Program-made: the position numbers and the translations under genes
Shown here: positions 1 to 64,000 of the stretch, in pieces
How positions within the stretch are numbered: position 1 is the stretch's first letter
Layout: every line of letters starts with the position of its first letter
Source: a virus
Length of the DNA: 64,000 nucleotides
Virus record (IMG/VR): IMGVR_UViG_3300017774_004344
Span: 27,650-91,649 of that record
Reading direction: 5' to 3' (one strand)
The notes under the pieces: model-generated
What the model saw: only the letters and a program-made list of their open reading frames with translations
Told to the model about the DNA's origin: nothing
The model's database searches: none

Positions 1-11
1 CTGAAAAGGAA

Positions 12-215
12 TCACCAAACTCCAGGGATAATCTGGCCGGTAAGGGCGTAAGAGCCGAGTGCAGCAATAACTCCAAGCATGGCCATCCTGCCATTAAGAG
101 TCTCTCCGACGGAGTCCCAAGCTACCATAGGCCGATAGTTGTCATCGACAGGGGTCATAGTGGGTTCTTTGGCGTAGATGTTGTTGCGATTACGATCTTC
201 GGTGGTTACGGTCAT
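12..215 (-). CDS. hli: High-light-inducible protein (Hli/Scp)
   Basis: ETLNGRMAMLG chlorophyll-binding helix and C-terminal TGQIIPGVW, typical of cyanophage Hli. Confidence 0.95.
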   Translation of the reverse strand: MTVTTEDRNRNNIYAKEPTMTPVDDNYRPMVAWDSVGETLNGRMAMLGVIAALGSYALTGQIIPGVW

Positions 216-238
216 TTCTTTCGGTTGTTTGACGATTT

Positions 239-266
239 ATTCTAGCTCGGCTTTTGGGCCGTAAAC
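239..266 (-). promoter_or_regulatory. Putative early promoter of hli (GTTTAC-N16-TAGAAT)
   Basis: Minus strand reads gtttac-16 nt-tagaat, 24 nt before the hli ATG; the same architecture recurs at 6297, 7396, 15875 and 18547. Confidence 0.55.
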
Positions 267-271
267 TTGCT

Positions 272-448
272 TCACCCTCCAGGCGATTCCAAGAACTGCT
301 TCTCCAGCATCAGTCGTTTCAGTGCCCTCTTTTTCTCTTTTTGCTTCTTCTTTTCGTTTAACCAAAGGCGGAAGTACATTAATTCCCCTTCGCTGTACAA
401 CTCTGGTTGTTCCAGTGCTCTCTTCACCAGCTTCGCAGTTTTCATCAT
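272..448 (-). CDS. Small basic hypothetical protein, 58 aa (MMKTAKLVKRALEQPELYSEGELMYFRLWL...), not in the ORF track
   Basis: Translated by hand; ATGA overlap with the speD stop; fills the gap on the coding strand. Confidence 0.7.
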   Translation of the reverse strand: MMKTAKLVKRALEQPELYSEGELMYFRLWLNEKKKQKEKKRALKRLMLEKQFLESPGG

Positions 449-783
449 CTCTCTACCTCTTTAATGGTGTAAGTGGGGCACCCAAGGTGCTTACAAAAAG
501 TTGATGCAATCTCAGACGAGGGCCTTCCTCCACAGGTAAACACATCGATTGCGGCTTCACCTTTTTCAGGCCACGTGTGAATTGAAAGATGACTTTCTGC
601 GAGCAATATAATACCAGTCAAACCTTGAGGGTCAAACTGGTGAAGGATAGGGTCGCTAAGAGCAACCAACCCATGCTCTAGAACCGTAAGTTCGAATGCT
701 TCCCGAAGTCGGTTGATGCAATTCAACTTATCAAAATCAGAATTGAAAACGCGAACTAGCGCGTGAGTACCAAGACTTTCCAA
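445..783 (-). CDS. speD: S-adenosylmethionine decarboxylase proenzyme
   Basis: LAESHLSIHTWPE autocleavage motif and DVFTCG. Confidence 0.93.
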   Translation of the reverse strand: MESLGTHALVRVFNSDFDKLNCINRLREAFELTVLEHGLVALSDPILHQFDPQGLTGIILLAESHLSIHTWPEKGEAAIDVFTCGGRPSSEIASTFCKHLGCPTYTIKEVER

Positions 784-799
784 TGCATACAGACCTCGA

Positions 800-1147
800 T
801 TATTCAGAAGAAGATTGTTCTAAAATTTGTTTTACCCCGTCTCTCAACTCCTTCAAGGTGAGAGCACCTTGCAAGAAACCAAGGTATTTTCCAGTTTTCC
901 CTAGAAACAGGTAAGTCGGAAAGTTAATCTCATACGTTCGAGAAACTGCGTACCGTTCAAGACACTGATAGATTCTCATTTTCGTTAGATCCCCCTCGTG
1001 GTCTCTTAGATTGTCGAAAGAAATTTCCTGGTAAGAAATCTCTGGGGAACCCTCGAACACGGACTTGTCAAACCGCGACATTGTGTCGCAGACCGAACAG
1101 CCGTGGTCGAAGACTTTGGTTACAATGACTTTGTTATCTTGTTTCAT
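800..1147 (-). CDS. Thioredoxin-fold protein
   Basis: CSVC (CxxC) near the N-terminus, FPTY cis-Pro motif, 115 aa. Confidence 0.75.
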   Translation of the reverse strand: MKQDNKVIVTKVFDHGCSVCDTMSRFDKSVFEGSPEISYQEISFDNLRDHEGDLTKMRIYQCLERYAVSRTYEINFPTYLFLGKTGKYLGFLQGALTLKELRDGVKQILEQSSSE

Positions 1148-1154
1148 ATGTCCC

Positions 1155-1772
1155 TCAAATAAAGTCTTGTAGTTCGGGAACTGCCTCTCTCACTTTCTTA
1201 GTGAAACGCGCAATGTGTCCGTTGGTAGCTTGCTTAGTAAGACCGTACTTTAGGGCCACCTCGCCTTGTCGCATGGGTTTTCTTCCAAGCAGTCCGAAGC
1301 GGTCGCAGACAATTAGAGCCCGCTTACTGTCCAGAGACCCGCAACCCTTCCTTACAAGTTCGGCAATGTCAATGTTAGAAAATTCTTCTTTCAGCTCGTA
1401 AGCATTCGGATCCTCGAGGTTGTGTGACCAGTCGGATTGCTCCAGAGATAGAGCATACTTCGGGTTCTTCTTCTCTTTTCGAGCTGCCCCTTGGACTGCG
1501 CCACGAACATTAGGATAAATCCAAGTCATTGGACGAATTGGTCTATCTTTGACTCTGAAGTCTAAGTCGAAAGTTTCGATTGCCTTAAGAACCCCGTCCA
1601 CAAGACCTACCTGTACGAGGTCATTATACATGTGGTCGGGCACCATAAATTTGTACTTATGGGCGAACTTGTGAACAAGGGGTGTGAACTTTCTCAGAGT
1701 CTCTGTTACAGCGCGAGAATCGCCCCGCACAGCGTTGTAAAAGGTTTCATCGGTGTACATGGTGTTTGTCAA
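1155..1772 (-). CDS. Phage RNA polymerase sigma factor, group 3 (SigF/SigB/FliA-like)
   Basis: Region 2 PLVHKFAHKY...DLVQVG...LKAIETFD...TWIYPNVRGAV; region 4 HTH RFGL...QGEVALKYGLTKQ; start may be the ATG at 1760. Confidence 0.85.
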   Translation of the reverse strand: MTNTMYTDETFYNAVRGDSRAVTETLRKFTPLVHKFAHKYKFMVPDHMYNDLVQVGLVDGVLKAIETFDLDFRVKDRPIRPMTWIYPNVRGAVQGAARKEKKNPKYALSLEQSDWSHNLEDPNAYELKEEFSNIDIAELVRKGCGSLDSKRALIVCDRFGLLGRKPMRQGEVALKYGLTKQATNGHIARFTKKVREAVPELQDFI

Positions 1773-1780
1773 CTCCTATA

Positions 1781-1846
1781 AGTATACTGTCTCTAAGGGC
1801 GAAAGACAATGCCGGTTTACCGGCTATACAGGGCGGTTTACCGCCC
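1781..1846 (-). promoter_or_regulatory. sigma70-type promoter (TTGTCT-17-TATACT) with two upstream palindromic CGGTaaACCG boxes
   Basis: -10 at 1781-1786, -35 at 1804-1809; palindromes gccggtttaccggc (1811-1824) and gggcggtttaccgccc (1831-1846). Confidence 0.65.
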
Positions 1847-1851
1847 ATCCC

Positions 1852-2118
1852 CTACTTTTCTAAATTTTGATATTCTTCCAGTAGAGCCATGGAAGGTAAT
1901 CTTTCGTTGTTTTGGCGCATGACCCATAAACAAGCTGCTTTCTGAGTCATCCACGCGGAGAGTAACTGCTTAGCGAGTGCTTTCAACTCAGAAGCATTAT
2001 CGCAGGAGTCAATAGCTCTTTGCATTTTTTCTAACTCGAAAGTTTGAGTCAGAGTCAAAGCAATTGCGTCCGGCTGGTTGGACTCAGTTGGGATGTCGGG
2101 ATTCATCGGTTTCGTCAA
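1852..2118 (-). CDS. nblA: Phycobilisome degradation adaptor NblA-like protein
   Basis: IALTLTQTFELEKMQRAIDS...ELKALAKQLL...Q resembles the NblA LSLEQxF two-helix pattern; probable start 2106. Confidence 0.7.
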   Translation of the reverse strand: MTKPMNPDIPTESNQPDAIALTLTQTFELEKMQRAIDSCDNASELKALAKQLLSAWMTQKAACLWVMRQNNERLPSMALLEEYQNLEK

Positions 2119-2605
2119 AGTAATAAACAGGAACTCCTACTTCTAGTAAAAGATCACTGGAGGTTCTGAAATTGTCCGACCACTTCGAGCCTTGTAAGGC
2201 AGGAGGTGGGCAAATAATCTTTTCAACTCCTGCTTGTATGAGCATACTTGCGCATAGTGAACAAGGGTGAAAAGTTACGTAAGCGGTAGTTCCTTCTAGT
2301 GTGACCCCCTTTCGAGTCGCATCTATTATCGCGTTTGCTTCTGCGTGGATAATGACTTTACCCTTATAATCCGGATCTGTTAAGCGTTTCAGGTCGTCAG
2401 ACAACCCTTCAGGAAACCCGTTAAACCCTTTGCAAACTTCTCTCTTCCCTCTTACCAAGACACATCCAACTTTTCTTTTCGGGTCTTTGCTCCAAGAGGA
2501 AACTTCTCTGGCTCGGCGAAGGAACCTAAAGTCCCATTCGGAGAGAAAGGGTGTGCCCCTTAAGGAGCAATCAGCGATTGTCACCGCTTCCCTGTAAAAC
2601 GCCAC
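2084..2605 (-). CDS. dCMP deaminase
   Basis: SKDP..KVGC, GFNG, HAEANA and PCSLC zinc-deaminase motifs. Confidence 0.92.
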   Translation of the reverse strand: MAFYREAVTIADCSLRGTPFLSEWDFRFLRRAREVSSWSKDPKRKVGCVLVRGKREVCKGFNGFPEGLSDDLKRLTDPDYKGKVIIHAEANAIIDATRKGVTLEGTTAYVTFHPCSLCASMLIQAGVEKIICPPPALQGSKWSDNFRTSSDLLLEVGVPVYYFDETDESRHPN

Positions 2606-2897
2606 GTTCAGACCTGGAGGATAGTTTCTCTAAGTTCAGTTGAGCAATGTCCTCTAAGGAATAATCAATTTCGGCGGCAAGTTGGGAAATATACCACATA
2701 ACGTCTCCGACTTCTTTTGCAATCTGTTCTCTCTTTACATCGGTGATAACTCCTTGGTCGTCGCGGAGGATTTTCTTAACTTTCTCTGCTACCTCTCCCG
2801 CTTCCCCGCATAAGCCAAGAGCACAATACTCAAGTGCCTTGTCAAAGGGGTAAACAGCGGTGGCGCGTGTTCGTTGTTGGTAAGTGTTTAGATCCAT
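2571..2897 (-). CDS. mazG: MazG-like nucleoside triphosphate pyrophosphohydrolase
   Basis: GEAGEVAEKVKK...KEVGDVMWY...NLEKL..R...G...GSGDNR. Confidence 0.88.
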   Translation of the reverse strand: MDLNTYQQRTRATAVYPFDKALEYCALGLCGEAGEVAEKVKKILRDDQGVITDVKREQIAKEVGDVMWYISQLAAEIDYSLEDIAQLNLEKLSSRSERGVLQGSGDNR

Positions 2898-2947
2898 TTT
2901 TTTGGTTGAAATTCGAATACAGTTTAGCGGTTTTATGGGTCGTATAC

Positions 2948-3448
2948 TCAGAAGCTGAATTCAACTTCTTCAACTTCCCCCTCTTCAACCATCGCCTCAT
3001 AGGACTTTTTGACGAGGCCCAAGTTGAAACGAATAGTTGTTGGAATTTTCCCAGCGAATTTTGAAACCCCTCTAAGCATATCTTGGGCTGCAAGGACATC
3101 ATAGTCAAACGTTTCCACGTTCCTTTCGGGGAAGAAAATGTTTAAGCTCAGGTCACTGCCTTCGGGAATGAACTGTAGAGTCGCTTGGTTTAAAACGATT
3201 GATCTTTGAGTGTCAGTAGTTTGAGACCGTAAAGACACTAGGAGAGTCAACCATTCCAAGTTGTTATAGTGGTTACCAAGAGGAGAGAACAGGTCAAAAC
3301 TGGCAGGAAAAACTCGGTACCCGTAGTCAGCTTCAGCTTCAGCAACTACCGTAACGTGGGTTAAATAAACTTCTTGGTGACCGGACTTCCCTCTTTTTAC
3401 AAGGCTTTCATTCAGGTAGCTGTGCGGATCTTTGTAAGTTTGTGCCAT
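2948..3448 (-). CDS. Hypothetical protein with acidic/aromatic C-terminus (EEVEFSF)
   Basis: ORF in the coding strand, overlapping its upstream neighbour. Confidence 0.65.
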   Translation of the reverse strand: MAQTYKDPHSYLNESLVKRGKSGHQEVYLTHVTVVAEAEADYGYRVFPASFDLFSPLGNHYNNLEWLTLLVSLRSQTTDTQRSIVLNQATLQFIPEGSDLSLNIFFPERNVETFDYDVLAAQDMLRGVSKFAGKIPTTIRFNLGLVKKSYEAMVEEGEVEEVEFSF

Positions 3449-3863
3449 TTGGTTCAGGATGTTCGTAAACTACATAGCCACCGTTCGTGACATTTCGGAA
3501 GGGATCGTTGGGAAGCACTTCCGTTGTATTATTGCGGATGCGGTTCTTTCGTAAACCCTCTTCGTCTCCGAACTGAGGGTGCTTGCTAAGGAGGTCCCAA
3601 ACGTGCCTCTTAGACTCAATGCTGAAAGCGCCAAAGTATCGGTCAACGGCGTTATTTTCCGATCCGGAAGTTGTTCTCAGAGGGTTAGCCTCAGCGAAGG
3701 TTTTTTCTTTCGGCTGAGATAAGTCTTCACGAGACTTTATTTTGCGCTGCAGAGAGCGCTTCAAGCTGAAAGAACCCGACCCGTTACCGTACCCACCCTG
3801 AGAGTTGATAGGGGTGGGCAGGTCAGGCTGTGAATCTTCCGGATTTTGGAAAAGTCCGTTCAT
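3408..3863 (-). CDS. Hypothetical protein
   Basis: Translationally coupled (TGATG) to the upstream ORF. Confidence 0.65.
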   Translation of the reverse strand: MNGLFQNPEDSQPDLPTPINSQGGYGNGSGSFSLKRSLQRKIKSREDLSQPKEKTFAEANPLRTTSGSENNAVDRYFGAFSIESKRHVWDLLSKHPQFGDEEGLRKNRIRNNTTEVLPNDPFRNVTNGGYVVYEHPEPNGTNLQRSAQLPE

Positions 3864-4243
3864 CAGTTGAGTGGTAAACGTAGCGAAGGTACGAAAGAAT
3901 TCTCGCTAACTTTGCGAACTCCGATAATGTACTTCGTTGCAAAGTATTGTCCGGGTTCCGGGATCAAGTAGCCGAATTTTACAATTTGCCACAAAGAAAC
4001 TAAGTGGAAAGCGTAATCGATGTGCTCGGTTCCTTCCACGAAAGTTTTCACAAGAAGTCGAGGAGTGTATAACTCACAGAAACAATTCAGTTCTTGAACT
4101 GTTCCAATCATGTCGTATAACCCAGCGGGATCGTCTGCCAGAGTAAACCCTTCGGATTTAAGTTGTTCCTTGAGTCGCAGTTGTTTTTGACATTCGTAAG
4201 TAAATGAATCCACGAGAGTTTGTTCTGGGGTTTGTATGTTCAT
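3863..4243 (-). CDS. Hypothetical protein
   Basis: ATGA overlap with the helicase stop. Confidence 0.7.
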   Translation of the reverse strand: MNIQTPEQTLVDSFTYECQKQLRLKEQLKSEGFTLADDPAGLYDMIGTVQELNCFCELYTPRLLVKTFVEGTEHIDYAFHLVSLWQIVKFGYLIPEPGQYFATKYIIGVRKVSENSFVPSLRLPLN

Positions 4244-6264
4244 ACTTTTACCCCCTTGCTTTCATAGAGTTTTTTACGAGCGGATTCTCGGAACTTCTCT
4301 GCACGGTCAGGAGAATAGTGCTTATCGAGAAGCCAATCATCAAAACATACCGCTTTCGGGTCGAGCAGTCTTTCCTTGTCGATCTCTTCCATAAATCCCA
4401 CCAACTTTCTGCCCTCAACCACAAGCTCCTCTTGAGCGTGGCGGCAGTTGTTCCAATTCTCGATGACGTAGTTCGCTTCGCCCCCAATCTTGAAACCGTC
4501 TCTCATCACCAATTTCTCCATGATTTCTCGGATGAGTGTAAGAGCGGTTTTATCTTTGGTTTCTTTTCGAAGCCCGGTGGTATCGTCGAACAGGCTTTCC
4601 TTAGCAAGAGAAATTGCCTTTTTAACAGACTCCCATCTCAACTCTCGGAAACCTTGATAGTAGTGGGTTGAAGTTCTTCCTGCAAGCTCCCACTCCCTCT
4701 TCATTCGAGCTGTCAGGTGTTGGCAAGAGGGGTCTACTCCTACGAAGTAAAGAGATTGTAGATAATCATAAAGAACGTCCGGTGTCATTTCAGGCATGAA
4801 ATCCCACTCTGATTGCGTCCTCACAGAGTGAGCGAACGCCATCGCGTTCACGAGAGCCTGAGTAACGTCTGCCTTGAAGCGAATCCGTTGACGTGTAGTC
4901 CAGTAGCGAACTTCCACCTGAAGTCTGTTTATGCTTGGGTCTGAGGTATCTTGGATAACTTCCCAGAAGCGATCCGTTGCTAGACGAAGGCACCACAAAT
5001 ATAGAGCGTCTTTGCTAACGCCAAGTTTATTAGCCAAGTAAGGAATGTGAGCACGGGGTCTTAGGTCAGGGGTGCCCTCACAAACTGTTCCTTCTAAGTT
5101 TTCCCTATTTTTAGCAACTTCATATTCTCTGTAAGTACTAATTAGCTTGATCCTATCAATGATTCCGGGATCCAAATCATAGGCGAATTTGCTATTCCAG
5201 TCATTGGCATTTAGAAGAAGTACAGTTTTTGGCCAAACTTCCTCTGAGTTTCGAAACTTGTCCTCAACTGTGAAGATACCCCCGGTGATCAGGATCTTTG
5301 TTTCTTCTGCGGCCAAGAATTTTTTCAAGGAAGGGAGTGCCGTATCATCTTTGTAAGCGATGTCGCTCAACGCGACTTTCTTTAAACCGAACCGGTCTTC
5401 TGTTGACTTGAAAGAATGGGTGATGAAACCGCACTTAGAGAAAGCAGCAGTCATGCCATTGAAGATGGTGCTCTTCCCTAATCCTGGATCTTTACCCACG
5501 ATCACCCCCGCCATACGAGCAGTGTGATCTACTTTGTCTTTTCTACCTGGCGGAAGATGATCTGTTCTACCAACCCCTATGCGGCCCATGATAAGCTTAA
5601 GCATCTCACACTCGGCTTCAGGGAAGATAGTAAATACGTCTCTAATTGATACTTTATGCAAAGCGGGGTCAAACCATTCTCTATCTGGCACCCACACACG
5701 AGGGTTCATTACTGGCTCCCCACCGAACCTACCCGCAGGATCAAAAGTATGACCGTAATCTAAAGTTTCACTAAGGTTTTTACTCTGGTTAACTTTTCTC
5801 ATCTTCAATAACCTTTCGCTGAAAGAAAGAAGAGGTGAATCTCCCGCCTTAGGGCTGTATAAAGGTTCCCAGAATGTTCTCACTTCGTCTGGACACAAGT
5901 CAGGATGAAAGCATGTTTCTACACGCTCAAAGTCATCATAGACAGAGATGTCTTGTAAGGGGTTAAAGTCTGCAGGATAACGAATGCCTCGAACCATCTG
6001 CGGGGGTGAGGGCTTCAATATTCTGTGTAAACAATGGTCACCATTTTCGTCAATTTCTACGGTAAAACCTTTCGCCTTCAAAAGGGTAATACCCGCATTG
6101 TAAAGTTCTGATACTCTCGTTGGCGCTTTTTTCTTCTTTTCTTGTTTTTCCTCTCCGTCTTTCTTCGAGCGGAAGGAAGTTGCTTTGTTTCTTTCTCGGG
6201 CTTCGTTCAGGATACCAATTTCCTGTTTCGTACTTCCGAGTCCCCCAGAAAAGGGATCTGCCAT
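4240..6264 (-). CDS. P-loop NTPase, probable SF3/D5-like (primase-associated) DNA helicase
   Basis: GVIVGKDPGLGKST Walker A, AYKDD Walker B, LITGG...EDKF and LLLNAN motif C. Confidence 0.65.
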   Translation of the reverse strand: MADPFSGGLGSTKQEIGILNEARERNKATSFRSKKDGEEKQEKKKKAPTRVSELYNAGITLLKAKGFTVEIDENGDHCLHRILKPSPPQMVRGIRYPADFNPLQDISVYDDFERVETCFHPDLCPDEVRTFWEPLYSPKAGDSPLLSFSERLLKMRKVNQSKNLSETLDYGHTFDPAGRFGGEPVMNPRVWVPDREWFDPALHKVSIRDVFTIFPEAECEMLKLIMGRIGVGRTDHLPPGRKDKVDHTARMAGVIVGKDPGLGKSTIFNGMTAAFSKCGFITHSFKSTEDRFGLKKVALSDIAYKDDTALPSLKKFLAAEETKILITGGIFTVEDKFRNSEEVWPKTVLLLNANDWNSKFAYDLDPGIIDRIKLISTYREYEVAKNRENLEGTVCEGTPDLRPRAHIPYLANKLGVSKDALYLWCLRLATDRFWEVIQDTSDPSINRLQVEVRYWTTRQRIRFKADVTQALVNAMAFAHSVRTQSEWDFMPEMTPDVLYDYLQSLYFVGVDPSCQHLTARMKREWELAGRTSTHYYQGFRELRWESVKKAISLAKESLFDDTTGLRKETKDKTALTLIREIMEKLVMRDGFKIGGEANYVIENWNNCRHAQEELVVEGRKLVGFMEEIDKERLLDPKAVCFDDWLLDKHYSPDRAEKFRESARKKLYESKGVKV

Positions 6265-6296
6265 ATAGCCTCTTGTTGTTTAGGGTTTGACGGTGT

Positions 6297-6333
6297 AGTA
6301 TAGCAAAAGACCCCAGCGGTAAGCCAGGGTCTT
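6297..6333 (-). terminator. Intrinsic terminator hairpin overlapping a putative promoter (GCTTAC-N16-TATACT) for the helicase
   Basis: Minus strand aagaccctggc-ttac-cgctggggtctttt, immediately followed by gctatact. Confidence 0.6.
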
Positions 6334-6365
6334 ATAAATCTAAGAGTTCACCTTAGAGGGACTTA

Positions 6366-7337
6366 TCAAAAGTCCAGGTCGAAGCTCTCGGGATTTTGAA
6401 CAAAGTTCGGGCACTTCAAGGTAACCTTGGCGGCAGGGTTGCCGTTGTACTCATAGTGCTCGATAACTTTAAGTGTTGCCGGAGCATCAGAAGTGATCAG
6501 GGGTTCGGCAGCTAGAATTTTCTTCATTGCTCCGTTCGGTTTTACGATAACCCAATCAGAGATTTCGGTGTCTTGGTCAACCCACTCCCCATCGACTTGA
6601 GTGCGAATTGGAGCCACGAAAGGCTCAGACACTTTCGCTTGGAGGAAGTAGTCTGTTCCATAAGCTCCACCTTCCTTAACCCTGTAAGAGGTGATTGTGT
6701 ACTCACCGAGGGGCAAATACGCGACCTTAAGGAAGGGACCGATAAGGCGCTCTCCACCGGAGCTTTCACCACGCTTCGAGATGTCTGGTGCGGCGTAAAC
6801 CTTTTCAGCAATTGCTTCAGGGTTTTCGTCGAGCAGAAGCTCAAGAAGATCTGCGGGTAGTTCTTCCTTGATTTCCTTCTTACGAATTGTAATGGGCAGG
6901 GTGTAGAGAGTTCCATCTCCCTGTGCTGAGACAGAAAGAACGGGCTCGGTGTACTTACCGATCTGCTCATCTTTGAACGCGAACTTGGTGCCCTTCGGTG
7001 CATTCGCTACGCCGATTTTACCGGGAGCTACAAGGAGGGGGATGTCGCGGTCGCCCCAACGAATCACCAAACCGCCTTCTTCAGTTGAGAAGATTGTAGG
7101 AGAGTACAAACGTTGGAAAGTTCCGTTGGCGTCGGCCTTCACAGTGAAGGTAGACCCTTCGAGGTCAAAGTCTTCGCCGGTTAGGGCCTTGAAGACTGTG
7201 GACAAACCGTTACGGTAAGTCTCAGGGAGTGCTCTATTCGGGATATCCGTGTATGCCCTTGTGTAGCTCTTCGACTCAAGCCGAGCGCGGTTCTTATCGT
7301 CAAGTTGGGGCAGGATTTTGAATGTAGTTACAGCCAT
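6366..7337 (-). CDS. Putative single-stranded DNA-binding / replication protein
   Basis: Beta-rich, upstream of the helicase, acidic-aromatic tail ESFDLDF; ATG at 7337 (MAVTTF) preferred over TTG at 7391. Confidence 0.5.
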   Translation of the reverse strand: MAVTTFKILPQLDDKNRARLESKSYTRAYTDIPNRALPETYRNGLSTVFKALTGEDFDLEGSTFTVKADANGTFQRLYSPTIFSTEEGGLVIRWGDRDIPLLVAPGKIGVANAPKGTKFAFKDEQIGKYTEPVLSVSAQGDGTLYTLPITIRKKEIKEELPADLLELLLDENPEAIAEKVYAAPDISKRGESSGGERLIGPFLKVAYLPLGEYTITSYRVKEGGAYGTDYFLQAKVSEPFVAPIRTQVDGEWVDQDTEISDWVIVKPNGAMKKILAAEPLITSDAPATLKVIEHYEYNGNPAAKVTLKCPNFVQNPESFDLDF

Positions 7338-7395
7338 TTTGTTACTGGTTAAGAACGCGATAACCTGAGCCTTATTGCTCAGCACGTTCAAAACA

Positions 7396-7424
7396 AGTAT
7401 AGGCTTTCCCTGAGACGGGTAAAC
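7396..7424 (-). promoter_or_regulatory. Putative early promoter (GTTTAC-N17-TATACT)
   Basis: Intergenic; same class as 239, 6297 and 18547. Confidence 0.55.
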
Positions 7425-9023
7425 CTATCGACCCTCAAGACGAAGCCTGTTTAGATCTCGCACTTTGTCAATAGATAGGTTTATAACGCCACTTCCATTT
7501 ATGGCTCTTATATTCAAGTACTTGGTTAAGTAATCATAGAGGGCCTTGTCTGTTATCAGAGTTTGAGAAGTTCCGAAAGGTTTGGCCAACTGTTGAAAAG
7601 AGTCCAAAGTTCCTTTTGGAGTTCCTACTGTAGCTGCCGTTCGGGGGGTTTCTGACGCCTGGGTAGTTTGAGTTGCTTTGTTGAAACCTAACAACCCCCA
7701 AGCATATTCATGCCAGCCTTCAAGAGTTCCAGTGGTTCCAACTAAATTTTTGGCTTTAGCTTTCCTTAGCCATTCTTCGCCGAGTTTCTTATTCATCAAA
7801 TTGCCTAGGCCGTATTGTCTGCTAGCTTGTACGGAAATTTCAACACCCCCGTCAGTCTGCGAGTATTCTATCCCATTTACCAACCAATCTTCCATGTACG
7901 TTCCACTGTAATTCGGAATGAAAATTATGTCGCTTGGCTTAATTCCAGTTAGAGCTGGGCACATGAATAATGTAGTGCTCAACTTAGAGCCTCGTTCTTG
8001 TTGGATTTCTATCTTTCTCTTTTCGCCGTCTTGGTTTTCTTTAAGCCTCACTCCGGGTCTCGCTCTTGAGTTTGCGGTGTTACCTGCTCCGCTTCTGTTC
8101 TGGGATTGGGCTGCAGCTGCAGCTTGTTGACTTTGCGGTGTAGTCGGCGTGGGTTGTCCCTGTGTTCCAGGGTCTGGCGCCTGCACCTTAGCTTGAGTGC
8201 TGTCTAAACTCGTTTGTGTTTTCTGAGGTGGCTGCCATTCTGAAGTTTTCGTGATCGTGTTAATAATTCCGGGTCCCAAGAAGTATCCGTATCTCACTGA
8301 CGGATCTGGAAATTGGCTCTGTGCGGGAAGTTCTTCAACTGTTTTGCTATCCGATAGGTAGGGACCTAACACAACGCAGTTTGCAGACAACTTTTTAACT
8401 CCTCCCGGGGAAACAATGTTTGAGGCCATGACTAGACTTCCTGTCTGTTCAAACAGATTTTTCACACTGTCAAGGTAGTTGGTTCCTTCCGAGTAATTTG
8501 AAAGAACTTTCGTTGTTTTTAAGTTTTCTTGAGTCTGGGGTGTTATTTTTACGAGATCATACTTATCGACACCGAACGTATAGTTCAACTGCGACAGGTT
8601 AGTCAAAGGCGAAGAACCCTGGTCACTGGCTTGTGCTGTGCTCTTTATATTCGCGTTCACGAGACCGTCAAGTTCAGAGGCAAGTTTCACCTCAAGAGAC
8701 ATCTCTTTTCCGTAGATTTCTGTTTGTCCTGACCACACGAATGAAAAAGTTATCGAGCGGCCATTCAAGTAGTAGTATCTGACGGTTATGGTCTTGTTGA
8801 TAGAAGTTTCCAGTAAATTCTCATAAACTCTGAAAGCTGCTCCTGTTGGGTTCCAGCGCATGGAACCTGTAGGGGTTTGGCCAGAATCTTGTAAAGAAAC
8901 CCTCACAGCATAAACCAGAGGTTGATTTGTAAGTTCAGTAGTACTACCATCGAAGCTGTAGTTCATCAGGTTCACCTCTCCCCAGACAACTTCGCAGCGT
9001 GGAATTATTAAGCTATTTGTCAT
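7425..9023 (-). CDS. Tail/baseplate hub-like structural protein
   Basis: Directly follows the tape measure gene; C-terminal beta pattern P.I.P.D.I...W.V..I.Y typical of hub proteins. Confidence 0.5.
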   Translation of the reverse strand: MTNSLIIPRCEVVWGEVNLMNYSFDGSTTELTNQPLVYAVRVSLQDSGQTPTGSMRWNPTGAAFRVYENLLETSINKTITVRYYYLNGRSITFSFVWSGQTEIYGKEMSLEVKLASELDGLVNANIKSTAQASDQGSSPLTNLSQLNYTFGVDKYDLVKITPQTQENLKTTKVLSNYSEGTNYLDSVKNLFEQTGSLVMASNIVSPGGVKKLSANCVVLGPYLSDSKTVEELPAQSQFPDPSVRYGYFLGPGIINTITKTSEWQPPQKTQTSLDSTQAKVQAPDPGTQGQPTPTTPQSQQAAAAAQSQNRSGAGNTANSRARPGVRLKENQDGEKRKIEIQQERGSKLSTTLFMCPALTGIKPSDIIFIPNYSGTYMEDWLVNGIEYSQTDGGVEISVQASRQYGLGNLMNKKLGEEWLRKAKAKNLVGTTGTLEGWHEYAWGLLGFNKATQTTQASETPRTAATVGTPKGTLDSFQQLAKPFGTSQTLITDKALYDYLTKYLNIRAINGSGVINLSIDKVRDLNRLRLEGR

Positions 9024-9024
9024 A

Positions 9025-12000
9025 TCAGTGGTTCCTGAGTTCGTCGATAACCATCCCGATTCTCATTGCCACCAAAGAAGCAATTTCTTCTGAATCTTGA
9101 TTAGGTTGTTGATAAATTGTGATCGGGGCGTTAATGGTTGAGTGCCCAAACCCTTCGGAAGTATTTGCAGTGAAGGACGCAACTTTTGCAGAAGGCGGCA
9201 TCATCTTTCGCTCCCAAGCCATAGCTTCATTCTGGTTGGAGAAGAACGCAGGGTTGCCTTGCCCTAAGGCATAGGCTACGTGGACATGGTCCATATGGTT
9301 CGGAATTGTCCAGGGAACTTTAACACCGTTTTTGATGCTGAAGCCGAGAGGGGTATAGTAAAGCTCGGCCATACGTCTACCAGAAGTGGATGCCAACTGT
9401 TGAGCGTAAGCTAGCATCGAACTTGAAGAGCCTCCAACGTCAATTGCTCGCCCGGCATAGTGGTAGGAACCGGGTGCATGCTTCCCGCCTGTTGTCGATG
9501 TTATCACTAATCCCATGTTCTGTGCAAGAGAACTTGCAGCCCCCAAGCCCCCTGACATCATTCCAAGGGCTCCACCCATCATCCCACCAGCAGAAGAAGC
9601 AATCTGTGAAATTTTCTGCCCTAGACTTGCAAACATTGAAAGACTTCGGTTGTGATTGTTATTTATCTGGCCTTGAACTTTAGAGAACATTTCACTATTG
9701 TATTCTTGTGCCTTTGAGAAGGCAGACCCAAGGCGGTTTAGCTGGGACTGAGACTCAACTACTTGACCTGAAACTTTAAACAAACCTTCAGTGAACCGCT
9801 TCCCGTTGTCTGAGTAAATCTGGTTGTTCGTGTTTATCGTGTTCGTGAGCCGACCGAATCCCTCTCTCAGGGTGTCCATGAAAGCACCCATGCCGAGACC
9901 ACCTGCCGCTGGAATGACTGTCTCACTACTGTTTGCGATTACAAGACTAGATCCGGAGGGTTTATTTCTCATTTCTTGAGAAATTGCATCTCCGAGACCA
10001 CCCTTATACCGGACCCCGATAGAGCCTAAAGGGGAGTTCGTTGCAAGCGGAAAGGGTGTTACTTTTCTCTGCTTCGTTCCCCCCGTCCCGTAGTCAGAAG
10101 TTTTTCCACCTTGTCCTGGAGCAGCTGCGATATTTCCCGGAATTTTGCTTTCTATTATACGGCCAATAGCGGTAAATAAATTACCGATTGCACCCACAAT
10201 AATTCCCCCAAACCCCATTACACTCTGCACGACTCCCTTTAGAACTTCACCTATACCCCAAAAAATCTTCTTCACCCCTTGAACTATTCTGTCTTGGTCA
10301 GCAGTGAACATTCCAACCAGAATGTCCCAAATCCCCGTGAAAAAGTTAGTGAGACCCCTCATGATGTTTGCTAATCCTTTCAGGAAGTGCCCAGCAGCAG
10401 CTACAGCCCAGTTGGTGCTTTCTGTTAATCTACCACCAGTGTTCGTTAACCAGTCTGCTAACGCTCTCAAGGGTCTTTCAAAGACAACAAAGGCTGCTAC
10501 CAGTGCAGCAGTTATTGTAGTCACACCTAAAACTGTCGCCAGTAGACCTCCCGCACCAGCCGCAGCACCACCGGCAGCAGCCGCAGTCCCTGCAGAACCC
10601 GCAACAGACCCCGAAACTGCCTTAAAAATTGCATTCGCAATTAATGGAGTGGCAGAGGATATCACGGCACTTATGAGAGGGGGACCGAAGATGGCTCCAA
10701 TGAAGGTTAAAACCAAGGGTCTGATCGGCTCATAAGTTAATACGCTGAAGATAAACTCAAAAAGCTTCCCCACTAAGGTTGATATTCCGTCTCCTATACC
10801 TTTCTTTGCCGCGTCTAGAGCACCAGGCCCCGTGAATGCTGACATGAAACCTTTCATAAACTCACTTTGAGCCTTCCCCATTACACTATTGGGGTTTTTT
10901 ATCATGTTTGCAAGATCCCCCATGATTTGACCTACTGTCTTAAAAATTTCTCCTACTATTCTGCCAAACCCTTCAGCTTGGGTCATTTTCTTAGACGGGT
11001 CTTTTGACCTTATATTAGAGGCTACATTGCTTAGTGTTTCCCCCAAGGGACCGAACACAGTGTTAGTGACTTGTATAGCTGCCAATGCGAAGTCAGTCCA
11101 AACGGGGCCTATAGAATTTAAAGCGTCAGTTAAACTCCTCACCAAGTTAGAAAAAGCATAGCTGAACGCCTTGAAGGGGGTGCTAATTTCGTCTGCTCCG
11201 TCTTTCGTCAGTTGATCTCTTGTGAGTTGAGCTTGTTCAATGTTCGCTCTAAGTTCCTTAGCTCTTTGTGAGTCCGCTGAGACATTTTCCAGTTCCAAGC
11301 GGTACCTATCTATGCGTCCATTTTGTATTTTTATGATTGCATCATTCGCCTTCTTCTGTTCTTCTTTGGTGAATGTAACAGACATGCCTAAAATGCCTAC
11401 CGAAGGGTTAAAAAGTGTATCCTGAAGACCTTGTAAAGAACCTGTTAAACTCTGAGCCATAGCTTTAGTTGACTCACTTGACATTGATTTATTGAAAGCA
11501 TCCATCATGGCTTTCATCCTAACCGCGTCTGTGGCGGTCATCATTTTAGCTGAACGCATATTCCGACCTGCAAAACCTGCTTCTTCAAGATTCTTCATCA
11601 ACATAATGTTGTCAGAGAAGAAGTCAATAGTGGTATCGATTTTTCCTCGGGTGACTAGACCCTCAATACCTGCTGCTACACGGAAACCCGCAGAACCTGT
11701 TCCCTGGGAGAAAAGAGCCGCTTTCTCTAGAAAGGCTCCATAGTTTTTGGCTGAAGCTTCCAATTTTTTCGGGTCGATATCCCTCATTTTGGTTCCCTTA
11801 GCCACCCCTTCTGCAGCCAACATGAGGGGTCCCATCGTATCCAAAGTGTATCTCTGAAGTTCAACAACTTTAGCCGTAGGTGCTGAGGACTGCCGTATCA
11901 TTTCCGACACAACTTGGTCGTACTTTTTATACATTTTCTGAGAGTCTTTGAAAGACCCTTCATAACCCTTGAGCCTAAAGGACCCTTCAATACCCGAAGC

Positions 12001-12603
12001 AGCTTTCACGTCGGCAAGTTCATCCTCCATTGACTCTTTGAAAAGCCTGGCTATTGAACCTGCCCCCTTTTGGGCGGTCCCTAGCACGGTTCTCATGCCC
12101 CTTTCAAATCCACTCGCCATCGCATCCCCGAACTTACCCAGTGCGTCGGCCTTCAAGAGAGTGGTCATTAAGTCATCGGCGTGACGATTAGCTCTTCCTG
12201 CTGATTCTCCTATGCCTTCAACTTCGCTGCGGGTTCTGGCCGCCGCTCTAGCAGCTTCTTCCAACGAGTCCGTCAGACCATCTAATCCCTTGACTCCCTC
12301 CCCAATTTGGGACACAGTGTCTCTAACTTTTCCTGCAGCTGAAGCTGCTTCGTTCAAATTCTTTGTGACTCCGTTCATGGGTTTTGAGATTAACCCTACT
12401 CTGAAGTTCAGATCATCAAAACTTTTACTTAAACTCTTCAGCTCCGAGTTGGCAGACTTAAATCCATCTCGTAAAGAAGTAGCGACGTTATTGTTCTTAA
12501 GGGGGTTGCTTAACTTGGCAATCTCCTTATTTAGGTCTTTTAACTTTTTGGTAATCTGATCGTCAAACTTACCGATCAGTGTAAAAGTTTTATTATCCAC
12601 CAT
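9025..12603 (-). CDS. Tail tape measure protein with C-terminal M15-like zinc peptidase domain
   Basis: 1192 aa, helical and Ala/Gly-rich with hydrophobic segments; C-terminal H..GSYHYAGRAID...HMDHVH. Confidence 0.8.
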   Translation of the reverse strand: MVDNKTFTLIGKFDDQITKKLKDLNKEIAKLSNPLKNNNVATSLRDGFKSANSELKSLSKSFDDLNFRVGLISKPMNGVTKNLNEAASAAGKVRDTVSQIGEGVKGLDGLTDSLEEAARAAARTRSEVEGIGESAGRANRHADDLMTTLLKADALGKFGDAMASGFERGMRTVLGTAQKGAGSIARLFKESMEDELADVKAASGIEGSFRLKGYEGSFKDSQKMYKKYDQVVSEMIRQSSAPTAKVVELQRYTLDTMGPLMLAAEGVAKGTKMRDIDPKKLEASAKNYGAFLEKAALFSQGTGSAGFRVAAGIEGLVTRGKIDTTIDFFSDNIMLMKNLEEAGFAGRNMRSAKMMTATDAVRMKAMMDAFNKSMSSESTKAMAQSLTGSLQGLQDTLFNPSVGILGMSVTFTKEEQKKANDAIIKIQNGRIDRYRLELENVSADSQRAKELRANIEQAQLTRDQLTKDGADEISTPFKAFSYAFSNLVRSLTDALNSIGPVWTDFALAAIQVTNTVFGPLGETLSNVASNIRSKDPSKKMTQAEGFGRIVGEIFKTVGQIMGDLANMIKNPNSVMGKAQSEFMKGFMSAFTGPGALDAAKKGIGDGISTLVGKLFEFIFSVLTYEPIRPLVLTFIGAIFGPPLISAVISSATPLIANAIFKAVSGSVAGSAGTAAAAGGAAAGAGGLLATVLGVTTITAALVAAFVVFERPLRALADWLTNTGGRLTESTNWAVAAAGHFLKGLANIMRGLTNFFTGIWDILVGMFTADQDRIVQGVKKIFWGIGEVLKGVVQSVMGFGGIIVGAIGNLFTAIGRIIESKIPGNIAAAPGQGGKTSDYGTGGTKQRKVTPFPLATNSPLGSIGVRYKGGLGDAISQEMRNKPSGSSLVIANSSETVIPAAGGLGMGAFMDTLREGFGRLTNTINTNNQIYSDNGKRFTEGLFKVSGQVVESQSQLNRLGSAFSKAQEYNSEMFSKVQGQINNNHNRSLSMFASLGQKISQIASSAGGMMGGALGMMSGGLGAASSLAQNMGLVITSTTGGKHAPGSYHYAGRAIDVGGSSSSMLAYAQQLASTSGRRMAELYYTPLGFSIKNGVKVPWTIPNHMDHVHVAYALGQGNPAFFSNQNEAMAWERKMMPPSAKVASFTANTSEGFGHSTINAPITIYQQPNQDSEEIASLVAMRIGMVIDELRNH

Positions 12604-12642
12604 TCGCGTTTCTCGTGCGGTGCTAGCCTTGTATTAATTAGA

Positions 12643-12650
12643 CTTTACCC
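12643..12650 (-). promoter_or_regulatory. GGGTAAAG putative late promoter element (one of about 18 copies)
   Basis: 40 nt upstream of the tape measure ATG; see finding for the other copies. Confidence 0.65.
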
Positions 12651-12659
12651 CGCAAAGGT

Positions 12660-14168
12660 TTAAGGTATCTTTTGTCCCCGGTATTTGGCACTATTAAAGG
12701 TGTAAGCTGCAACATTTTGACCCTCACTGTTCCGTGATATGACAACATTGGTTGCTCCTGAGGGAACTCCCGGTATTTTCGCAGTTGGAGAAACATTCTG
12801 GTTGGCGCTACTTCTCACACTGCTCCCTCTCCCTCTCCCAGTCTCAGTGGTTGAATTCGTGGGTCTAGCCTCCACAACTTTGGCAACAGCACCCAAACTC
12901 GAAGTCGTGCCCGAAACCGTCTTGCTCGCCAGGTCCCTGCCGTCATCAACTTGGTAAGGAGGAACTTGAGAAAAGGAAATGTCAACTTTGGCCCGAGTTG
13001 CCAAACCGGTCAAGTCTCTCATTTCCTCTTTAACCTTCATTTCCTTGATTACGAAACAGCCACCGTCAACATCCCCGTATCTTTTGTTGTTCGCGTAAAT
13101 CCAGTACACGGGTACTTTCACATATCCGTTTTTTGTATCAAGGGAAAAGTTTAAGAGGGTTTCTAAGTCAGAAATTTTTCCTTCGATAGTCTTACCTCTT
13201 GTAAACCCCTCTACCAGGGCATTCGACATGCTCAGCTCTCTCATTCCTCGGCTGCCAGACACTACAGGTGGGTAGTTGGTGCCGAAAATAGGCACCCGGT
13301 CTACTTGAGCTGCAGTCGACCACGAAATTTCTTCGGGAGCACAGATAAAATTCCACACTGAACTTTGAGAAGTGTCCGAAGAGAAAGGTTGCCCGACCAA
13401 GGAATACCCTAGGTTCTGGGGAACTGTAGACAAAGCTTTAAATGCGTCAGGGCTGCCGAAAGGGACGCCACTACTTGAACCTGCCGAGATAGCCTGAAAG
13501 TCTAAGTCAGTAAGGAAAGTTTTGGACGTATTTTGAAAAGTTTTTGAAAACTCCCCGACTGAAAGGGCAGGGGCACCACTAGATGACGGAACACTCTGAC
13601 CGGCTGGTATGGAAGTTGAAACACCACCAGGTCCATTTCCTGAAACTTGGTCTTTGACCTCAGCTTGAGCGCCAGTCGTAGCAGGTTTAATAGAGAAAAC
13701 AACGTCAGGTCCGTTAGTTCCAGAGTTGTAGGCGAATCCCTGATAATCGGCATCAGGTTCATTTCTAGCGCCCGGAAAGAACTTCGTCGGGCTGCTCGTG
13801 GTTGCTGGGAAGATGCTACCTAGCAAGTTCTGAGTCAAATTGTTGGCCGCACCGGTCACGAGGTTTTGGACCAAAGGTCCCGCAGGCCCAAGAGCCTTAG
13901 AGTTTACGACGGAAGAGGTCAGCGCCTGAGAAATGGCCTGCCCACCTGCTGAAATCAACCCTGGAGTTGCAATTGTTCCTAGAAAGTTCGTTAGAGTCTG
14001 GGGGTTCAAGCCCAAAGAATTCGCCCACTGGTTTGATAAGTTGGGACTTAAAGCTACGCTGATTGTCGAGGAAGTCAGGTTGTTGATTAATCCACTGGCT
14101 ACGCCGCTTAAAGAGCCAGACCCCAGGGAAACAAGGGGAATCGGTCCGGAAAAAGCCATTACTTCCAC
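12660..14168 (-). CDS. Tail tube initiator / baseplate-associated protein
   Basis: FICAPEEISWS...G.R.L...L..L...VP...FVIK.M.V.E...G..TRA.VDI.F pattern of contractile-tail tube-initiator folds; next to the tape measure gene. Confidence 0.5.
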   Translation of the reverse strand: MEVMAFSGPIPLVSLGSGSLSGVASGLINNLTSSTISVALSPNLSNQWANSLGLNPQTLTNFLGTIATPGLISAGGQAISQALTSSVVNSKALGPAGPLVQNLVTGAANNLTQNLLGSIFPATTSSPTKFFPGARNEPDADYQGFAYNSGTNGPDVVFSIKPATTGAQAEVKDQVSGNGPGGVSTSIPAGQSVPSSSGAPALSVGEFSKTFQNTSKTFLTDLDFQAISAGSSSGVPFGSPDAFKALSTVPQNLGYSLVGQPFSSDTSQSSVWNFICAPEEISWSTAAQVDRVPIFGTNYPPVVSGSRGMRELSMSNALVEGFTRGKTIEGKISDLETLLNFSLDTKNGYVKVPVYWIYANNKRYGDVDGGCFVIKEMKVKEEMRDLTGLATRAKVDISFSQVPPYQVDDGRDLASKTVSGTTSSLGAVAKVVEARPTNSTTETGRGRGSSVRSSANQNVSPTAKIPGVPSGATNVVISRNSEGQNVAAYTFNSAKYRGQKIP

Positions 14169-14830
14169 CCCTGACTGCGAACACTTTTAACCTTAGTAGA
14201 TTCTTTATTGTCCCTCTTCGCATCCTTCACAATCTGCGGAATTTTTTCAAGAGACGCCTCTTCCATGCGATAAGTGCATATCCAACCTTGCTCGGTTGGA
14301 GCAATCTCAAAGTGGAACCGATGGTTCTCATATTGAAAAGTTCCCGTAAAAGTGCCGTCTTCTACTTGTAAGAAGTCGTTTGAACTTGAGGGGTACTTGC
14401 CTTTTGGGTCGCGAACGCTGTTTACGGTGTCACCAAACACGCTCTCTATCACTCCCTTCAAAACCCTCTCTACTTTTTCTGCAGTGCCTAGGTTGTCTTC
14501 AACAAAGTTCTCAGAGAGATTTTCAAATTCCTCTGGATAATTTAGAAGCTTGTACGGATCTATATTTTCTATAACGTCAACGGCGGGCCAGTGGTCCGGG
14601 TCAACCTTTTGCAATGATTCTAGGGTTTCATCTAACTCTTCTGGACTCAAATCTACTGCACCGTCAAGCTTAGAGAGTGCTGGAACCAGAGAGATATCCC
14701 CGTCAGCAAAGTCATGGTGGAAATTATCAAGATAATGCTGAGGAATAGCTGAAGCATTTCCGCCACACGCTTCAAGAAGAAGGTGAGCCATCGGATTACA
14801 TTGAGCAAAGTAGGCAGAGTCGGACTGCAT
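14159..14830 (-). CDS. Hypothetical acidic protein
   Basis: ORF preceded by GGGTAAAA at 14854-14861. Confidence 0.7.
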   Translation of the reverse strand: MQSDSAYFAQCNPMAHLLLEACGGNASAIPQHYLDNFHHDFADGDISLVPALSKLDGAVDLSPEELDETLESLQKVDPDHWPAVDVIENIDPYKLLNYPEEFENLSENFVEDNLGTAEKVERVLKGVIESVFGDTVNSVRDPKGKYPSSSNDFLQVEDGTFTGTFQYENHRFHFEIAPTEQGWICTYRMEEASLEKIPQIVKDAKRDNKESTKVKSVRSQGWK

Positions 14831-14864
14831 CCGTACGTATTCATTCTGCCTAGTTTTACCCGTT

Positions 14865-15848
14865 TTACAGCCTCACCGGTATGTCAATACCGACTTTAGC
14901 GAATTCTTTGTAAGCTTGATCAAAGTGAGAAGTTTTTACATTAGCAGAGGGGTCATTCAAACACTCTTCAAGTTTGGGGTACCACGGAGCAGTTCTTTCT
15001 ATGGTGTATTCTGTATGAGGTTCACAAAGGTCGAAAAGACACTTCGGGGATCCGGGGGGTAAATTGTCGGACGAATCTCCATGTTTAACTTTCCAGTCGG
15101 CCAAATTCTTCGGGTGGTCAAGGTCGTAACCCATCCTATGTTTAGTATGCTCAATAACCCCTATATTGCCTACTAATCTTTCCTGAATCTTTTCTTTAGG
15201 GAAAGGAACACGGGTGTTTGCGAAATAAACTTTCATGTTTTCATCGACCAATTGAGACCAATCTCGGTCTAAAGTTGAAAGCAAAATCTGCCTCTCTCGT
15301 ACCACAGAACCTGGGGGACTATTGCGAGACAGACGGTATATGGCCCCTGCCACATCATCTGCTTCAAACCCTTCCTGAGAGAACACAGGGTAGTACTTGT
15401 TAACGTACTCCCACCCTATGTTAAAGATGCGCCAAAACGTCTCGGTTTTTTCTCCACGAGTTCCCTTGTAATGGGTTGGAATTTCCGACAGATCTTTTCC
15501 GTCTTTCTCCGCAAAAGCTAGCCAAGCCGACTGCACCTCTGCAGACCGTCTCATGAAAGTGTCGCGCCAATAGTTACCTGTATCCGAAAACCTGCTGTCT
15601 GCAACAACAACAATGCGGTAATCGTACCTAGGCAACATGTCCGGCCCTCTATTAATTTTCAAGGCCCAGCAACCCTTGATCAGCTTATCTTCTACTTCTT
15701 CACTGACAGATCCCTCAACTTTTTCTTCGAACCACTTCTTCACATCGTGCAAGTACACGTGAAAATCTACTACCACCAAAGGAGCAGGGTTGCTATCGAG
15801 TTTGAAGTAAGATTCAAGCTTGGGTCGGATGGGTTGAATTTCACTCAT
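14865..15848 (-). CDS. 5'-3' exonuclease / flap endonuclease (T4 RNase H / PolI N-terminal-like)
   Basis: VVVD, YKGTR, EADD, STLDRDWSQL and GDSSDNLP motifs. Confidence 0.88.
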   Translation of the reverse strand: MSEIQPIRPKLESYFKLDSNPAPLVVVDFHVYLHDVKKWFEEKVEGSVSEEVEDKLIKGCWALKINRGPDMLPRYDYRIVVVADSRFSDTGNYWRDTFMRRSAEVQSAWLAFAEKDGKDLSEIPTHYKGTRGEKTETFWRIFNIGWEYVNKYYPVFSQEGFEADDVAGAIYRLSRNSPPGSVVRERQILLSTLDRDWSQLVDENMKVYFANTRVPFPKEKIQERLVGNIGVIEHTKHRMGYDLDHPKNLADWKVKHGDSSDNLPPGSPKCLFDLCEPHTEYTIERTAPWYPKLEECLNDPSANVKTSHFDQAYKEFAKVGIDIPVRL

Positions 15849-15902
15849 GAAGGGGTTGTAACGGTAACTCCTATATTATTGTGAGTTACCGTCTTTCGTA
15901 AA

Positions 15903-16136
15903 CTACTCGGCTTTTGGCATAGGAAGGTCGATGTAGTAGGCTGGTAAGCCAACTTCTTCCTCTAAGAATCTTGAATCTGGCAGGCTAAGCCATTCTCCGG
16001 ATTTAAACTGCCAAACATCGCAGTCTATGGTGTTGTAACTTCCTGATCTATCTGGAAATGCAACCAGATACTCTCTATCAACGGATGGAGAATCCTCAGC
16101 AATTTTCCAGAATCCCTTTGCAATTTGGTTGTTCAT
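15903..16136 (-). CDS. Hypothetical protein (DUF551-like)
   Basis: W..I....P.....YLV...W...Y..LP.P pattern. Confidence 0.6.
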   Translation of the reverse strand: MNNQIAKGFWKIAEDSPSVDREYLVAFPDRSGSYNTIDCDVWQFKSGEWLSLPDSRFLEEEVGLPAYYIDLPMPKAE

Positions 16137-16993
16137 TATTCAGAGAGTCGATTTTGAAGAAGGGTGATAGTAGTTTTCAAGCCCGCAATCTCGTCTTGAA
16201 GAACTGAAATTTCTCCTTGAAGTTGGGCGATTTGCTCGTCGTACTCTTTGTCTTTGTAAAGAAGACCGCCAGTCTGACTGTCAAACAATGAGCTGTAAAT
16301 AGTGGGGAACTGAGTTGCAAATACGGAACGCACTGCTCTTGCAAGTTCCACGTGCTCCCATTGAGCCACCCCTTGGTCGTCCCTCACATTAATGTAGTGA
16401 ATGAACGATCGAACACTCCCCGTGATGTAGAGGCGAGTGTAAACACCCTCCGGAAGAACGAAACGAGCCAATTCTTTGGCTATACCTTTGTTCAGAAGGT
16501 TGTTGTAGGCAGTGATGGAAGCTTTGTAAGCAAACTCGAATTCTGACCACATGAAGTCTGTGAGACTTGCGTCTTCTGCTACGAAGCTATTCTGCCGGTT
16601 CTTGGTGTCTTGGAGCCTCGCTTCTTCGGGCATATAGAACAGATCTTGGTAGGCGGGAAGATCTTCTGTGTAGTTTTTCATGAAGCCTTGATCTTCATAC
16701 CTTCCAGAAAATTGCTGGAAGCAAAAAGACCGGTGGCGTAAAGCCTGGATAGAGATTGCTAGGGGTGTGACAACTTCGACGGACATGGTGGCCTGCTCAA
16801 AGATGCTCCAATGGCCTTCCTTAGCGCAGTACTTAAGCAGTCCTGAGATCTTAGGGTTGCTCTGATCTTTGCTAGTTACTCTGGCAATGTAAGCAATGTG
16901 CTCTTCTGCGTGAGGTGTAACGGTAACAAGACGAGATTTACTCGATCCTTCAATGAACCAGGGATTATTGTTTTCCACCTCAGTTCTCCACAT
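16136..16993 (-). CDS. thyX: Flavin-dependent thymidylate synthase with C-terminal coiled-coil extension
   Basis: GHWSIFEQ, RHRSFCFQQFSGRY, KELARFVLP, AQWEH. Confidence 0.95.
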   Translation of the reverse strand: MWRTEVENNNPWFIEGSSKSRLVTVTPHAEEHIAYIARVTSKDQSNPKISGLLKYCAKEGHWSIFEQATMSVEVVTPLAISIQALRHRSFCFQQFSGRYEDQGFMKNYTEDLPAYQDLFYMPEEARLQDTKNRQNSFVAEDASLTDFMWSEFEFAYKASITAYNNLLNKGIAKELARFVLPEGVYTRLYITGSVRSFIHYINVRDDQGVAQWEHVELARAVRSVFATQFPTIYSSLFDSQTGGLLYKDKEYDEQIAQLQGEISVLQDEIAGLKTTITLLQNRLSE

Positions 16994-17288
16994 CTGTTAA
17001 GGATAAATTGTACAGACTACCATCTTTCAAAGTGGGGTAACAGTTTTTTCCGAGACTAGGGGAAGCCGTGAAGTGTGCAGGTGTGTCAGGGCGGTCATTG
17101 GCGTGAACAACCTCGAGAGAGTCGCCATGGTCAAGAGGGTACTCCATCACTCGAAGAAAACGCTCAAAGTTCCTGACAATTTGGTTCATGTCCGCTTCTG
17201 AAGAAAATTGCATAGAGACCCTGCTTTCATCTGGGCCATTATTAGGGGGATCGTAGGTGATCGTGATTTTACCGAACATGGTTGTCAA
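16980..17288 (-). CDS. Hypothetical protein
   Basis: Overlaps both neighbours in the operon. Confidence 0.65.
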   Translation of the reverse strand: MTTMFGKITITYDPPNNGPDESRVSMQFSSEADMNQIVRNFERFLRVMEYPLDHGDSLEVVHANDRPDTPAHFTASPSLGKNCYPTLKDGSLYNLSLTDVEN

Positions 17289-17968
17289 AAGTCAAGGGAA
17301 ACTTCTTCAGAATTAAGGGTAGCCAAGTCAATTCCTTTGGCCATCAATTCCATGATACGAATCGTGGAAACGCAGTCAGACAGAGCGTCGTGAGCAGGCA
17401 GCCCTGAGAGGTTTGGAAGTTTTTGCCAACGAATTCCTTGTTTAGAATCGTTCCATTCTCCTTTCCACTCGGAGTATTTATCCATAGCACAAGATGCGCC
17501 GGCAATTTCAGGTTTACCGATTTGGTACTTCCCAAACAGGTGAATTAACAACTTCCAGTCAAAGTCCATATTATAGGAAATAACGTGCTTCCCCTCAAGA
17601 ATGAACGATATTAGTTTCGCTACCTGGGGGAAAATGGGACTATCCGCCACCATCTCGTTGGAAATACCATGAATGTTAACCAGCTCGTCGCTCATTGTCT
17701 GAGCGGGCTTAATCAACATTGAAAATAGGGGTCGTGTGGCTGAGTTCGTGATCGTAAGCTGCACGATTTCCGTTGTCGGATCGTTTCTTAAAATGCCAGT
17801 AGTTTCGCAGTCAATGACTACTGTTTTCGGATCAGATAGGCGTTGCTGAGCCCAATCTGAGGACTTTTGCTTGAGTTCCTTAAACTCTAACTCTGTTGGT
17901 TTCACTGTTTGATTAAAGGGGTAAATGCGGTGCTTCCGCTTCGATTCCATCATAGCCCTCTTGATCAA
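17285..17968 (-). CDS. DEDDh 3'-5' exonuclease (DnaQ-like)
   Basis: IDCETTG, YNMDFD, HDALSD; ends VSLDF; true start may be downstream of 17968. Confidence 0.9.
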   Translation of the reverse strand: MIKRAMMESKRKHRIYPFNQTVKPTELEFKELKQKSSDWAQQRLSDPKTVVIDCETTGILRNDPTTEIVQLTITNSATRPLFSMLIKPAQTMSDELVNIHGISNEMVADSPIFPQVAKLISFILEGKHVISYNMDFDWKLLIHLFGKYQIGKPEIAGASCAMDKYSEWKGEWNDSKQGIRWQKLPNLSGLPAHDALSDCVSTIRIMELMAKGIDLATLNSEEVSLDF

Positions 17969-18155
17969 GGGGTATACCCTCTTCTACCTTGTATTCCCTT
18001 TCTATTCTCTCGTGCCACTCTATGATTTTAGTGAAGGCAACAATCAGGTCCGTCGCATAACCCTTAACCCGTTCGCGGTCACCGGGTCCATCTTGCAAAA
18101 TAAATTCGAAGTAGTTCCTCCCTTCGAAAGTCTGGCTTTTGACTTCAATTTTCAT
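17913..18155 (-). CDS. Hypothetical protein
   Basis: Overlapping operon arrangement. Confidence 0.6.
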   Translation of the reverse strand: MKIEVKSQTFEGRNYFEFILQDGPGDRERVKGYATDLIVAFTKIIEWHERIEREYKVEEGIPLDQEGYDGIEAEAPHLPL

Positions 18156-18519
18156 AACTTTGAGTGAGAGTTATAGGGAGAACTCCGAAATCTTCCAATC
18201 CAAACAGCCCTCTGTCAATTGACTTTCCTCCAATTCTTTTGTATGAGTAGACTTTTCCTATAAAGTGAACCCGCTCGTTCTGATCGGGTATTCTTCCGGC
18301 TTTCTTAAACTGGCGTTTTAGAACCCAAAGATGGTCCACGTAAAGGGACTCACCAAGAGGGAGTGGAGTGACGATCACGTTCACTAGGCAGATAGAGTCT
18401 AGGTCTTTTCTCTTCCCGTGGGGGCGAAACTCCTTCACTCTGCCCGAACATTCTACCTCAGCCCCAAGCAGATATTTTAGGTCTGCGCGTTGTCTGATAA
18501 CTGAGGTTTTTTCTATCAC
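18145..18519 (-). CDS. Hypothetical protein (possible OB-fold)
   Basis: First gene after a putative promoter at 18547-18574. Confidence 0.6.
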   Translation of the reverse strand: MIEKTSVIRQRADLKYLLGAEVECSGRVKEFRPHGKRKDLDSICLVNVIVTPLPLGESLYVDHLWVLKRQFKKAGRIPDQNERVHFIGKVYSYKRIGGKSIDRGLFGLEDFGVLPITLTQSYEN

Positions 18520-18546
18520 ATTTGTGGCGAGGCAAGAGCTGTTTCT

Positions 18547-18574
18547 ATCTTAGTGTCCCAGGGAGGGGGTAAAG
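18547..18574. promoter_or_regulatory. Overlapping divergent promoters: CTTTAC-N16-TAAGAT (minus) and GGGTAAAG (plus)
   Basis: The same bases (18567-18574) form both elements, between divergently transcribed genes. Confidence 0.55.
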
Positions 18575-18596
18575 TTTGTTAGATTAAACCCACTAC

Positions 18597-19355
18597 ATGA
18601 GCAACACAATAGGGAAAGAAACGTTCGGACTAACTAAGAAAGACTACACGGAAAAGTTAAGTAGAGTGATTGAAAACCACAGGGTGAATTCGCGGTTGGT
18701 TGGCGAACCTAGGGACTTTGTTTTAAGATCTTGCAGACTTTCCCCAACGTGGCAGAAGTTGTCAAATGACCCCGACGTTACTGTTTACTTAAGGAATGTA
18801 GAAACTGCAGGTGGGCGGAAAATTAAAATGATGAGCCTTGAGCGAGGTAGCTCAAAGCAACCAGTACCGAAGGCCAAGCTAATTGACTATTTGTACCCCG
18901 CCAAGAAGATAGCGACAAGCGCGAGCTTAGAAGAGAGACATTATAATGCTGTGAAGGCTTCCATGAGGAATGCGGTTTCATCTCAACTGAAAGATTTTCG
19001 AGATTCCTTGGAACTTCCCGTAACTTGTTACTTGACGGGGAAGAGTATTCGAAGAGGTATGAGAACCGACGTTGACCACGTGGGGCTTTCTTTCGCGGAA
19101 ATTGCCGATTCTTTTATAAGGTTAAATTCTTTAACATACACGGATGTTTCTCTAACGGGACCCCCAACTGCTAAGAAGTTCAAAGATGAGGTTCTGTGGA
19201 AAGACTGGAAGTTGTATCACGAGGCGAAAGCTAGACTCTCTTTAGTTTGCTCTTCAGCTAACCGTTCCAAGGGGTGTGAAGGTTACGAAACCTCTTCAGA
19301 ACTCTTTGGCTCTTTTTCCCAGCAAGACCCTGAAGACCTTTCACTAGAATTTTGA
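18597..19355 (+). CDS. HNH-like endonuclease; the only convincing plus-strand gene
   Basis: TCYLTG...DVDHVG...LVCSSANRSKG; preceded by GGGTAAAG; ends LSLEF. Confidence 0.6.
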   Translation: MSNTIGKETFGLTKKDYTEKLSRVIENHRVNSRLVGEPRDFVLRSCRLSPTWQKLSNDPDVTVYLRNVETAGGRKIKMMSLERGSSKQPVPKAKLIDYLYPAKKIATSASLEERHYNAVKASMRNAVSSQLKDFRDSLELPVTCYLTGKSIRRGMRTDVDHVGLSFAEIADSFIRLNSLTYTDVSLTGPPTAKKFKDEVLWKDWKLYHEAKARLSLVCSSANRSKGCEGYETSSELFGSFSQQDPEDLSLEF

Positions 19356-19444
19356 TTTCGATTACCCAATCCCGGGATTAGTAAGGGTCACATCTACGGA
19401 GGGGTCGCATGACGGTCTAACCCAATCTCGCTGAGTTAAAGCGA

Positions 19445-20038
19445 TTAATCAGCGGGAATCAAGCTAAGAAGCATATCAACAAATTCCCCTGGAAGGTGCA
19501 TCATTCTGGCTGCAGCAGCGAAGTTCCGGATGATGGCAGGATCGGTCTGCACAGAGTTAAACACAGATGACAAGGAAGCGTAGAAGGGGCGAGAATCCGC
19601 ACCGTGAATAACCTCGTTCAATTCAGTTTGGAGTCCTAAGGCATTAACTGGGTCAGAAACAAGGGCCTGTGTAATGATGCCTTTAAATTCAGGGGAACTT
19701 TGGGATAGCAACTTAAAAGCTACCCAGTCAGGTTGCGGAATAGGGCGGTTGATAGCATCCCACTCAGCGATTTCCTGTTCGGTTGCATCGCGGGTAATCC
19801 AAGTTTGTTCCCATTGACCTTCAAAGTTCTGAACAGGTTCAGATTCGCTGATTCGTTGGGTGCGAGGGTCTTCTAGGGCGGGTGGCTCTGTTGGGATAAC
19901 AAAGAAGCAGTCAAAGGGTTGTAGGTCTTCTTCTGAAGGGGATGCCGGGAAGGAGATATTGGGATTTTCTAACCGCAATAGCGAAAGACTATACGGGTAG
20001 ATAAGGTTGGAGCCGGGTTTTGCTAGGGTGTAGTTCAT
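19445..20038 (-). CDS. Tail-fibre-associated / assembly protein
   Basis: YPYS...LR..NPN.SFP...V.P..PP...E..P...W.Q.W pattern common downstream of fibre genes. Confidence 0.55.
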   Translation of the reverse strand: MNYTLAKPGSNLIYPYSLSLLRLENPNISFPASPSEEDLQPFDCFFVIPTEPPALEDPRTQRISESEPVQNFEGQWEQTWITRDATEQEIAEWDAINRPIPQPDWVAFKLLSQSSPEFKGIITQALVSDPVNALGLQTELNEVIHGADSRPFYASLSSVFNSVQTDPAIIRNFAAAARMMHLPGEFVDMLLSLIPAD

Positions 20039-20185
20039 TGGGCCGTATCAGTTGTTGTGCCTGTTAATTTGATTGCTATGTTAGGGTCTTACCCTTGATT
20101 TAAGGCTGGGTCTTCGGCAACCGGGTTGGTGCTAAATTGGTGCTAAATCGATGTAAAAGGGCACATCGCCCCATAACCCCCCGGC

Positions 20186-21100
20186 CTAAATAATTGGGTA
20201 CCGGCAGATCCAAACTCCAGAGCCTCCGGCGCCACCTAAGCTAGCGGTCGGAACTACACCACCCCAAACTATACCACCACCTCCACCACCTCCCAGCCCA
20301 TCGGTACCAGCGATACCATTTCCTGCACCAGTTCGGCCGCCGCCGCCCCCACCACCGCTGCCACCCGTTGCGGCCGGCGTGCCCCCCTGGGAGCCACCGC
20401 CACCTCCACCGCCGTACCGGGTGTTGATGCCTTTAATCGAACTTTCACGACCAGCACCGCCGTTGCCACCAAGACTCCCGAAACCATTCCCACCAGCGCC
20501 ACCAGCACCACCGCCACCGCCGCCACCTCCCTGCCCAGCACCACCGCTCGTGCCCGCAGTGCCACCAGCAAACCCGCCATCATTTCCTATGCCGCCAGCA
20601 CTACCGGGGCGAAACGCTCCGCCACCGTTGCCACCAGCTCCGCCATTATTCGGGGCCGCTTGCCCTAAGAATCTTGCTCCACCACCACCGCCTAACGCGG
20701 TTATCCCAAGGGCCGAAGAGTTTCCACCAGTTCGCTGAAGAACCGTGTACTGGCCGTCAGTACCACCAAGACCGCCGCTACCAATGGTAATTGTATAACT
20801 TTGTACTGTGACCAGGGAGCTTCCGACCTTGACGCCACCGCCGCCACCAGCACCACCCCCGCCGGTTGAGTTATCTCCACCATTACCACCACCACCACCA
20901 GCGACGAGCAAGTATTCAACCGTGGCCCCCGCCTCGGCGAATGTAACAACAAATGACCCAGAAGCCGAAAATGTGTGAACTTTATATTTCACTCTTGAAA
21001 TGGTGATTATTTCTTCCGTGCCGCCTGTAGCTTCTATTATTTTGATAGGTTCAGCAGGGGAGTTGAACCCAGCAGCCAGTAAAGAGCGTTGATTGTTCAT
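20186..21100 (-). CDS. Glycine-rich tail-fibre-associated protein
   Basis: ATGG...YKVHTF...VEYLLVAGGGGG...GGSGV.I.RY glycine-rich domain. Confidence 0.8.
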   Translation of the reverse strand: MNNQRSLLAAGFNSPAEPIKIIEATGGTEEIITISRVKYKVHTFSASGSFVVTFAEAGATVEYLLVAGGGGGNGGDNSTGGGGAGGGGGVKVGSSLVTVQSYTITIGSGGLGGTDGQYTVLQRTGGNSSALGITALGGGGGARFLGQAAPNNGGAGGNGGGAFRPGSAGGIGNDGGFAGGTAGTSGGAGQGGGGGGGGAGGAGGNGFGSLGGNGGAGRESSIKGINTRYGGGGGGGSQGGTPAATGGSGGGGGGGRTGAGNGIAGTDGLGGGGGGGIVWGGVVPTASLGGAGGSGVWICRYPII

Positions 21101-21102
21101 GA

Positions 21103-24100
21103 TTATGCTGTTAGTCTCCCATACAAGTAAGAAACATCAATAACTGTCCCCCCACCAACAACCGTGATGATTAAAGTCTCAGTTTCATTTGGCGTTGGTA
21201 TAATTGCCGTATCTCCGTCCCACCTCACCGTGTAGCCAGTGTTACCGGGAAACCAATTTATGGCCCCAGATGTATATGCAAACGAGAATACACACCTCCA
21301 GACTGTCCCGGTGGGAATACTCGTGAGGTTGGAAAGGTTTACCGTCGTAGCGCCTGCAATGGCCGCACTCGTTACAAACTCATTCCCTAGAGTTGCATTC
21401 AGGGTATAGGTCCCGGCAGATGCCGTAATTGTCGTTCTAATTGAATATTGGGTACCGTAGGTTACACCCGAAACTGAACCCCCTGTAAAAGAGACATTTG
21501 CAGAACCTAGAGTAACCCCGGAGATTGCTCCACCTGTGATGGCTACGTTGTTAGCGGCCTGCGCTGCCATGGTTCCAGCACCTGATATTGTGCTAAGCGC
21601 TTGAGTACCAGTATGGTTAGCGCGATTCAAAAGGAAAGTATCAGTCTGGTTTGCAGTTGCTCCATCTGCAACACCGTTAAGCTTTAATTTATCAGCTGCA
21701 CTCATGGTCCCGCGAGCGGAAGTTGTTGCTGCTGCGATAGACAAAGTCCTCACATAGCTCCAAATTCCTATCCCGTTTACACTAGCATTGCCGATAACAC
21801 TTAAAGGCCCACCGAGTTCGGTAGCCACGCTAGTAACATAACGACTACCGGTGTACTCCTTAACAGCGAACTGAGTTGGTACGGTATTCCCATCGGCAAC
21901 CCCTGTACTTGCGATTAAGCTTGTGTTATTGCTAACCTCGCGAAGCTGCTCGCCGACTGTGCTAATACCGCCGTTTCTGCTGAATGGCCCGATGAAATTC
22001 AAGCCCGACAAGTTAAACTGATCTGTATTAATTGTAACAGCGCCAGTGGTACCGTCTACATTAAAGCTGTTTCCGACTGAAAAGTTTCCAAGTTCATCGG
22101 TGTTGCTGCTAAATACTCTACCGTTGTTCGTTTCAATTATGTGGTTGGCAGGGACGGGTACCCCTCCGTTATATGGTAAGGCATCATAGTTTGTGCCAGA
22201 GCCAACATATTCAAAAGTGTGGCTTGGGGCGCTAACTTGGCTTCGGTTTCTAAAATCAATAACTTGGTTGGCATCGATCGTATTTTTTAGGCCCCCGTTA
22301 GTTCCAGAATAGAAGTTAATTCGGTAACCCGCTTGATTAGGTGCGTTAAACGGTACAGGATTTCCGTTAATATCAATCGGAACACTACCTGTAATCACGT
22401 AGCCCGAAGTTGGGCAAATAAAGTTTAGGCCCTCAACCGTGACGGTTCCAGAAGACGCCCCAGGCAAAGGGGTTACGGTTGTGATCGTTACGAGCCCAGT
22501 GTTTTTAACATAGGTACAATCTGCCACCCCATAGTTAGTTGAACCGATAGTGGCCGTACCACCTGAAACATATTCGTGTTCTGGGCCAGAAGGAGTTGCC
22601 GCAGCTTGATAAGTGAAGGTATTGGCGCCGACTTTTGTATAGGAAAACGCTGTAGCACCACCACTTGGGAAAGGAAGTTGAGGGAATAGTAAAATACCGG
22701 AACTAGGGCGGCTAGAGGAACTACAAGTGAAAAACAGATTCTGCATCGTCACTTGTGCGCCCAAGGTAGGAGCATAACCTGCAGCTGTCAGGACCGTGGA
22801 GCCAGTCAGGTTGTTGTAAGTACAACTTGTGACTGGATAAGTATTAGCGCCGATGGTAACAGTTCCGCCACCGATATACTCGTGCCTGATGGAGCTGGTA
22901 CCTATGGTTACCGTGAAGCTAGACCCTGCGGATGCACCACCTCTAGCTGTGATCGTGACGGCATTTCCAGGACTTCCCGCGCCCCCTGCAGTAGGGTATT
23001 TGAGTTGTCTCCCTAATCTATTAGCACCCAAGTCTATTACATCAATTTCGGTGTCCCCCTGGCGAATAACTGTGTAAGTCCCGGTAGCAGTTCCGGAAAT
23101 ATCAACTGGAGGTCCACCTTGGGTCAAAGAAACTCTGAAATCTACCGTAGTGAAACCACTGGAAATCACAAAGTATTTCGTCCCTGTTACTATGTTATCC
23201 GGGAAAGTTCCTTGCGAACAGTTAAAGACAACTTGGTCGTCAATTGAGAGCCCATGCCCCAAAAGGTCGATGCAAGTTATCAGATCGGTAGAAACATTAA
23301 ATGTAACACCTTTTTCAATCCTGGACGCACCAAATGCGGACACCCGTGCTTTTGCGGTGTACAGGGGGGATGGGGAGTAACCATCGGCCATTAATCCGTA
23401 TGTACCAAAGTCACTAGTACCACCACCAGAAAGGTTAACTTGGCCTCCGCTTTCAGTACGAACATGGTAGATACAGAAAGTCCCGAAGAACGAAACTAAC
23501 TGCGCGTAACCATCATTTTTGACAAGGCAACCCGGACCACCGAGGTTAACCTGCGTGAAGCTGTCCACCACCATTGATCGGATGGGGCTATTTTTAGCAC
23601 AGGATGCACCATCAACAATGATTCCACCACCTGTATCACCAGTTGACTGGGAGCCTGCGTTACCGTTGTCGTCTTCTGCAGTCAGGGAGGTACAGTTTTG
23701 GATGTAGGGGGATTTGAAAATGTAAGCCCCAGGGCCGACAGCTCCTAGTGCAGTGTTATCAGCAGTTTCATCAAAGCTGACGGACCAGGCTTGCTTCCCA
23801 GTAGAGCTATCTGCTTGATGCCCCGCAAATTCCAGACCCCAACACCAGAATCCACTATCTACTTTGAAAATATCATTATATTCTTGACCGGCTACAGGTT
23901 GTACCCGTGCGTTACGAAGACCCTTACCCAAAATGCCAACATCACGCTTCCAACGAATAGGGAGACTCGGTTCAGTATAAAGACCGGGGCCAACTTCAAC
24001 CAGATCCCCAGGTTGGGCCGCTGCTGCTGCTGCGCCAAGTGTTAGTAACGGTTCCCCTAGAGAAGTTCCATTGTTGCTGTCGCTAGCGTAAATACTCTTG

Positions 24101-24711
24101 GAAACATAAATCCTATTACTATCTCTGAACTTCAGAAGTTGCTGTTGCAGGGTGGCAATGTTTGTGTTCGCAGTAGATAAACCTGAACTTATAGTTCCTA
24201 TGTTGGTGCTTAAGAGACTGATTGCCTTTGGGGTGGCTGCCAATGTCTCGGAAACATCAGTCAAAGATGACGAAAGCTGGACTTGCCCCTTTTGGGTAAG
24301 GGATGCGTTCAGATTGAATCTTTGGGGATTCCCGGCAGAATCTGTGAAGATAAGGAAGGGGTTACTAGCCGTATTGGTAAGGGATAGGTCTCCCAAATCC
24401 CCGGTACCGCCTCCACCTTGGATAGCAATCCAAGCAGACCCGCTCCAAATTTTGAGTTCTCCATTAACAGTATCATACCACATTTCCCCGATGCAGTTTC
24501 CTGCAAATAGCGGTGGCAAGACTCCGGAATTAGGGGGTACAGGGCCAATGTGACAAGGCCCAACTTTCCGAAGGTTACCGGCTGTGTCAGAGAAATATAA
24601 ACCTGGCTCAGCAGGATTAATGTTCGCAGCCAGTTGACCCGGTAAAAGAGTTGCAGGGTTGGCCCGCTTCTTTGCCTCTAGACTCCTTAGGATTTGGATT
24701 GTTTGGGGCAT
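21103..24711 (-). CDS. Large tail fibre / spike protein (1202 aa)
   Basis: AATPKA fibre repeat, beta-helix-like SPYIQNCT domain, SHTFEYVGSG; N-terminus shared with the 1589-aa protein. Confidence 0.75.
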   Translation of the reverse strand: MPQTIQILRSLEAKKRANPATLLPGQLAANINPAEPGLYFSDTAGNLRKVGPCHIGPVPPNSGVLPPLFAGNCIGEMWYDTVNGELKIWSGSAWIAIQGGGGTGDLGDLSLTNTASNPFLIFTDSAGNPQRFNLNASLTQKGQVQLSSSLTDVSETLAATPKAISLLSTNIGTISSGLSTANTNIATLQQQLLKFRDSNRIYVSKSIYASDSNNGTSLGEPLLTLGAAAAAAQPGDLVEVGPGLYTEPSLPIRWKRDVGILGKGLRNARVQPVAGQEYNDIFKVDSGFWCWGLEFAGHQADSSTGKQAWSVSFDETADNTALGAVGPGAYIFKSPYIQNCTSLTAEDDNGNAGSQSTGDTGGGIIVDGASCAKNSPIRSMVVDSFTQVNLGGPGCLVKNDGYAQLVSFFGTFCIYHVRTESGGQVNLSGGGTSDFGTYGLMADGYSPSPLYTAKARVSAFGASRIEKGVTFNVSTDLITCIDLLGHGLSIDDQVVFNCSQGTFPDNIVTGTKYFVISSGFTTVDFRVSLTQGGPPVDISGTATGTYTVIRQGDTEIDVIDLGANRLGRQLKYPTAGGAGSPGNAVTITARGGASAGSSFTVTIGTSSIRHEYIGGGTVTIGANTYPVTSCTYNNLTGSTVLTAAGYAPTLGAQVTMQNLFFTCSSSSRPSSGILLFPQLPFPSGGATAFSYTKVGANTFTYQAAATPSGPEHEYVSGGTATIGSTNYGVADCTYVKNTGLVTITTVTPLPGASSGTVTVEGLNFICPTSGYVITGSVPIDINGNPVPFNAPNQAGYRINFYSGTNGGLKNTIDANQVIDFRNRSQVSAPSHTFEYVGSGTNYDALPYNGGVPVPANHIIETNNGRVFSSNTDELGNFSVGNSFNVDGTTGAVTINTDQFNLSGLNFIGPFSRNGGISTVGEQLREVSNNTSLIASTGVADGNTVPTQFAVKEYTGSRYVTSVATELGGPLSVIGNASVNGIGIWSYVRTLSIAAATTSARGTMSAADKLKLNGVADGATANQTDTFLLNRANHTGTQALSTISGAGTMAAQAANNVAITGGAISGVTLGSANVSFTGGSVSGVTYGTQYSIRTTITASAGTYTLNATLGNEFVTSAAIAGATTVNLSNLTSIPTGTVWRCVFSFAYTSGAINWFPGNTGYTVRWDGDTAIIPTPNETETLIITVVGGGTVIDVSYLYGRLTA

Positions 24712-24841
24712 GGTGACTTAGAGTTCGTTTTTAGTCCTTATAGTGAGTTATACCCGCCCGTTTAAGGGGGAAGGTGACCAGGTTTAGATAGTTTCACCCT
24801 TTCCACAGGGCTGGGAGCTAGTTCGTTTTGCGAAGCAAAAC

Positions 24842-26341
24842 TTAGTTTGTGTATACGATCCAACCTTTTGCAACTAGGGATAACTTAGCCGTCAAACCAG
24901 CACCGCTAGGCGCAGCTGAAGTTCCGTTGTCAAGGTGGACTGTACCGTTGCTTTGACCGGCAGTGTCAAGAGACACGAGAATGTTGTTAACGCTTGTTTG
25001 AGTCAGGGCGCAGTACCCCCATGCGAAGGAGAAGTTAGTTGCGGTGCAAGTATCAAACATCCCTGCTGGGAAGGATCTTAGGGCAGTGCAGCCGTCCCAA
25101 GCACTCTGAAAGTTAGTTCCGGAGCTTAGATCTAAGGTTCCGGGGAAAGAGGTTAGACTGCTGCAACGGGTCCAAGCACTCTGAAAGCTAGTTCCAGAGC
25201 TTAAGTCAAGGGTTCCCGGGAAGGATCCTAGGAAAGTGCAGACGGACCAAGCCCCCTCAAAGTTAGTTCCAGAGCTTAAGTCAAGGGTTCCCGGGAAGGA
25301 TCTTAGGGCAGTGCAGAGGGACCAAGCACTCTGAAAGTTAGTTCCAGAGCTTAAGTCGAGAAGAGGGAAAGATATAAAGCCATTGGTGCAGTTGGACCAA
25401 GCACCCTGAAAGTTAGTTCCAGAGCTTGTGTCAAGTGGGGGTAAAGATGTTAAGCCGCTTGAATGCCAAGTGAACTGGAAGTTAGTACATGCGCTTGTAT
25501 CAATACAAGGGAAATCCCCTATTCCTGGGCAGTTGCTCCAAGCATAAGCTAGGTTAGTAACACCAGCAGTATTCACGTTTGTATTGCAGTTGTATGGTGG
25601 GTATGTTACCGGAAGACTGGGGTATGTGGGGGTGCAAGTTATGTATTGAGTAGAAGTCGCGAAATTGCACCATGCGGACCAACTGGATACAATGGCCGGG
25701 GACGACGATGAGCGATATCTGACACGGGCGAAGTAGGTACTATTACCTAGTAAGGTGGGGGAGGCTATGTTAAAGGAGGTTAGGTTGGAAGTGTTTGCTA
25801 CTGAGTTTATGACCTGTGTGCCTTTATACAGGGTTTGACCTACGCTCCAATCGGGATCACCCGGATTCAGAACCACGGTAGTAGAGTTGATTGAGGAGAT
25901 TGTTCCTGTAGCAGTATTTATGCCAGAGAGACCATTGGTCACTGTATCCCCGATAGAGAAACCGTCTAAATTAGCCCCGAGGATTGTTAAGGTGGTTGAT
26001 AGGCTGAGGGATGATACGCCTGTAATGGTGTTAGAGCTTATTACCAAGGGATTGTCCAAAGAAACCTGCCAATCGCTGCTTTGGTGTGACCCAGGGCTGT
26101 TAATTCCGGCGTAAGTACTAGATGTCAGGGTCAATCCTGCACTAACATTTACATTATCAGCCCCATCTACAGGGAAGGTGATGGAGGGTGTGGTAATGGA
26201 GGGCGGATTAGGGACTGGGGGCGTACCGCCAGCCGAGGATGTCCAAACCCCCTTCGCACTATCCCAAGTATAAACAGCACTGTTAGGGGCGTTATACTGC
26301 TGCCCGGGAGTAGGATTGTTCGGGAAATCTAAAATTGGCAT
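24842..26341 (-). CDS. Fibre-associated protein with FnIII-like region and BspA/DUF285-like leucine-rich repeats
   Basis: LDFP..PT.GQ.Y anchor, YFARVRY..SSWS, and seven about 25-aa SFPxxLDxSSGTNFxxAWxxC repeats. Confidence 0.75.
   Translation of the reverse strand: MPILDFPNNPTPGQQYNAPNSAVYTWDSAKGVWTSSAGGTPPVPNPPSITTPSITFPVDGADNVNVSAGLTLTSSTYAGINSPGSHQSSDWQVSLDNPLVISSNTITGVSSLSLSTTLTILGANLDGFSIGDTVTNGLSGINTATGTISSINSTTVVLNPGDPDWSVGQTLYKGTQVINSVANTSNLTSFNIASPTLLGNSTYFARVRYRSSSSPAIVSSWSAWCNFATSTQYITCTPTYPSLPVTYPPYNCNTNVNTAGVTNLAYAWSNCPGIGDFPCIDTSACTNFQFTWHSSGLTSLPPLDTSSGTNFQGAWSNCTNGFISFPLLDLSSGTNFQSAWSLCTALRSFPGTLDLSSGTNFEGAWSVCTFLGSFPGTLDLSSGTSFQSAWTRCSSLTSFPGTLDLSSGTNFQSAWDGCTALRSFPAGMFDTCTATNFSFAWGYCALTQTSVNNILVSLDTAGQSNGTVHLDNGTSAAPSGAGLTAKLSLVAKGWIVYTN
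25065..25510. repeat. Tandem 72-75 bp coding repeats
   Basis: Near-identical units containing aagttagttccagagcttaagtcaagggttcccgggaagga. Confidence 0.85.
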
Positions 26342-26451
26342 TGTTCGTCTTTGCTTTATAAAGAAGTTTTACCCTTTTCCCTAGTCTAGACTACTGCAGT
26401 ATTCAACATCGGTGACCCTAATATAACTATCAAATAAGGGCCCACATTATA

Positions 26452-26889
26452 CTATTTCACTTTTGTTTGTATTCCAAGTAACTCCTTAAGTTCCTTGATG
26501 GTAAGTCCTACTGCAGATAATTTCTCTAATGGAGTCAATACTGGTGGTGCGGGGTACTTTTCTAGTACCCAACTCCCTCTCCAGATCAAGCTATCCCCAT
26601 TGGGAACTTCCGGCGGTGCTTCTTTGGTTGCGTTATCGGGTGCTTCTAGTGGATTACAGTTTGTTATAATTTGTTGAGTTTCAGTGGAATGATAGATCCC
26701 TCTTTGGTCCTCAACAATACTCCAAGAAGTTCCATTAAAGATTTGTATTTGATTTGACCCGCAAGCAGGAGGTTGAATGTTGGTTGCATGAGCAGGAATG
26801 AGAAATGCTCCAGGTTCTAATGGAGATTCATCTGCATCCGATTCCTGACAAAAATGCTTATATTCTGGATGGTAGTTGAAGACTTTCAT
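26452..26889 (-). CDS. Tail fibre assembly chaperone (Tfa-like)
   Basis: ESPLEPG.FLIPAHAT..QPP...F.G..W..VED.RG; downstream of the collar protein. Confidence 0.75.
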   Translation of the reverse strand: MKVFNYHPEYKHFCQESDADESPLEPGAFLIPAHATNIQPPACGSNQIQIFNGTSWSIVEDQRGIYHSTETQQIITNCNPLEAPDNATKEAPPEVPNGDSLIWRGSWVLEKYPAPPVLTPLEKLSAVGLTIKELKELLGIQTKVK

Positions 26890-26894
26890 AATTT

Positions 26895-27440
26895 TCAGTA
26901 TTTAATGCAAGCAAGAAGTGCTATGTTTCTTGGACGAGTTTCTACACCCCCTTGGTTTAAAATAGCAAAAGTTACTTCCCCAATGCCACTACCGGAAAAA
27001 TTAGTACTAACACCAGGATCTATTCTACCGGCCATTTTAGTACCATTACTACTATAGGGGTGATTGTGACTCTTAAAGTCGTCTGCCTGAGTTTGGCCAA
27101 AAGGTCTTCCGATATCATAAGTTGTTCCATTATCTGACCAGCTACGAATAAATTGTCCCCTCAGGTCTGGAAGATTAAAAGAAGCTCCACTTCCACCAAA
27201 GGTATAATTAATTACCGCAAATAATGAGGCATAAGTTGCTGTGGATAGTGAAGCACCATTTGCCTTCAGGTACCCTGCCGGAGCACTAGAAGAGGCATAA
27301 TAAATGACGGTTCCTGGTGAACCTATTGCTCCTGTAGCCTCGGCGTTCCAAGCCCCATCCGCAGTGCTCCAAGTGTAGGTAACCCCGTTGGGACCTACAT
27401 ATATTTGCCCATTTGTGGGGCTAGTTGGAAAGTTTAACAT
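26895..27440 (-). CDS. Short tail fibre protein with tail collar domain
   Basis: G.V..YA....P.GYL.ANG...Y..LF.VI...F.LPDLRG.FIR, HNH tip motif, ETRPRNIAL..CIKY. Confidence 0.88.
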   Translation of the reverse strand: MLNFPTSPTNGQIYVGPNGVTYTWSTADGAWNAEATGAIGSPGTVIYYASSSAPAGYLKANGASLSTATYASLFAVINYTFGGSGASFNLPDLRGQFIRSWSDNGTTYDIGRPFGQTQADDFKSHNHPYSSNGTKMAGRIDPGVSTNFSGSGIGEVTFAILNQGGVETRPRNIALLACIKY

Positions 27441-27455
27441 TGGTTCTCTATTGTA

Positions 27456-27962
27456 TCAGGGGCTAGGGGGCCAATGGGAATACTCTTCGCTATTGACGTA
27501 TGTATCTAGGCTTTCAGGAGATTCGCACCCTTGGATGGCGTCGGTTTTTGATTCCGCTGCGGTACGAATTGACTCACGCCACGTGATTGTTTCCGGAAGT
27601 GCTTCCACACCGGTTTCTGATTGGCGAACAACTACCCAATCAGTCGGTTGTAACAGGGAATAGGCTTTGGAACTTACTGCCTGTTCGTAGGTTGTTTTAC
27701 TATCGGTCAGGGGCAAAAGTTGAACGGCGTATGCCAGGGTAGCATCGTTGCCTTCGATAACAAAACTTGACTCCAAAGTGTAAATCAGGGGGTTGAAAGC
27801 TGGGGGTTGACTGTTAGTGAACTTGTAGAAACCGGCAGCCGCTAGTTGCCCAGGGGTGCTTACGCTAGGGTCAATGCCCCCGTAATAAGCGACCCAGTTT
27901 TTGTCCACAACTTTTGAGTCGTTTTCCCCTGCGTTAGAGTTGTAAAAGTAAAGTAAAGCCAT
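27456..27962 (-). CDS. Tail fibre assembly chaperone-like protein
   Basis: LLQPTDW.V.R..E...WR..IR motif. Confidence 0.6.
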   Translation of the reverse strand: MALLYFYNSNAGENDSKVVDKNWVAYYGGIDPSVSTPGQLAAAGFYKFTNSQPPAFNPLIYTLESSFVIEGNDATLAYAVQLLPLTDSKTTYEQAVSSKAYSLLQPTDWVVVRQSETGVEALPETITWRESIRTAAESKTDAIQGCESPESLDTYVNSEEYSHWPPSP

Positions 27963-27972
27963 TGTTTTCTAT

Positions 27973-28323
27973 TCAGAGGGGAACTTCATACCCGGACACT
28001 GTGCAAGATGTCGTCGCGCCTGTGTTAGCAGTGCCAGTGCCAGTGCAAACCACTGAAACGACATCTCCCGGGTTTAACATCACAGATACTGAACGTGAAG
28101 CCCCCATGGCCTCCACGGCGGCGGAAACACTTATAAACTCCAATGATAGTACAACATTCGAGTTAACTTTCAGATACGCGAATAAGTTCATGGGGTTGTT
28201 TAAGTTTCCCATAGCACCGGTAATATGAACAACAGCATGAGATATGCCGTTTGGAACAGTGTATACAGTAACTGCTGGGTTGCCAAAGGTAGCGGTAGCT
28301 GCCCCTAATAATCCAATTGCCAT
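27973..28323 (-). CDS. Small beta-rich structural protein
   Basis: VYTVP...LNPGD...VSGYE pattern, within the fibre block. Confidence 0.6.
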   Translation of the reverse strand: MAIGLLGAATATFGNPAVTVYTVPNGISHAVVHITGAMGNLNNPMNLFAYLKVNSNVVLSLEFISVSAAVEAMGASRSVSVMLNPGDVVSVVCTGTGTANTGATTSCTVSGYEVPL

Positions 28324-28351
28324 AATAAAATCTCCTTAGTAAATGTGAAAA

Positions 28352-31300
28352 TCAAGTTTGAGACGAATGGCCGAACCACCCGCCGGGGTCTGGAGATGGT
28401 TGAGACGTTGAGCTACCCCCTGTAGGAACAACTTGGACCCATTGAGTAGAGTTGCTATCGTTATATAGTACATACAGGATACCGGAGTTAGAGTTCCAGT
28501 AAAGAGAACCTTCCGGTAAGCCACTTATTGAAGGTGGGGTGGAGCTTACAATAACGTAAGCCGAGCTACCTCCACCTCCAGACGGCGTAGCCTCAACCCA
28601 CTGAGTGGAATTTCCGTCATTGTAACGAATGAATAGAGTGCCTAGGGTATTATCCCAGTATAGGGAACCGTCAATAGCCCCGTTTGTTGAGTTCCCAGCT
28701 ATAGGTGGAGAAGAACTCACCGGAACTTCGAGCTTAAGTGTCGGAGCCGAGAAGTTAATCCCCAGTCCAGCAGTCAGTAAGTTGAGGTAGAACGATGGGG
28801 AGAAAGTTGGTGCCCCCGAAACCAAGCCATTTATAGTTAGGTTGTTTACGGTTAGCGACTCAAAACTGTTGGGGAACTCGCCCTGATTTTGACTCCCTAT
28901 GTTTGCTATACCAGTTGTGGTATTTGTAGTTAAGTCGGTAATCCCTGCGGGACTAATGAGGTATCCTTCCTGATTATACCCCGTGGCATAAACCTTACCT
29001 CCCCTGTCGTTCGTGAAGTAGTAGTTGAACTGGTTTTGAGCGGACAGTTCGCCTTGGTATGGGGGTAGGGCCTTAGTATAGTTCAAGTAACCCGACCATT
29101 CCCAAGCGTGACCGAACATCCTAACGATTGAAGGTCTTCTGAGCTGAACCCCCCAGTTGGAAAGACCTATAGCGGCCCCGTCAGGAATAAAACCACGCAT
29201 ATCGCTGGAGCTGGCAGGGTTGAGTCTCCTATTCTGGTTCAGGGAAGGTGTCAGAAGTGTGGTAACTTGCGAGGGTGTAAAGCCCATAGCTACCAAGAAC
29301 TGGTAAACACCTCTGTAGTCAGTAGCAGTAGTATACTGTCTGATGATATCTGTATCAGTCGTCCAAGCTGTGGTCAGATTATAACCGCAAGTTGTACTAG
29401 TTTCGTCCCCATCTGTGTCATTATTAAATATAATAATAGGGGCTACATTGCCAAAGAAGTCGTATGCGTTGTAGTCCGAAGCCATGTGGACATAGGACTC
29501 GCTCCAGTGGTACTCATCAAAGATGAGGTCAGAGTTCTGAAGGATACAAGTATAGTGTTTCTTATCTTTTTTAACTGTGTCCCCGGGACGATAGAAATTG
29601 CCGGAAGACCAGTTGTTGGATGGGTTACCCCTTTCAAGAACCAACTGTGCCCTTTTCAGAGAAGGAAGGGTGCCAGGTGGGATGGAAGCAGAGGACGTAA
29701 CCAGGACCACGTTTTCATCGGGTATGGTACCAACAACAGCGTAATCTCCAGGGGTGGTCTGCAAGACGTAGTCCCTAAGCGGAGTCCTAACGGTAGGGTT
29801 ATCGGTAGAAACGTCAATGCTGTACTTTCTACGGTTCTCTGCACGAGTGTCAACAAGACGGCGGATATAGACTCGGTTACCGGCTAGATTTGGTTGAACC
29901 ACTCCGCCAGGGGATGCCTGACCGGGGTAAGTACCCTGCTGGTTGTTCATTCGGGCAGTGATTGAAATCTGATTTGGCATATCAGGATCCCAAGCTATTG
30001 TGTCCAAAGGAGCCCTAAAGTCATACCCGTAAAAGTTCTCTACCCAAAGATAACTACCTGGCTTGAACGTATATTCTTTAGATGCCAAAATCTCAGGAGT
30101 TCCGGGGTATAGCTCCGAGTTAATTAGATCTTCGGTCAGCACGATGGTTAAGGTATTATCGGCAACAAAGGAAGCAACGGTTCCTAAATAAGTCCTGGAG
30201 ATATTGTTTGTATCTTCCTGCAGGTTAGTAGCGACGTTGATGTAAGAAGTGTTCCAATCTGTATCCTGAGGGAAAGCAAACTGTTTGTAACCTTGCGCAA
30301 TACCTGCGCAACCGCCGAACGAGCTGTTGGAGTTGGTGATAGAAATTTCACCACCGGAATGAGTCCAATGGTGAACTCCCTGGCCAATTGCAAACACTGA
30401 TACTTCTTGAATGAAAGCATCATTGATTGCCCGAATGTGGAAGCTGCGCTTTGCAGGGTCCATTCGGATGTTGTTGGGGGTGAGTTCAACGTAAGTGTTG
30501 TACGCAAAAATCGTATTCTCCCAGACCTTAGTAGTTGTACTATACTGCTGCCAGCAAGTTAGGTCTTTTTGTAGTGAAACACCCGTAAACTGGGAAACCA
30601 CCATAGATTTGAATCCAGTTACACCCAGACCATCTGCGTTGATGCCGCAAAGGCCATACTTTGACCTAATCGAACAGTTGAAAATATATGGTGAAGAACC
30701 AATAATTCCATCTGTGGCAGTGTTTGGGCTTGTAAAAGGCTGAGGTGCAACAATCTCAGTTTCTCCAGGGTTGGCGACAAAGTCTGGAACAATCTGCTGA
30801 AAAACGACTTGAACTTTATTATAGTAATTTTCTAGATCAGCATCGGAAACAAAGGAGAAACAATCTAGCAAGTGGTGAGTGAAATTATAGTCTAATTTAT
30901 CTTTGAAAGAGAAGTTGAAAAAGAATGCTCCACCCGTAATACGGAAGATGGCAGCACGATCATCTTCGATGTTGCCTGTGCCCTCGGGTACATATAGGGG
31001 GCGGATGATAGTTTTTCTCAGGTCTTCGCCAATAATCGAAACACCTCGGGGCAGGATTATACCACCTGTCCCAGCACTGTTCATATGCTGTAACTGTAAG
31101 TCAGTCGGCACTTGATTATTGGTCCAGGTTGAAACACTGTTTGAACCAGGGTTATTATCAACAATGTGAACACCTGCTGAGCAGTGAATCACAAACCGGT
31201 CATAAAAGGTTGGGTTAAATCCTGCACCGTTTTGAACACGAGCAACCTCTAATGCAGCTCTACTGATGGTTTTGAAAGGCTTTTGAGCAGTATAGCCAGC

Positions 31301-31885
31301 CTGCGTCATTTGGTTGGTGATAACTGGTACTACCGTGTTATCATAGATCCCGGTTACATAAACGTCGCTACCAATTTGGGAGTTAACATATAGAGTATAA
31401 GTTCCCGTGAGCAAAGCTTCGTCAAGGTCTGCTGGCCCGAAAGAAGCCTGCAACCAAGAGCCACCTACGTTAATGGAGAGATTATTGCTTTCACTGTTCC
31501 AATAAAGACCCCCTTCCGGTGCATCCTCTAGCCCTGTCCCGATTGTAGGTGGAGTCGCAGAAACGGGTAGGGCAGCCTTCAAGTGAACTGCGCCTATACC
31601 TTCCTCCATCAAGCCGAAGCCGGGAACCCTGCCCCAAGATAGAATTCCGGTGGAATTAACGAAGAGCTGACCACCATTTATAGGTGCAGCAGGCCAAACG
31701 TAGGAGTTATATGCAGCAGGGTTATTTGTCCTTACAACTCCGGTCGCCGAAGAGGAGTTGAAGGTGATGGTGCCGTCTAAGGCAATATTGACACCGGCTC
31801 CTGCTTTAACCCCTTGGACTTGTCCGGGTAAAACAGGGCCTTGGCCGCTGTCTCCCATTAGTAGTTGAGCTCTAGTTAATGACAC
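28352..31885 (-). CDS. Large tail fibre / spike protein (1177 aa)
   Basis: PFKTISRA, SSPYIFNCSIRS, GHAWEWSGYLNY; repeated G.LYW...Y.D.NSTQWV modules. Confidence 0.75.
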   Translation of the reverse strand: MSLTRAQLLMGDSGQGPVLPGQVQGVKAGAGVNIALDGTITFNSSSATGVVRTNNPAAYNSYVWPAAPINGGQLFVNSTGILSWGRVPGFGLMEEGIGAVHLKAALPVSATPPTIGTGLEDAPEGGLYWNSESNNLSINVGGSWLQASFGPADLDEALLTGTYTLYVNSQIGSDVYVTGIYDNTVVPVITNQMTQAGYTAQKPFKTISRAALEVARVQNGAGFNPTFYDRFVIHCSAGVHIVDNNPGSNSVSTWTNNQVPTDLQLQHMNSAGTGGIILPRGVSIIGEDLRKTIIRPLYVPEGTGNIEDDRAAIFRITGGAFFFNFSFKDKLDYNFTHHLLDCFSFVSDADLENYYNKVQVVFQQIVPDFVANPGETEIVAPQPFTSPNTATDGIIGSSPYIFNCSIRSKYGLCGINADGLGVTGFKSMVVSQFTGVSLQKDLTCWQQYSTTTKVWENTIFAYNTYVELTPNNIRMDPAKRSFHIRAINDAFIQEVSVFAIGQGVHHWTHSGGEISITNSNSSFGGCAGIAQGYKQFAFPQDTDWNTSYINVATNLQEDTNNISRTYLGTVASFVADNTLTIVLTEDLINSELYPGTPEILASKEYTFKPGSYLWVENFYGYDFRAPLDTIAWDPDMPNQISITARMNNQQGTYPGQASPGGVVQPNLAGNRVYIRRLVDTRAENRRKYSIDVSTDNPTVRTPLRDYVLQTTPGDYAVVGTIPDENVVLVTSSASIPPGTLPSLKRAQLVLERGNPSNNWSSGNFYRPGDTVKKDKKHYTCILQNSDLIFDEYHWSESYVHMASDYNAYDFFGNVAPIIIFNNDTDGDETSTTCGYNLTTAWTTDTDIIRQYTTATDYRGVYQFLVAMGFTPSQVTTLLTPSLNQNRRLNPASSSDMRGFIPDGAAIGLSNWGVQLRRPSIVRMFGHAWEWSGYLNYTKALPPYQGELSAQNQFNYYFTNDRGGKVYATGYNQEGYLISPAGITDLTTNTTTGIANIGSQNQGEFPNSFESLTVNNLTINGLVSGAPTFSPSFYLNLLTAGLGINFSAPTLKLEVPVSSSPPIAGNSTNGAIDGSLYWDNTLGTLFIRYNDGNSTQWVEATPSGGGGSSAYVIVSSTPPSISGLPEGSLYWNSNSGILYVLYNDSNSTQWVQVVPTGGSSTSQPSPDPGGWFGHSSQT

Positions 31886-31926
31886 TGTTTTCAGAACTAA
31901 CGTATATAGTGAACTTTACCCTTTAA

Positions 31927-34900
31927 TCACAACAGGCCTGCTTCGTTAGCCAACGTCAGGACTATGCCAGGACCCCAACGCAAGAAGCTGCTTCCATACT
32001 TACCTTGGTTTGGGCAGAAAATGAATTCGGCGTTTGTAATTACCCTCAAGTTCACAAGAGTATCGGACTGAGGGGCATCCGTGGGATCCAAGAAGGTTAG
32101 AACTGAGTTTTCAACTGTGTAAGAAACTCCCGGAATTTGAACAGCGCCACCCAAACTTAGTAGAAGGTTATCAGCAGTTACAGTAGCTGCGTTTACAACT
32201 TTCCCCCCATACTTCAGAGTGAAAGAGGTCTGAGCCCCATTGAATTCACTGCTGATATCATCGAGGGAATAAACTCCCACAGGGAAAGTTGAACGTAGAG
32301 ACCAGTAGGAGCCAGAACAAATAGCTCTCACGTCGAGAGTAGTGCCCGCAGGAGGTACACCCGTGAAAGAGAATTGAACTGTTGTTGGGGAAGTTCTTTC
32401 TACCGAGTACGAGAATGGTAGAGAAGGGTTCACATTTGAGAGAGGAATTTGCTCAACGCCACCCAAGAAGACAAAAGTGTTGTTAGCAGTGATCTCCAAA
32501 GGTACCAGAGAAGCCGGATCAGACGGAATATTAGCAGTGAAAGTAGTTCTTGCCCCATCGAAGGTTTCAACGAAAGCTAATGTAGCGACCGTTAGAGTTC
32601 GGCTTGAGTCAACGCTAGTTATGATTCGAACGTTGCTCGACAAACCGGCTACGGGGAGAGTTGTGAACTGAATTCTGTTCCCGATAAGTATGTAGTCTTG
32701 GTAAGGTTTTTGAACGGAAGCACCGAGTGTCACTAACATTGACTCTGCAAGCAGCTGATCCGGAGGAATTGCTAAACCACTGCGAGTTAAATCGAAAGTT
32801 GATTGAGAGCCATCGAAACTTGACGAGAAGTCGTCGGCAGAGTAAACAACAACTTGTGAGGGGAATTCAACATAAGGTTGTTCTTCATAGATTTGCTGAT
32901 TGCTCGGGTTTACAATTGGAGCAGTAGATTCGCAATAGTTCGCAGTGAGAGCCTGACGCTGAGGACCAAACTGTACTATTTCTCCCTTGTCGTTAACTCC
33001 TATTACCGTGAGTCTTCCACTCCACGTAGTCGTAGCTTGGTAATCCGTGGCTAACTTTCTCGTGAAGTCGTTACTTTGAAACTCAGGAAGACCCCTAGAA
33101 TAATTGTAGTATCCTGCATAAGCCCAAGTGTGAGTGTTAGCAATTACAATCGAAGGTTGGTTAAACTCCAGGGGCCACTTATCTGTTGTCAATGCATACC
33201 CGTCAATCGGTAAATTCCCGGTTAAAGAAAGTACAGATAGTAAGCGTTCCCCCCAGTATTTCGGGGTTAAGTATGGTTTCATAACAATTTGAGAGTAACC
33301 CATAACTTCGAAGAAACGGTACATGGCTCTCTTCGTGTTAATCCAGTCAGGGTCGTAAAGTTCGGACTGGGGGATTGGATTTGTACTGCAAACTGCGACT
33401 ATGGTTTGTTGAGGCCAATCGTTGCCCGGTAAAGTTGTTGGGTAATAACTATTTTCGTAAGTTAAACGAATACCTCTAACAACCGTTCCATTAAGGTTTA
33501 TCACTCGGATGTACTCAACTCCCGACACAGAGCTCAGTCTCAGTATAGAAACCGTTTGGCGAGGGTTCTCAATATTTACGGAGGATAGAACGGAGAACTC
33601 GACTATTGCGGGACGGTATCTTTGCGGGGTTGGAGTCAAAGTTGCCTGTTGCTCTGACTGGATCTCTATCAATTCTGAAACAGTATAAGTTACCTCACCA
33701 TCCGCCAAATCTTTCAAGCATAGTCCTAATCCCTCGGTGCTATCGTCTCCATCATACACATTCTGAGGAGAGTACGTTGGGTAAGGTTCTGTTGCTCCTC
33801 TGAAATAAGTTTGTTCCAGGTAGCCGTCTAAGGCTAGGTAGGAGTCCGCAGCGTAAGAACCTTGGAAAGTTTCTGAGACTTTGTCTTGTCTTTCTAGAAC
33901 ACTCGTGTCCACGAAAGGCGAGCAGGATTCAACAGGCGCAATAGAGTAAGGTCCGAAGCTATCAGTGAAACTAGAAGCATCTCCGTAATAAACACAACCC
34001 CATAGGTTGTTTTCGGCCGAGTACCAATTTCTATTCCTGTACGTTGTGTAAGAACCAGCAGGAAGGTCAAAGTTCGGACCTTGCCCCCAGGGACGACTGT
34101 AATCTGTAGTCGTAATAGCAACGTAATAAGTAAGGTCCTGGTTGCTGTCTCCTATCACGTAGTTGAATTGGGGAGAAGAACCTTGCCCACCCGTCTCGGT
34201 TGCGTCAACTGTAAAAATTCTCCCCCAGCCACCCAAGATTCCAGGGTCAAATTGCACGTTAGGTCTTAGAGAAACAGACCCTAGTTGCTGACTGGTTTGA
34301 TTCAAGCGCAGAACCGAACCAACTTGGGGCGCGATTGCGTTTGGGAGGGTGTTACGAATGAAAAGACTGTAAGACCTCTCAAAATCGAGTCGTGGGTCTA
34401 TAAATCTTCTAATGTAGGGAACCCCCAAAACTGGAAGAAGACCTTCGTCATTCGGAATAGTGCTGTCTGAGGATCTGAGTCTAATTTTAGCAAAATTGAT
34501 GGGGTCTCCCAAACCTGTTATAATTGTGGGACCGCCATCTGTGGCTAGAAAACCCCTGTAGGTACAAGACTCGGTTTCTACCCATAGTGCAGTGCCAGGT
34601 GCCAATGAATAAGGCAACAAATAGCAAGGTAAGAAGTCCGAGTTCAGCTCGAGAATTTGCGTATTAGGGTCTTCAGGGTCAATATAGATAGCAGAGATTT
34701 TCCCACCGAGAGAGAGGATTTTCTTATTATCTTGGCTCTCTACTTGTGACTTCAGAAGCGCCAAAGGTCTTTGAACACCCTCTAAAACGAAACCCTTTCC
34801 GTTGGGCTTTGCCCCTCCAATGGTGTTAATTCCAAGGAAACCTTCGGTCTTAAAGGCAACTGATCCGAAGTTTGTCGTACTATTTGTTAAGCTACAAATA

Positions 34901-36696
34901 CCGCCATTCAAGGCCCAAACACCGATTGCGGGCCCAATGCTGTAAACCGATTGAAATTGTCCGTAGGCACCGTTCCTTACTCTGAACCCGAAGTGCCGGA
35001 AGTCTCTTTCAATGTCAACAATCCCTATGCTTGCCCCTCCAGGTTCTGTCAGGTTCTTGTAATAGTAGCGTATGTTATTTATCGGTGTTGAGTTGAGCAG
35101 GGAAAGCTGCTCAGAAACAGGAACATCGGCTATTGAAGAGGGACGAAGTTCGACAGGAGTGGACAAGAACTTTGCTTCGGTTAAATTCCACCACTTTTGT
35201 TCGGGTAGTCCGGTAGCAGGGTTCACCAAAGTTGTGTAAATTTCGTACACACAAGGATCATTCTGAAGAGAAATCGCTGTGCAAGCATTCGCAATCACTG
35301 ACTTGAATCCGGAAACTATGGAGCCATCGAAGTCTCCCCAATTCATTCCGTATTCAGATCTCAAGTTAACTTGATTTGCGTAGAAAGACGAGTTTTTAGT
35401 TGTGTTGGATCCTTCGTTATTTGGATAAGCCTCAACCGGACCCACAATCACGTAGTCTCCGCTGTTCACTATACTAGAACCCTCTGTAACTCTGCCACCA
35501 AAGAAGTCTGGAAAAGCTCTTTGTACTTTTGTGAAGTAATCACCAATGTCTGCCAGAGTAGCATTTTCAAAAACTTTCAACCTGTGAGACGACTTGAGTG
35601 TGTTTGTCACTAAAAGTTTAGGAGTTTTACCAGAACCTAAAAGTGGCAAAGCTGTGAATGGAACGTACTCTGACGCAGGGCTTTCGGTTTGAGAGCCGTA
35701 GGAAAGGTAGAAATTGTAAGTGTCTAGAGGTATCGCGTAGTAATTTCCGGCAGCGAAAGTTCCGGTGCTCTGGTCTACTATGGGCTCGAAGCTAACGGAA
35801 ACGATGTCATTGAAGCCGAGGCCATGCGGTCTTTCTGAGCCGAAGACGGCTAGACCGTTTTCATCTAATACTGAAACTACTACTCTAGAAGTTAACTTAT
35901 CAATGACGGAAAAGTCGTTGGCTAAAACATTTCCTCCACACTTAAGGATTGAACTCAAAGGTTGATCTACACCCTGAGAAGCCGGAGGGAAGGACGGGTT
36001 TAAGTAAGTTGGAACGTAAGAAGGCGAAATTATACACTTCTTCAGATCTAAGCCCCGAATTGAAATGCCGAAAGGCACTATAATTCCGCCTTCAACGGGG
36101 TTAAACTGCTGAAGTTGTGAAGTTGTGACCGCTGTTTCTGTTGAAGAGGAGAAATTCACGGTGAAGTCAGTGACACTAACTCCGGGGCCGTTGTTCGCTG
36201 TAATTACTGAGGACGACAGGAAAATTGTGTAGCGGTTGCTCTCGTCCGAAGTTGAAAAACCAGTTAAAACTCGGCTTATATAAATCTTAGATAGCTCAAG
36301 TATTGCACGAGAGAGGGTCTGAAATGGTAGAGCTTGCCCATCATTCCTCAAGGAATCTGTCGAATACTCAAACTCAGGTGCAACGAATACTACGCTACCT
36401 CCACCTCCTAAGAAAGGAGAGGCTATGGTACGCCAGTGTTTCTCAGCGTCACCTACATTTAAGGTTCCATCTTCCAGGTCGTACCACAATTCTCCCTTTT
36501 CAGGAAAGCTAGTTGGAGAGTAAGGCAATACGGCAGGAGGACCCGCTTTAACTATTTGGCCGTCGGTAGCTTCGAAGAAAATGCCCGGTTCTAAGCTATT
36601 CGTATTTAATCCGATTTCGCCGGGGGAGAGGTTTTCTGAAGTTGGACGCTTTCCTGCGATTGAAGAACGCTTCAGGATTATTCGTTTTGCTGACAT
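31927..36696 (-). CDS. Large tail fibre / baseplate-associated protein (1589 aa), paralog of 28352..31885
   Basis: PFQTLSRA, GFKSVIA, THTWAYAGYYNYS; C-terminal DD.S..F.G....F.L repeats. Confidence 0.75.
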   Translation of the reverse strand: MSAKRIILKRSSIAGKRPTSENLSPGEIGLNTNSLEPGIFFEATDGQIVKAGPPAVLPYSPTSFPEKGELWYDLEDGTLNVGDAEKHWRTIASPFLGGGGSVVFVAPEFEYSTDSLRNDGQALPFQTLSRAILELSKIYISRVLTGFSTSDESNRYTIFLSSSVITANNGPGVSVTDFTVNFSSSTETAVTTSQLQQFNPVEGGIIVPFGISIRGLDLKKCIISPSYVPTYLNPSFPPASQGVDQPLSSILKCGGNVLANDFSVIDKLTSRVVVSVLDENGLAVFGSERPHGLGFNDIVSVSFEPIVDQSTGTFAAGNYYAIPLDTYNFYLSYGSQTESPASEYVPFTALPLLGSGKTPKLLVTNTLKSSHRLKVFENATLADIGDYFTKVQRAFPDFFGGRVTEGSSIVNSGDYVIVGPVEAYPNNEGSNTTKNSSFYANQVNLRSEYGMNWGDFDGSIVSGFKSVIANACTAISLQNDPCVYEIYTTLVNPATGLPEQKWWNLTEAKFLSTPVELRPSSIADVPVSEQLSLLNSTPINNIRYYYKNLTEPGGASIGIVDIERDFRHFGFRVRNGAYGQFQSVYSIGPAIGVWALNGGICSLTNSTTNFGSVAFKTEGFLGINTIGGAKPNGKGFVLEGVQRPLALLKSQVESQDNKKILSLGGKISAIYIDPEDPNTQILELNSDFLPCYLLPYSLAPGTALWVETESCTYRGFLATDGGPTIITGLGDPINFAKIRLRSSDSTIPNDEGLLPVLGVPYIRRFIDPRLDFERSYSLFIRNTLPNAIAPQVGSVLRLNQTSQQLGSVSLRPNVQFDPGILGGWGRIFTVDATETGGQGSSPQFNYVIGDSNQDLTYYVAITTTDYSRPWGQGPNFDLPAGSYTTYRNRNWYSAENNLWGCVYYGDASSFTDSFGPYSIAPVESCSPFVDTSVLERQDKVSETFQGSYAADSYLALDGYLEQTYFRGATEPYPTYSPQNVYDGDDSTEGLGLCLKDLADGEVTYTVSELIEIQSEQQATLTPTPQRYRPAIVEFSVLSSVNIENPRQTVSILRLSSVSGVEYIRVINLNGTVVRGIRLTYENSYYPTTLPGNDWPQQTIVAVCSTNPIPQSELYDPDWINTKRAMYRFFEVMGYSQIVMKPYLTPKYWGERLLSVLSLTGNLPIDGYALTTDKWPLEFNQPSIVIANTHTWAYAGYYNYSRGLPEFQSNDFTRKLATDYQATTTWSGRLTVIGVNDKGEIVQFGPQRQALTANYCESTAPIVNPSNQQIYEEQPYVEFPSQVVVYSADDFSSSFDGSQSTFDLTRSGLAIPPDQLLAESMLVTLGASVQKPYQDYILIGNRIQFTTLPVAGLSSNVRIITSVDSSRTLTVATLAFVETFDGARTTFTANIPSDPASLVPLEITANNTFVFLGGVEQIPLSNVNPSLPFSYSVERTSPTTVQFSFTGVPPAGTTLDVRAICSGSYWSLRSTFPVGVYSLDDISSEFNGAQTSFTLKYGGKVVNAATVTADNLLLSLGGAVQIPGVSYTVENSVLTFLDPTDAPQSDTLVNLRVITNAEFIFCPNQGKYGSSFLRWGPGIVLTLANEAGLL

Positions 36697-36749
36697 TTGC
36701 TAAAGAGCTTAAGACTGTGTGCAAAGGCACTACACAGTTTTACCCTAGG

Positions 36750-36911
36750 TCAGAGGTATCTCGCTGCTTCTTTCGCGTCTGAACTCACACCGCTCTTACC
36801 AAGTTTCATGGCCGCATTCAACACTTTGTCTGCTTGTTTTATTTTATCCGGGTTACCTCGAACTTTTTTGTAGAGAGCCATTAGCTCTAAATACTTTTGA
36901 TCGTTTTTCAT
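36750..36911 (-). CDS. Small basic protein, 53 aa (MKNDQKYLELMALYKKVRG...AARYL), not in the ORF track
   Basis: TAATG coupling to the kinase stop; translated by hand. Confidence 0.7.
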   Translation of the reverse strand: MKNDQKYLELMALYKKVRGNPDKIKQADKVLNAAMKLGKSGVSSDAKEAARYL

Positions 36912-38191
36912 TAATTTACGCCTTCGTAGAGTAGGGGGATAATCCGCATTGCATCTTTTTTGCTTACTTTGGACCAGGCACCTTTGTTGTAGGAGCTGAT
37001 GGGCTGGTTTAACTCATGAACCACAAGCTCAGCTATCTCATCCTTGGATAATCCTAGCTTTGCAAGCTCTGCGTATACTTTAGTGCGATTACGAACAACC
37101 TTTTCGAGGTTGGTATTGGTGCCACCCTTAAGAAGGTCTTTTATGGGTTGGGTATAAGCTTTATACTTCCTTCCTTTTCGGTCCCCGGAAAAATCATCTA
37201 AAATTCGTTTTAGTACAACACCTTGAGGAAGCAATTTTCGATCTGCAAGTATGCCAATGGCCTCTGATAGAGCTGCTCTAGGGTCGTCCTGAGAAAGCCC
37301 GAAATCAATGAAGCGAGCTTTCCCCTTATTATCTACAATGACATTTTCTATGTGAGAGTCATTATGGGCAACTCCGCTTTCGTGAAGTCTCCTACGAAGA
37401 AGAAAATAAGCGTCTCCAAGAGTTGTACTTCCGACCTTCGTCCCGTATGCGGGATCATTGTCATCAAAATCTCCTACGGCTTTACCCGGAACCCGTGTCA
37501 TTGCAATTCTTCCTTCGTAGAATTCTATATCCCCTTCTCGCGCCATAACGGTGTATTTGTTGACCTCCGCTGAAACAAACTTCGGAGAAATGTCTTTACC
37601 GTTTAACTTTTCTAGAATTTTAACCTCACTTTCACTCACTTCTCCTCTCTTCACTACAAGAGCCGGTGGTGGTTTAGAGAGCATAACGTTTCCGTAGCTC
37701 CCTGAGCCCAAACCTTTGGCACCAGATTCGTAAGACTGAGACCAGTCATAATCTTTGCCGAATTTGTCGGTAGGAATGAAATCATGGTCAAACTCTCGAG
37801 CGTTCTGTCGATCGTAGAGTACCAAGCGGTCGGCCTCAGTATGCTTTTCCCGAGCATCCATAAGAGCCATTTTAAGTCGTTCGACCCGATCAATCTCCTC
37901 ATCTGTCATAGAGGGTTGGCTGCTCAACTCAGCAAGTTGGCGTTCTGCCTCCCTCTTTAAGACGGGAAAGTCATTGCCAACTTCTCTTTGAGTTAGTGGG
38001 CCCAACCCTAAGGCGTCAATCAGCCTTTGTACAGTCAAACTCGGTTTTTTATCCTCGTTAACCAAACGGAGGAAGATGTCGCCCGCTTCCTCAACCTGCT
38101 TTGATACTTTCGGAGACAAAGTGGCTCTGCATTTAACGTTGCGGTTGATGCAAGTGCCACCGCAGCTTTTTCCTTTCGAGCAGCGCCTCAT
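36911..38191 (-). CDS. Ser/Thr protein-kinase-fold protein with N-terminal Cys4 motif
   Basis: GSGSYG loop, VVKR lysine, HNDSHIEN catalytic loop, DFG. Confidence 0.85.
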   Translation of the reverse strand: MRRCSKGKSCGGTCINRNVKCRATLSPKVSKQVEEAGDIFLRLVNEDKKPSLTVQRLIDALGLGPLTQREVGNDFPVLKREAERQLAELSSQPSMTDEEIDRVERLKMALMDAREKHTEADRLVLYDRQNAREFDHDFIPTDKFGKDYDWSQSYESGAKGLGSGSYGNVMLSKPPPALVVKRGEVSESEVKILEKLNGKDISPKFVSAEVNKYTVMAREGDIEFYEGRIAMTRVPGKAVGDFDDNDPAYGTKVGSTTLGDAYFLLRRRLHESGVAHNDSHIENVIVDNKGKARFIDFGLSQDDPRAALSEAIGILADRKLLPQGVVLKRILDDFSGDRKGRKYKAYTQPIKDLLKGGTNTNLEKVVRNRTKVYAELAKLGLSKDEIAELVVHELNQPISSYNKGAWSKVSKKDAMRIIPLLYEGVN

Positions 38192-38202
38192 TGTGTCTCC
38201 TC

Positions 38203-38709
38203 TCAGGCTTTGCCTTTACGACCGTTACGCGTAAAGTCAAACTCACCTTCTCCCATAGACTCACTGAAGTCCTGAAGAAGCTCTTGTAAACGGTTAATGC
38301 GAGAGTTTACTGAATCCAGTTGCTCTGTGTAAGAAGTTCCCATACCGGCAGCAATGTTGTGGTCGTCTGTTTTCTTTCGAGCAAGGTCAACTGTGGCCAT
38401 TTTTGCATCGATTTCTTCACGCTCTTTTACAAGTTTCTTGACAGATGCCATTTGATTCTGCAACTGTTGAAAAGCTCCTCTCTGACGGGAAAGTTTCATT
38501 GCTTGGTTGAGTGAGTCAATCTTAGAAGAGATGGCCTCGTGCCTTTCTCCCATGGCTTCATACTCACCGAAACTCGGCCTTAACGTGGAAACAGTTTCGG
38601 GTTCCATAACAGTATTCCTGTAATAATCCGTGGGCATGTGAGTGAACCCTTCGATTTGCAACTCTTGTTCTGAGAAAGTATCTAAGTCTAAGGGTCTTGG
38701 GTTATACAT
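38203..38709 (-). CDS. Coiled-coil hypothetical protein (putative head-internal/scaffold)
   Basis: Heptad-rich; several F/Y-x-E motifs; GGGTAAGT upstream. Confidence 0.7.
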   Translation of the reverse strand: MYNPRPLDLDTFSEQELQIEGFTHMPTDYYRNTVMEPETVSTLRPSFGEYEAMGERHEAISSKIDSLNQAMKLSRQRGAFQQLQNQMASVKKLVKEREEIDAKMATVDLARKKTDDHNIAAGMGTSYTEQLDSVNSRINRLQELLQDFSESMGEGEFDFTRNGRKGKA

Positions 38710-38785
38710 TTGCCAAGTAGGGGAGTATGTCTGTTAATTGTAACTTACCCTTTTCTTCGTATTAGCGCCTACGTTGTAAGTAGCT

Positions 38786-39205
38786 CTAGCGGGGGGAACC
38801 GGTGGGCACTGTAGGCGGAGCCGCAGAAGCAGGCTTCTTAGGCCCAACTTTCTTCTCACCTGCTACAGATCCCCAAGCCACCATTACCGGTTTTCCACCT
38901 TTCATAGCCCATCCGAACTTTTTACCACCGGCACTTACTGCCTTGTTATTCTCAAAAGCCGAGCCTTCTTTCTTAGCTTGATCTTTTAGGGATCTTTCCT
39001 GGTCAGTGTCGTCTCCTACTTGCTGTTCTCCGTTAGCATTAACGCGGCGGCATACCCCGAAGACCATCTTTTGATTTGGTGGACAGGGATCACCAGGGTT
39101 GAGAGATAAGGAAGGGGCAGGGTCTGCAAAGTTCCAATCTACCACAATATAATCCACTCCTTCTCGTAAGTGATCTACCGAGGGGATGTTGAAGCTTCCT
39201 AGCAT
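38786..39205 (-). CDS. Hypothetical protein
   Basis: MLGSF N-terminus; GGGTAAAC upstream. Confidence 0.7.
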   Translation of the reverse strand: MLGSFNIPSVDHLREGVDYIVVDWNFADPAPSLSLNPGDPCPPNQKMVFGVCRRVNANGEQQVGDDTDQERSLKDQAKKEGSAFENNKAVSAGGKKFGWAMKGGKPVMVAWGSVAGEKKVGPKKPASAAPPTVPTGSPR

Positions 39206-39301
39206 GTTCAGAGTGTGGTATTAATGAAGTTTACCCTATTGCTCTCTAAACTGTCCTCAGTTACTTTAGTTAATGTTTTCCTTATGACTATTTAGTTATA
39301 C

Positions 39302-39652
39302 TTACCATTTTTCAAGATTGGCCCAATAGCTAGCGGAAGACTTACCCTTCGCAATATTAGCCGCATGTCTTGCCTTGAAAGCCTCTCTCCTGGCTTTATA
39401 AGCCTCTGATTCTCCTTCTTTTTTCGGCGACCCTTTCACACCTTGCTGCCCGAACCGAATCATCTTTCCGCCTTTTGGGGCTCCAGGATAACACGCCTTA
39501 ACTATATGTGATTTCGTAGGGTGACTTGGAGTGGCGTGAGGGTCATTGCAATCTAGTGAATTTTTGTCAACTTTCTCGACGTACTTTTCTATTGCCGCTT
39601 CCAGGAAAGAATCATAAGCAGATTGTAAAAAAGATCCCCACATTTCAATCAA
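39302..39652 (-). CDS. Conserved basic phage protein
   Basis: HPTKSH.V.A...K.IRFGQQG...R..FKARH...SA.YWA...W pattern recognised from other phage hypotheticals. Confidence 0.7.
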   Translation of the reverse strand: MIEMWGSFLQSAYDSFLEAAIEKYVEKVDKNSLDCNDPHATPSHPTKSHIVKACYPGAPKGGKMIRFGQQGVKGSPKKEGESEAYKARREAFKARHAANIAKGKSSASYWANLEKW

Positions 39653-40023
39653 TCTCTGTATTGTAAAGCGTCGGCGATTGCAGTCATTCCATGCTCAGCC
39701 TCGGCCAACTTCGCAGCCATCCAAGGGTCCAAGTTTGAGTAGGGGCCGATCATTTCAAGAATGGTTTCAACGTTGTCCTGCATCGATCGAAGTTGGGTCA
39801 TAGCCATGCCCCCGTTCGGCTCAAAGTCCTCGTTGTCTTGATCCTCGTTCTCGTAATCTGAATCGTAATCGTCCTCGTCGTCTTCACCCATGAAAAAAGA
39901 GTCAGGGTTCCTGCCCGGTTCTTTCTCGAATGCGGGAGCAATCCCCATGAAATTGCTCGGGTTTTCGACCCCATATTTGTAAGCTTTGTAAGCTTCCGGA
40001 GAAAAAGATCCCAAGTTACTCAT
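39649..40023 (-). CDS. Acidic hypothetical protein
   Basis: LGSFSPEAY N-terminus; MAMTQL...LDPWMAAKL; GGGTAAAA upstream. Confidence 0.7.
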   Translation of the reverse strand: MSNLGSFSPEAYKAYKYGVENPSNFMGIAPAFEKEPGRNPDSFFMGEDDEDDYDSDYENEDQDNEDFEPNGGMAMTQLRSMQDNVETILEMIGPYSNLDPWMAAKLAEAEHGMTAIADALQYRD

Positions 40024-40039
40024 TTTTCTAAATTCTTAA

Positions 40040-40552
40040 CTAATGTGTTTTACCCTTGGCTTTCTTCCACAAGTCTGCGTCGGCTTTCCGTGCTCCTCCT
40101 ACTCCCGTGATGAAACTTGACACTCTTGCCTGAGCCCATTGCTGCGGTGCAACACCAGGACGGTGTCCAGACCTCCAGGCTGCCATCCCCCTCTTAAATA
40201 CCTGTCTCAGTATAGGTAAAGGAATTCCCGACTTTTTTGACTTATTCTTAAGTGCTGTGTCTGAAGGCGAAGATTCAGTAAAGTTGCGCTCAAACGCTTC
40301 CGTGGCAGGAGACTTAGGAATTTTCTTCTCTCGGTTTCGAAAACTCTTATCCGACTCCCAGTCTTTATACAATTCCTTCGCTGAGGTTTTCTTGCTGCTG
40401 GCCTTCTCCATAGTCTCTTCAGCTTCACGTTTTGCAATTCCTTGCTCTCGTTCAGTTAGACCTTTTTTGTAGGAGGCTGGAAGTGCCTTTTCAATGTAAT
40501 CTAGATCGAAACCCAAACCTTCCAGGCGATTCCAGTCGTAGCTCTCACTCAC
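40040..40552 (-). CDS. DUF5824-like basic protein
   Basis: KSKKSGIP..IL.QV..RG.AAW.SGHRPG...QQWA.ARV.SF. Confidence 0.65.
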   Translation of the reverse strand: MSESYDWNRLEGLGFDLDYIEKALPASYKKGLTEREQGIAKREAEETMEKASSKKTSAKELYKDWESDKSFRNREKKIPKSPATEAFERNFTESSPSDTALKNKSKKSGIPLPILRQVFKRGMAAWRSGHRPGVAPQQWAQARVSSFITGVGGARKADADLWKKAKGKTH

Positions 40553-40916
40553 CTTCTTTCTCTCTATGTTTGTAGAACTGCATCGACAATTCTTCCACTT
40601 TGTCCACCAACCTTAAGTGGTCTGACTTGAGTGTGTACTTTTCCGGTAGTTCCGCTCTCATATCATTAAGAGACCTTTCTACATTTTTGATATGGTTTAA
40701 TACGTTCTCATTTTGAAGAGTATTAGCAGAAATCAAAGTATTGATTCTCTCGTCGTTTTCCTTGATGAGTTTTTCGATTTTAGTGTCGGCACCTGTTCTT
40801 AAATCGTCGACTATTTTGCTGTTTTTACCTTGGATGGCAAACGTTCCACCAATTCCTGCTATAGCAGCAGTGAGAATCCAACCGGCAATGGCTAAGGGTA
40901 TCTCTATCATTCCCAT
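40545..40916 (-). CDS. Single-TM coiled-coil membrane protein (lysis-related candidate)
   Basis: N-terminal hydrophobic helix followed by a coiled coil. Confidence 0.55.
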   Translation of the reverse strand: MGMIEIPLAIAGWILTAAIAGIGGTFAIQGKNSKIVDDLRTGADTKIEKLIKENDERINTLISANTLQNENVLNHIKNVERSLNDMRAELPEKYTLKSDHLRLVDKVEELSMQFYKHREKEGE

Positions 40917-40920
40917 TTTT

Positions 40921-41895
40921 TCACTCCGGTAATCCTGACTGGCCTACTTTCAGGCGGTCTTTAACCGTCTGAGGTAGGCCCGATTCCCATCCATTCTTCT
41001 TAGCAATTGCTATGATTTCGGTCATTACTTCCCGAGGGTTTGAAGCTCTACCAGCGGAAGACCACGCGGCTGAAACATCCTTTGGACTTGCGATCGGGAA
41101 AGACATACCCGGACCAGCTAATTGACCGACAATATCTCCTTTTTTCATAGACTTCCTCTTTTCTGAGGGCCATTCACGAAAGTCTGGAGAAGGTAGGCCA
41201 GACTCGCCTTTCTCCATGCGATCTTTCACAGTCTGGGGTAAACCCGATCCCCAATCGTATTTCTTTGAAATCCTTAAAATTTCAGCCATTATTTTGCGAG
41301 GGTTTGCTGCCCGTCCAACAGAGGACCACGCGGCTGAAACATCCTCTGGACTTGCGATCGGGAAAGACATACCCGGACCAGCGAATTCTCCCTTAGCCTC
41401 CCCAGTTTGAAGCTTTTTGCGCTTTTCAGTCGTCCATTCACGAAATTCTGTGTCCGCTTTCGCTTTTGCTTTGCAGGAAGAGCAAGAACACTTTCCAGGG
41501 CTTTTGCAACTTTTAGAACAACCCTCACCGAAAGGTTGTGGCATTGACATCAGCTCCGTATCGTCCGCGAAGTTGTACTCGCTTCTCTTGATTTCACGGA
41601 AAGCTTCCATTCGGGCCGTCTTACGACCGAAAATCTCTTTCATGGCAGCTTGACCGTCTGTGTGAGCATCACGATCGCGATTCACCAAGTTTTCCCTTCT
41701 TTGGCGGCTTGCCTTATTGGCGTCCAAGATAGCTTCATTGTGAAAAGACATGTTACCATCCTTATCAGTGCGCCACTTTTCCCCCGAGCGGTTCATCTCC
41801 TGGAGTTTGCCGGTAGAGATGGCGGTAGCTGCATTAAGAGAACCGCCAACTCCAGGTAAGCTTACAGTCGAAAAATCTAAATTAGCTCCGTACAT
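40921..41895 (-). CDS. Protein with Cys-rich linker and two tandem 88-aa domains (DUF6582-like)
   Basis: FREW...AGPGMSFPIASP.DVSAAWSS.GRA.NPR occurs twice. Confidence 0.75.
   Translation of the reverse strand: MYGANLDFSTVSLPGVGGSLNAATAISTGKLQEMNRSGEKWRTDKDGNMSFHNEAILDANKASRQRRENLVNRDRDAHTDGQAAMKEIFGRKTARMEAFREIKRSEYNFADDTELMSMPQPFGEGCSKSCKSPGKCSCSSCKAKAKADTEFREWTTEKRKKLQTGEAKGEFAGPGMSFPIASPEDVSAAWSSVGRAANPRKIMAEILRISKKYDWGSGLPQTVKDRMEKGESGLPSPDFREWPSEKRKSMKKGDIVGQLAGPGMSFPIASPKDVSAAWSSAGRASNPREVMTEIIAIAKKNGWESGLPQTVKDRLKVGQSGLPE
40924..41448. repeat. 264-bp-period coding direct repeat, two copies
   Basis: gaccacgcggctgaaacatcctYtggacttgcgatcgggaaagacatacccggaccagc at 41060 and 41324. Confidence 0.9.
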
Positions 41896-41913
41896 AAAGA
41901 CACGACGTTGATC

Positions 41914-42279
41914 CTAAACTTTACCCTCTTGATCTTCGTCCCCATTTTTGTTCTTAATACTTCCTCTTACCGAGTTAAGTATCTCGGAAACATTTTGACG
42001 GGAGGAAGGAACGAGAAGGGCTAGGATCGTTGTCAGAGCCAGCTTTCCGGTCTCGTTAAAGGAATTCGTGGCATTGTTGCAAATGAGAGTGACCTGAGTC
42101 GAGTCTTTATCTAAGACAGCAGAAGATTGGCAGGACCAAGTTTGGTAACCTACCGTAATAAACTGCATTAGGAAAATTCCAGCCAATGCGCGGATGAGAA
42201 AGGCTCTTTCATTGAACGCTGCCACTGTTACCTCAATCTTCTTCAAGATCGTAATTAAGTTCTTTGGACTCGGATTCAA
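41914..42279 (-). CDS. Two-TM membrane protein (holin-like candidate)
   Basis: Two hydrophobic segments and a charged C-terminus. Confidence 0.45.
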   Translation of the reverse strand: MNPSPKNLITILKKIEVTVAAFNERAFLIRALAGIFLMQFITVGYQTWSCQSSAVLDKDSTQVTLICNNATNSFNETGKLALTTILALLVPSSRQNVSEILNSVRGSIKNKNGDEDQEGKV

Positions 42280-42769
42280 TCTCGGCGATCAAGGCGTCAA
42301 TTTCTTCGTCTGTGATCTCCGGCTCGTCCGCCTCTTCATCTTCTTCTTCTTCACTTAGAAGTTCTTCAATCAACCTTTCAAGTTCTTCATCGGAAAGTTC
42401 GTCCTCGTCCTCCTTCTCTTCGTAATAGGAAAGGTCATCGTCGCCTTCGTCGGCTAGAAGCTGTTCGACAAGTTCTTCGAGTTCTTCTTCGGAGAGATCA
42501 TCAAGTTCGTCGTACTCGCTTTCTTCAGCAAGTTCTTCTAAGCCAGGTACGAGAACTTGGTTCGGTTGAAAGTCCTTGTTTGTACCGTCATTCGCTTTCC
42601 ACAACCCCGTGTGTTGGAGCCAAGGGGAAGTGTTTAGGATCAAGTTTGTAGGTAGGCCAGTGTACTGGTCTGTTTCTTGGTCTTCCGGCTCTAGGATTTG
42701 TGCTGCGTACGCTGCTCTGAAGGCTTCAATCGAGTCAGGGTCAAAGTCACCGTTGATTCTGTTGGACAT
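42233..42769 (-). CDS. Highly acidic protein (scaffold-like or DNA mimic)
   Basis: Three L[ST][DE]EE[LI]..L[IV] acidic repeats; N-terminal GDFDPDSIEAF. Confidence 0.7.
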   Translation of the reverse strand: MSNRINGDFDPDSIEAFRAAYAAQILEPEDQETDQYTGLPTNLILNTSPWLQHTGLWKANDGTNKDFQPNQVLVPGLEELAEESEYDELDDLSEEELEELVEQLLADEGDDDLSYYEEKEDEDELSDEELERLIEELLSEEEEDEEADEPEITDEEIDALIAEIESESKELNYDLEED

Positions 42770-42810
42770 TGTATGGTTTGTAGACTGCTAAACTTTACCC
42801 TTAGAACGGG

Positions 42811-43209
42811 TCAGATCGACTCATACTTACCAGAGATATCCTGAAGCATCTTCCCGTTACCTTGGAGGTCCTCGCGGTACTTTTTGATTTCCGTATGCAC
42901 CTCGGCGCGAAACTTTCCTTCGTCTATGAGCTTTTTCCTGCGGTCTTCCTTTGTTTCTTCTTTCTTCGCAACTATTTCCCCGTCCTCAGAAACTTCAAAC
43001 TCCTTAGAGAGCTTTCCAGGGGCAGGTTGTTGAGGGTTCACTTCTACTGTCAAGCGGTCAAGTAGATTGTCAAAGCGGTCCCGAAGCGAGCGCCGGCAAA
43101 TCGCGTCGGCAGCGATGTCCATCGGGCCGCAGGGTATGCGGTATTGCCCCTCAATTTTATCCTTAGTCTTTGACATAGTTAAGCTCCAGTGCGGGGCTTT
43201 TCCGCCCAT
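42811..43209 (-). CDS. Hypothetical protein
   Basis: Operon position; probable start MSKTK. Confidence 0.65.
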   Translation of the reverse strand: MGGKAPHWSLTMSKTKDKIEGQYRIPCGPMDIAADAICRRSLRDRFDNLLDRLTVEVNPQQPAPGKLSKEFEVSEDGEIVAKKEETKEDRRKKLIDEGKFRAEVHTEIKKYREDLQGNGKMLQDISGKYESI

Positions 43210-43514
43210 TCTTTTTCATAGTCGGCATAGTGCCGGCCCTTTTGTTTTTCCTTGAGTGGTTTTGCCGAGGTTTTATTTGACTCTCTCATACCAAGAATTA
43301 AGGTGTCTCGCATTGCTCGGAGTTGCTCACGGGGTATTGAGCAAAAGTTGCTGTCTCGGTAGGAACGAAACTTGTGTGCAACGTCGTGAGGGTCGTCGCA
43401 CTGCAGGAGGACTGACCACACCCCATAGGCTTGGGGGTGGCTCAGTGTGCCGGGTGGTAGACCTTGCTCCAAGGTGAAGCGGTCGGGGCGGGGGAAGCGG
43501 GTGTCTCTCCTCAT
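43179..43514 (-). CDS. Hypothetical protein downstream of the HNH nuclease
   Basis: Starts 4 nt after the HNH protein stop. Confidence 0.65.
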   Translation of the reverse strand: MRRDTRFPRPDRFTLEQGLPPGTLSHPQAYGVWSVLLQCDDPHDVAHKFRSYRDSNFCSIPREQLRAMRDTLILGMRESNKTSAKPLKEKQKGRHYADYEKEWAEKPRTGA

Positions 43515-43518
43515 AGTT

Positions 43519-45144
43519 TCACTCTAGCATAACATTTAGATTGGGCACGAAGTTATTCAGCAATTCCGCCAATTTTTCACCGTATTCTGAGCTCTTTTGT
43601 GTCTGAAGTTTAAGTCTCGCGTTGTTGTCTCCTCTCACAGACTGCGCTTCACTGTCGGTTAAAATACGAGCTTTTCTTAAATCATCTAAGCCTTCCTTGA
43701 GAGCTTCTTTCTTTGTGGGGTCGATAGCAGCCAACGCTACCAAAACCGCTGTGCTCGGTTTCACATTGGTTCCAGGTAATTTTGAAACTCCGTTGTTCAT
43801 AAAAGCGGGTTTGCCGCCGTTTCTGTGGTCTAAGTCTCTATCCTGGTGTTGCCAGCCTACCTCGGCCGCTCTCACTAGGTATCGAACTTTATCACCGTAA
43901 GCCTGAATCAACCCTTTCACTCCTGCAATTCTTTCTTCGGGTGTCTGAGACGATAAAGCCTTGGCTATATCTGTGGGAGCAGACCCCTTCTTACCTTTGG
44001 CCGCTTCAGCTTTGCTTGCAGCGGGGTTATATACCTCGCGCTCGTAAGCCTCTCTGCCCATTTTTTTGAACTCTTGAAGACGTTCTTTCCACTCCACGAA
44101 ATTGTCGCCGGAGCCCGCTTTTTGGTTGTTCGGTTGGGATGCCGACCAAAGCAGGTTGCGAGGTTGGTCACCGCCACCACCCTTTGCGAGTGCGTGGGCA
44201 AATGCAACCATGTGCTCTGGCTCTGCATTTCGAATATCTATAGGTTTTCCTGTGTAAGGGTCTAGTCCTCCCTGTTCCATCCAGCGCTTAACCAAGAAAA
44301 CCCCTCTCTCTCGTGTAGGTTTGTCTGAAAAGGTAGGATTTCCGTCATTATCGTTTCCGGCGAACATTACCGACTCTCCTGTAACAGCCCCCGCCTTGTC
44401 TATAGCGGACCGCACTTTCGAGGGAAGCATGTAGTAAGCAGTCGTCGCAACTTCATCCGAGACCTTATTCACAAGGTAGTTTGAGCTTATTAGGTCCCCC
44501 ATACCCCCCCTTTGAGATGGGTCGAATTTTCCGTTTGAACCGAAGGAATTCTGATAAGCTTGTTCTAACTGTTCTAATTTCCCTGGCTTCAAGACAGCCT
44601 CTATATCTTCGAAGCTCATCACACGGGGAGCGTTCCTGTCTTGGCCGGGGGTTAAAGTGGTGCTAATGAGAAGCTTAGCTACCGAGTCTAACTCTGTCTC
44701 GGAAGTTTTGCCCGAATCCACTAGTTTCTTAAAGAGGTCAAACGCTTTTAGTTGGGAGTTTTCTGTACTTTTTATCTTTGAGACAACCTCTTCTGATTGT
44801 TCTTCTGAAATTCTATCTTCGCTCACTTGCTCAGATAGGACTTTGGACAGTCTTGTTAATGCAATTCCGAGTGGAGCAGGCAAAGTTGATATGCAATCAT
44901 CATTCTTGTGAATACACGTTGCAGAACAAGGCTTGCCTGAGGAACACTTTTTAGCTTTCCCTGCAGACTGAGAAGCTTTTTCCTTCGCCTTTTGTATCTC
45001 TAGACTTGTGTGTTTTCCCCTCAGGGAAGAGCCACCTGTAGCCTGCTTTTCTCGTCTTGCTTCATCCTGGAGAGCTTCCAGGACTCCTTCCCCTACTTTT
45101 TCAAGCCTTGAGGAGAAATTTTGCCAGAGAAATTTACTGCTCAC
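43519..45144 (-). CDS. HNH-domain protein with N-proximal Cys4 motif
   Basis: QGGLDPYTGKPI...EPEHMVA...GGGD.P.NLLW...PNNQK; CSSGKPCSATCIHKNDDC. Confidence 0.75.
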   Translation of the reverse strand: MSSKFLWQNFSSRLEKVGEGVLEALQDEARREKQATGGSSLRGKHTSLEIQKAKEKASQSAGKAKKCSSGKPCSATCIHKNDDCISTLPAPLGIALTRLSKVLSEQVSEDRISEEQSEEVVSKIKSTENSQLKAFDLFKKLVDSGKTSETELDSVAKLLISTTLTPGQDRNAPRVMSFEDIEAVLKPGKLEQLEQAYQNSFGSNGKFDPSQRGGMGDLISSNYLVNKVSDEVATTAYYMLPSKVRSAIDKAGAVTGESVMFAGNDNDGNPTFSDKPTRERGVFLVKRWMEQGGLDPYTGKPIDIRNAEPEHMVAFAHALAKGGGGDQPRNLLWSASQPNNQKAGSGDNFVEWKERLQEFKKMGREAYEREVYNPAASKAEAAKGKKGSAPTDIAKALSSQTPEERIAGVKGLIQAYGDKVRYLVRAAEVGWQHQDRDLDHRNGGKPAFMNNGVSKLPGTNVKPSTAVLVALAAIDPTKKEALKEGLDDLRKARILTDSEAQSVRGDNNARLKLQTQKSSEYGEKLAELLNNFVPNLNVMLE

Positions 45145-45183
45145 GTTCCAGCATAAGACACGATATGTAGTATTTTACCCTAC

Positions 45184-45207
45184 AAAATAGGGGCCGAAGC
45201 CCCCTTA
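45184..45207 (-). terminator. Intrinsic terminator after phoH
   Basis: ggggc-ttcg-gcccc stem-loop followed by tatttt on the minus strand. Confidence 0.7.
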
Positions 45208-45227
45208 GTCGTTAATCGTTAAACCAG

Positions 45228-45950
45228 TCAATCTTCGTACCGTTCCAAAATGTGAGCAATGACGGAGTTTCGAACGATGTCTTCTTTCTGAAACTGTATT
45301 ATACCCACTTGTTCTAGGCTCTTCAGTCTATGAATAGCATCAAGTAAGCCATTATCCCTCCTAAAAGCATCTAGATCAGCTTGCCTAGTATCCCCAATAA
45401 GGCAAATTTTAGAATCTTTCCCTACTCGGGAGAGAGCCGTCTTACAATGGGTAGATAGAAAGTTCTGAGCTTCATCAACAATAACGAACGAATTATTGAG
45501 CGATCTTCCGCGTATATCTTCCAGGAGGATAGGCTCTATTATTTTCTTAGAGAGCAGGTATTCAGCAGCACCTTGAGAGCGCATGATACATGGAAGATTG
45601 TCGTAGATGGGGGCCACCAGAGGGGCCATTTTTTCCGACATTTCTCCTGGTAAGGATCCCCTACCTCTTTGCAATTCCACTCCCACATCGCTGCGAACAT
45701 AGTAGATCTTGTCAAAGTTTCCCTCGGAAACTCCTACGAGTCCGTAGTGCAGGGCTATAAGGGTCTTACCCGTGCCAGCATGCCCAGCGGCTATGGTAAC
45801 AGTATTCTTGCTAAGAAGGTTCCAAAATTCTTCTTGTCTCCAAGTTAAGAATTTCGGTGCGGAAATGTCCATTCCCCTGTTATAGGAGCGTTCGACCATT
45901 TGGGCAGACTCAGCACGGCGCGATCTGCGCTTTTCTCTAGATTTCAGCAT
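45228..45950 (-). CDS. phoH: PhoH-like ATPase
   Basis: GHAGTGKT, G.LPG...EK..P, IRGRSL, IVDEAQN, SRVG..SK...GD..QAD, IVRN. Confidence 0.95.
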   Translation of the reverse strand: MLKSREKRRSRRAESAQMVERSYNRGMDISAPKFLTWRQEEFWNLLSKNTVTIAAGHAGTGKTLIALHYGLVGVSEGNFDKIYYVRSDVGVELQRGRGSLPGEMSEKMAPLVAPIYDNLPCIMRSQGAAEYLLSKKIIEPILLEDIRGRSLNNSFVIVDEAQNFLSTHCKTALSRVGKDSKICLIGDTRQADLDAFRRDNGLLDAIHRLKSLEQVGIIQFQKEDIVRNSVIAHILERYED

Positions 45951-46051
45951 TTGGTAAAGAGGGTTTGTGACAACTGTGGATAACGTGTATGCTTCGTTGC
46001 TATTTGGATTACATGATCCTCACCCCCTTCGAAACTAATAGGCAGAGTCAT
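45944..46051 (-). CDS. Possible 35-aa leader ORF overlapping the phoH start (MTLPISFEGGEDHV...LFTKC)
   Basis: ATG about 28 nt below GGGTAAAA (46079-46086); stop overlaps phoH codons 2-3. Confidence 0.4.
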   Translation of the reverse strand: MTLPISFEGGEDHVIQIATKHTRYPQLSQTLFTKC

Positions 46052-46108
46052 TTGTGAAAGGGCGACTCTACAACCCTATTTTACCCTCGGTGCCGGGAAG
46101 GTAACCGG

Positions 46109-46130
46109 AAAAGCCATCTTTCGATGGCTT
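46109..46130 (-). terminator. Intrinsic terminator
   Basis: aagccatc-gaaa-gatggctt followed by tt. Confidence 0.65.
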
Positions 46131-46181
46131 AAGAGCTAAAGAGACCACCATTCATCACGGTTTAGTAATCGCTCTATGTAC

Positions 46182-46385
46182 TCATTCCTGGACCCCTTCA
46201 ACGAACAAGTCGAACCCGTTGGCTCCGCCACACCATCGGGAGTAGGAGTCTTCAGGTATGACATACTGGGGTCTTTTTTTCGCTTGATTAAGGTACTTAT
46301 CCGAGGTAAGGTCTGTAATGAGGCAACGAGTGCCGTGAAGCTCCTGCATGATAGCAGGGTTTTTATCAGTTGGTGAAATAGCCAT
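46182..46385 (-). CDS. Hypothetical protein
   Basis: ORF 46182..46412; ATG at 46385 (MAISPT) preferred. Confidence 0.6.
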   Translation of the reverse strand: MAISPTDKNPAIMQELHGTRCLITDLTSDKYLNQAKKRPQYVIPEDSYSRWCGGANGFDLFVEGVQE

Positions 46386-46444
46386 TTTGATACTGTTGGT
46401 GAACAACAGCAACTTTTTATGCGGTTGCGAATCGCAATTTGTCG

Positions 46445-47851
46445 TCAGGTGACGATGGGTAGTAGTTGACTGTAGCTAACTAAGATTGCACATAGGGTGT
46501 CGGATAATGAAATCTGGAAGTTATCACAGGCATCCAACGCACTGAGAGTATCCGAATTAGAGAATTTTACTTTTCCTGATCTTAACATTTGAATGAAGGC
46601 ATTTAATTTGGTTTGTTGCAACTTGCCACCTACGCAAACGTTTAACCCCAAGTCCTGTAGGTACACAACCCAAGCTGCACTTCCCGAAGCGGACTCAAGT
46701 ACAATTTCTTCCGCTCCGTATGCCTTAACTGCTAGGCTTAGGATTACTCCGACAGTTTTCAAGTCCCAATTGCCTTCGTAAGTATCAAGAACATACATGT
46801 AGTCCCTTTTCTTTGTAACCCCTGCGATGCAAATACCTGTTTTATCAATGCTGTCGGCACTGAAAGCAGGATCAACAGAAATGATTACTTTATCTAATGG
46901 GGGGATTTTCGGTGTCGGTGAGCATCCCTTATAGTGCCAGGAGAACTCTTCATCGCCGATATTCCTTCTAATATGGTTTAAATTTTCGGGGGACCAGAAG
47001 GAATTGATTATACTCGGGGTTTCCCCTACATTCCTACCCAGAATATCATTTTCTGCCTCTTCTTTACTTTCGATAATTGCTGACAAATTAATGTGGACTG
47101 CTCCTTTCGGGTTTGATACGGGGTCGAAAACACCGAATTTCTCTAAGAAGTAGCCGAAAATGTCTTCATCACCCCATCTTGACCCAAGAACAACAATGGC
47201 ACTGTTTTGGTGGCGCCGGGTCATAATTTCCTCTTCTATCCAGCCTTTATTTACTGTTATATTTGAGGACTTGTGATAGTCATCGATCAACCAAACCCCT
47301 GGTACCCCGTTGGGCCCACCCCAAGGTGAACGATACCCGTGCCTACGCCAGGTGATGTTAGCCGATGTTACGCTATCAGCCCGCAAATCAAGTTTTGAAA
47401 ACAATTCCTCAAAAGGAAAGGCACTAACCAACTGCTTAACTCTACTTACTGCTAAGTCGGTGATACCCACATTGTAAGAAGTTACTGAATGATTTGTGGT
47501 GGGGTCTTTCCCTAAAAGCCAAGACAGAAATAGGGAGCCCAATGTAGACTTCCCTGTGCGAGGAGGCATTGATACTAAGAGGATTGGATACCTACCTTCA
47601 GCAATGTCTTCAAAGGCGGACCCCAAGACTTCATAAGTTTTCCAATTTAGCAGGGAGCCAAATTCTACTTGGGCGGAACGAGACAAATAAGTAGGAAAAC
47701 TATTTTTGGCGAATTCTTTAATGGACCGCGAAACTTCTTCCTCGGTGGCCCCATTCACTTCAAGTTCAAGAAGTTCTCTTTTATACTTCCTCCAGCTTGA
47801 ATGTTCCGATAGCTGGGAAGCGTGTGTTATTTTTGGGTTTTTTGGTGTCAT
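46445..47851 (-). CDS. Divergent, shortened terminase large subunit paralog (TerL-2)
   Basis: MPPRTGKS Walker A, LIDDYHK, GSRW, ISVDPA; N-terminus homologous to the adjacent terL. Confidence 0.8.
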   Translation of the reverse strand: MTPKNPKITHASQLSEHSSWRKYKRELLELEVNGATEEEVSRSIKEFAKNSFPTYLSRSAQVEFGSLLNWKTYEVLGSAFEDIAEGRYPILLVSMPPRTGKSTLGSLFLSWLLGKDPTTNHSVTSYNVGITDLAVSRVKQLVSAFPFEELFSKLDLRADSVTSANITWRRHGYRSPWGGPNGVPGVWLIDDYHKSSNITVNKGWIEEEIMTRRHQNSAIVVLGSRWGDEDIFGYFLEKFGVFDPVSNPKGAVHINLSAIIESKEEAENDILGRNVGETPSIINSFWSPENLNHIRRNIGDEEFSWHYKGCSPTPKIPPLDKVIISVDPAFSADSIDKTGICIAGVTKKRDYMYVLDTYEGNWDLKTVGVILSLAVKAYGAEEIVLESASGSAAWVVYLQDLGLNVCVGGKLQQTKLNAFIQMLRSGKVKFSNSDTLSALDACDNFQISLSDTLCAILVSYSQLLPIVT

Positions 47852-47869
47852 TTTAGTTAAGTGAATTTG

Positions 47870-49633
47870 TTAATCCCAGAGGTTGTACCCAGACCCCCCG
47901 CGAAGGTTTCTGCTCCGGCCACCTCTGAAGAGACCTTGATTAGGAGTGTTGGCAGACTGATAGTCGGGGTCGTTTAAATTACCGCCGCCGGGCATTCTAC
48001 GCCCGCCAAGGGCACTACCCTTGTCCTCAAACAGGTTTCCGTAAGATGCGCCGTCACTGAAAGCGGGCCTGCGAAGGTCGCCGCTCCACTTTCGGTTCTG
48101 GATAATCGACTCTTGAATTCCCCTGTCGATGGTGTCAAGTTTGAGAGAGTAGTAGGTTAAAGCCCACACCATCGCGTCGAGACTGTCTTCGTGCCTTACA
48201 TAGGGGAAAGAGGTTAACTCTTTTACGAAGGGATCCGTCCATAGACCCCTTACTAGTTTAACGCGGCTGTTCTCAAGTAAAGGGCAGACTGCCTGAAGGC
48301 GAGTGGTTTTCGACTTTAAGGGCCGCATTTCTTCGATGGGGATTCTAGCTTCCCTCTTTAGCATCTGAATGAGAGAGTGACCGGAAGCTGCTTTTTCGAT
48401 GCAAAGAACCTTCGCTTTATAGAAAGCATACTGCTGCTTTACAGATTCAATCAAGTCCGGAAAGCCCCATTTACCTTTCACGATGTCTCGAATGTAGACA
48501 ATGTCCGGTGTCCGAGTACTTATCCCAGCCACACAGATTGCACTTTCGTCTGCCATCTCCCTTTCAGAAAAGGCACAGTCAACTCCGAACCATACAACAT
48601 CTAGGTCTGGGCAGTCTTCCTCTTCGATAATCTCGACCCAGCTGCTTTTTACAATTTGCCCCTCGGAAGCTACAGGGACTCCCTGGTATAGTGCGGCAAA
48701 CTTGAAGCTGCCCATGATCTTTTTCTGAGACTCAAGCATAGGCACAGAGAAGGCAGAATTTTCCGGCCAATGGCTCTCTCCTAGTTGTCTACCTAGAGGG
48801 TCATTCTCAGGGTCCTCACAAAGTCCTGCGATGTTGATCCATCTCCACCCGAATGGGTTCTCCTCCGGGTCATAGAGTCCATCCCCGTCAAGTAACACCC
48901 CATGAAGGTCTTTCTCATGGAAGCGAGTGGCTATAATGACTTGGGCATAGTGGTTAGTTCTTCGAGTAGACATTTGCTCTGCCCACCAACTTTCTAAGCC
49001 GTCTATGGCTGCTTTCGAATCTGAAGATTTCAGCGGATCGTCGATCAACGCCGCTCCAATACCCACTGAGTCCATATCAATGGTCCCGGAAGTGAAGCCC
49101 GTAAGAATACCTCCCACAGAAGTCGCAAGTATGTAGCCACCTCCTATTAAGTCATATTTAGAGTCTCGGTTGAATCCCGAAAACTCAGGAAAGACTTTTC
49201 TAAAAGAGGGTGTTTTCATCATGACTACTGCCTCTCTGTGGAACTTTTGAGACAACGTGGCACCGTAAGAAGCCAAGATATGCTGTGTCCTTTCGTCCTT
49301 ACCTAGAAGCCACGCCAAAAACATCGTGGAAAGCATGGATTTACCCGAACGCGGAGGGCACGATATAATGAGACGTCTGTACCTTCGTTCAAAAAGATCC
49401 TCAAAAGCGCTGGCAATGATTTCGTGAAATGGGACAACTTTTAAGTCCCCATTTTTCATAATGTCACAGAAGGCCAGGAAACAATCTCTCGCTGCTTTAT
49501 GCTTGAATTCCTGAATTACGGACTTAGGGGCTTCAAGAAGCTCAAGTTCTCGAATCCCTCTTTTATACTTCCTCCACCGTGACTTTTCGTCAAGCTGAGA
49601 AGCATGTGTTATAGAGGGGTGTTGAAAGGTCAT
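47870..49633 (-). CDS. terL: Terminase large subunit
   Basis: CPPRSGKS, LIDDPLK, ATRFHEKDL, ALYQG.P, GVDCA, IEKAASG, SK..R, HEDSLDA. Confidence 0.93.
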   Translation of the reverse strand: MTFQHPSITHASQLDEKSRWRKYKRGIRELELLEAPKSVIQEFKHKAARDCFLAFCDIMKNGDLKVVPFHEIIASAFEDLFERRYRRLIISCPPRSGKSMLSTMFLAWLLGKDERTQHILASYGATLSQKFHREAVVMMKTPSFRKVFPEFSGFNRDSKYDLIGGGYILATSVGGILTGFTSGTIDMDSVGIGAALIDDPLKSSDSKAAIDGLESWWAEQMSTRRTNHYAQVIIATRFHEKDLHGVLLDGDGLYDPEENPFGWRWINIAGLCEDPENDPLGRQLGESHWPENSAFSVPMLESQKKIMGSFKFAALYQGVPVASEGQIVKSSWVEIIEEEDCPDLDVVWFGVDCAFSEREMADESAICVAGISTRTPDIVYIRDIVKGKWGFPDLIESVKQQYAFYKAKVLCIEKAASGHSLIQMLKREARIPIEEMRPLKSKTTRLQAVCPLLENSRVKLVRGLWTDPFVKELTSFPYVRHEDSLDAMVWALTYYSLKLDTIDRGIQESIIQNRKWSGDLRRPAFSDGASYGNLFEDKGSALGGRRMPGGGNLNDPDYQSANTPNQGLFRGGRSRNLRGGSGYNLWD

Positions 49634-49653
49634 TTAACTTGATACTCGTTGTT

Positions 49654-49926
49654 TCACTCTAGATTTTTCAGTAACTTTTCTAGTGTCGTATTGTACTCTT
49701 TAGCTAAGACCTTTTCTTGCTTACTTTCAGAATCAGTCAGACTTACAATGTCGGAAACGATCTCGCGGTGGGCTTTCACAGCTGAGTTAAAGACGGTAAC
49801 AAGGTCGCGAGTGCTGCAATCCTCAAGTTGGCCTTGTAGGAGCTCAAGAGCGTCTTCGGCAACCTGCAACGCTGCTGCTGCAAGGGACTCTTTCTGTTTC
49901 AGAATTTTTTCGTTGGGGCTTGTCAT
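49654..49926 (-). CDS. Helical protein, candidate terminase small subunit
   Basis: Immediately upstream of terL; ATG at 49926 overlaps the upstream stop (ATGA). Confidence 0.5.
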   Translation of the reverse strand: MTSPNEKILKQKESLAAAALQVAEDALELLQGQLEDCSTRDLVTVFNSAVKAHREIVSDIVSLTDSESKQEKVLAKEYNTTLEKLLKNLE

Positions 49927-50075
49927 AGTGTTTTTCTGCATCGTGAGCACCCTGTTTTTACAGTGGGGTAGCTCTTAAAGTTTTGTAATTGTTTCAGGAT
50001 TGCTTGTGCTAGGGGCATATTATTAGACTTAACAGCAACGTCGTACTGGGCCCATAATTGCGCTGGAGTCGCCAT
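49923..50075 (-). CDS. Small protein, 50 aa (MATPAQLWAQYD...GCSRCRKTL), not in the ORF track
   Basis: Starts 2 nt after the upstream stop and is ATGA-coupled to the downstream ORF. Confidence 0.65.
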   Translation of the reverse strand: MATPAQLWAQYDVAVKSNNMPLAQAILKQLQNFKSYPTVKTGCSRCRKTL

Positions 50076-50077
50076 GT

Positions 50078-51301
50078 TTAACAAAGGCTAGAGGGACTTG
50101 GACCGCCTTCACAGGGTTTGCAGCCGAGTTTCCAAAGAGAATTGATCGAAGCAAGCTCAAAGGAGTCTTGTATCAACCAACCTTTACCCTGTGGAGACTG
50201 TCCGACAAAGTAGAATCTACCTTTCGGAGTTTGAATGAAGGTGTCCGGTTTCACACCGATCAGCGTTCCTCCCATCAAAGTTTGTTGCTTCCCGTTTGGA
50301 TCAAGAGGATCAGAGAAAAGCGTCTGATTTGCCCCTCTCACCACTGCAAATTCTCCGATTGTAATGCCCGATGTCCAGGAAGTGTCTCTCACACTGGAAG
50401 GGTCTATAGCCCCCCCAAGGGACCCAAGAACCGTGTTTCTCCAAAGATCCACAGCATAACGAGCGAGCTTCTTACCGGAGTCAGAGTAAAAGACTTCTTT
50501 AATCGGTTCTTTCGTGATAGCGTCCCAAACTGTAACAACCAGGCGACCGTCTTCTGTATAGTTGTTGTTGCTTAGCAAATAGATGGGTTGGTTAAGAGGG
50601 TCCTCAATGAAAATTTCATCAGGGGCACAAACGTAAACCCAATCTCCGGACTGAGTGAGTTCTTCACTCCAGCGGACTCCGAGGGCTTCTGTGAAGGCAG
50701 CTTCGAGTGGATTCGTGCCAGGGTACCAGGGAACATAGATACTACCCGATGCCTCATCCAGCACACCTGCCAAAGGCAGCGTTGTTGCAACGTTGTGGCT
50801 GGGGAAAATTTGGCGGCAATCCCCTCGTTGAACGCAAGGGTCTAGAGCGATATAGGGTAATGTTTCCTCGATCGTGACGACCCAGTTTTGGGTGTAGGTG
50901 TACTGAGACTCTTCGCTTAAGCCCGTGAATTGTGACGAGGAGCAGCTGAAGGGCTCTAAAACCTGAACGTATGCCCCCGACGGTGCACTCCCAGATAGAG
51001 TAATTTTCGCGCCCATGAGAAGCTGGGTCGCAAAGTCATGGCCTGAACTTGTCAAGTAGTTTTGACAAGAGAAATTGAGTTCGAAGTTTAGTACGTCTTC
51101 ATAGATAAAAGGTACTCTGTTTTTCACATTGCTTGTAGAATTCACGTAACGAACAACGATATTATTCGTCTGAGTAACTACCCCTTCATTTTCAACTGCG
51201 TCTGCCAAACGTAAAACATTTACGCCCAAAGGAATTAGAGGGGAAGATATTAAAGAGTCGCAGAGGAATTGCTCGATGCGCGTCAAGGAATTCAGATCCA
51301 T
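50078..51301 (-). CDS. Neck / tail-terminator-like structural protein
   Basis: N-terminal about 145 aa has the size and pattern of a tail-completion domain; follows the adaptor gene. Confidence 0.45.
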   Translation of the reverse strand: MDLNSLTRIEQFLCDSLISSPLIPLGVNVLRLADAVENEGVVTQTNNIVVRYVNSTSNVKNRVPFIYEDVLNFELNFSCQNYLTSSGHDFATQLLMGAKITLSGSAPSGAYVQVLEPFSCSSSQFTGLSEESQYTYTQNWVVTIEETLPYIALDPCVQRGDCRQIFPSHNVATTLPLAGVLDEASGSIYVPWYPGTNPLEAAFTEALGVRWSEELTQSGDWVYVCAPDEIFIEDPLNQPIYLLSNNNYTEDGRLVVTVWDAITKEPIKEVFYSDSGKKLARYAVDLWRNTVLGSLGGAIDPSSVRDTSWTSGITIGEFAVVRGANQTLFSDPLDPNGKQQTLMGGTLIGVKPDTFIQTPKGRFYFVGQSPQGKGWLIQDSFELASINSLWKLGCKPCEGGPSPSSLC

Positions 51302-51306
51302 TTAAT

Positions 51307-52386
51307 TTAAGGGAAAGTTTGGTCGGAGCCGTTAATGAAGTAGTCACCCGCATCGCTAGGTACTGTGATTTGGGGGGTTCCACCTAAGTCTTCGTAGTTT
51401 CGGGGAGAAATCCAATTTTCTTGGTTGTTATTCTGACCCGTAGCCCCAAAGCCGAGTCTATAGTCGGGGCTCTGATCACCGGCTGGGTCATTATTCCACC
51501 CGGAAAAACCTTTACCAGACACACCATTATATCTTTGAGGAATACGCCAGGATCGCATAATTCCTTCTTTAGTATCGATTGCCGAATCACCATGTCCCGC
51601 CCGAATCGCGGTCATTTCCCGCTCAGCATCAAGCTGCTTTAGTGATTCTACATAGTCTTTATAAACATCCTCTCTTCTTCGAACATTGTCAAGGTAGTAC
51701 CTTGCTATAATTAAAGCTGTTCGGCGACGGTTGCTCGTGATTAGAACCCTTCCCGCTTTACCAGATTGTTCTATGTACGAGTCAATTAGAGCATTTGCAT
51801 CCTCTAGTGCCATTCTCATTTTGGCAACATTCACCGAGTTCGCGCTCGCATCGTCAATATTTGTAAGTTGTATGGCTTCTTTGAGGCCGTAGGCAACTAT
51901 GAAGTCGTCGGGAGAGGCACTCCGTGGGTCGGATTTATTCTCAGTTAAAACTCCAGAGCGGTTTTGGTAAGGGAAGCCGTACCCGCCAATCGTTTGCCCA
52001 AGGTTCGACCCTTTGCGGGATCCGTCTGTTTGTTCATCAGGGGTTAGAGAATTTCTAACTGCTACCCGATAAAAGGCTCTAACGGCGTTTCTCTTTTTTA
52101 CAATGTCGTTAGCAGACGGTGGTACGGGTCCCCTCATGCAAGTGTTTAGATCTAAAGGTGGCTCATAGGAGACGAACACTTCGTCCCAAGGTGACAAGCT
52201 GCTGTCTAACCCTAAAGACACCATCGTGTCTGAGGAATACACAATCGTTACAACACCAAACTGGCCGTAATTTACAGTGAAACTGCTCACCGGGACACTG
52301 ATTCTGGTGTCAATGGGGCTGTCAAAGTACAGAACGACTGTCTTCGGCGTTGACAAGATGGCTTCTTTTATCTTGGGGATGGCCAT
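51307..52386 (-). CDS. Head-tail adaptor (Mu gp36/DUF1320-like) with N-terminal Ig/SwmB-like domain
   Basis: ALEDANALIDSYI...IARYYLD..R...Y..SLKQL; N-terminal L.FD..ID...SSFTV...L.L...V.VSY.PP. Confidence 0.7.
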   Translation of the reverse strand: MAIPKIKEAILSTPKTVVLYFDSPIDTRISVPVSSFTVNYGQFGVVTIVYSSDTMVSLGLDSSLSPWDEVFVSYEPPLDLNTCMRGPVPPSANDIVKKRNAVRAFYRVAVRNSLTPDEQTDGSRKGSNLGQTIGGYGFPYQNRSGVLTENKSDPRSASPDDFIVAYGLKEAIQLTNIDDASANSVNVAKMRMALEDANALIDSYIEQSGKAGRVLITSNRRRTALIIARYYLDNVRRREDVYKDYVESLKQLDAEREMTAIRAGHGDSAIDTKEGIMRSWRIPQRYNGVSGKGFSGWNNDPAGDQSPDYRLGFGATGQNNNQENWISPRNYEDLGGTPQITVPSDAGDYFINGSDQTFP

Positions 52387-52391
52387 TAGAA

Positions 52392-52802
52392 TTAGTGCAA
52401 GAGGTAATCGTTAGGGTCGTTTGTCAATGGGAACAAGGTTTCCGACACCCAGAACGGGTAGGTATCTTTTTGAACTCTTACTGAGTACCCTGAAGCTGAA
52501 GAATAGAGGCAATTAAGTAAAAACTGAAGGGCCAATCTAAGGGGCCATTCGTCTCTCCAGTTTACTTCCCAATTATCTATCGTTATTAATTTACCCGTTA
52601 TCGTGTAGTCAATGCGAGACACTATATCCCCACCCTTGAACTCGGGAGTAGGGTAGTCGAACGTTTGTGGAACAACCTCATAGGGCTCCCCATCGTATTT
52701 ACCCAGGATGTAGCGAAGTTGAGACTGGCCATCCTGAAAGTAGAAAAAGTCTTGGAAAACAAATTCTCGCTGACGGTGGACTGAGGGACGACGAACTGCC
52801 AT
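52392..52802 (-). CDS. Hypothetical protein
   Basis: Coupled ORF (TAATG) in the structural operon. Confidence 0.7.
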   Translation of the reverse strand: MAVRRPSVHRQREFVFQDFFYFQDGQSQLRYILGKYDGEPYEVVPQTFDYPTPEFKGGDIVSRIDYTITGKLITIDNWEVNWRDEWPLRLALQFLLNCLYSSASGYSVRVQKDTYPFWVSETLFPLTNDPNDYLLH

Positions 52803-53173
52803 TAGATTTGCACCAAAACGCGAAAAGTTCCGTTCCTTCCAACAATGACTCCTTCTCTGTATTCCTTTCCGTCGACTATCAACCTGTCTGTGTTGGTTAT
52901 GGCTTTGACTCTTACATCTTCGTCACAAGTAACGGTCTTTAGAAAGGTTGTAGGAACTGCAACAACAAAGCCGCTTCGCGTCAACGAACTCTCTCCTATA
53001 GAAAAAGATACGTTAGCTTTTACAGAATTTGCCGCGTAGATTGAGTCATAAACAGATAAACTTTCTACAACTCCTAAAGATTGATAGAATACGGGAGCCA
53101 AGGGGTTTGTGGCACTTTGACCGAAACCCGGTGAATTTATGAAACCAGGATCGTAATCTTCTGTGAAAGTCAT
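52802..53173 (-). CDS. Hypothetical structural protein
   Basis: Coupled ORF (ATGA) downstream of the spike gene. Confidence 0.7.
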   Translation of the reverse strand: MTFTEDYDPGFINSPGFGQSATNPLAPVFYQSLGVVESLSVYDSIYAANSVKANVSFSIGESSLTRSGFVVAVPTTFLKTVTCDEDVRVKAITNTDRLIVDGKEYREGVIVGRNGTFRVLVQI

Positions 53174-54366
53174 TTGAATGGGTTGGGTAAGGAAGGTAGT
53201 TTTGAGAAGACAGTTTTTATTGTTGCAGCGGGGTTCTCAAGAGTTGAAAGAACGAACTTTGTTGCACCGGGGGCGTAAGAAGAGAGAGAATTTACCGCCG
53301 CGCGGATAACAAAAGAAGTGGGGTTTGCAATGATCTTTCTCAAGTCCTCTGATATCTTCAGAACTTTTTGAGCCTCCTTCACCGCAACCTTAACGAAGGT
53401 TGACCCTGGAACACTTTCCACTGCTGCTGATATTTCCGGAGCGTAGGTAGTTGTAAAGGACCCTGTTATGTTGTCTATGAACCCCGAATTCCTAGCAAAC
53501 GTTAGAGCAGTGTCTTGACTGAATAGCGGACCTTCAACAAAATCAAGAGCCTTGGATTCGCTACCTGGGGCAGGCGCCCAGCGGCAATCCGCACCCCAAG
53601 GATTACCCGCCGGAGCGGTTGAATACCCTGTCCTACCTTCTTTTTTCATTTCTTGGTGACTAGTTACGAAAACGTGATCGTAAGTCGCTGCCATTTGCCC
53701 TGGACTTGCACGATTTCCCGAAGAATCCACTTGGGATGTTACATCGTTGCCGCCCGCATGTCCATGTGCCAGGTCCGCGTGGCGAACCCAAATGTAATTG
53801 CCGTTCCTCTTAAGGCAAACGCAAACCCAATCTGAGTTCATTGGGCCACCTTCTTCTATAACAGAACATCCATGGTTTTCTTTACACGCAAGGGGTAATG
53901 ACCCTGCTTCATACACGGATAAGCGTGTCATTGTGCTGTTACTAGGAATTTCGTAGTTTCTTTGCGAACTTTCCGTTAAATTTTGAGGGTCGTAAAGAAC
54001 GTCTTGGAGTACAGCGTAATGATATTCACCGTTACTCAAGGCTATATTAACTCTTTTCCCTTCGAGAGATTTCGGCTGCTTTCCCTTAAATGCAGGTGAT
54101 ACGTCCAACCAATGGGAAAAATTGTTCGATTCTCCTGGCCGAGGCAGAGAAAATTCGCCAGCACCCTCCACGGGAGGGAGGTCCTTCGGGTTCATTGCGT
54201 CAAATAAAACCTTGACTCTTCCCAAATCCTCTGGATCATCGATACTGACGATCGTGCCTCGAACGGTACCTCGTGGGGAGCCCGCATATCTTGCATTCGC
54301 TTCGTGAGCCTTCATCATCTCCGCCTGTTGACGGATCCAAGGTTGGTTTCTAAGGCTTTGTCCCAT
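53170..54366 (-). CDS. Baseplate central spike protein (gp5/gpV OB-fold)
   Basis: GTIVSIDDPEDLGRVKV N-terminal motif; HGH metal-binding motif. Confidence 0.75.
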   Translation of the reverse strand: MGQSLRNQPWIRQQAEMMKAHEANARYAGSPRGTVRGTIVSIDDPEDLGRVKVLFDAMNPKDLPPVEGAGEFSLPRPGESNNFSHWLDVSPAFKGKQPKSLEGKRVNIALSNGEYHYAVLQDVLYDPQNLTESSQRNYEIPSNSTMTRLSVYEAGSLPLACKENHGCSVIEEGGPMNSDWVCVCLKRNGNYIWVRHADLAHGHAGGNDVTSQVDSSGNRASPGQMAATYDHVFVTSHQEMKKEGRTGYSTAPAGNPWGADCRWAPAPGSESKALDFVEGPLFSQDTALTFARNSGFIDNITGSFTTTYAPEISAAVESVPGSTFVKVAVKEAQKVLKISEDLRKIIANPTSFVIRAAVNSLSSYAPGATKFVLSTLENPAATIKTVFSKLPSLPNPFK

Positions 54367-54369
54367 GGT

Positions 54370-54618
54370 TCATCTAAACTTAGAGGAAAATTTCGGAGTG
54401 TTTCTAGAAGGTTTACGTTTGGCTGGAGCGGGAGGTCTAGGCCTGGTTTCAACCGGCTTTTGTTCAATAACCTCTGCCTCTTCTACCAGAGTATCTACAA
54501 GGACCTCCGAGTGATCTTCTACAGAGGGGCATGTAGTATTTAACTCAACAGTCTCATCCGTTGAACTTTGCTCCAGACCCTCAAGGTCGGAAATCTCCCT
54601 TTTCTTTCTTGTTGTCAT
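54370..54618 (-). CDS. Hypothetical low-complexity protein
   Basis: GGGTAAAA 22 nt upstream. Confidence 0.6.
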   Translation of the reverse strand: MTTRKKREISDLEGLEQSSTDETVELNTTCPSVEDHSEVLVDTLVEEAEVIEQKPVETRPRPPAPAKRKPSRNTPKFSSKFR

Positions 54619-54649
54619 TTTAATTTCTTAGCTAACAAGTTTTACCCGC

Positions 54650-57487
54650 CTATGCGAAGTCGAAACATCCTTCTTCTGCGGCTGAAAGGTCGGCGGCGAA
54701 AAACGAGTACCCCACCTTGAAATGATTTGAGTCTACTGTAGATGACGCTTTTCCGTCCCTGCAGAGTGGTGCGCACTTGTAAATACTTGCATCCCACACA
54801 GGGGGTGGCAAAGGTTCTAAGGAACCATCTCCTAGGTCGTTAACGAGAAAACCACTCAAGCTTGAGCAAGAATTAGAGCGAAGATAAATCCCCTCCCAGT
54901 CTCCGTATCTGGCCCCTGTTGATGAGGTATTCGCTTGACGGTTACGTAAAGGGTTATAATTCACTAGCTCTGCTTCGTCAAAGTCATCGTAAGGTCTATC
55001 GAAACCAGGGACTATGTCTGAATTATTATAATCTCCAGAATTTCCAAAGTCGTACATGACGTCGGAGTACAAGTAAGGCTCAGAATACAAGTAGGAAGGC
55101 GAGTCTGCCCTCCCCTCGTAAAGGACAACTTGTTCGTAGATCCTAGGTTCTGCCCGTTCAGAGGGACAAGCCATTTTCTCGGGACTTATAGAAGAACCCC
55201 AGTAACCGAAGTCCTGGCATATAAGGTTAACTTTTTGCCATTCTTTTCCATTTCTCCCATAAGCGGGAGGAAGACGCACGAAGTATCTCTCCCAGTTTAT
55301 GTCCCCAGGACCTTGGTTCACATCCGCTCTCAACGGGTTGGGGTTCCTTAGGAGTTCAAGCTCACTGATTGTATCTACAGCCTGAAGAGGTTCGCTTTTC
55401 CAGAGTCTAAGTAAAGTTTCACTGTCTACGACATTCGGCGACATATAGTAGGTTAAACCGCTGAACACCAGGTTAGAGATATCGAACTTAAACGCAGAAG
55501 TTAGTGAGTCCGATACGGTTATTTTCGGTGGATCCACGCAGCCGTCGTAGTTCAAGGGCATATACAGGAAATTGAAAGTCCCTGTACCAGGGTCTACTTC
55601 AAAACTAAACTGAAAATTCGGTAGTCTAAGGGATTCCCCTTCTAAAAGAAGTTCACCGTTACAGTAAACCAGTATTGCTCCAAAGTCCACGACCTCTGGA
55701 ACCGACGAAGAAGAGGTCTCATCATTCACCCCGACCCAGTCCCCTGCTAATGTCCATTCGCTTGTTAATAGGTCTTGTTCCCAGCGGTTGTAGTAAAAAA
55801 CTCGTGCAAGTCTTGTTTTTGGATCCGGGTTTGAAAAGTCCCAGTTCATCTCCCCGTCGACCGGTCTTTCGTAGTCTTGAGAACTTTCGAATAGTCTCGT
55901 ATTTCCGATATATTTGAGGTCTGAAGGGGGAGATATGTACCAAGATCCCTCGGAAGTACCCTTCATAAGGAGAAGAGGGTAGGACTCAGACACAGCAAGG
56001 CTTAGGTTGGAAACAGAATAATTAACACCTATGGGGGATAGACCCGTGGAATCTAAGAGTTTCACAGGCGTTCTAGAAGGCAAGAGCTCAGCGTTCACTG
56101 AAAAGTCACTTTCTAAGTTGAATGTTATGAAATAAGGTGTCCAATATTCGGAACCCTCTTTTCTGAACATCTCTATCTGTCCTGGACCAAGTAAAGTCTG
56201 CGTTAAACCCTCAATTCCCAAGGAAGGGTCCAAACCTGACAAGTCTAAAATTGTAACAAGACACCCTTCTGGTATATCTCCGGTATAGGTTAAAAAGCTT
56301 GAAACATCCAGAAAAACGAAGTCAGGAAAGGGTCCAAATTCAGGGAACTCTGGGTAGTTCACTTCAGCCCACGGACCGCAATTTAATGGATCCCCTAGAA
56401 AGACCGAAAAACTTCCGGATTGGCTGTTCCACCATACTTTGCCGTACCCTAAATCTGGCTCTCCGGGTGATACTGGAACCGTCTGATAGTATACGAAGTT
56501 AAGGAGCTCATCAAACTTTATTGATCTTTCAACGTTGCCCAACCAAAGAGAAACTCTTTCGTTGAATCCGTGTATGCTAAGAGCGTCGAAGACGAAGTGA
56601 AAAGGCAACTTACCACCCTTGTTCGACCAAACCCCTCGGAAGTTATTTATTTTATCATAATTTCCCCAATCTGAGGGGTTCGTCCAAGGAGACACCCTAA
56701 CCAATAAAGTTGAACCTTCATAGGAAAGAGCACCCTCCAAACCTAACTCATCTGTTGTCAAGTTAAGGGGGATGTCAAGGTACCATAGTTCTCTGGAAAA
56801 GTCGTATGCAGGCGAAAGCGATACCGTATCACTGCTGAAAGTTACAGGCAGGTTAAAGTAGTATCTACCTCCGGCAACGAAAGTGTTAAACTTGTAAGGT
56901 AGTGTTCTTTCGGTGTTATAGTCGGGGAACAGAACGAGATTGGAGCCTTGACTATCGCAAATAAAAGAGGCGTTAGCGGATACTCCTGGATCTGGACGGT
57001 AGAACGGGCTTGGAAGAGACTTTGGGGAGATCACTCTAAGCTGTTCATTTCCTGAAAGATCGGTGTAAAATTGCTCAGATAAAGTTCCGAAGTCTAAGCT
57101 GTAATTTCCCCCAGCTTGGCTCATTCCCAACAGGATGTATGAGTAATCTCCTAAGTAGAAAGTTTGACCAACCTGAATTCTCGTGTCTGCTTTCACAATT
57201 ACTTTGTTTTCCCAGTTTCGGACCTCAACTATCTCAGGGTACAGATACCCGTCATACACACCAAAAGTGCCGGTTTGTAGACTTCTCTTCTGAGAAACAG
57301 ACGAAACAAGATTGTTCCAGTAGTTAGGACCGCTCCACCCGAGCAATTGTGCCAGCCAATCAAGTTGCTCATTTACTCTACTCTCTGTTAGGGCTACTGA
57401 GTTTAATTGGTCGGCGGTCAGGAAAATTTTTGTGTTTCCGTAATTTTCAAACTCTTTTACGTTGAATGAGGGCTTAATCTCTGTCAT
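54650..57487 (-). CDS. Baseplate wedge / structural protein (945 aa)
   Basis: LDWLAQLLGW resembles the P2 gpI-like motif; two genes downstream of baseplate J. Confidence 0.55.
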   Translation of the reverse strand: MTEIKPSFNVKEFENYGNTKIFLTADQLNSVALTESRVNEQLDWLAQLLGWSGPNYWNNLVSSVSQKRSLQTGTFGVYDGYLYPEIVEVRNWENKVIVKADTRIQVGQTFYLGDYSYILLGMSQAGGNYSLDFGTLSEQFYTDLSGNEQLRVISPKSLPSPFYRPDPGVSANASFICDSQGSNLVLFPDYNTERTLPYKFNTFVAGGRYYFNLPVTFSSDTVSLSPAYDFSRELWYLDIPLNLTTDELGLEGALSYEGSTLLVRVSPWTNPSDWGNYDKINNFRGVWSNKGGKLPFHFVFDALSIHGFNERVSLWLGNVERSIKFDELLNFVYYQTVPVSPGEPDLGYGKVWWNSQSGSFSVFLGDPLNCGPWAEVNYPEFPEFGPFPDFVFLDVSSFLTYTGDIPEGCLVTILDLSGLDPSLGIEGLTQTLLGPGQIEMFRKEGSEYWTPYFITFNLESDFSVNAELLPSRTPVKLLDSTGLSPIGVNYSVSNLSLAVSESYPLLLMKGTSEGSWYISPPSDLKYIGNTRLFESSQDYERPVDGEMNWDFSNPDPKTRLARVFYYNRWEQDLLTSEWTLAGDWVGVNDETSSSSVPEVVDFGAILVYCNGELLLEGESLRLPNFQFSFEVDPGTGTFNFLYMPLNYDGCVDPPKITVSDSLTSAFKFDISNLVFSGLTYYMSPNVVDSETLLRLWKSEPLQAVDTISELELLRNPNPLRADVNQGPGDINWERYFVRLPPAYGRNGKEWQKVNLICQDFGYWGSSISPEKMACPSERAEPRIYEQVVLYEGRADSPSYLYSEPYLYSDVMYDFGNSGDYNNSDIVPGFDRPYDDFDEAELVNYNPLRNRQANTSSTGARYGDWEGIYLRSNSCSSLSGFLVNDLGDGSLEPLPPPVWDASIYKCAPLCRDGKASSTVDSNHFKVGYSFFAADLSAAEEGCFDFA

Positions 57488-57488
57488 T

Positions 57489-58763
57489 TCATTTCTCCAC
57501 TGTAATCAACTTCTCTTCCAAAGAGAGGTATTCTTGTATCATGCACTCGGTGGGTCTCATCCAAAGGGTAGGATACTCTTTAACTTGTGAAAATAAGTTG
57601 ATCAAATTTTCGTCAAATTCTTTAGTCAACCAGTCTGCTATAGGTTGATAGTCTGTGTGAACTATTTCTCTAAGGTCAGTTATCTTCTCAACTTCATATG
57701 CTCCATTTATGTCCACGTAAGCGAGATTACATAACGTGGTCGGAACTTCAATTCCTATGGCATTCTTCACAGTCTTAGGGATGCTATTTTCGGGGTAGGC
57801 GATTAAGCGGAAAAAACTTGTCGCCGTTGCAGGTTTCCTTAGCAGAGAGAGGACGCCGCTTACAAGTACTCTATTTATTGTAACTTTGATGTCGGACCAC
57901 ACGACTTTCCAACCATAGCGGTATGAAGGCTGGGGGAAAGAAAACTTAAAGTATTGCCCGTCGGTGTCAGACTCAACATTCGTAGTTCCTTGTAGAATCC
58001 ATTCGGGGCTAGAACAGTAAGTCTCCCCTTCCACGGGATTTGGACAAGTCATATAGTACAGGGAAGCTGTCCCTGTTACAGAAGAATTCGCAGGGCATCT
58101 TAAGGTGAGGTCGGAATAAGCGGCAGGGTAAGGACTCTGCCAAGAGAGAAAAGCTTCACTGGAGTGAGAAGGGAAGAGACCGTCGTAATTTCTCCAAGTT
58201 TGAGACTCAAGATCCGTGAATGCGAAGACAGGGGTGTACCTCCAACCTTCTACCACATCTGTACTGCTATCCACACTCAATTCATATCCCGAAAGGGAAA
58301 AGTTTTCAACTGAGTATTCAGAGACGAAGGGAGAATCGTCATAGTAAAGTTGATAAGCCAAAAGGTACTTCGTACTTACCATTTCCATCTCCTCTAAAGA
58401 GATGATAACTGGGTCTGCTGTTAAATTTCCGTACTTCCAGACAATTTCACCGGACTGAATGGTTAGGAATTTATTATCACCTGAAGATTGAACCTGGAGG
58501 GAGCCTTTTCCTAAGGTGCTGCTTCCCACGGGAACGTAAGCGTAAGCGAAGTCACCGTCAAGACCAAAGTCTAATTTATAAACTTGTGAGGCAGACGGCA
58601 ACTGTCCATAAATAGGTCTGCCACCTGGAACCCACTCAGTGGGCCGGGGGTTTAATCTTAGGGTGTCAACATACTGTTGTGAGAGGTTTACACCCTGTTG
58701 AAAAGTAGAAGAGGTCTCAATTCGGTTCCTTCCGCCGTTTAAGGCGACTAAGTTTTGACTCAT
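57489..58763 (-). CDS. Baseplate-associated structural protein
   Basis: ATGA-coupled to baseplate J. Confidence 0.55.
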   Translation of the reverse strand: MSQNLVALNGGRNRIETSSTFQQGVNLSQQYVDTLRLNPRPTEWVPGGRPIYGQLPSASQVYKLDFGLDGDFAYAYVPVGSSTLGKGSLQVQSSGDNKFLTIQSGEIVWKYGNLTADPVIISLEEMEMVSTKYLLAYQLYYDDSPFVSEYSVENFSLSGYELSVDSSTDVVEGWRYTPVFAFTDLESQTWRNYDGLFPSHSSEAFLSWQSPYPAAYSDLTLRCPANSSVTGTASLYYMTCPNPVEGETYCSSPEWILQGTTNVESDTDGQYFKFSFPQPSYRYGWKVVWSDIKVTINRVLVSGVLSLLRKPATATSFFRLIAYPENSIPKTVKNAIGIEVPTTLCNLAYVDINGAYEVEKITDLREIVHTDYQPIADWLTKEFDENLINLFSQVKEYPTLWMRPTECMIQEYLSLEEKLITVEK

Positions 58764-61582
58764 AGGGCCAACGTTCCTTCACCGTAGTTGGGTGGTCTGT
58801 ATTCAAAAGTGGTTCCCGTATACCAAGAAAGATCGGGTACTTCGCTTAAGGTTGAGGCATTCTCCCAGACGTAGACTAAGTTCGGTGAGGAACTGAAGTT
58901 CCTGCCAGTGTTTCTGGGTATGATGGTTATCTGACAAGATCCTAGTTTAATTGAAGAAGTCTCCAATCCGTACTGGGAAAGAACAGGTTCTTCGCACCGG
59001 TAGGAGACTACAAAACGTAGTAAATTGCCCGCGAATTCTTCGTACCTAGACGTGTTGTTTGTCACCATTCCAGTCCAGTTTGTCACCGTTGTAGAAGGTG
59101 TGAAAGCTTTCATGACTCTGTAGTAATTTCTTCCGTCCTCGCTTAAAATTGTGTCTTCAGTGGTGTTAAGGTAAACGGGATTAAAAAACGGGATATAGCC
59201 ATTAGCTAAAGGTAGAGCTTGCCCTAAAGATTCGGACTCAACGAAAATTCCATTGTTCAAATAAATGTTAAAGTCAAATAAGGGTGTAACTGCAGAAGTT
59301 GCAGTGTAAGACTGTACATTTGAGCCTTCCCGGAAAAAAGTGCGGTCCCCAAGGAAAAAAGTGAACATCCGATCGAAATTTTTCAGAGAAGAGCTCGCCA
59401 AATCGGAGTTCAGTTGCGCTTGAAGAGCAGGGGTTGGCGCTAAATTGTAGACTGAGCCATTCCCTAGTAAGTCCTGTATGTTCGTACTATCTGGAGTAAA
59501 ACACGAGGAAGAGATGTAGTAAGTGGGTTGAGAGGATACTGATTCTTTGTATAGCAAGTACTGACCCGCCGTGAATCGGGCTTTATATTTGTAGATGGGT
59601 AAACCTCCATCTCCTTGAAACATCGAAACTTCGGACAACACACCCTGATTAACTAAGAGGTTGAAGTACTCGCTAACGGTTAATTTGTTAGGGTTATATG
59701 TGAAATTAGCCTCAACGTAAGCGTATTTTACTATAGCGCCTTTGGTCAGGTCCACATAGTTGTAGTACGGATCGGCAACTTGTGAGGGACCGCTGCCTAC
59801 CTGGGGGGTGCAAACCCATGTGCCAGAAGTATAGGACGAATTAGGCTCTAGTTGTTGGGGGGTAATAGAGGGTCCAATTAAAAACTCGGTTTGGGCCCCA
59901 GTTATATCATTCGTTGAAGGGTTAAGAGTGAAATTCTTGGAAACCAACCAGGCGAATCCCCCTGGGCGACTACCCAAAGGGACAGAAGAAGGAGTCTGAG
60001 GAACGAATTCTCCAGGAGAATAGTTGTACTCCACCACCTCAGGATCTATGGTCCCTCCCGAGGAATAAATGTAAGTGTTACCCACAACCCAGGGTGAAAG
60101 AGTTTTCACTCCAGAAACTTTTCCGTTTACTATGAGAGACAAGACGTCAGAAGAAGAGGCAATGTTAAGGTTTTCTAAGACAACATGGAGTCCTTGCTCA
60201 GCAGGGTCCCCAGAGCCGTCGTAATACACGATGTCTCCAAGGAGGTAAGATCCCGACGTCAAGGGTTTTATCTGCTTTAAGGAAAGATTACCATAAACAG
60301 TCTGATCGTATTTATTGGAAGAATAAGGTGTGAAATCAGCCTCTACTGGGTAAAAAGTTGGGTTGGGGGTGTTTACAACAATAAGGTCGTTCTGCTTTAA
60401 GATACTACTTGATGGTGTGAAATCGTAAACGTTCGTGTAAACCGCTGCTTCCTTACTCAGGGAGTTCGGAGTATTGTATGCCAAAGACGCGATTATTGAC
60501 GGATCTCTAAATCGATTACTCGTGTCAAAAGTAGAATAAAAAGCGGCGTCAATGTCACTTACTGTAGGTGTAACGTCGGCTGGAAAAGTTTGCCCCGGAG
60601 CCAATACTGAGAAGAGTCTGTCGCGAAAATTCAGGGAACTGTCTTTGAAATTTGAACCGAACGACCCGTTTGAGTTAATTTCGACAGTCAAATTGTATTG
60701 AACTTGACTCAGAGTAATAGGGAATAAATGACCTTGGTTTTCAACAGGTACGGAAAAGTTCACCGCATTTTGACCCAAGGACAATTGTTGCGTGGTTAGT
60801 TCTTGACCGTTGGGTCCCAACACAAAGAAAGAGACTTGCCCATTAGGGAGAGTGTAATCTTGGGTGTAGTTGTATCCGTAAAAACTCGAACGATTCGGTT
60901 GAACCGAAGTTAAAGTTCCGATCCCGTACAAATCAATGAAAAAGTCTTGCCAATCGGACTCACTGACAGGGTTTCTTCTACGGATAAGGGTGAAAAATCT
61001 TTCCTGAACTTCTTGGAAAGTTTCTACGTCGCTACCCCCGACAGACGGCTGAGGGTTGGTTGCCGAAAGATTTAGAGTACCTGTATTGGCAATCCCGGTG
61101 ATTGAATTTGCGGGAACATTATAGGTGCTTCCAACAAACTTAGAATACACAGGCACCCGTCCCGTTGTTCCCCCTGAAGGTATGACTAGGTCTAAGTTCG
61201 ATATAAATTCGTAACTCTCTCCGGAAGTGAGTTGGGGGTTGGTGGAAAAAATAGTTCCTGAGGGAATTACTGTAGAACTTCCTGTGGGAGGAATTGTTAC
61301 AACTAGCTCTGTTGCGGAAGTTGTTCCCAATCTTCTCATGGCTCCTAAAAAGGGGCCGATCCACTCAATCAGTATCTTGTCAGGCAGCTGATTCGCCCAG
61401 TACAAGAATTCCCCCTGTGCAAAAGCCTGCCCCTCCAGAAGAACTGCTAAGGGGTTACCAGCACTGAAATCATTTAGAGTTTTATTCGAAGCTTCGTAGA
61501 CAGTCTGAGCAGCCGCTTGAACCAAATCGGCTTCATTACGAGGGTCTAGGGAAACAGACGGCAATGGTGAATAACGTGGCAT
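58760..61582 (-). CDS. Baseplate J-like wedge protein
   Basis: DFS...P..VLLE, IP.GT, G..YNVPANSIT, TN.....GGSDVET. Confidence 0.85.
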   Translation of the reverse strand: MPRYSPLPSVSLDPRNEADLVQAAAQTVYEASNKTLNDFSAGNPLAVLLEGQAFAQGEFLYWANQLPDKILIEWIGPFLGAMRRLGTTSATELVVTIPPTGSSTVIPSGTIFSTNPQLTSGESYEFISNLDLVIPSGGTTGRVPVYSKFVGSTYNVPANSITGIANTGTLNLSATNPQPSVGGSDVETFQEVQERFFTLIRRRNPVSESDWQDFFIDLYGIGTLTSVQPNRSSFYGYNYTQDYTLPNGQVSFFVLGPNGQELTTQQLSLGQNAVNFSVPVENQGHLFPITLSQVQYNLTVEINSNGSFGSNFKDSSLNFRDRLFSVLAPGQTFPADVTPTVSDIDAAFYSTFDTSNRFRDPSIIASLAYNTPNSLSKEAAVYTNVYDFTPSSSILKQNDLIVVNTPNPTFYPVEADFTPYSSNKYDQTVYGNLSLKQIKPLTSGSYLLGDIVYYDGSGDPAEQGLHVVLENLNIASSSDVLSLIVNGKVSGVKTLSPWVVGNTYIYSSGGTIDPEVVEYNYSPGEFVPQTPSSVPLGSRPGGFAWLVSKNFTLNPSTNDITGAQTEFLIGPSITPQQLEPNSSYTSGTWVCTPQVGSGPSQVADPYYNYVDLTKGAIVKYAYVEANFTYNPNKLTVSEYFNLLVNQGVLSEVSMFQGDGGLPIYKYKARFTAGQYLLYKESVSSQPTYYISSSCFTPDSTNIQDLLGNGSVYNLAPTPALQAQLNSDLASSSLKNFDRMFTFFLGDRTFFREGSNVQSYTATSAVTPLFDFNIYLNNGIFVESESLGQALPLANGYIPFFNPVYLNTTEDTILSEDGRNYYRVMKAFTPSTTVTNWTGMVTNNTSRYEEFAGNLLRFVVSYRCEEPVLSQYGLETSSIKLGSCQITIIPRNTGRNFSSSPNLVYVWENASTLSEVPDLSWYTGTTFEYRPPNYGEGTLAL

Positions 61583-61594
61583 TTGGATCTCCGA

Positions 61595-62071
61595 TTAGTA
61601 CACACCATTGTCTACTGAGCCAGTGCTGGAATTTTCAACAAGAATTTTTTTCGTAATTAGATCTGAATCGGACAACGCTGCGAATTTTTGTGTTACCGAT
61701 GCCGGGTTTATCCCGTTGGCATTTTCATACTTTAAGTTTGTAAGGAAACTTCGAGGAGCGCTATTGTAATTTTGAGTGAGAGTGGGGTTTTCTGTTGGGT
61801 TGAACCCGAAAGTCCAAGAGCCCGTTACAACTTTCCCACCTGAGATGGGTTGCCCTGTTAAAAATTCACCAGAGCTTGACAAACCGGGTTGAGCCGTGTT
61901 TAAGGTGAGGTACCGACTATCGAGTCCGTCGGGTCCTACGGTTACAAGAGAACTAAGACCAAGAGGGTTGTAATGCCAGTCAAGATCTTGTCCGTCGAAG
62001 ACTACATTTCTAGCACCATTTAACCATTCACTTGTTACTATGACGCCACTTGAAAACAGGGTTTTGGCCAT
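61595..62071 (-). CDS. Structural protein
   Basis: KT.F.SG.IVT.EWLN N-terminus typical of fibre/baseplate proteins; GGGTAAAA upstream. Confidence 0.6.
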   Translation of the reverse strand: MAKTLFSSGVIVTSEWLNGARNVVFDGQDLDWHYNPLGLSSLVTVGPDGLDSRYLTLNTAQPGLSSSGEFLTGQPISGGKVVTGSWTFGFNPTENPTLTQNYNSAPRSFLTNLKYENANGINPASVTQKFAALSDSDLITKKILVENSSTGSVDNGVY

Positions 62072-62119
62072 CTATGCAAAAGATCTATACTTACAAAGGT
62101 TTTACCCTCTTATAGAAAC

Positions 62120-62145
62120 AAAAAAAGCCCCGGTTAGGGGGCTTT
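62120..62145 (-). terminator. Intrinsic terminator after capsid and tail tube genes
   Basis: aaagcccc-ctaacc-ggggc followed by ttttttt. Confidence 0.8.
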
Positions 62146-62156
62146 AAACTTGTGAC

Positions 62157-62600
62157 TCAGGTTCTATCCCAAGTGTTCACGGTCAATTGAACCTCAATCT
62201 CTTGAACATTGCCGCTTTCACGGTCAACGTCAGCAGTATTGATAGACATGAATTGACATCCGTAACAGGTGTATTGGCCGCCAGCCGTAGCTGAGCCGTA
62301 TCCAACACAGTCCTTCGGAGTGATAGTAACTGTGATTTCTCTGCAATTGTACTGCAACCAGTAAATTTCTAACTGCTTAAAGATCATGGGATCGTATGGA
62401 GCGGTTAGAGTGATGTTGTCTACCTTTTTGGGGCCTACAACGTGGTAGATACGGTTACCGGTACCATTGGCATAATCACTACTATCGGAGGAATCTTTGA
62501 TTCCGCTGAATTTTGTAAACGTGGCGATTAGGGCGGGGCCATCAGGAGCTACGAAGGAGACTTCGTACTGGGCCTTTGTAATCGGTCTGAGAATTGCCAT
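62157..62600 (-). CDS. Tail tube protein (gp19-like)
   Basis: 147 aa; FTKFSG...G.....NITL...YD...ITV...Y..YGC...D.D..SG...EIE..L.V. Confidence 0.75.
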   Translation of the reverse strand: MAILRPITKAQYEVSFVAPDGPALIATFTKFSGIKDSSDSSDYANGTGNRIYHVVGPKKVDNITLTAPYDPMIFKQLEIYWLQYNCREITVTITPKDCVGYGSATAGGQYTCYGCQFMSINTADVDRESGNVQEIEVQLTVNTWDRT

Positions 62601-62626
62601 TAGGTCACCTCTTTATTCCTTCCCGA

Positions 62627-63522
62627 TCAGGACAGGATGTCGGTGATCATAGCGCCAGAACCGATAAGTCCAGTTGCACCGAGGCCAACCAGGTTAACCA
62701 CACGTTCGATTGTGATTTCAGCACGCACGACACGTTTTTCGCGAATGTAGTACTCGGGACGGACGGCTGGGGTACCTGTCAACTGATAAGTATAACTGAA
62801 GGCCGGAGTCGCAGCATTAGCACCACCCGAAGGCATGATCGAATCAGAAGGACCGTTGGGGCTGTAGAACAGAAGGATACCGTTGGCTGGGAATACCGGC
62901 TGTAGGGCTCCGTTTGAGGCCAAATAACGACCTTCGGCTACGCGCAGGCCACGCTCAAGACCGAAGTAGCGAGCGATGACGTCGGTGTCGATGCTGTCGG
63001 CGGAGGTATACTTGATACGATCAAGGATGGCCGCGTTGGTCAGCAATAGGTCGAAAACAGCGGTTCCAAGAACAGCGGAGTTCGGACGGATGCCGATCTG
63101 GTTGGCAACAGCACGCTTCATAGTCAGGATGTCCTCAATGGGGTTAGAGGTTGCACCAGACCATGCGGCAGGGCCAGTGGTTGTGCCATAAGCGGTGTTG
63201 AAGGTAGTCCAGGTTGTAAAACCAAGACCAGTTTGTGAGCCAGGAGTCCCATTGTAGGGCTCGTATGGGTTGTAGGAACCAGTAACGGTAACAGCCTGAG
63301 AAACTGTGTACTCATATGAGTTCATCAGTCTGGACATTGCGTTACGGGTTTCGATAGCGCGGAGATCCACTTGCGCGGGACCCTCCCCAGCGTTTTCGAT
63401 CACTTCTTCCGGCAATTCCCAAGCCACAACTTCTTGTTCAAGGGCGTAGGGCTCAGAGTCGTAACGGCTTTGGACGGAGGGAATGCTAGTCCCGTAAGCA
63501 CGACGGAAGTCGTTAATAGCAA
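62627..63522 (-). CDS. Major capsid protein, last exon
   Basis: Frame extends upstream of the ORF-track start to (F)AINDFRRAYG; W....SNPI.DI, IG.RPN, P.F.YTY motifs of GpE-like capsid proteins; host-like high-expression codon usage. Confidence 0.85.
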
Positions 63523-63761
63523 CATTATGTTATCGTAGAGACTCTTTATTCCCTACCTCTGCATGTTTCCATGCAGTTCAGACTATATCATCGTTTTGTA
63601 AACAAAACGTCGGGCGCTCGTGGATTGTTCACCTGTTCTAGGCTACTTAATCTAGTCGTTGAACCTTGCTTTTATCCCTAAAAGCCTTGGCTGCTGATTT
63701 CCCTCGTCTTTACGTTAGGGGTTCCCAGCAATTCACCCAATTTTACAACAGCAAGCTATTT
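63523..63761 (-). ncRNA. Group I intron (IA-type, ORF-less, 239 nt) in the major capsid gene
   Basis: P AAUUGCUGGGAA, Q AAUCAGCAG, R GUUCAACGACUA, S GAUAUAGUCU; P1 AACAGU/GCUGUU with U.G at the 5' splice site; terminal G; splicing restores the frame. Confidence 0.92.
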
Positions 63762-63828
63762 ACTGTTCCTTACCAAATCTGAGAATTCTCCCAGCTCTGG
63801 TAGGGGTGTCCACAACAGGTGCGATAAA
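63762..63828 (-). CDS. Major capsid protein, 67-nt micro-exon (FIAPVVDTPTRAGRILRFGKEQ + U)
   Basis: Bounded by the omega-G of one intron and the U 5' splice site of the next; P.V.....G.I..FGKE.F capsid motif. Confidence 0.85.
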
Positions 63829-64000
63829 CACTTGTTACCGTGAGAGAGTTTATCACTCACTTCTTACAGTTTCCTGTAAGTTCAGACTATATCATCATCT
63901 TCACCGAAGCAAAGAGTCGGGCGCTCTTGGGACTTTCTTCTGTTCTAGATTACTTGTCCTAGTCGTTGAACGTTCTCTCAATCCCTTGAGAGCTTCGCTG
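63829..64000 (-). ncRNA. Second group I intron in the major capsid gene (3' part; 5' end outside the window)
   Basis: R GUUCAACGACUA (63971-63960), P3' GCGCCCGA, S GAUAUAGUCU (63893-63884), P9 CUUACAG-GAAA-CUGUAAG, terminal G at 63829. Confidence 0.88.

Follow-up and report, generated by a model that had tools for sequence, protein, structure and literature searches.

The window, a stretch of 64,000 nucleotides from IMG/VR virus record IMGVR_UViG_3300017774_004344, carries on its minus strand two enzyme genes that share a cysteine-rich N-terminal leader. One encodes a 541-aa protein consisting of a leader and an HNH-like region (43519..45144, minus strand), the start codon of which is backed by conserved N-termini among its homologues; a 111-aa ORF (43179..43514, minus strand) begins 4 nt past its stop. 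The other encodes a 426-aa protein composed of a leader, a Bud32/RIO-like protein kinase and a C-terminal helical extension (36911..38191, minus strand), assigned from the ORF, Pfam, NCBIfam and synteny, and its stop overlaps the ATG of a 53-aa ORF (36750..36911, minus strand) as TAATG. Between the two leader genes lie ten small or medium ORFs (38203..43209, minus strand), described from the ORF list, Pfam, PHROG and synteny, which include a DUF5824 protein, two very acidic proteins and a 324-aa protein with an internal repeat. Homologues of this cluster keep their order in the metagenome relatives L009–L019, L018 being the most complete, and the equivalent block in S-CBWM1 is gp108–gp112. An earlier note on this DNA had described a kinase and an HNH protein that share a Cys4 motif, are each followed by a small ORF and bracket a small-protein cluster, all of which holds at these coordinates. 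It also placed both units downstream of a GGGTAA motif; in a loose check, CTAGGGTAA with at most one mismatch gave 22 matches versus 14.9 expected, and is not clearly enriched.

The motif present in both proteins reads C-x2-G-K-x-C-x3-C-I-x5-C. In a six-frame translation of the window, the regular expression C..GK.C...C[IVL].{5}C has exactly two matches, at residues 4–21 of the kinase (38129..38182, minus strand) and at residues 67–84 of the 541-aa protein (44893..44946, minus strand; C67, C73, C77 and C84), versus a mean of 0.0 and a maximum of 0 in 300 mononucleotide shuffles. Of the 18 residues in each core, 10 are the same in both proteins. The kinase, in which the core was located by leader alignment as well, has the short form of the leader, beginning M-R-R-C. 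The extended leader of the 541-aa protein (approximately residues 45–108; 44821..45012, minus strand), delimited by alignments, position frequencies and AlphaFold2, runs in order through an N-terminal helix, a basic patch, the Cys4 knuckle and a further helix, and C67, G70, C73, A75, C77, I78 and C84 are invariant across 26 homologues. When residues 40–110 of this protein were modeled with AlphaFold2 from 35 sequences, the module was predicted to fold independently as a hairpin (32–39) and a helix (51–68), with pLDDT 81–85 in these elements; the leader has pLDDT <50 in the model of the whole protein. Upstream of the window, the contig has a third copy of the leader, where it forms the N-terminus of a 261-aa kinase; a coupled 52-aa ORF comes after that kinase.

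The kinase motifs of the 426-aa protein can be read from the sequence as GSGSYG (162–167), HNDSHIEN (276–283) and DFG (296–298). Its matches to kinase families are significant by E-value and lie under the gathering scores: Pfam Pkinase (E 4.9e-5; 23.3 bits versus a cut-off of 31.7), Pfam APH (19.9 bits versus 23.2) and NCBIfam Bud32 (E 1.5e-6; 27.8 bits versus 125), with ABC1 also matched. The gene is syntenic with S-CBWM1 gp113, a RIO-like kinase. The 53-aa ORF is one of a conserved family of small proteins; it aligns with two paralogues on its own contig and one in L018, and its listed counterpart in S-CBWM1 is gp114. Homologues of a 57-aa paralogue adjoin kinases in S-CRM01, S-H34, S-B68, S-N03 and other phages.

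For the 541-aa protein we found 50 homologues, the closest named relative being S-CBWM1 gp174, a "virion structural protein" with 42–45% identity; fold matches in BFVD were to gp174 (E 9e-39), a virion protein of S-TIM5 (1e-9) and S-CBWM1 gp106 (1e-4). It thus belongs to a conserved family of cyanomyovirus virion proteins. Approximately residues 295–345 (44110..44262, minus strand) form a putative HNH-like ββα core, in which E308, E310, H311, D326, Q327, P328, N330, L331, W333, N339, N340 and K342 are invariant among 26 homologues. These homologues display the HNH catalytic pattern of a His closing the first strand followed by an Asn and a second Asn/His on the next strand and helix, and the AlphaFold2 model, a prediction only, has the corresponding topology (strands 308–311 and 331–334, helix 336–344; pLDDT 84–96). 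Searches with the 541-aa protein returned no Pfam family and one weak NCBIfam match, to Cas9 (E 0.014); its family profile had no match among PDB sequences, and a Foldseek search of the whole-protein model against the PDB gave nothing at E ≤ 0.001. Two other members of the family exceed the Pfam cut-offs, P0090 for PF01844 (HNH; 23.1 bits versus 21.4) and P0145 for HNH_4 (23.9 bits versus 22). Together with the invariant residues and the model, these matches lead us to classify the protein as HNH-like, with predicted nuclease activity. The 111-aa ORF has no match in Pfam, PHROG or NCBIfam. In 11 of 12 close metagenome loci it comes after the HNH-like gene, its start overlapping or abutting the preceding stop, and it is missing from L016, where the HNH-like gene is present; in S-CBWM1 the homologous gene, gp107, is next after gp106 and overlaps it by 4 nt.

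At the heart of a portable N-terminal module of 40–60 residues, which occurs on unrelated enzymes and has no model in Pfam or NCBIfam, lies the Cys4 motif. A profile made from 12 leader segments and searched against 1.84 billion proteins retrieved 525 protein-cluster representatives at E ≤ 1e-3, 27 of them at E ≤ 1e-10. In the best 150 of these 525 matches, the Cys and Gly positions of the module are invariant in all 150, and the first Cys falls within residues 1–40 in 117. Pfam annotation of the cargo, which covered 131 of the best 150, identified kinase-like domains (13), ADP-ribosyltransferases (10), LRAT (3), HNH (2), α/β-hydrolases or lipases (2), DnaJ (1) and a cytidylyltransferase (1), with no family for 99; BLAST sorts the parts behind the module in 117 single-copy proteins into 18 components. 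The proposal that the motif is joined to variable enzymatic domains elsewhere is supported by the profile search.

The Cys core alone has a wider distribution. It was found at at least 120 loci in bacterial genomes, mostly in small secreted proteins, some with eight cysteines, and also in SNase-type nucleases, after the signal peptide, which makes the knuckle a small domain of general occurrence rather than a phage-specific address. This raises the alternative that Cys4 is a general metal- or disulfide-stabilized knuckle with a job unrelated to packaging, such as binding of nucleic acids or host targets or oligomerization of the enzymes once they are made or delivered, and that entry into the virion is set by other parts of the proteins. 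A basic patch preceding the first Cys (over the 150 matches, the five preceding residues contain 2.6 K/R on average) would suit such a role, as would the two or three internal copies that some large carriers contain by the strict pattern instead of one N-terminal copy (e.g. the distant matches P0119 and P0124). Against it, the phage form scores 48–65 bits on the leader profile versus 0–32 bits for bacterial ORFs because its flanks are conserved, and the N-terminal position noted above prevails among the best 150 of the 525 matches. We regard this alternative as unlikely, although it deserves to be kept in mind.

A second, two-cysteine leader (leader B; C-x-R-x2-G-x2-Y-G-x2-G-x-C-R-K-G) occurs on the same kinds of cargo as the Cys4 leader (leader A), and leaders have been exchanged between homologous cargo. 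On the same contig, a 475-aa kinase with leader B is a paralogue of the 426-aa leader-A kinase (32% identity over 284 residues, E 3e-42); in L018, a kinase behind leader A is nonetheless 41.5% identical to the leader-B kinase versus 30.9% to the leader-A kinase. The cytidylyltransferase has leader B on this contig and in S-CBWM1 gp39 and leader A in P0163, and ADP-ribosyltransferases are found behind both. Alternation of two unrelated leaders on the same cargo types fits an address better than it fits a cargo-specific functional domain, and speaks against a general knuckle.

The genome of S-CBWM1, a cultured relative, provides a link between leader A and the virion. Over the whole genome, leader A has five carriers (gp106, gp113, gp161, gp162 and gp174) and leader B two (gp39 and gp165); the GenBank start codons of gp113 and gp161 cut the leader off. 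The GenBank products are APH-like (gp162), ChoK-like (gp161), RIO-like (gp113), NMNAT (gp39) and "virion structural protein" (gp174). According to the available text of PMC10665884, the proteins detected in S-CBWM1 virions include an NMNAT-like protein and kinases of the APH, ChoK and Rio2 types, and the consulted part of PMC9602691 says the same of the NMNAT. With product names as the sole basis for matching the virion-detected kinases to gp numbers, four of the five leader-A carriers (gp113, gp161, gp162 and gp174) match virion-reported proteins, a correspondence that also speaks against a general knuckle. In these portions of the reports and the annotation, leader-B gp39 is covered, leader-A gp106 and leader-B gp165 are not, and the leaderless kinase gp173 is absent from the kinases named as virion-detected. 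Virion detection comes from the literature and concerns relatives of the window phage.

The authors of PMC10665884 caution, in the text available, that virions from CsCl preparations may be accompanied by abundant non-structural proteins. It is conceivable on this basis that the carriers are abundant late proteins that are not truly packaged, and that the leader directs them elsewhere in the cell, for instance to the membrane or nucleoid; the combination of the knuckle with a hydrophobic helix in some distant profile matches would be in keeping with this. The recurrence of kinases, NMNAT-like and HNH-like proteins in the virion proteomes of several independent cyanophages (S-CBWM1, S-CRM01, S-TIM5, S-CREM2 and S-SCSM1), as given in the consulted parts of those reports and in annotations, makes such an explanation highly improbable. 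Homology connects the window's kinase and its HNH-like protein to these reported virion proteins, which the literature, in the parts available, explains as virion-carried regulators with no mention of a common leader.

The earlier note had also suggested that the Cys4 module addresses enzymes to the capsid. A portable module and virion-matched carriers together make addressing of enzymes to the virion the best reading, and that part of the suggestion has support, albeit indirect; that the leader itself is the addressing determinant we infer. In T4-like cyanophages, homologues of this cargo (the 553-aa protein of S-TIM5, the kinase of S-CRM01, and gp12 and gp14 of S-CREM2) differ from the leader-A carriers in that inspection by eye reveals no such Cys cluster. 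Since reports or annotations link these proteins to the virion, the leader is not a general requirement; this observation also favors the general knuckle. We place the probability at roughly 0.55 that leader A is an address, or handle, by which unrelated enzymes are built into the virion for entry with the DNA into the next host. The leader comprises about 40–60 residues: an N-terminal helix, which is optional, a basic patch (K/R-K-R), the knuckle C-x2-G-K-x-C-x3-C-I-x5-C, which is probably zinc-binding, an L-P turn and a helix. An S-CBWM1-like lineage of freshwater and estuarine cyanophages has it at the N-terminal end of enzymes that are otherwise unrelated. These enzymes may be incorporated into the virion through it and then be injected to reach the next host together with the DNA; judging from the T4 capsid-targeting sequence (CTS), to which the leader is analogous, the most likely docking site would be a component inside the head or close to the portal. 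The putative cargo in the window would be the Bud32/RIO-like protein kinase and the HNH-like nuclease of the cyanomyovirus virion-protein family, and leader B on the same contig goes with cargo of the same kinds. If the address reading is true, a freshwater cyanophage probably tags varied enzymes with one small four-cysteine leader for carriage into the host.

The T4 CTS comprises about ten residues and is cut off by the prohead protease, and its cargo includes host-modifying enzymes. The leader described here differs in having 40–60 residues, four invariant cysteines and a helix; homology is not expected, and the likeness to the CTS of IPI–III and Alt is one of layout, with diverse cargo and only an N-terminal element in common. 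In the portion of PMC3012670 consulted, the T4 internal proteins are described as diverse and fast-evolving, with only a capsid-targeting sequence in common; the CTS brings proteins into the head, from which they are delivered with the DNA. Polyvalent proteins (PMC5512222) resemble the present carriers in their protein kinases, ARTs, nucleotidyltransferases and peptidases, and delivery with the invading DNA has been proposed for both. According to the available text, however, they combine 2–15 domains per polypeptide, whereas here separate genes each encode their own leader and one cargo domain; the window enzymes are therefore not polyvalent proteins, only distant matches being large or multi-domain. 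A cysteine motif is absent from that text, in which the word "cysteine" occurs 0 times.

The layout proposed at the outset was that of a polymorphic toxin, in which the leader would traffic toxic enzymes and the downstream ORFs would protect producing cells or lysogens by neutralizing these enzymes. As described in the part of PMC5576092 consulted, MuF toxins of temperate phages likewise join a constant, particle-associated N-terminal module to variable enzymatic or toxic C-terminal domains; in addition, each downstream ORF family here is tied to one cargo type and translationally coupled to it, and a late-made phage nuclease may need restraint. The N-terminal parts are not MuF, however, no MuF or other known trafficking domain being found by Pfam, and the phages look lytic, signs of lysogeny being absent from the examined parts of this lineage. 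The idea of immunity genes likewise is not supported: S-CBWM1 gp161, gp162 and gp174 have the leader and lack a small coupled neighbor, the HNH-like gene of L016 lacks the 111-aa gene, the 53-aa family accompanies a single kinase subfamily across distant phages, even in T4-like cyanophages whose kinases are leaderless, and a weak match to that family, S-CREM2 gp13, is a listed virion protein. We consider a toxin–immunity system improbable. The coupled small ORFs are instead conserved, cargo-specific partners, the 53-aa family of the kinase subfamily and the 111-aa protein of the HNH-like gene here, and a role as subunit, chaperone or temporary inhibitor is more likely for them than one in classical immunity. 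The order kinase, small ORF, HNH-like gene recurs in S-CREM2 as gp14–gp13–gp12, and gp13, to which the 57-aa paralogue has a weak match (E 0.4), appears in the S-CREM2 virion proteome table in the available text of PMC10665884.

The window, from base 27650 to base 91649 of one contig of 91,649 bases, belongs to a tailed cyanophage; psbA lies just upstream of it, and the gene content of the phage includes PhoH, a pair of large-terminase paralogues, and genes for the baseplate and tail fibres. The nearest named relative, judged by protein similarity only, is the cultured Synechococcus phage S-CBWM1, to which gp numbers refer here unless another phage is named. All genes of interest are on the minus strand and fall in the interval from the terminase/PhoH genes to a 1589-aa baseplate/fibre gene. 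They encode a 426-aa kinase (36911-38191), a 53-aa ORF (36750-36911) joined to it by a TAATG overlap, a 541-aa HNH-like protein (43519-45144), and a 111-aa ORF (43179-43514) that follows after a 4-nt gap; the four ORFs and both junctions are as the earlier note had described them. That note had also reported a four-cysteine leader shared by the two larger proteins (leader A, core C-x2-G-K-x-C-x3-C-I-x5-C), and six-frame translation of the window indeed gives exactly two matches to the pattern C..GK.C...C[IVL].{5}C, with none in 300 shuffles. A third copy heads a 261-aa kinase on the same contig, 10 kb upstream of the window, where a coupled small ORF again comes next.

The 426-aa kinase retains the glycine loop, the HxD..N loop, and the DFG motif, and its matches to Pkinase, APH, ABC1, and Bud32 are significant but sub-threshold. 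The 541-aa protein has 50 homologues, the sole named one being gp174, a "virion structural protein." Residues E308, E310, H311, N330, N339, N340, and K342 are invariant (in 26 of the 50 homologues) and sit on a strand-strand-helix unit in the AlphaFold2 model (mean pLDDT 79). Two members of the family pass the Pfam HNH cut-offs, yet the window protein has no match among Pfam families or solved structures. A Foldseek comparison of the whole model with the PDB gave no match at E ≤ 0.001, and VIA-align matched the C-terminal helical bundle alone, an uninformative result (best Z 6.2, rmsd 3.2, 79 aligned). Taken together, the invariant residues, the modeled unit, and the two family members above the cut-offs lead us to call the protein HNH-like and a putative nuclease. 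Its predicted fold groups with gp174, gp106, the S-TIM5 "virion structural protein and packaging," and S-CRM01 g51. The protein can be aligned, too, with S-CREM2 gp12, a virion protein that has a Cas9-like annotation.

The main expectation of the earlier note, that the Cys4 module is joined to variable enzymes elsewhere, was upheld by a profile search, by Pfam, and by a grouping of the downstream regions. The profile, built from 12 leader segments, matched 525 protein representatives at E ≤ 1e-3. Among the best 150 of these, all 150 have the four cysteines, 117 place Cys1 no more than 40 residues from the start, and 10 carry at least two copies of the module. Pfam analysis of 131 of the best 150 assigned kinase-like families to 13, ADP-ribosyltransferase (ART) to 10, LRAT to 3, HNH to 2, alpha/beta-hydrolase or lipase to 2, DnaJ to 1, cytidylyltransferase to 1, and no family to 99. 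The J-domain or lipase hits of representatives P0088 and P0119 come with a hydrophobic helix. Parts starting 75 residues beyond Cys1 fall into 18 similarity groups; this offset was adopted because shared linker regions had otherwise joined kinases and ARTs into a single component of 74, and the largest component after regrouping, of 53 proteins, may still be over-merged. The modular architecture of leader and cargo is well supported. The leaders of P0057 (an ART) and P0240 (a kinase) are 74% identical over 62 residues. The longest contig listed is 14,213 bases for each, so the two may share one genome; recombination may homogenize the leaders within a genome.

The consensus over the best 150 of the 525 profile hits shows the Cys4 motif to be the central part of a longer module. 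Cys1 is preceded by P-[TS]-x-S-[EQ]-[IV]-R-x-A...A-V-G-G-x-R-K-R, the core reads C-x-K-G-K-[SN]-C-[SG]-A-[TA]-C-I-x5-C, and [LV]-V-[ED]-L-P and an amphipathic stretch come after it. Short forms of the leader, such as that of the window kinase (M-R-R-C...), are without the N-terminal helix. When the module is folded by itself with 35 sequences, the prediction is a hairpin bearing the middle cysteines and a helix, with pLDDT 81-85; the same region has pLDDT below 50 in the whole-protein model. Searches of the isolated leader segments against Pfam (E ≤ 10) and NCBIfam (E ≤ 1) returned chance-level hits only, so that no model in either covers the module, and VIA-align found no similar solved structure for the module-only model (best Z 2.8, rmsd 11.7, 63 aligned). 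A degenerate DNA pattern for the motif gave five matches in IMG/VR contigs, all in short ORFs and all attributable to chance, and hence added no relatives from that source. No description of the leader was found in literature searches, which is weak evidence of its being unpublished because the motif is not searchable as text.

A second leader, with two cysteines (leader B), occurs on the same kinds of cargo as leader A and has the form C-x-R-x2-G-x2-Y-G-x2-G-x-C-R-K-G near the N-terminus, more fully ...[YL]DFTRC-x-R-x2-G-x2-YG-x2-G-x-CRKG.... On the stretch of the contig upstream of the window (L003), four minus-strand genes encode proteins with leader B near the N-terminus (6058-6588, 6616-7839, 10882-11547, and 12708-14135); one is a 475-aa kinase, another a cytidylyltransferase/NMNAT-like enzyme, and the remaining two are unknowns. 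Interspersed with the leader genes on the same contig and strand are genes for a leaderless ADP-ribosyltransferase (PF03496; L003 5492-5974), a C39-like peptidase (9789-10508), and a DUF6496 protein (12137-12439). Searching with the leader-B region yielded 36 relatives that have it ahead of other domains, which by their recorded Pfam families include cytidylyltransferase, ART, kinase, and DUF6496. Homologous cargo switches between the two leaders. The window kinase, with leader A, and the 475-aa kinase, with leader B, are paralogues; the kinase of the metagenome relative L018 has leader A yet is closer to the leader-B kinase; and the cytidylyltransferase has leader B on the window's contig and in gp39, and leader A in P0163. 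Leaders A and B define two undescribed small domains for family databases.

An addressing role of the leader finds its strongest, though indirect, support in the link to virions. A scan of the whole S-CBWM1 genome places leader A on gp106, gp113, gp161, gp162, and gp174 and leader B on gp39 and gp165. APH, ChoK, and Rio2 kinases and an NMNAT-like protein are reported among the proteins detected in S-CBWM1 virions (PMC10665884), and the presence of NMNAT is repeated in PMC9602691. We assigned these proteins to gp numbers by product name, the fitting GenBank products being gp162 (APH-like), gp161 (ChoK-like), gp113 (RIO-like), and gp39 (NMNAT), with gp174 annotated as "virion structural protein." The leaderless kinase gp173 is not among the virion kinases named in the passages concerned, and the authors of PMC10665884 caution that such proteins might co-purify with virions. 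In the S-CBWM1 sequence (MG450654.1), the open frames of gp113 (annotated 70464-71324) and gp161 (annotated 117887-118702) run upstream of the annotated starts, and each extension encodes a Met and then the Cys4 leader. Since the leader stands in frame just upstream, the deposited starts are probably wrong and the proteins truncated.

The small coupled ORFs are conserved, cargo-specific partners. On the window's contig, two paralogues of the 53-aa protein each come after a kinase, and in L018 a homologue likewise comes after the kinase; in S-CBWM1, gp114 is next after gp113, which it overlaps by 4 nt. The 57-aa paralogue has homologues that come after kinases in S-CRM01, S-H34, S-B68, S-N03, and related phages. 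In S-CREM2 the weak match to this paralogue (E 0.4) is gp13, which has the virion kinase gp14 on one side and the HNH-like gp12 on the other and is itself listed in the S-CREM2 virion proteome table. At 11 of the 12 close metagenome loci the 111-aa gene comes after the HNH-like gene, whose stop codon often overlaps its start codon, and its S-CBWM1 homologue is gp107, after gp106. It is absent in the metagenome locus L016 (147-1978), where the HNH-like gene is directly followed by the homologue of the 132-aa ORF, and no counterpart adjoins gp174. An inhibitor role of the small ORFs is possible. Co-folding of the HNH-like protein with the 111-aa ORF gave scores of 0.13 and 0.00 against a mark of 0.32, which speaks neither for nor against binding, and the best score for the 111-aa protein in the ESM Atlas (0.87, 51 of 256 features shared) is at chance level.

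Two sets of observations argue against a simple address. Homologues of the same cargo in T4-like cyanophages are virion proteins by report or annotation, yet by eye are without such a Cys cluster. At least 120 bacterial loci, moreover, contain the bare Cys core; most of these encode small secreted proteins, and in others the core stands behind the signal peptide of SNase-type nucleases. Leader-profile scores of the bacterial ORFs are 0-32 bits versus 48-65 bits for phage hits. The knuckle is thus a general mini-domain; what is specific to the phages is its combination with the flanks in an N-terminal position on cargo. Among the bacterial loci (L030-L147, e.g. L047, L059, and L044) is a widespread family of small, apparently secreted proteins that end in an eight-cysteine motif, CC-K-x-C-x2-GK-x-CG-[DN]-[AT]-CI-x5-C-[HR]-x3-GCAC, matched by no Pfam model.

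Kinases, NMNAT-like enzymes, and nuclease-like proteins recur in purified cyanophage particles, and to our knowledge no one has explained their route into them. We tentatively propose, with a probability of about 0.4, that leaders A and B are interchangeable, lineage-wide address tags of a programmable protein delivery system. Any enzyme behind either tag would be loaded into S-CBWM1-like virions and injected with the DNA, the tag would be a zinc knuckle docking on a head-internal or portal component, and the small ORFs coupled to the kinase and the nuclease would be loaded along with them as regulators, silencing both until delivery. Closest in logic is the capsid-targeting sequence of T4, where the tag alone is common to diverse internal proteins (PMC3012670). 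The layout of leader and variable enzyme is like that of MuF polymorphic toxins, and polyvalent proteins (PMC5512222) have the same enzyme repertoire as the leader cargo, a repertoire that the leaderless ART, C39-like peptidase, and DUF6496 set also resembles. By sequence, the leader system belongs to none of the three.

If the leader is shared in this way, the injected protein set of uncultured phages would be predictable from sequence alone; in the S-CBWM1-like lineage it would include kinases, ADP-ribosyltransferases, nucleases, lipases, and many unknown domains. A shared leader would also serve as a handle by which cyanophage particles could be loaded with foreign proteins, and its recognition would correct gene starts, as two S-CBWM1 kinases appear to be annotated without it. 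Because S-CBWM1 is in culture, the address idea is directly testable.

Several other features of the window accompany these genes. A G+C-rich hairpin with a T-run, directly followed by TAGGGTAA, lies about 30 nt upstream of the 541-aa gene (45175-45204, minus strand), and a similar CTAGGGTAA with a hairpin stands after the 53-aa ORF at 36700-36748; as a loose pattern, the hairpin-adjoining motif has 22 matches against 14.9 expected and is not clearly enriched. A 324-aa protein (40921-41895, minus strand) has an internal duplication, residues ~150-235 and 238-324 matching the same stretch in relatives, and also a Cys-rich patch. A 170-aa protein (40040-40552, minus strand) matches DUF5824 (E 2e-19) and also PHROG 3041 (annotation "cytidyltransferase") at its C-terminal end; virion-associated enzymes may have a further module in DUF5824.

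Follow-up and report, generated by a model that had tools for sequence, protein, structure and literature searches.

The large terminase subunit (TerL) is the packaging motor of tailed phages and, at the same time, a main target of bacterial pattern-recognition immunity. To our knowledge, tailed phages are taken to require exactly one large terminase. More than one product may nevertheless come from a single terminase gene, as with gene 17 of phage T4, from which shorter products arise through internal initiation. The large terminase of phage phiPDS1 is split, with its ATPase and nuclease domains found in separate ORFs (PMC10773633). The Xanthomonas jumbo phages XaC1 and XbC2 are described, in an annotation remark only, as harboring tandem "two large terminase homologs" (PMC11273794). 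A search of the literature gave no description of a conserved second-TerL pair of the type detailed below.

The window, which is the whole 64,000-nucleotide stretch of a viral record (IMGVR_UViG_3300017774_004344) that was analyzed, contains two such genes arranged head to tail on its minus strand. The first, TerL1 (47870..49633, 587 aa), is the canonical large terminase, and matches both PHROG 38 "terminase large subunit" (E 2.8e-76) and Pfam Terminase_6C (E 4.5e-16). The second, TerL2 (46445..47851, 468 aa), lies directly downstream and is an accessory paralogue whose ATPase and RNase H-like nuclease domains are both complete. It is matched by PHROG 38 with an E of 1.9e-24, whereas it scores only 17.4 bits against Terminase_6C, under the cut-off of 22.6, and 26 bits against NCBIfam termin_lrg_T7, for which the cut-off is 150; Terminase_6N was not reported. 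The two proteins are 31% identical over residues 1-460 (BLASTP, E 2e-56). A preliminary description of this DNA had recognized two adjacent full-architecture TerL genes with homologous N-termini, the second copy being free of stops and frameshifts, and the ORF check and the alignments agree with it on each of these points. Because both ORFs match PHROG 38 across both domains, the pair is not a split gene, and a split terminase was also rejected on the grounds that the proteins align over their whole length.

The stop codon of TerL1 (TAA) is separated from the ATG of TerL2 by a spacer of 18 nt (47852..47869, minus strand), within which no terminator-like hairpin was found. TerL2 invariably follows TerL1 at a short distance and in the same direction, so the two are probably co-expressed. 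The genes are also in the same frame with no further stop between them, both in the window and in most of clade A, and programmed readthrough to a TerL1-TerL2 fusion was considered for this reason. The stop codon varies among TAA, TGA, and TAG, and in clade B and in locus L022 the genes are out of frame, so the in-frame state is taken as incidental.

The pattern of substitution shows that selection maintains TerL2, a functional accessory paralogue of the large terminase in this phage. The gene is found intact, encoding 465-476 aa, in around 30 loci of related viral contigs with a fixed gene order, and a complete 279-kb genome with terminal repeats contains exactly TerL1 and TerL2. Its omega value is 0.26 (CI 0.21-0.31; upper bootstrap bound 0.35), uniform over the domains, compared with 0.044 for TerL1, and it evolves about 6 times faster than TerL1. 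The preliminary description had named a dN/dS near 1 and pseudogenization in relatives as the signs of a decaying duplicate. Neither was observed, since omega points to purifying selection and the gene is intact in around 30 of 31 relatives. A functionless duplicate in decay, or an artefact of assembly, is consequently very improbable, even though constraint is relaxed in comparison with TerL1, a run of six C contains a +1 frameshift in one relative (a 277-kb contig), and two others have a start codon placed out of frame at a poly-A run. These lesions sit in homopolymers and may be sequencing errors, whereas the ORF stays intact in members down to 51% identity, the catalytic residues are invariant, and the gene pair occurs in around 30 independent assemblies from many samples as well as in the complete genome.

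The N-termini of the two proteins share a peptide, ITHASQLSEHSSWRKYKRELLEL in TerL2 (residues 8-30; 47762..47830, minus strand; TerL1 counterpart 49544-49612), that is about 60% identical between the paralogues, compared with 31% overall. This peptide is common to TerL1, TerL2, and the single-copy TerLs, and its conservation extends to the entire TerL family, phages without TerL2 included. At the level of DNA, exactly two copies of the 16-mer TTTTATACTTCCTCCA are present (47779 and 49561), where 0 are expected, and the 16-mer falls within a 99-nt direct repeat of 73% identity that spans both N-termini. The identity noted earlier at the 5' ends is therefore real. The local duplication that had been read from it does not hold, as the duplication is old. 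The mean 5'-end identity between TerL1 and TerL2 is 0.593 within genomes and 0.596 between genomes, a comparison that reveals no sign of gene conversion and rules out both recent local duplication and conversion of the 5' ends; the identity thus reflects the conserved peptide. The TerL2 stem is 1.1 substitutions per site in length, and identity between the two TerL2 sub-clades is only about 52%. By its phylogeny, TerL2 is an old, monophyletic paralogue that arose once, through a duplication inside the S-CBWM1-type TerL family. AU tests on the order of this duplication and the S-CBWM1 split gave p values of 0.18 and 0.32.

TerL2 is carried by a group of freshwater jumbo phages, uncultivated relatives of the cyanophage S-CBWM1. 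It is TerL1, and not TerL2, that groups with the single-copy genes: TerL1 is orthologous to the only TerL of Synechococcus phage S-CBWM1 (gp103; 61% identical, with the same gene order) and to that of more than 50 relatives. TerL2 is missing from 52 of 77 related loci and is confined to two clades of the TerL1 tree. Megablast returned no match to isolated phages, and among isolates there is no TerL2 orthologue, the best match being the S-CBWM1 TerL itself at 29%. An association of TerL2 with jumbo size was examined and set aside; CheckV completeness implies genomes of around 216-228 kb without the gene and around 229-283 kb with it.

Within this group, the gene does not follow its neighbor. 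There is a recombination breakpoint at the TerL1 stop codon, TerL2 has a dS of 0.24 where that of TerL1 is saturated, homology to locus L049 resumes at window position 46438, and the exchanged TerL2 is now found beside TerL1s that are just 64% identical to one another. From these comparisons, TerL2 is swapped among lineages as a one-gene cassette via homologous recombination, and its site is a hot spot for accessory genes. A small conserved ORF of 67 aa beginning MAISPTD (46182..46385, minus strand; PHROG 1414, E 4.5e-14) marks the cassette's downstream edge, as its homologues (in L070, L081, and L088) directly follow TerL1 in relatives without TerL2. Beyond this is a conserved flank encoding a PhoH-like ATPase (45228..45950, minus strand; Pfam PhoH, E 3.6e-51), in the same order as in S-CBWM1. 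Upstream of TerL1, a 98-aa ORF (49654..49950, minus strand) occupies the position of S-CBWM1 gp102 and is a possible small-terminase candidate; it has no family match, and no small terminase was identified.

TerL2 differs from TerL1 most visibly in what it has lost. The chain stops at the last nuclease helix (H451-467 of 468), and hence around 95 C-terminal residues are absent. In TerL1 this region consists of a C-terminal arm, conserved as "LKLD.VDRGLQ..IIQNKRF", followed by a variable Gly/Arg-rich tail (together residues 493-587; 47873..48157, minus strand), and neither part has a counterpart in TerL2, bearing out the earlier remark that the tail was missing. The shortened ATPase-nuclease linker was also correctly recognized: 16 residues are missing at the junction SPTP/KIPP (46907..46912, minus strand) relative to TerL1 and to the family consensus "QG.P....G...K", while other TerL2 sub-clades retain part of the segment ("PVKSGFKLCEE"). 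The second copy is thus remodeled yet intact, as had been claimed. In a passage of the work on D6E TerL, it is proposed that the C-terminal arm may contact the portal (PMC5727402). This proposed feature, an arm and tail beyond the nuclease domain, is present in TerL1 and absent from TerL2, and loss of the arm would make TerL2 a disfavored candidate for a portal-docked motor subunit.

A protein that keeps the N-terminal peptide and cannot dock on the portal might also be a weapon in phage competition, one that poisons the small terminase or TerL of co-infecting relatives via that peptide. The conservation of the peptide in phages without TerL2, the missing arm, and the mobile, patchy distribution of the gene would all be in keeping with such a role. 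It is nonetheless decidedly unlikely, as the phage's own TerL1 would be poisoned too, the more so if the two genes are co-expressed as their arrangement suggests, and the presence of TerL2 alongside TerL1s of 64% identity gives no sign of a co-evolved self-immunity.

The ATPase domain of TerL2 is well preserved. Walker A is found as SMPPRTGKST (residues 94-103; 47543..47572, minus strand), and the PPRxGK[ST] signature is kept in 23 of 25 family members in the aligned block, the exceptions being P0012 (lysine to R and arginine to C) and P0015 (arginine to H). In a set of 86 diverse TerLs, no sequence departs from P97, and conservation of R98 and K101 reaches at least 90%. Walker B reads VWLIDD (residues 186-191; 47279..47296, minus strand); here W187, L188, I189, and D190 are invariant in TerL2 and D191 is at least 90% conserved, with D190 also invariant across the 86. 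Motif III, LGSR (residues 222-225; 47177..47188, minus strand), has G223 and R225 invariant in TerL2, and R225 in all 86. Taken together, K101, D190, D191, and R225 each show invariance or a conservation of at least 90%, in TerL2 and in the 86 TerLs alike. Every residue that is invariant or nearly so across the diverse set is present in TerL2. The ASCE ATPase of the TerL superfamily is accordingly represented here by PPRTGKS, LIDD, and GSR, and all of the motifs quoted in the preliminary description (PPRTGKS, LIDD, GSRW, VDPA, and LESA) were found.

The fold agrees with the motifs. Searches of solved structures with single sequences gave no direct matches, and a profile of 86 sequences was needed to reach the T7-like and Thermus-phage TerL structures. 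An AlphaFold2 (AF2) model of TerL2 built from a deep alignment has a pLDDT of 89.3 and a pTM of 0.82, and supersedes an earlier model from 25 close homologues (pLDDT 62). By VIA-align it matches the PhiV-1 TerL (8dgc_E) with a Z of 20.7. Taken separately, the modeled ATPase domain matches T4 gp17 (2o0j; Z 16.2, rmsd 3.7, 230 residues) and the modeled nuclease domain matches those of G20c (5m1k; Z 13.9, rmsd 3.5) and SPP1 (2wc9; Z 13.7, rmsd 2.9), and also resembles the fowlpox resolvase and Ydc2 (Z around 12).

One segment of the ATPase domain departs from this picture. In the alignments, residues ~157-183 (47303..47383, minus strand) form a hypervariable patch, which in the window and in loci L004 and L005 takes the place of the family motif "GG.xCG..YG" (in TerL1, "GG.LTG"). 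The patch is among the least confident parts of an otherwise good model, with a pLDDT of around 71. A compensated frameshift was rejected as its origin, as none of the other reading frames recovers the family motif and no alignment is obtained at the DNA level.

The hypervariable surface patch is one of several features in keeping with a counter-defense role. The sensors Avs1-4 recognize TerL and portal folds through direct binding (PMC13581612), and TerL2 might act as a decoy or sponge that mimics the TerL fold, binds STAND NTPases of the Avs1-3 type without productive activation, and so shields TerL1. An omega of 0.26, presence/absence polymorphism, cassette exchange, and residence in an accessory hot spot would fit with this, as would the preservation of the fold and of both active-site regions. 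A faithful mimic, however, would be expected to trigger the sensor rather than block it, and the near-invariant catalytic residues and the N-terminal peptide suggest enzymatic work with a phage-side partner. In addition, 468 aa is large for an inhibitor, and no TerL decoy was found in the literature. The decoy is consequently judged unlikely. A PADLOC search gave no match for TerL2.

The nuclease domain appears attenuated rather than dead. A profile alignment with PDB TerLs was used to match its metal ligands to those of G20c TerL, in which D294, D347, and D429 are indispensable by mutagenesis (PMC5389553). The first, D327 (46871..46873, minus strand; G20c D294), is invariant in TerL2 and at least 90% conserved in the 86 TerLs. 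The second, E386 (46694..46696, minus strand; G20c D347), is at least 90% conserved and is K in one member. The third, D451 (46499-46501; G20c D429), lies in "SDTLCA" (46490..46501, minus strand) and is invariant in 25 of 25 TerL2 sequences. Sequence and model together therefore describe an RNase H-like nuclease with three metal-binding carboxylates. The final motif had been called degraded, and this is true of its surroundings: the His and Asp before D451, counterparts of the auxiliary G20c H427 and D428, are lost, and the Asp of the following "DA" is replaced by C454 (46490-46492). The indispensable Asp within "SD" is itself untouched, and with all three carboxylates retained a reading of the motif as that of a dead nuclease fails. 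Basal TerL2 members retain "SDIMDA", and G20c TerL, which reads HDDIVMSL, is itself without the "DA" Asp. P0157 and P0158, both divergent singletons, still have all three ATPase motifs (Walker A and B and motif III) and have lost nuclease ligands; scans of viral and metagenome contigs found none encoding these proteins or the 750-aa P0014.

A complete ATPase joined to a complete RNase H/RuvC-like nuclease, with all three metal ligands and no portal-docking arm, could also have been repurposed as an ATP-dependent nuclease or translocase acting on DNA outside packaging, for example in the breakdown of host DNA or in the processing of branched intermediates of replication or recombination prior to packaging. 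The resemblance to Holliday-junction resolvases would appear to favor this, yet it is uninformative because every TerL nuclease domain matches RuvC-like resolvases. The loss of the auxiliary residues in all TerL2 proteins, and of metal ligands in P0157, P0158, and P0021, speaks against the nuclease as the selected activity, while the protein is tied to packaging by its fixed place behind TerL1 and by the N-terminal terminase peptide that it retains. Repurposing of this kind is therefore improbable.

The reading that we prefer, with a probability of roughly 40%, is that TerL2 is a portal-independent auxiliary terminase ATPase that acts with the TerL1 maturation complex. Being armless, TerL2 would not serve as a portal-docked motor subunit; away from the capsid, it would instead work as an ATP-driven enzyme whose nuclease is attenuated. 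The shared N-terminal peptide would bring it to the partner of TerL1, either a small-terminase-like factor or TerL1 itself, and TerL2 would thereby help or tune packaging at the step where DNA is recognized and cut. Its function would center on the ATPase, with the nuclease secondary, since the divergent P0157 and P0158 lose nuclease ligands and keep the ATPase motifs.

Some features of the family run against an auxiliary ATPase. Most relatives do without TerL2, which is not what one would expect of a core packaging helper, and one relative carries the frameshift described above. Fast evolution, a hypervariable patch, and exchange as a cassette are seen more typically in conflict genes. A broader proposal, that TerL2 represents a new class of mobile "auxiliary terminase" engaged in conflict, neutralizing TerL-fold sensors or blocking the packaging of rivals, and not in routine packaging, is considered unlikely.

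What has been found is a second TerL that has persisted under selection, has lost the end proposed to dock on the portal, and moves between phages as a cassette. One possible meaning is that these ~280-kb phages split the labor of their terminase holoenzyme, translocation falling to one subunit and cutting or regulation to the other; another is that a terminase fold was co-opted for conflict. In both cases, a deeply studied system would gain a new component. The family also provides natural variants for experiments, with or without the nuclease ligands and with or without the linker segment, and TerL1 and TerL2 can be expressed without a cultured host.

In comparison with known systems, the locus resembles that of phiPDS1 in having two neighboring ORFs annotated as large terminase, and differs in that each ORF of the window is two-domain. 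With T4 gene 17 it has in common more than one TerL-related polypeptide per phage; the T4 products are nested within one gene, whereas TerL2 is a distinct gene that has diverged along an evolutionary path of its own. XaC1 and XbC2, compared here by description only, likewise have adjacent TerL-like genes in jumbo genomes with no small terminase identified, in a report that contains no conservation, selection, or motif analysis (PMC11273794). The closest relation is to the canonical TerL of the S-CBWM1/T7-like group, to which the nearest solved structures, PhiV-1 and T7 gp19, belong. With it TerL2 shares the fold, an ASCE ATPase with lid and an RNase H-like nuclease, together with PPRxGKS, IDD, the motif III arginine, the three carboxylates, and the N-terminal peptide. 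In contrast to the canonical S-CBWM1-type protein, TerL2 is a second copy and not the orthologue of the single-copy gene; it is without the arm, the tail, 16 linker residues, the "ELT.FP" motif, and the His and Asp ahead of the last catalytic Asp, and it is a sixfold faster evolving protein with which most relatives dispense.

The window takes up the right-hand 64 kb of an IMG/VR virus contig that is 91.6 kb long and around 40% complete by CheckV. Its minus strand carries, in order, a 407-aa ORF, a 98-aa ORF, the large terminase gene TerL1 (47870-49633, 587 aa), a second terminase gene, TerL2 (46445-47851, 468 aa), a small 67-aa ORF (46182-46385; MAISPTD...RWCGG.NGFD.F, PHROG 1414), PhoH (45228-45950) and, downstream of PhoH, a 541-aa ORF (43519-45144) whose sole match is PHROG 3561. 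TerL1 and TerL2 align from their N-termini as far as TerL2 residue 430, with 31% identity (E 2e-56), and PHROG 38, 'terminase large subunit', matches each over both the ATPase and nuclease parts. On this evidence the genes are, as the preliminary description held, a tandem full-architecture pair and not a split gene; the 16-mer that it reported is also real, and the two 5' ends further share a 99-nt repeat, 73% identical. The two genes are probably co-transcribed, given a spacer of 18 nt without a terminator. A hairpin, AAGCCATC-GAAA-GATGGCTT followed by TTTCC, lies downstream of the small ORF (window ~46105-46132, minus strand); it is absent from the output of a consensus terminator scan, and could possibly form the end of the terminase transcription unit. 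At 47849-47872 TerL2 is in frame with TerL1, as it is in the related loci L004, L018, L021, L024 and L028-L032. The in-frame loci, which are the window and most of clade A of the TerL1 tree, have one stop codon (TAA, TGA or TAG) and then 18 or 33 stop-free nt; in clade B and in locus L022 TerL2 is out of frame relative to TerL1. The shared frame is probably incidental, and readthrough of the TerL1 stop, if it occurs, would give a fusion protein of ~1060 aa.

Of the cultured phages, Synechococcus phage S-CBWM1 (Aokuangvirus, 139 kb) is the nearest; its genes run in the same order, but it has only one TerL, gp103, with a small ORF and PhoH behind it. The window's small ORF, probably the counterpart of S-CBWM1 gp104, stands behind the terminase in all relatives, with TerL2 present or absent. 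Identity to gp103 is 61% for TerL1 and 29% for TerL2; the TerL1 family encompasses >649 clusters at E <1e-10, and that of TerL2 ~33 clusters at 90% identity, or four at 50%. These identities, the gene order and the family sizes identify TerL1 as the essential gene's orthologue and make TerL2 the extra copy. None of the phages in the isolate collection has an orthologue of TerL2.

TerL2 is encoded in 30 IMG/VR loci, at identities from 90% down to 51%, and in every locus long enough to show the arrangement its place is immediately after a TerL1 and ahead of PhoH. Exactly two large terminase genes, TerL1 and TerL2, are present in a 279-kb genome that is complete and bears direct terminal repeats. 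The TerL2 ORFs are intact at 465-476 aa, with three exceptions. In L039 (IMGVR_UViG_3300044625_001067, 277 kb), a +1 frameshift in a six-C run at 7720-7770 splits the gene into otherwise conserved halves, which points to either a sequencing error or very recent inactivation. In L025 and L026 the ATG is out of frame with the gene body, beside a poly-A run (AAAAACCAAAAAA), likely through a homopolymer error or an alternative start. By the Nei-Gojobori method, applied to five non-overlapping pairs with bootstrap 95% intervals, omega (dN/dS) is 0.26 for TerL2 (0.21-0.31; bootstrap maximum 0.35) and 0.044 for TerL1 (0.031-0.057). In a larger, partly overlapping pair set, TerL2 values are ~0.23-0.34 per region, the nuclease included. 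A decaying duplicate with dN/dS near 1, the outcome by which the preliminary description would have been overturned, is not what the intact ORFs and an omega of 0.26 describe; TerL2 is an old, conserved, selected gene, and that it has no function at all is very improbable.

With outgroups included in the tree, the TerL2 sequences are monophyletic, on a long stem (1.1 substitutions per site), and branch outside the clade, well supported, that joins TerL1 to S-CBWM1. AU tests reject neither a position as sister to this clade (p 0.32) nor one inside it (p 0.18), and on these tests the duplication may be older or younger than the split of S-CBWM1. Among 1.8 billion representatives searched, the nearest relatives of TerL2 outside its own family are TerL1-type proteins. 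The N-terminal peptide [IV]THASQL.E.SSWR.Y.R is common to TerL2, TerL1-type proteins and many single-copy family members, and no within-genome excess of TerL1/TerL2 identity was seen in it. It is conserved as protein and was not copied recently, as the DNA identity at the 5' ends, earlier taken as a sign of local duplication, might suggest.

A confident structural model of TerL2, predicted from 86 diverse sequences (pLDDT 89.3, pTM 0.82), matches PhiV-1 TerL (8dgc_E) as a whole, with Z 20.7 over 399 aligned residues, the rmsd being uninformative across two domains. The ATPase domain with its lid matches T4 gp17 (2o0j; Z 16.2, rmsd 3.7, 230 residues), and the nuclease domain matches both G20c (5m1k; Z 13.9, rmsd 3.5, 145 residues) and SPP1 (2wc9; Z 13.7, rmsd 2.9, 147 residues). 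At every column that is invariant or >=90% conserved across 86 TerLs, TerL2 has the consensus residue (P96, P97, R98, K101, S125, Y126, G172, D190, D191, R212, R225, D230, R273, Y307, D327, E386, L398 and D451). Across 25 aligned TerL2 sequences, PPRxGK[ST] is retained in all but two, and D327, G[ST]R and LIDD (once as LIDE) in all. One member has K in place of E386; Asp 451 is invariant, preceded by S in all but two. In a profile alignment, D327, E386 and D451 correspond to D294, D347 and D429 of the Thermus phage G20c nuclease, which mutagenesis identified as indispensable metal ligands, and mutation of G20c H427 or D428 lowers cleavage without abolishing it (PMC5389553).

All TerL2 members lack counterparts of H427 and D428, the 'ELT.FP' motif, and the entire C-terminal arm along with the Gly/Arg-rich tail (~95 residues in TerL1). 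Sixteen linker residues are lost in the window's sub-clade only, and the 'GG..CG..YG' segment before Walker B is an unrelated, non-alignable patch in the window, L004 and L005 only. The final nuclease motif, previously called degraded, is so in part: the H427/D428 counterparts and the window's 'DA' Asp are gone, but D451 is invariant. Loss of the 'DA' Asp is not diagnostic, because the active G20c enzyme (HDDIVMSL) lacks it as well and basal TerL2 lineages retain it (SDIMDA). Two highly divergent singletons keep all ATPase motifs; in P0157 the Glu and last Asp of the nuclease are Lys, and in P0158 the first nuclease Asp is Ser. The trend in TerL2 relatives, as read from these alignments, is a reduced nuclease and a constant ATPase. 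P0158 and P0048 each have a longest contig of 4,542 bp, and this equality of size, by itself, suggests that P0158, with its defective nuclease, has a normal TerL1 as its neighbor.

A tree of TerL1 from 77 loci places the 25 that bear TerL2 in two clades, A and B, which are separate and strongly supported; in the other 52, TerL1 is followed by the small ORF and PhoH, and no second TerL occurs anywhere on the cassette-free contigs of 70-136 kb. Against a cassette-free relative, homology stops in the variable TerL1 tail and picks up again immediately beyond the TerL2 stop, at 46438. The window pairs a clade-A TerL1 with a clade-B-type TerL2: relative to L005, TerL2 dS is 0.24 and TerL1 dS is saturated, and DNA identity, 66% as far as the TerL1 stop codon, jumps to 87% precisely there and drops again within PhoH. 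These comparisons mark TerL2 as an accessory, mobile gene. The interval between TerL1 and PhoH is an accessory-gene hot spot, in which relatives without TerL2 hold other genes: a homing-endonuclease-like gene (PHROG 314) at L088:4000-4767 and, at L070:5991-7140, a histidine-box, desaturase-like membrane protein together with a 154-aa ORF read from the other strand. A 750-aa ORF, P0014 (Logan contig, 3493 bp), has a partial TerL2-like ATPase domain (residues 1-257) fused in frame ahead of a complete TerL2 that begins at '...PKNPKITHVSQL'; the ORF records another partial tandem duplication, and the TerL2 locus is therefore prone to more. P0037 and P0021 each have a longest contig of 280,768 bp, which, from the equal sizes only, suggests another cassette swap, with a TerL1 96% identical to the window's beside a TerL2 59% identical.

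The fast evolution, hypervariable patch and cassette behavior of TerL2 fit a conflict gene. Its near-invariant catalytic residues and fixed position behind TerL1 fit a packaging-pathway enzyme. A decoy for terminase-sensing immunity is an unlikely reading, and interference with rival phages somewhat less likely again. With the catalytic residues kept, TerL2 might instead be a DNA enzyme repurposed to other ends, a reading as doubtful as the decoy. We favor, tentatively (probability about 0.4), a role within packaging but off the docked motor, because the missing C-terminal arm is a proposed portal contact in other phages (PMC5727402). TerL2 would then work in solution, where it may meet the same partner as TerL1 and act in the recognition or cutting of DNA, or else modulate TerL1 assembly.

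No account of a conserved pair of TerL paralogues came up in full-text literature searches. The nearest precedents are two Xanthomonas jumbo phages, known from an annotation remark to have two tandem terminase homologues, and split terminase genes, from which TerL1 and TerL2 differ in that both are full-architecture genes.

Follow-up and report, generated by a model that had tools for sequence, protein, structure and literature searches.

Group I introns interrupt the major capsid gene of an uncultured freshwater cyanophage, with splicing predicted to be needed for capsid protein

RESULTS

The capsid gene and its genomic setting

The window (the whole 64,000-nt stretch analyzed here) is the final 64 kb of a single 91,649-bp IMG/VR virus record, which is linear and about 40% complete, and its position 64000 is the contig end, falling inside intron 2 of a capsid gene. 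On the minus strand at this end lie the 3′ exon of the gene, a complete intron (intron 1), a micro-exon, and the 3′ part of intron 2, with a tail tube- or virion structural-like gene downstream (Table 1). Judged from homology, the interrupted gene is the major capsid gene, of the Phage_cap_E type (HK97-fold, lambda gpE-type). Its exon scores 39.1 bits against Pfam PF03864 Phage_cap_E (cut-off 22.9) and matches phrog_1005, major head protein, with an E value of 1.3e-37; the protein is 67% identical to gp175 of Synechococcus phage S-CBWM1, which is annotated as major capsid protein. Both the profile score, which exceeds the cut-off, and the orthology to gp175 place it in the PF03864 family, in agreement with the initial annotation, which had named a capsid gene from the letters and open reading frames of the window. 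In S-CBWM1, the capsid gene is followed by gp176, an annotated virion structural protein, giving the same gene order as in the window. Directly 3′ of the tail-tube-like gene, at minus-strand window positions 62120-62150, a GC-rich hairpin with a T run behind it (AAAGCCCCCUAACCGGGGCUUUUUUU) looks like an intrinsic terminator closing the capsid/tube transcription unit.

The same phage record encodes, outside the window, a Photo_RC (psbA-like) gene (G000:C1:12215-13105, 290.9 bits), and the nearest cultured relative by capsid gene is S-CBWM1; the source virus is therefore an uncultured cyanophage. No match to the psbA-like gene was found in G001, an otherwise related complete genome. Judged from relatives, the full genome probably measures about 230-280 kb. 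Circular closure of the 91,649-bp contig was considered and rejected, as no terminal repeats were found in the record and its opposite end encodes unrelated proteins.

Table 1. Features of the interrupted capsid gene, its two introns, and the downstream gene (positions in the window)
Feature	Position	Strand	Details
Downstream gene, tail tube/virion structural-like	62157..62600	minus	PF06841 (weak, E 5e-4); phrog_35249 tail tube
Capsid stop codon TGA	62629-62627	minus	
3′ exon, capsid	62627..63522	minus	CDS nt 161-1056 of the 351-codon gene; spliced alignment to intronless CDS L003:3839-4894
In-frame TAA 5′ of the truncated capsid ORF	63532-63530	minus	
Intron 1, complete, 239 nt, group I, ORF-less	63523..63761	minus	After CDS nt 160 (codon 54, phase 1)
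Intron 1 omega-G	63523	minus	
Intron 1 S	63589-63580	minus	GAUAUAGUCU
Intron 1 R	63664-63653	minus	GUUCAACGACUA
Intron 1 Q	63699-63691	minus	AAUCAGCAG
Intron 1 P	63733-63722	minus	AAUUGCUGGGAA
Intron 1 P3	63740-63734 / 63616-63610	minus	UUGGGUG / CGCCCGA
Intron 1 P1/P10 guide region	63747..63769	minus	Direct reading and motif search; P1 in minimum-free-energy fold
Intron 1 P1	63767-63762 / 63752-63747	minus	5′ exon AACAGU / internal guide GCUGUU; 6 bp, U-G wobble at splice site
Intron 1 P10	63760-63755 / 63520-63515	minus	AAUAGC / 3′ exon GCUAUU; 6 bp
In-frame UAA/TAA at 5′ splice site	63760..63762	minus	Last exon U plus first two intron bases
Predicted intron 1 ligated junction			GGAACAGT / TTGCTATT
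Micro-exon, 67 nt	63828-63762	minus	CDS nt 94-160; encodes FIAPVVDTPTRAGRILRFGKEQ and first base of F54
Predicted intron 2 ligated junction			Upstream GCGAAT / TTTATCGC; peptide across it includes NIANFIAPVVDTPTR
Intron 2, 3′ 172 nt of a group I intron	63829..64000	minus	After CDS nt 93 (codons N31/F32)
Intron 2 omega-G	63829	minus	
Intron 2 S	63893-63884	minus	
Intron 2 P3, 3′ strand	63923-63917	minus	
Intron 2 R	63971-63960	minus	

Exon junctions and reading frame

Exon coordinates were obtained with a spliced nucleotide aligner written for this analysis and run against the coding sequence of an intronless homologue, and they give exactly the micro-exon and junction boundaries that had been proposed in the initial annotation. 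A database search returned many intronless homologues of 350-351 aa with 70-95% identity, in which the N-terminal region reads MMNLQQTYAGVDPILTTLAQGFMLPSTNIAN-FIAPVVDTPTRAGRILRFGKEQ-F-AINDFRRAYG... and the protein is contiguous at both points of interruption (...NIAN/FIAPVV...GKEQF/AINDF..., with slashes marking the window's junctions). The micro-exon translation is identical to residues 32-53 of the intronless homologues P0004 and P0007; codon F54 is completed by the first two bases of the 3′ exon, and ligation of the two exons yields FIAPVVDTPTRAGRILRFGKEQ-F-AINDFRR. From F32 onward, the window exons match the intronless homologues with no gap or shift. Both exons are undamaged and in frame, with 84-95% protein identity to relatives, and shifting either splice junction breaks the protein match. 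Excision of the introns thus restores the frame, both junctions reading as they do in the contiguous homologues; the uninterrupted FGKEQ-F-AINDF, for which an alignment to intronless capsid proteins had been called for, is indeed what these homologues encode.

The contig ends before the first 31 capsid codons and approximately 90 nt of intron 2 are reached, and the intron total is therefore stated as at least two; relatives point to further sites in the absent part, after CDS nt 9, 36, 41, and 75. Searches of the rest of the 91,649-bp record for exon 1 and for the lost 5′ half of intron 2 gave only chance-level matches, and no second capsid copy was found on this contig. Translation of the unspliced RNA ends after ...GKEQ, at the UAA created where exon and intron 1 meet; the further in-frame TAA that had been reported upstream of the truncated capsid ORF was also located (Table 1). 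It is reasonable to suppose that synthesis of the capsid protein would require both splicing reactions, because of the UAA at the 5′ splice site and because the sole capsid gene of the complete relative G001 is split as well. An exact-pattern search for the spliced junction gave 0 matches in viral contigs and 0 in metagenome contigs, a result that is uninformative on splicing.

Ribozyme structure of the two introns

The covariance model RF00028 matches intron 1 over its full length (model 1-253; window 63559-63771, minus strand) with 94.5 bits and E 4.8e-23, against a gathering score of 50. The complete group I core that had been read by eye on this strand was recovered element by element, with P, Q, R, S, P1, P3, P10, and omega-G each at the place first given for it. 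A single-sequence fold (z = -3.9) reproduces P1, P3, P4-P6, the P7-P3 insert, P8, and P9. The insert, 34 nt between the 5′ strand of P7 and the 3′ strand of P3, forms nested hairpins in the minimum-free-energy fold. Intron 1 holds no endonuclease gene, its longest internal ORF being 8 aa.

The initial annotation had also placed the end of a second intron at 63829, and this boundary holds. The 172 nt visible contain P8 and P9 in addition to the elements in Table 1, and they give a 5′-truncated RF00028 match (window 63863-64000, model 95-253; E 4.5e-10 when 201 nt were searched) whose score of 42.8 bits does not reach the gathering score, as half a model would not be expected to. These 172 nt are 86% identical to the complete 263-nt intron occupying the same site (after CDS nt 93) in L094 and L101, and the L094 intron scores 85.7 bits. 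In relatives, site-93 introns combine the 5′ exon GCGAAU with the guide GGUUC, and CGAUA at the intron 5′ end can pair, as P10, with the 3′ exon UAUCG, which is the same in the window. P1 and P10 of intron 2, like the start of the gene, are deduced from relatives only. No endonuclease ORF was found in the visible part of intron 2, and an exact-pattern scan of metagenome contigs with a window-specific stretch of this intron gave 0 matches.

Nineteen introns from different sites align as one family, with compensatory double changes in 25 of 39 consensus pairs, among them pairs in P3, P4, P6, P9, and P9.x. Stems of a putative P7.1/P7.2 region covary by eye in the same alignment (GAUU/AAUC, GAGUU/AACUC, CAGC/GCUG, GCCU/AGGU, and AUCU/AGAU), and, with this insert, the window introns resemble subgroup IA. 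The guide follows the exon site by site, as in GUUC/GAAU, GUCC/GGAU, GCUGUU/AACAGU, and GCCGUAA/UUACGGU. The P1 helices are short (4-7 bp), and cognate and noncognate combinations, with means of 4.9 and 4.1 pairs, are barely separated; the argument from guide and exon is drawn from the guide sequences specific to each position and from the Rfam alignment, not from the P1 pair count. A P3-P9 core with P, Q, R, and S, a U-G pair in P1, omega-G with P10, and compensatory changes are thus all present, for intron 2 partly as seen in its relatives, and by these structural features the window introns are genuine group I ribozymes for which self-splicing is predicted.

Group I splicing requires guanosine and Mg2+. 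In the mechanism proposed for this gene, the capsid pre-mRNA would hold at least two group I introns, one between codons 31 and 32 and one after the first base of codon 54. Splicing in vivo is inferred, with each intron expected to excise itself by two-step, guanosine-initiated transesterification. The terminal U of the 5′ exon would pair with a guide G in P1, P10 would align the 3′ exon, and the intron would end in omega-G. Exon ligation would then produce an uninterrupted 351-codon frame. Unspliced RNA, with its UAA at the 5′ splice site, would be translationally dead.

Capsid introns in related phages

A search for a motif shared among the introns returned 21 IMG/VR stretches, one of them from G001, whose complete 279,339-bp genome has direct terminal repeats. 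Its capsid gene (L104, G001:C1:70500-79500, minus strand, approximately 1700-7350) holds 13 of the 17 RF00028 matches in the genome and consists of 13 introns of 239-918 nt and 14 exons, with approximately 82% of its length being intron. The exons measure 9, 27, 5, 52, 57, 10, 32, 81, 8, 37, 38, 539, 32, and 129 nt, the shortest being CCCAU; three boundaries in this map were corrected by hand, as automatic refinement mis-shifted some very short exons. Joined together, the 14 exons encode an intact 351-aa capsid protein. Twelve of the 13 introns have a U before the 5′ splice site and a 3′-terminal G. The G001 intron at site 93 (L104:6174-6450, minus strand, 277 nt) appears to end in A (...uuguauauua/UUCAUA), as do those of L090 and L089, and no alternative junction that keeps the conserved N-F-I was found for the G001 intron.

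Intron load in the capsid gene of relatives ranges from 0 to 13. Other contigs carry 1 to 7 introns, partly in different combinations; in G002, a partial record, there are about 13. Altogether, introns are inserted at no fewer than 15 sites (after CDS nt 9, 36, 41, 75, 93, 150, 160, 192, 273, 281, 303, 318, 356, 895, and 927), of which the window introns occupy 93 and 160. The same introns at these two sites recur on independent contigs: L104 (G001), L106 (G002), L090, L089, L107, L094, and L101. L107, with 96.8% identity to the window across the final ~780 nt compared (the capsid 3′ end and the DNA just downstream), carries seven introns, including those at sites 9 and 41 in the region absent from the window. 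Close relatives with 84-100% identical capsid proteins have 0 to 13 introns, at the same and at other sites. Among related loci, 76 of 80 are intronless, a figure that is no estimate of prevalence, since the search favored uninterrupted matches to the long 3′ exon.

In L106 (G002:C1), insertions of 759 and 419 nt flank a 10-14-nt piece at CDS 883-897, where the deduced protein reads SDTN and all relatives read SYTY; either the exon map is wrong there or the allele is damaged. G001 also contains a second gene (L105, G001:C1:19000-23000) with three close group I introns (RF00028 matches at 20378-21454). These are flanked by a 310-aa ORF that carries a P-loop-like GKDPGLGKS motif on one side and by a 327-aa ORF on the other; no Pfam family was found for either flank.

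The relatives also bear on the truncation of the window's gene. A decaying pseudogene or an assembly artefact, with an intact capsid gene in the unassembled 60% of the genome, might be suspected of a contig that is about 40% complete, ends inside intron 2, and lacks exon 1. This is very improbable: the exons are intact and in frame at 84-95% protein identity to relatives, several contigs that were assembled independently share the same introns at the same sites, the intact ribozyme cores show covariation, and no second capsid gene was found in the complete genome G001. Scarcely credible is a capsid gene truly split at intron 2, whose two transcripts would be joined by trans-splicing, even though the record stops within that intron and the missing 5′ half occurs nowhere else in the 91.6 kb. 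In L094, L101, and L107, the intron is contiguous (262-263 nt) with upstream exons directly 5′ of it, and the simpler explanation is that the contig broke off at a repeated intron that varies among strains.

DISCUSSION

Proposed mobility of the introns and significance of the predicted capsid splicing

The long introns at sites 9, 93, 273, 318, 356, and 895 encode matches to the homing endonuclease family phrog_655 (PHROG 655), and these intron ORFs also have weak HNH and NUMOD3 Pfam matches. The window's own two introns, unlike these siblings, show no endonuclease gene. As siblings at site 93 and elsewhere carry endonucleases, the window copies are read as probable endonuclease-less derivatives or passengers. 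Intron 1 is 98% identical to the same-site intron of G001, and the exons of the two genes are 87% identical. In the micro-exon, identity is 92.5% with the L085/L094/L004 lineage and about 72% with L003/L104; over most of the 3′ exon (CDS nt 261-1056), the L003/L104 lineage is the nearer one. This mosaic looks like a gene-conversion tract tied to acquisition of intron 2, as would be expected from co-conversion. The overall pattern fits selfish mobile elements, because copies with and without endonuclease genes coexist and because the intron is more conserved than the exons. The mode of spread would be homing, driven by siblings with HNH-type endonuclease genes, together with recombination during co-infection. 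In this way, a mosaic family of mobile introns would have colonized at least 15 sites of one gene in large freshwater phages of about 280 kb, with the window copies probably carried along as passengers.

The initial annotation had gone on to propose that a capsid gene in need of at least two ribozyme reactions could couple capsid production to GTP, Mg2+, or light-dependent host state. The need for both reactions stands as a reasonable inference; the coupling finds no support, and the 0 to 13 introns in relatives count against it. As a full alternative, a regulatory checkpoint in which splicing efficiency ties capsid synthesis to host GTP, Mg2+, or the light/energy state would draw on obligatory splicing, on the cofactor needs of group I introns, and on the light dependence of a phage with a psbA-like gene. 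It is nonetheless improbable. Close relatives with near-identical capsid proteins lack these introns or carry other sets, making the introns look dispensable; no ligand-responsive element is suggested by the sequence; and the sibling endonuclease genes, together with an intron conserved beyond its exons, point to selfish spread. Very probably, then, the capsid gene harbors selfish mobile group I ribozymes whose splicing is needed for capsid protein. What the analysis shows directly is the sequence and structure of the introns, their junctions and homology, the covariation, and the polymorphism in presence/absence; splicing in vivo and the mode of spread are inferred.

Gene prediction yields no more than a 266-aa fragment at this locus, and many fragments in relatives; recognition of the introns restores the 351-aa protein. 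If the predicted splicing takes place, the most abundantly needed late protein of these cyanophages would depend on ribozyme chemistry. The window itself is a modest, incomplete two-intron example. Together with its relatives, it belongs to a natural allele series, running from 0 to 13 introns with near-identical proteins, that suits the question of what intron load costs, as well as studies of intron spread within one gene, the handling of very short exons, and endonuclease-mediated competition in co-infection. More tentatively, the window may hold one allele of the most heavily intron-loaded phage gene known. Ordered splicing or cooperation among introns may be needed, because exons of 5-10 nt cannot alone supply full P1 and P10 partners, and endonuclease-bearing copies might act as weapons against co-infecting relatives that lack introns. 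If so, capsid-gene intron load would be a trait under between-phage competition, beyond mere parasitism.

Comparison with known phage introns

SPO1-like Bacillus phages have DNA polymerase introns with I-BasI/HNH endonucleases, and orf142 of Staphylococcus phage Twort has three introns. The core of the introns described here is 74-82% identical, over about 100-280 nt, to introns in polymerase genes of Bacillus phages. Like the SPO1-like and Twort-like introns of subgroup IA, the present family has several introns in one gene and siblings with HNH endonucleases, and it has a putative P7.1/P7.2 insert between P7 and P3; siblings apart, the host gene and the phage group differ.

Group I introns in phage capsid genes are already published, for LittleE, Tuc2009, and crAss-like Zeta phages, and the initial annotation, in calling introns in late genes only occasional, understated these capsid cases (PMC3706429, PMC7886860). 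A literature search, which was not exhaustive, returned no paper on this cyanophage lineage or on a phage gene with 13 group I introns. The LittleE capsid gene contains one 819-bp group I-type intron with an endonuclease gene, and its splicing was confirmed by RT-PCR and N-terminal sequencing; a capsid-gene group I intron of Tuc2009 is cited in the same paper (PMC3706429). LittleE resembles the present case in having an HK97-fold capsid gene, a 5′ exon ending in U, an intron ending in G, and splicing that restores the frame of intronless relatives, and in that only some members of the phage cluster carry the intron. In contrast, the window has at least two short introns 67 nt apart, with predicted splicing and no visible endonuclease gene, and its capsid family and host group are different.

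A precedent for multiple insertions is the crAss-like Zeta-group phage cMAG OLRF01000054, whose MCP gene is broken into five pieces (Yutin et al. 2021, PMC7886860). This capsid gene, too, is split by multiple group I-type insertions, a published multi-intron case. Its introns, from phages of gut Bacteroidetes, were recognized mainly via endonuclease domains (PMC7886860), whereas those of the present family, in phages of a cyanobacterial host, are mostly ORF-less ribozymes of 215-300 nt with base-exact junctions and number up to 13 in relatives. The Jug jumbo gut phages likewise combine large genomes with essential genes split by short group I introns: terL, nrdD, and DNA polymerase genes are interrupted by introns of about 206 nt, and about half of the predicted introns had their splicing supported by metatranscriptome reads (PMC12880540). 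In Jug phages, about 18 introns per genome are distributed over many genes (PMC12880540), whereas in the lineage of the window they are concentrated in one, the capsid gene.
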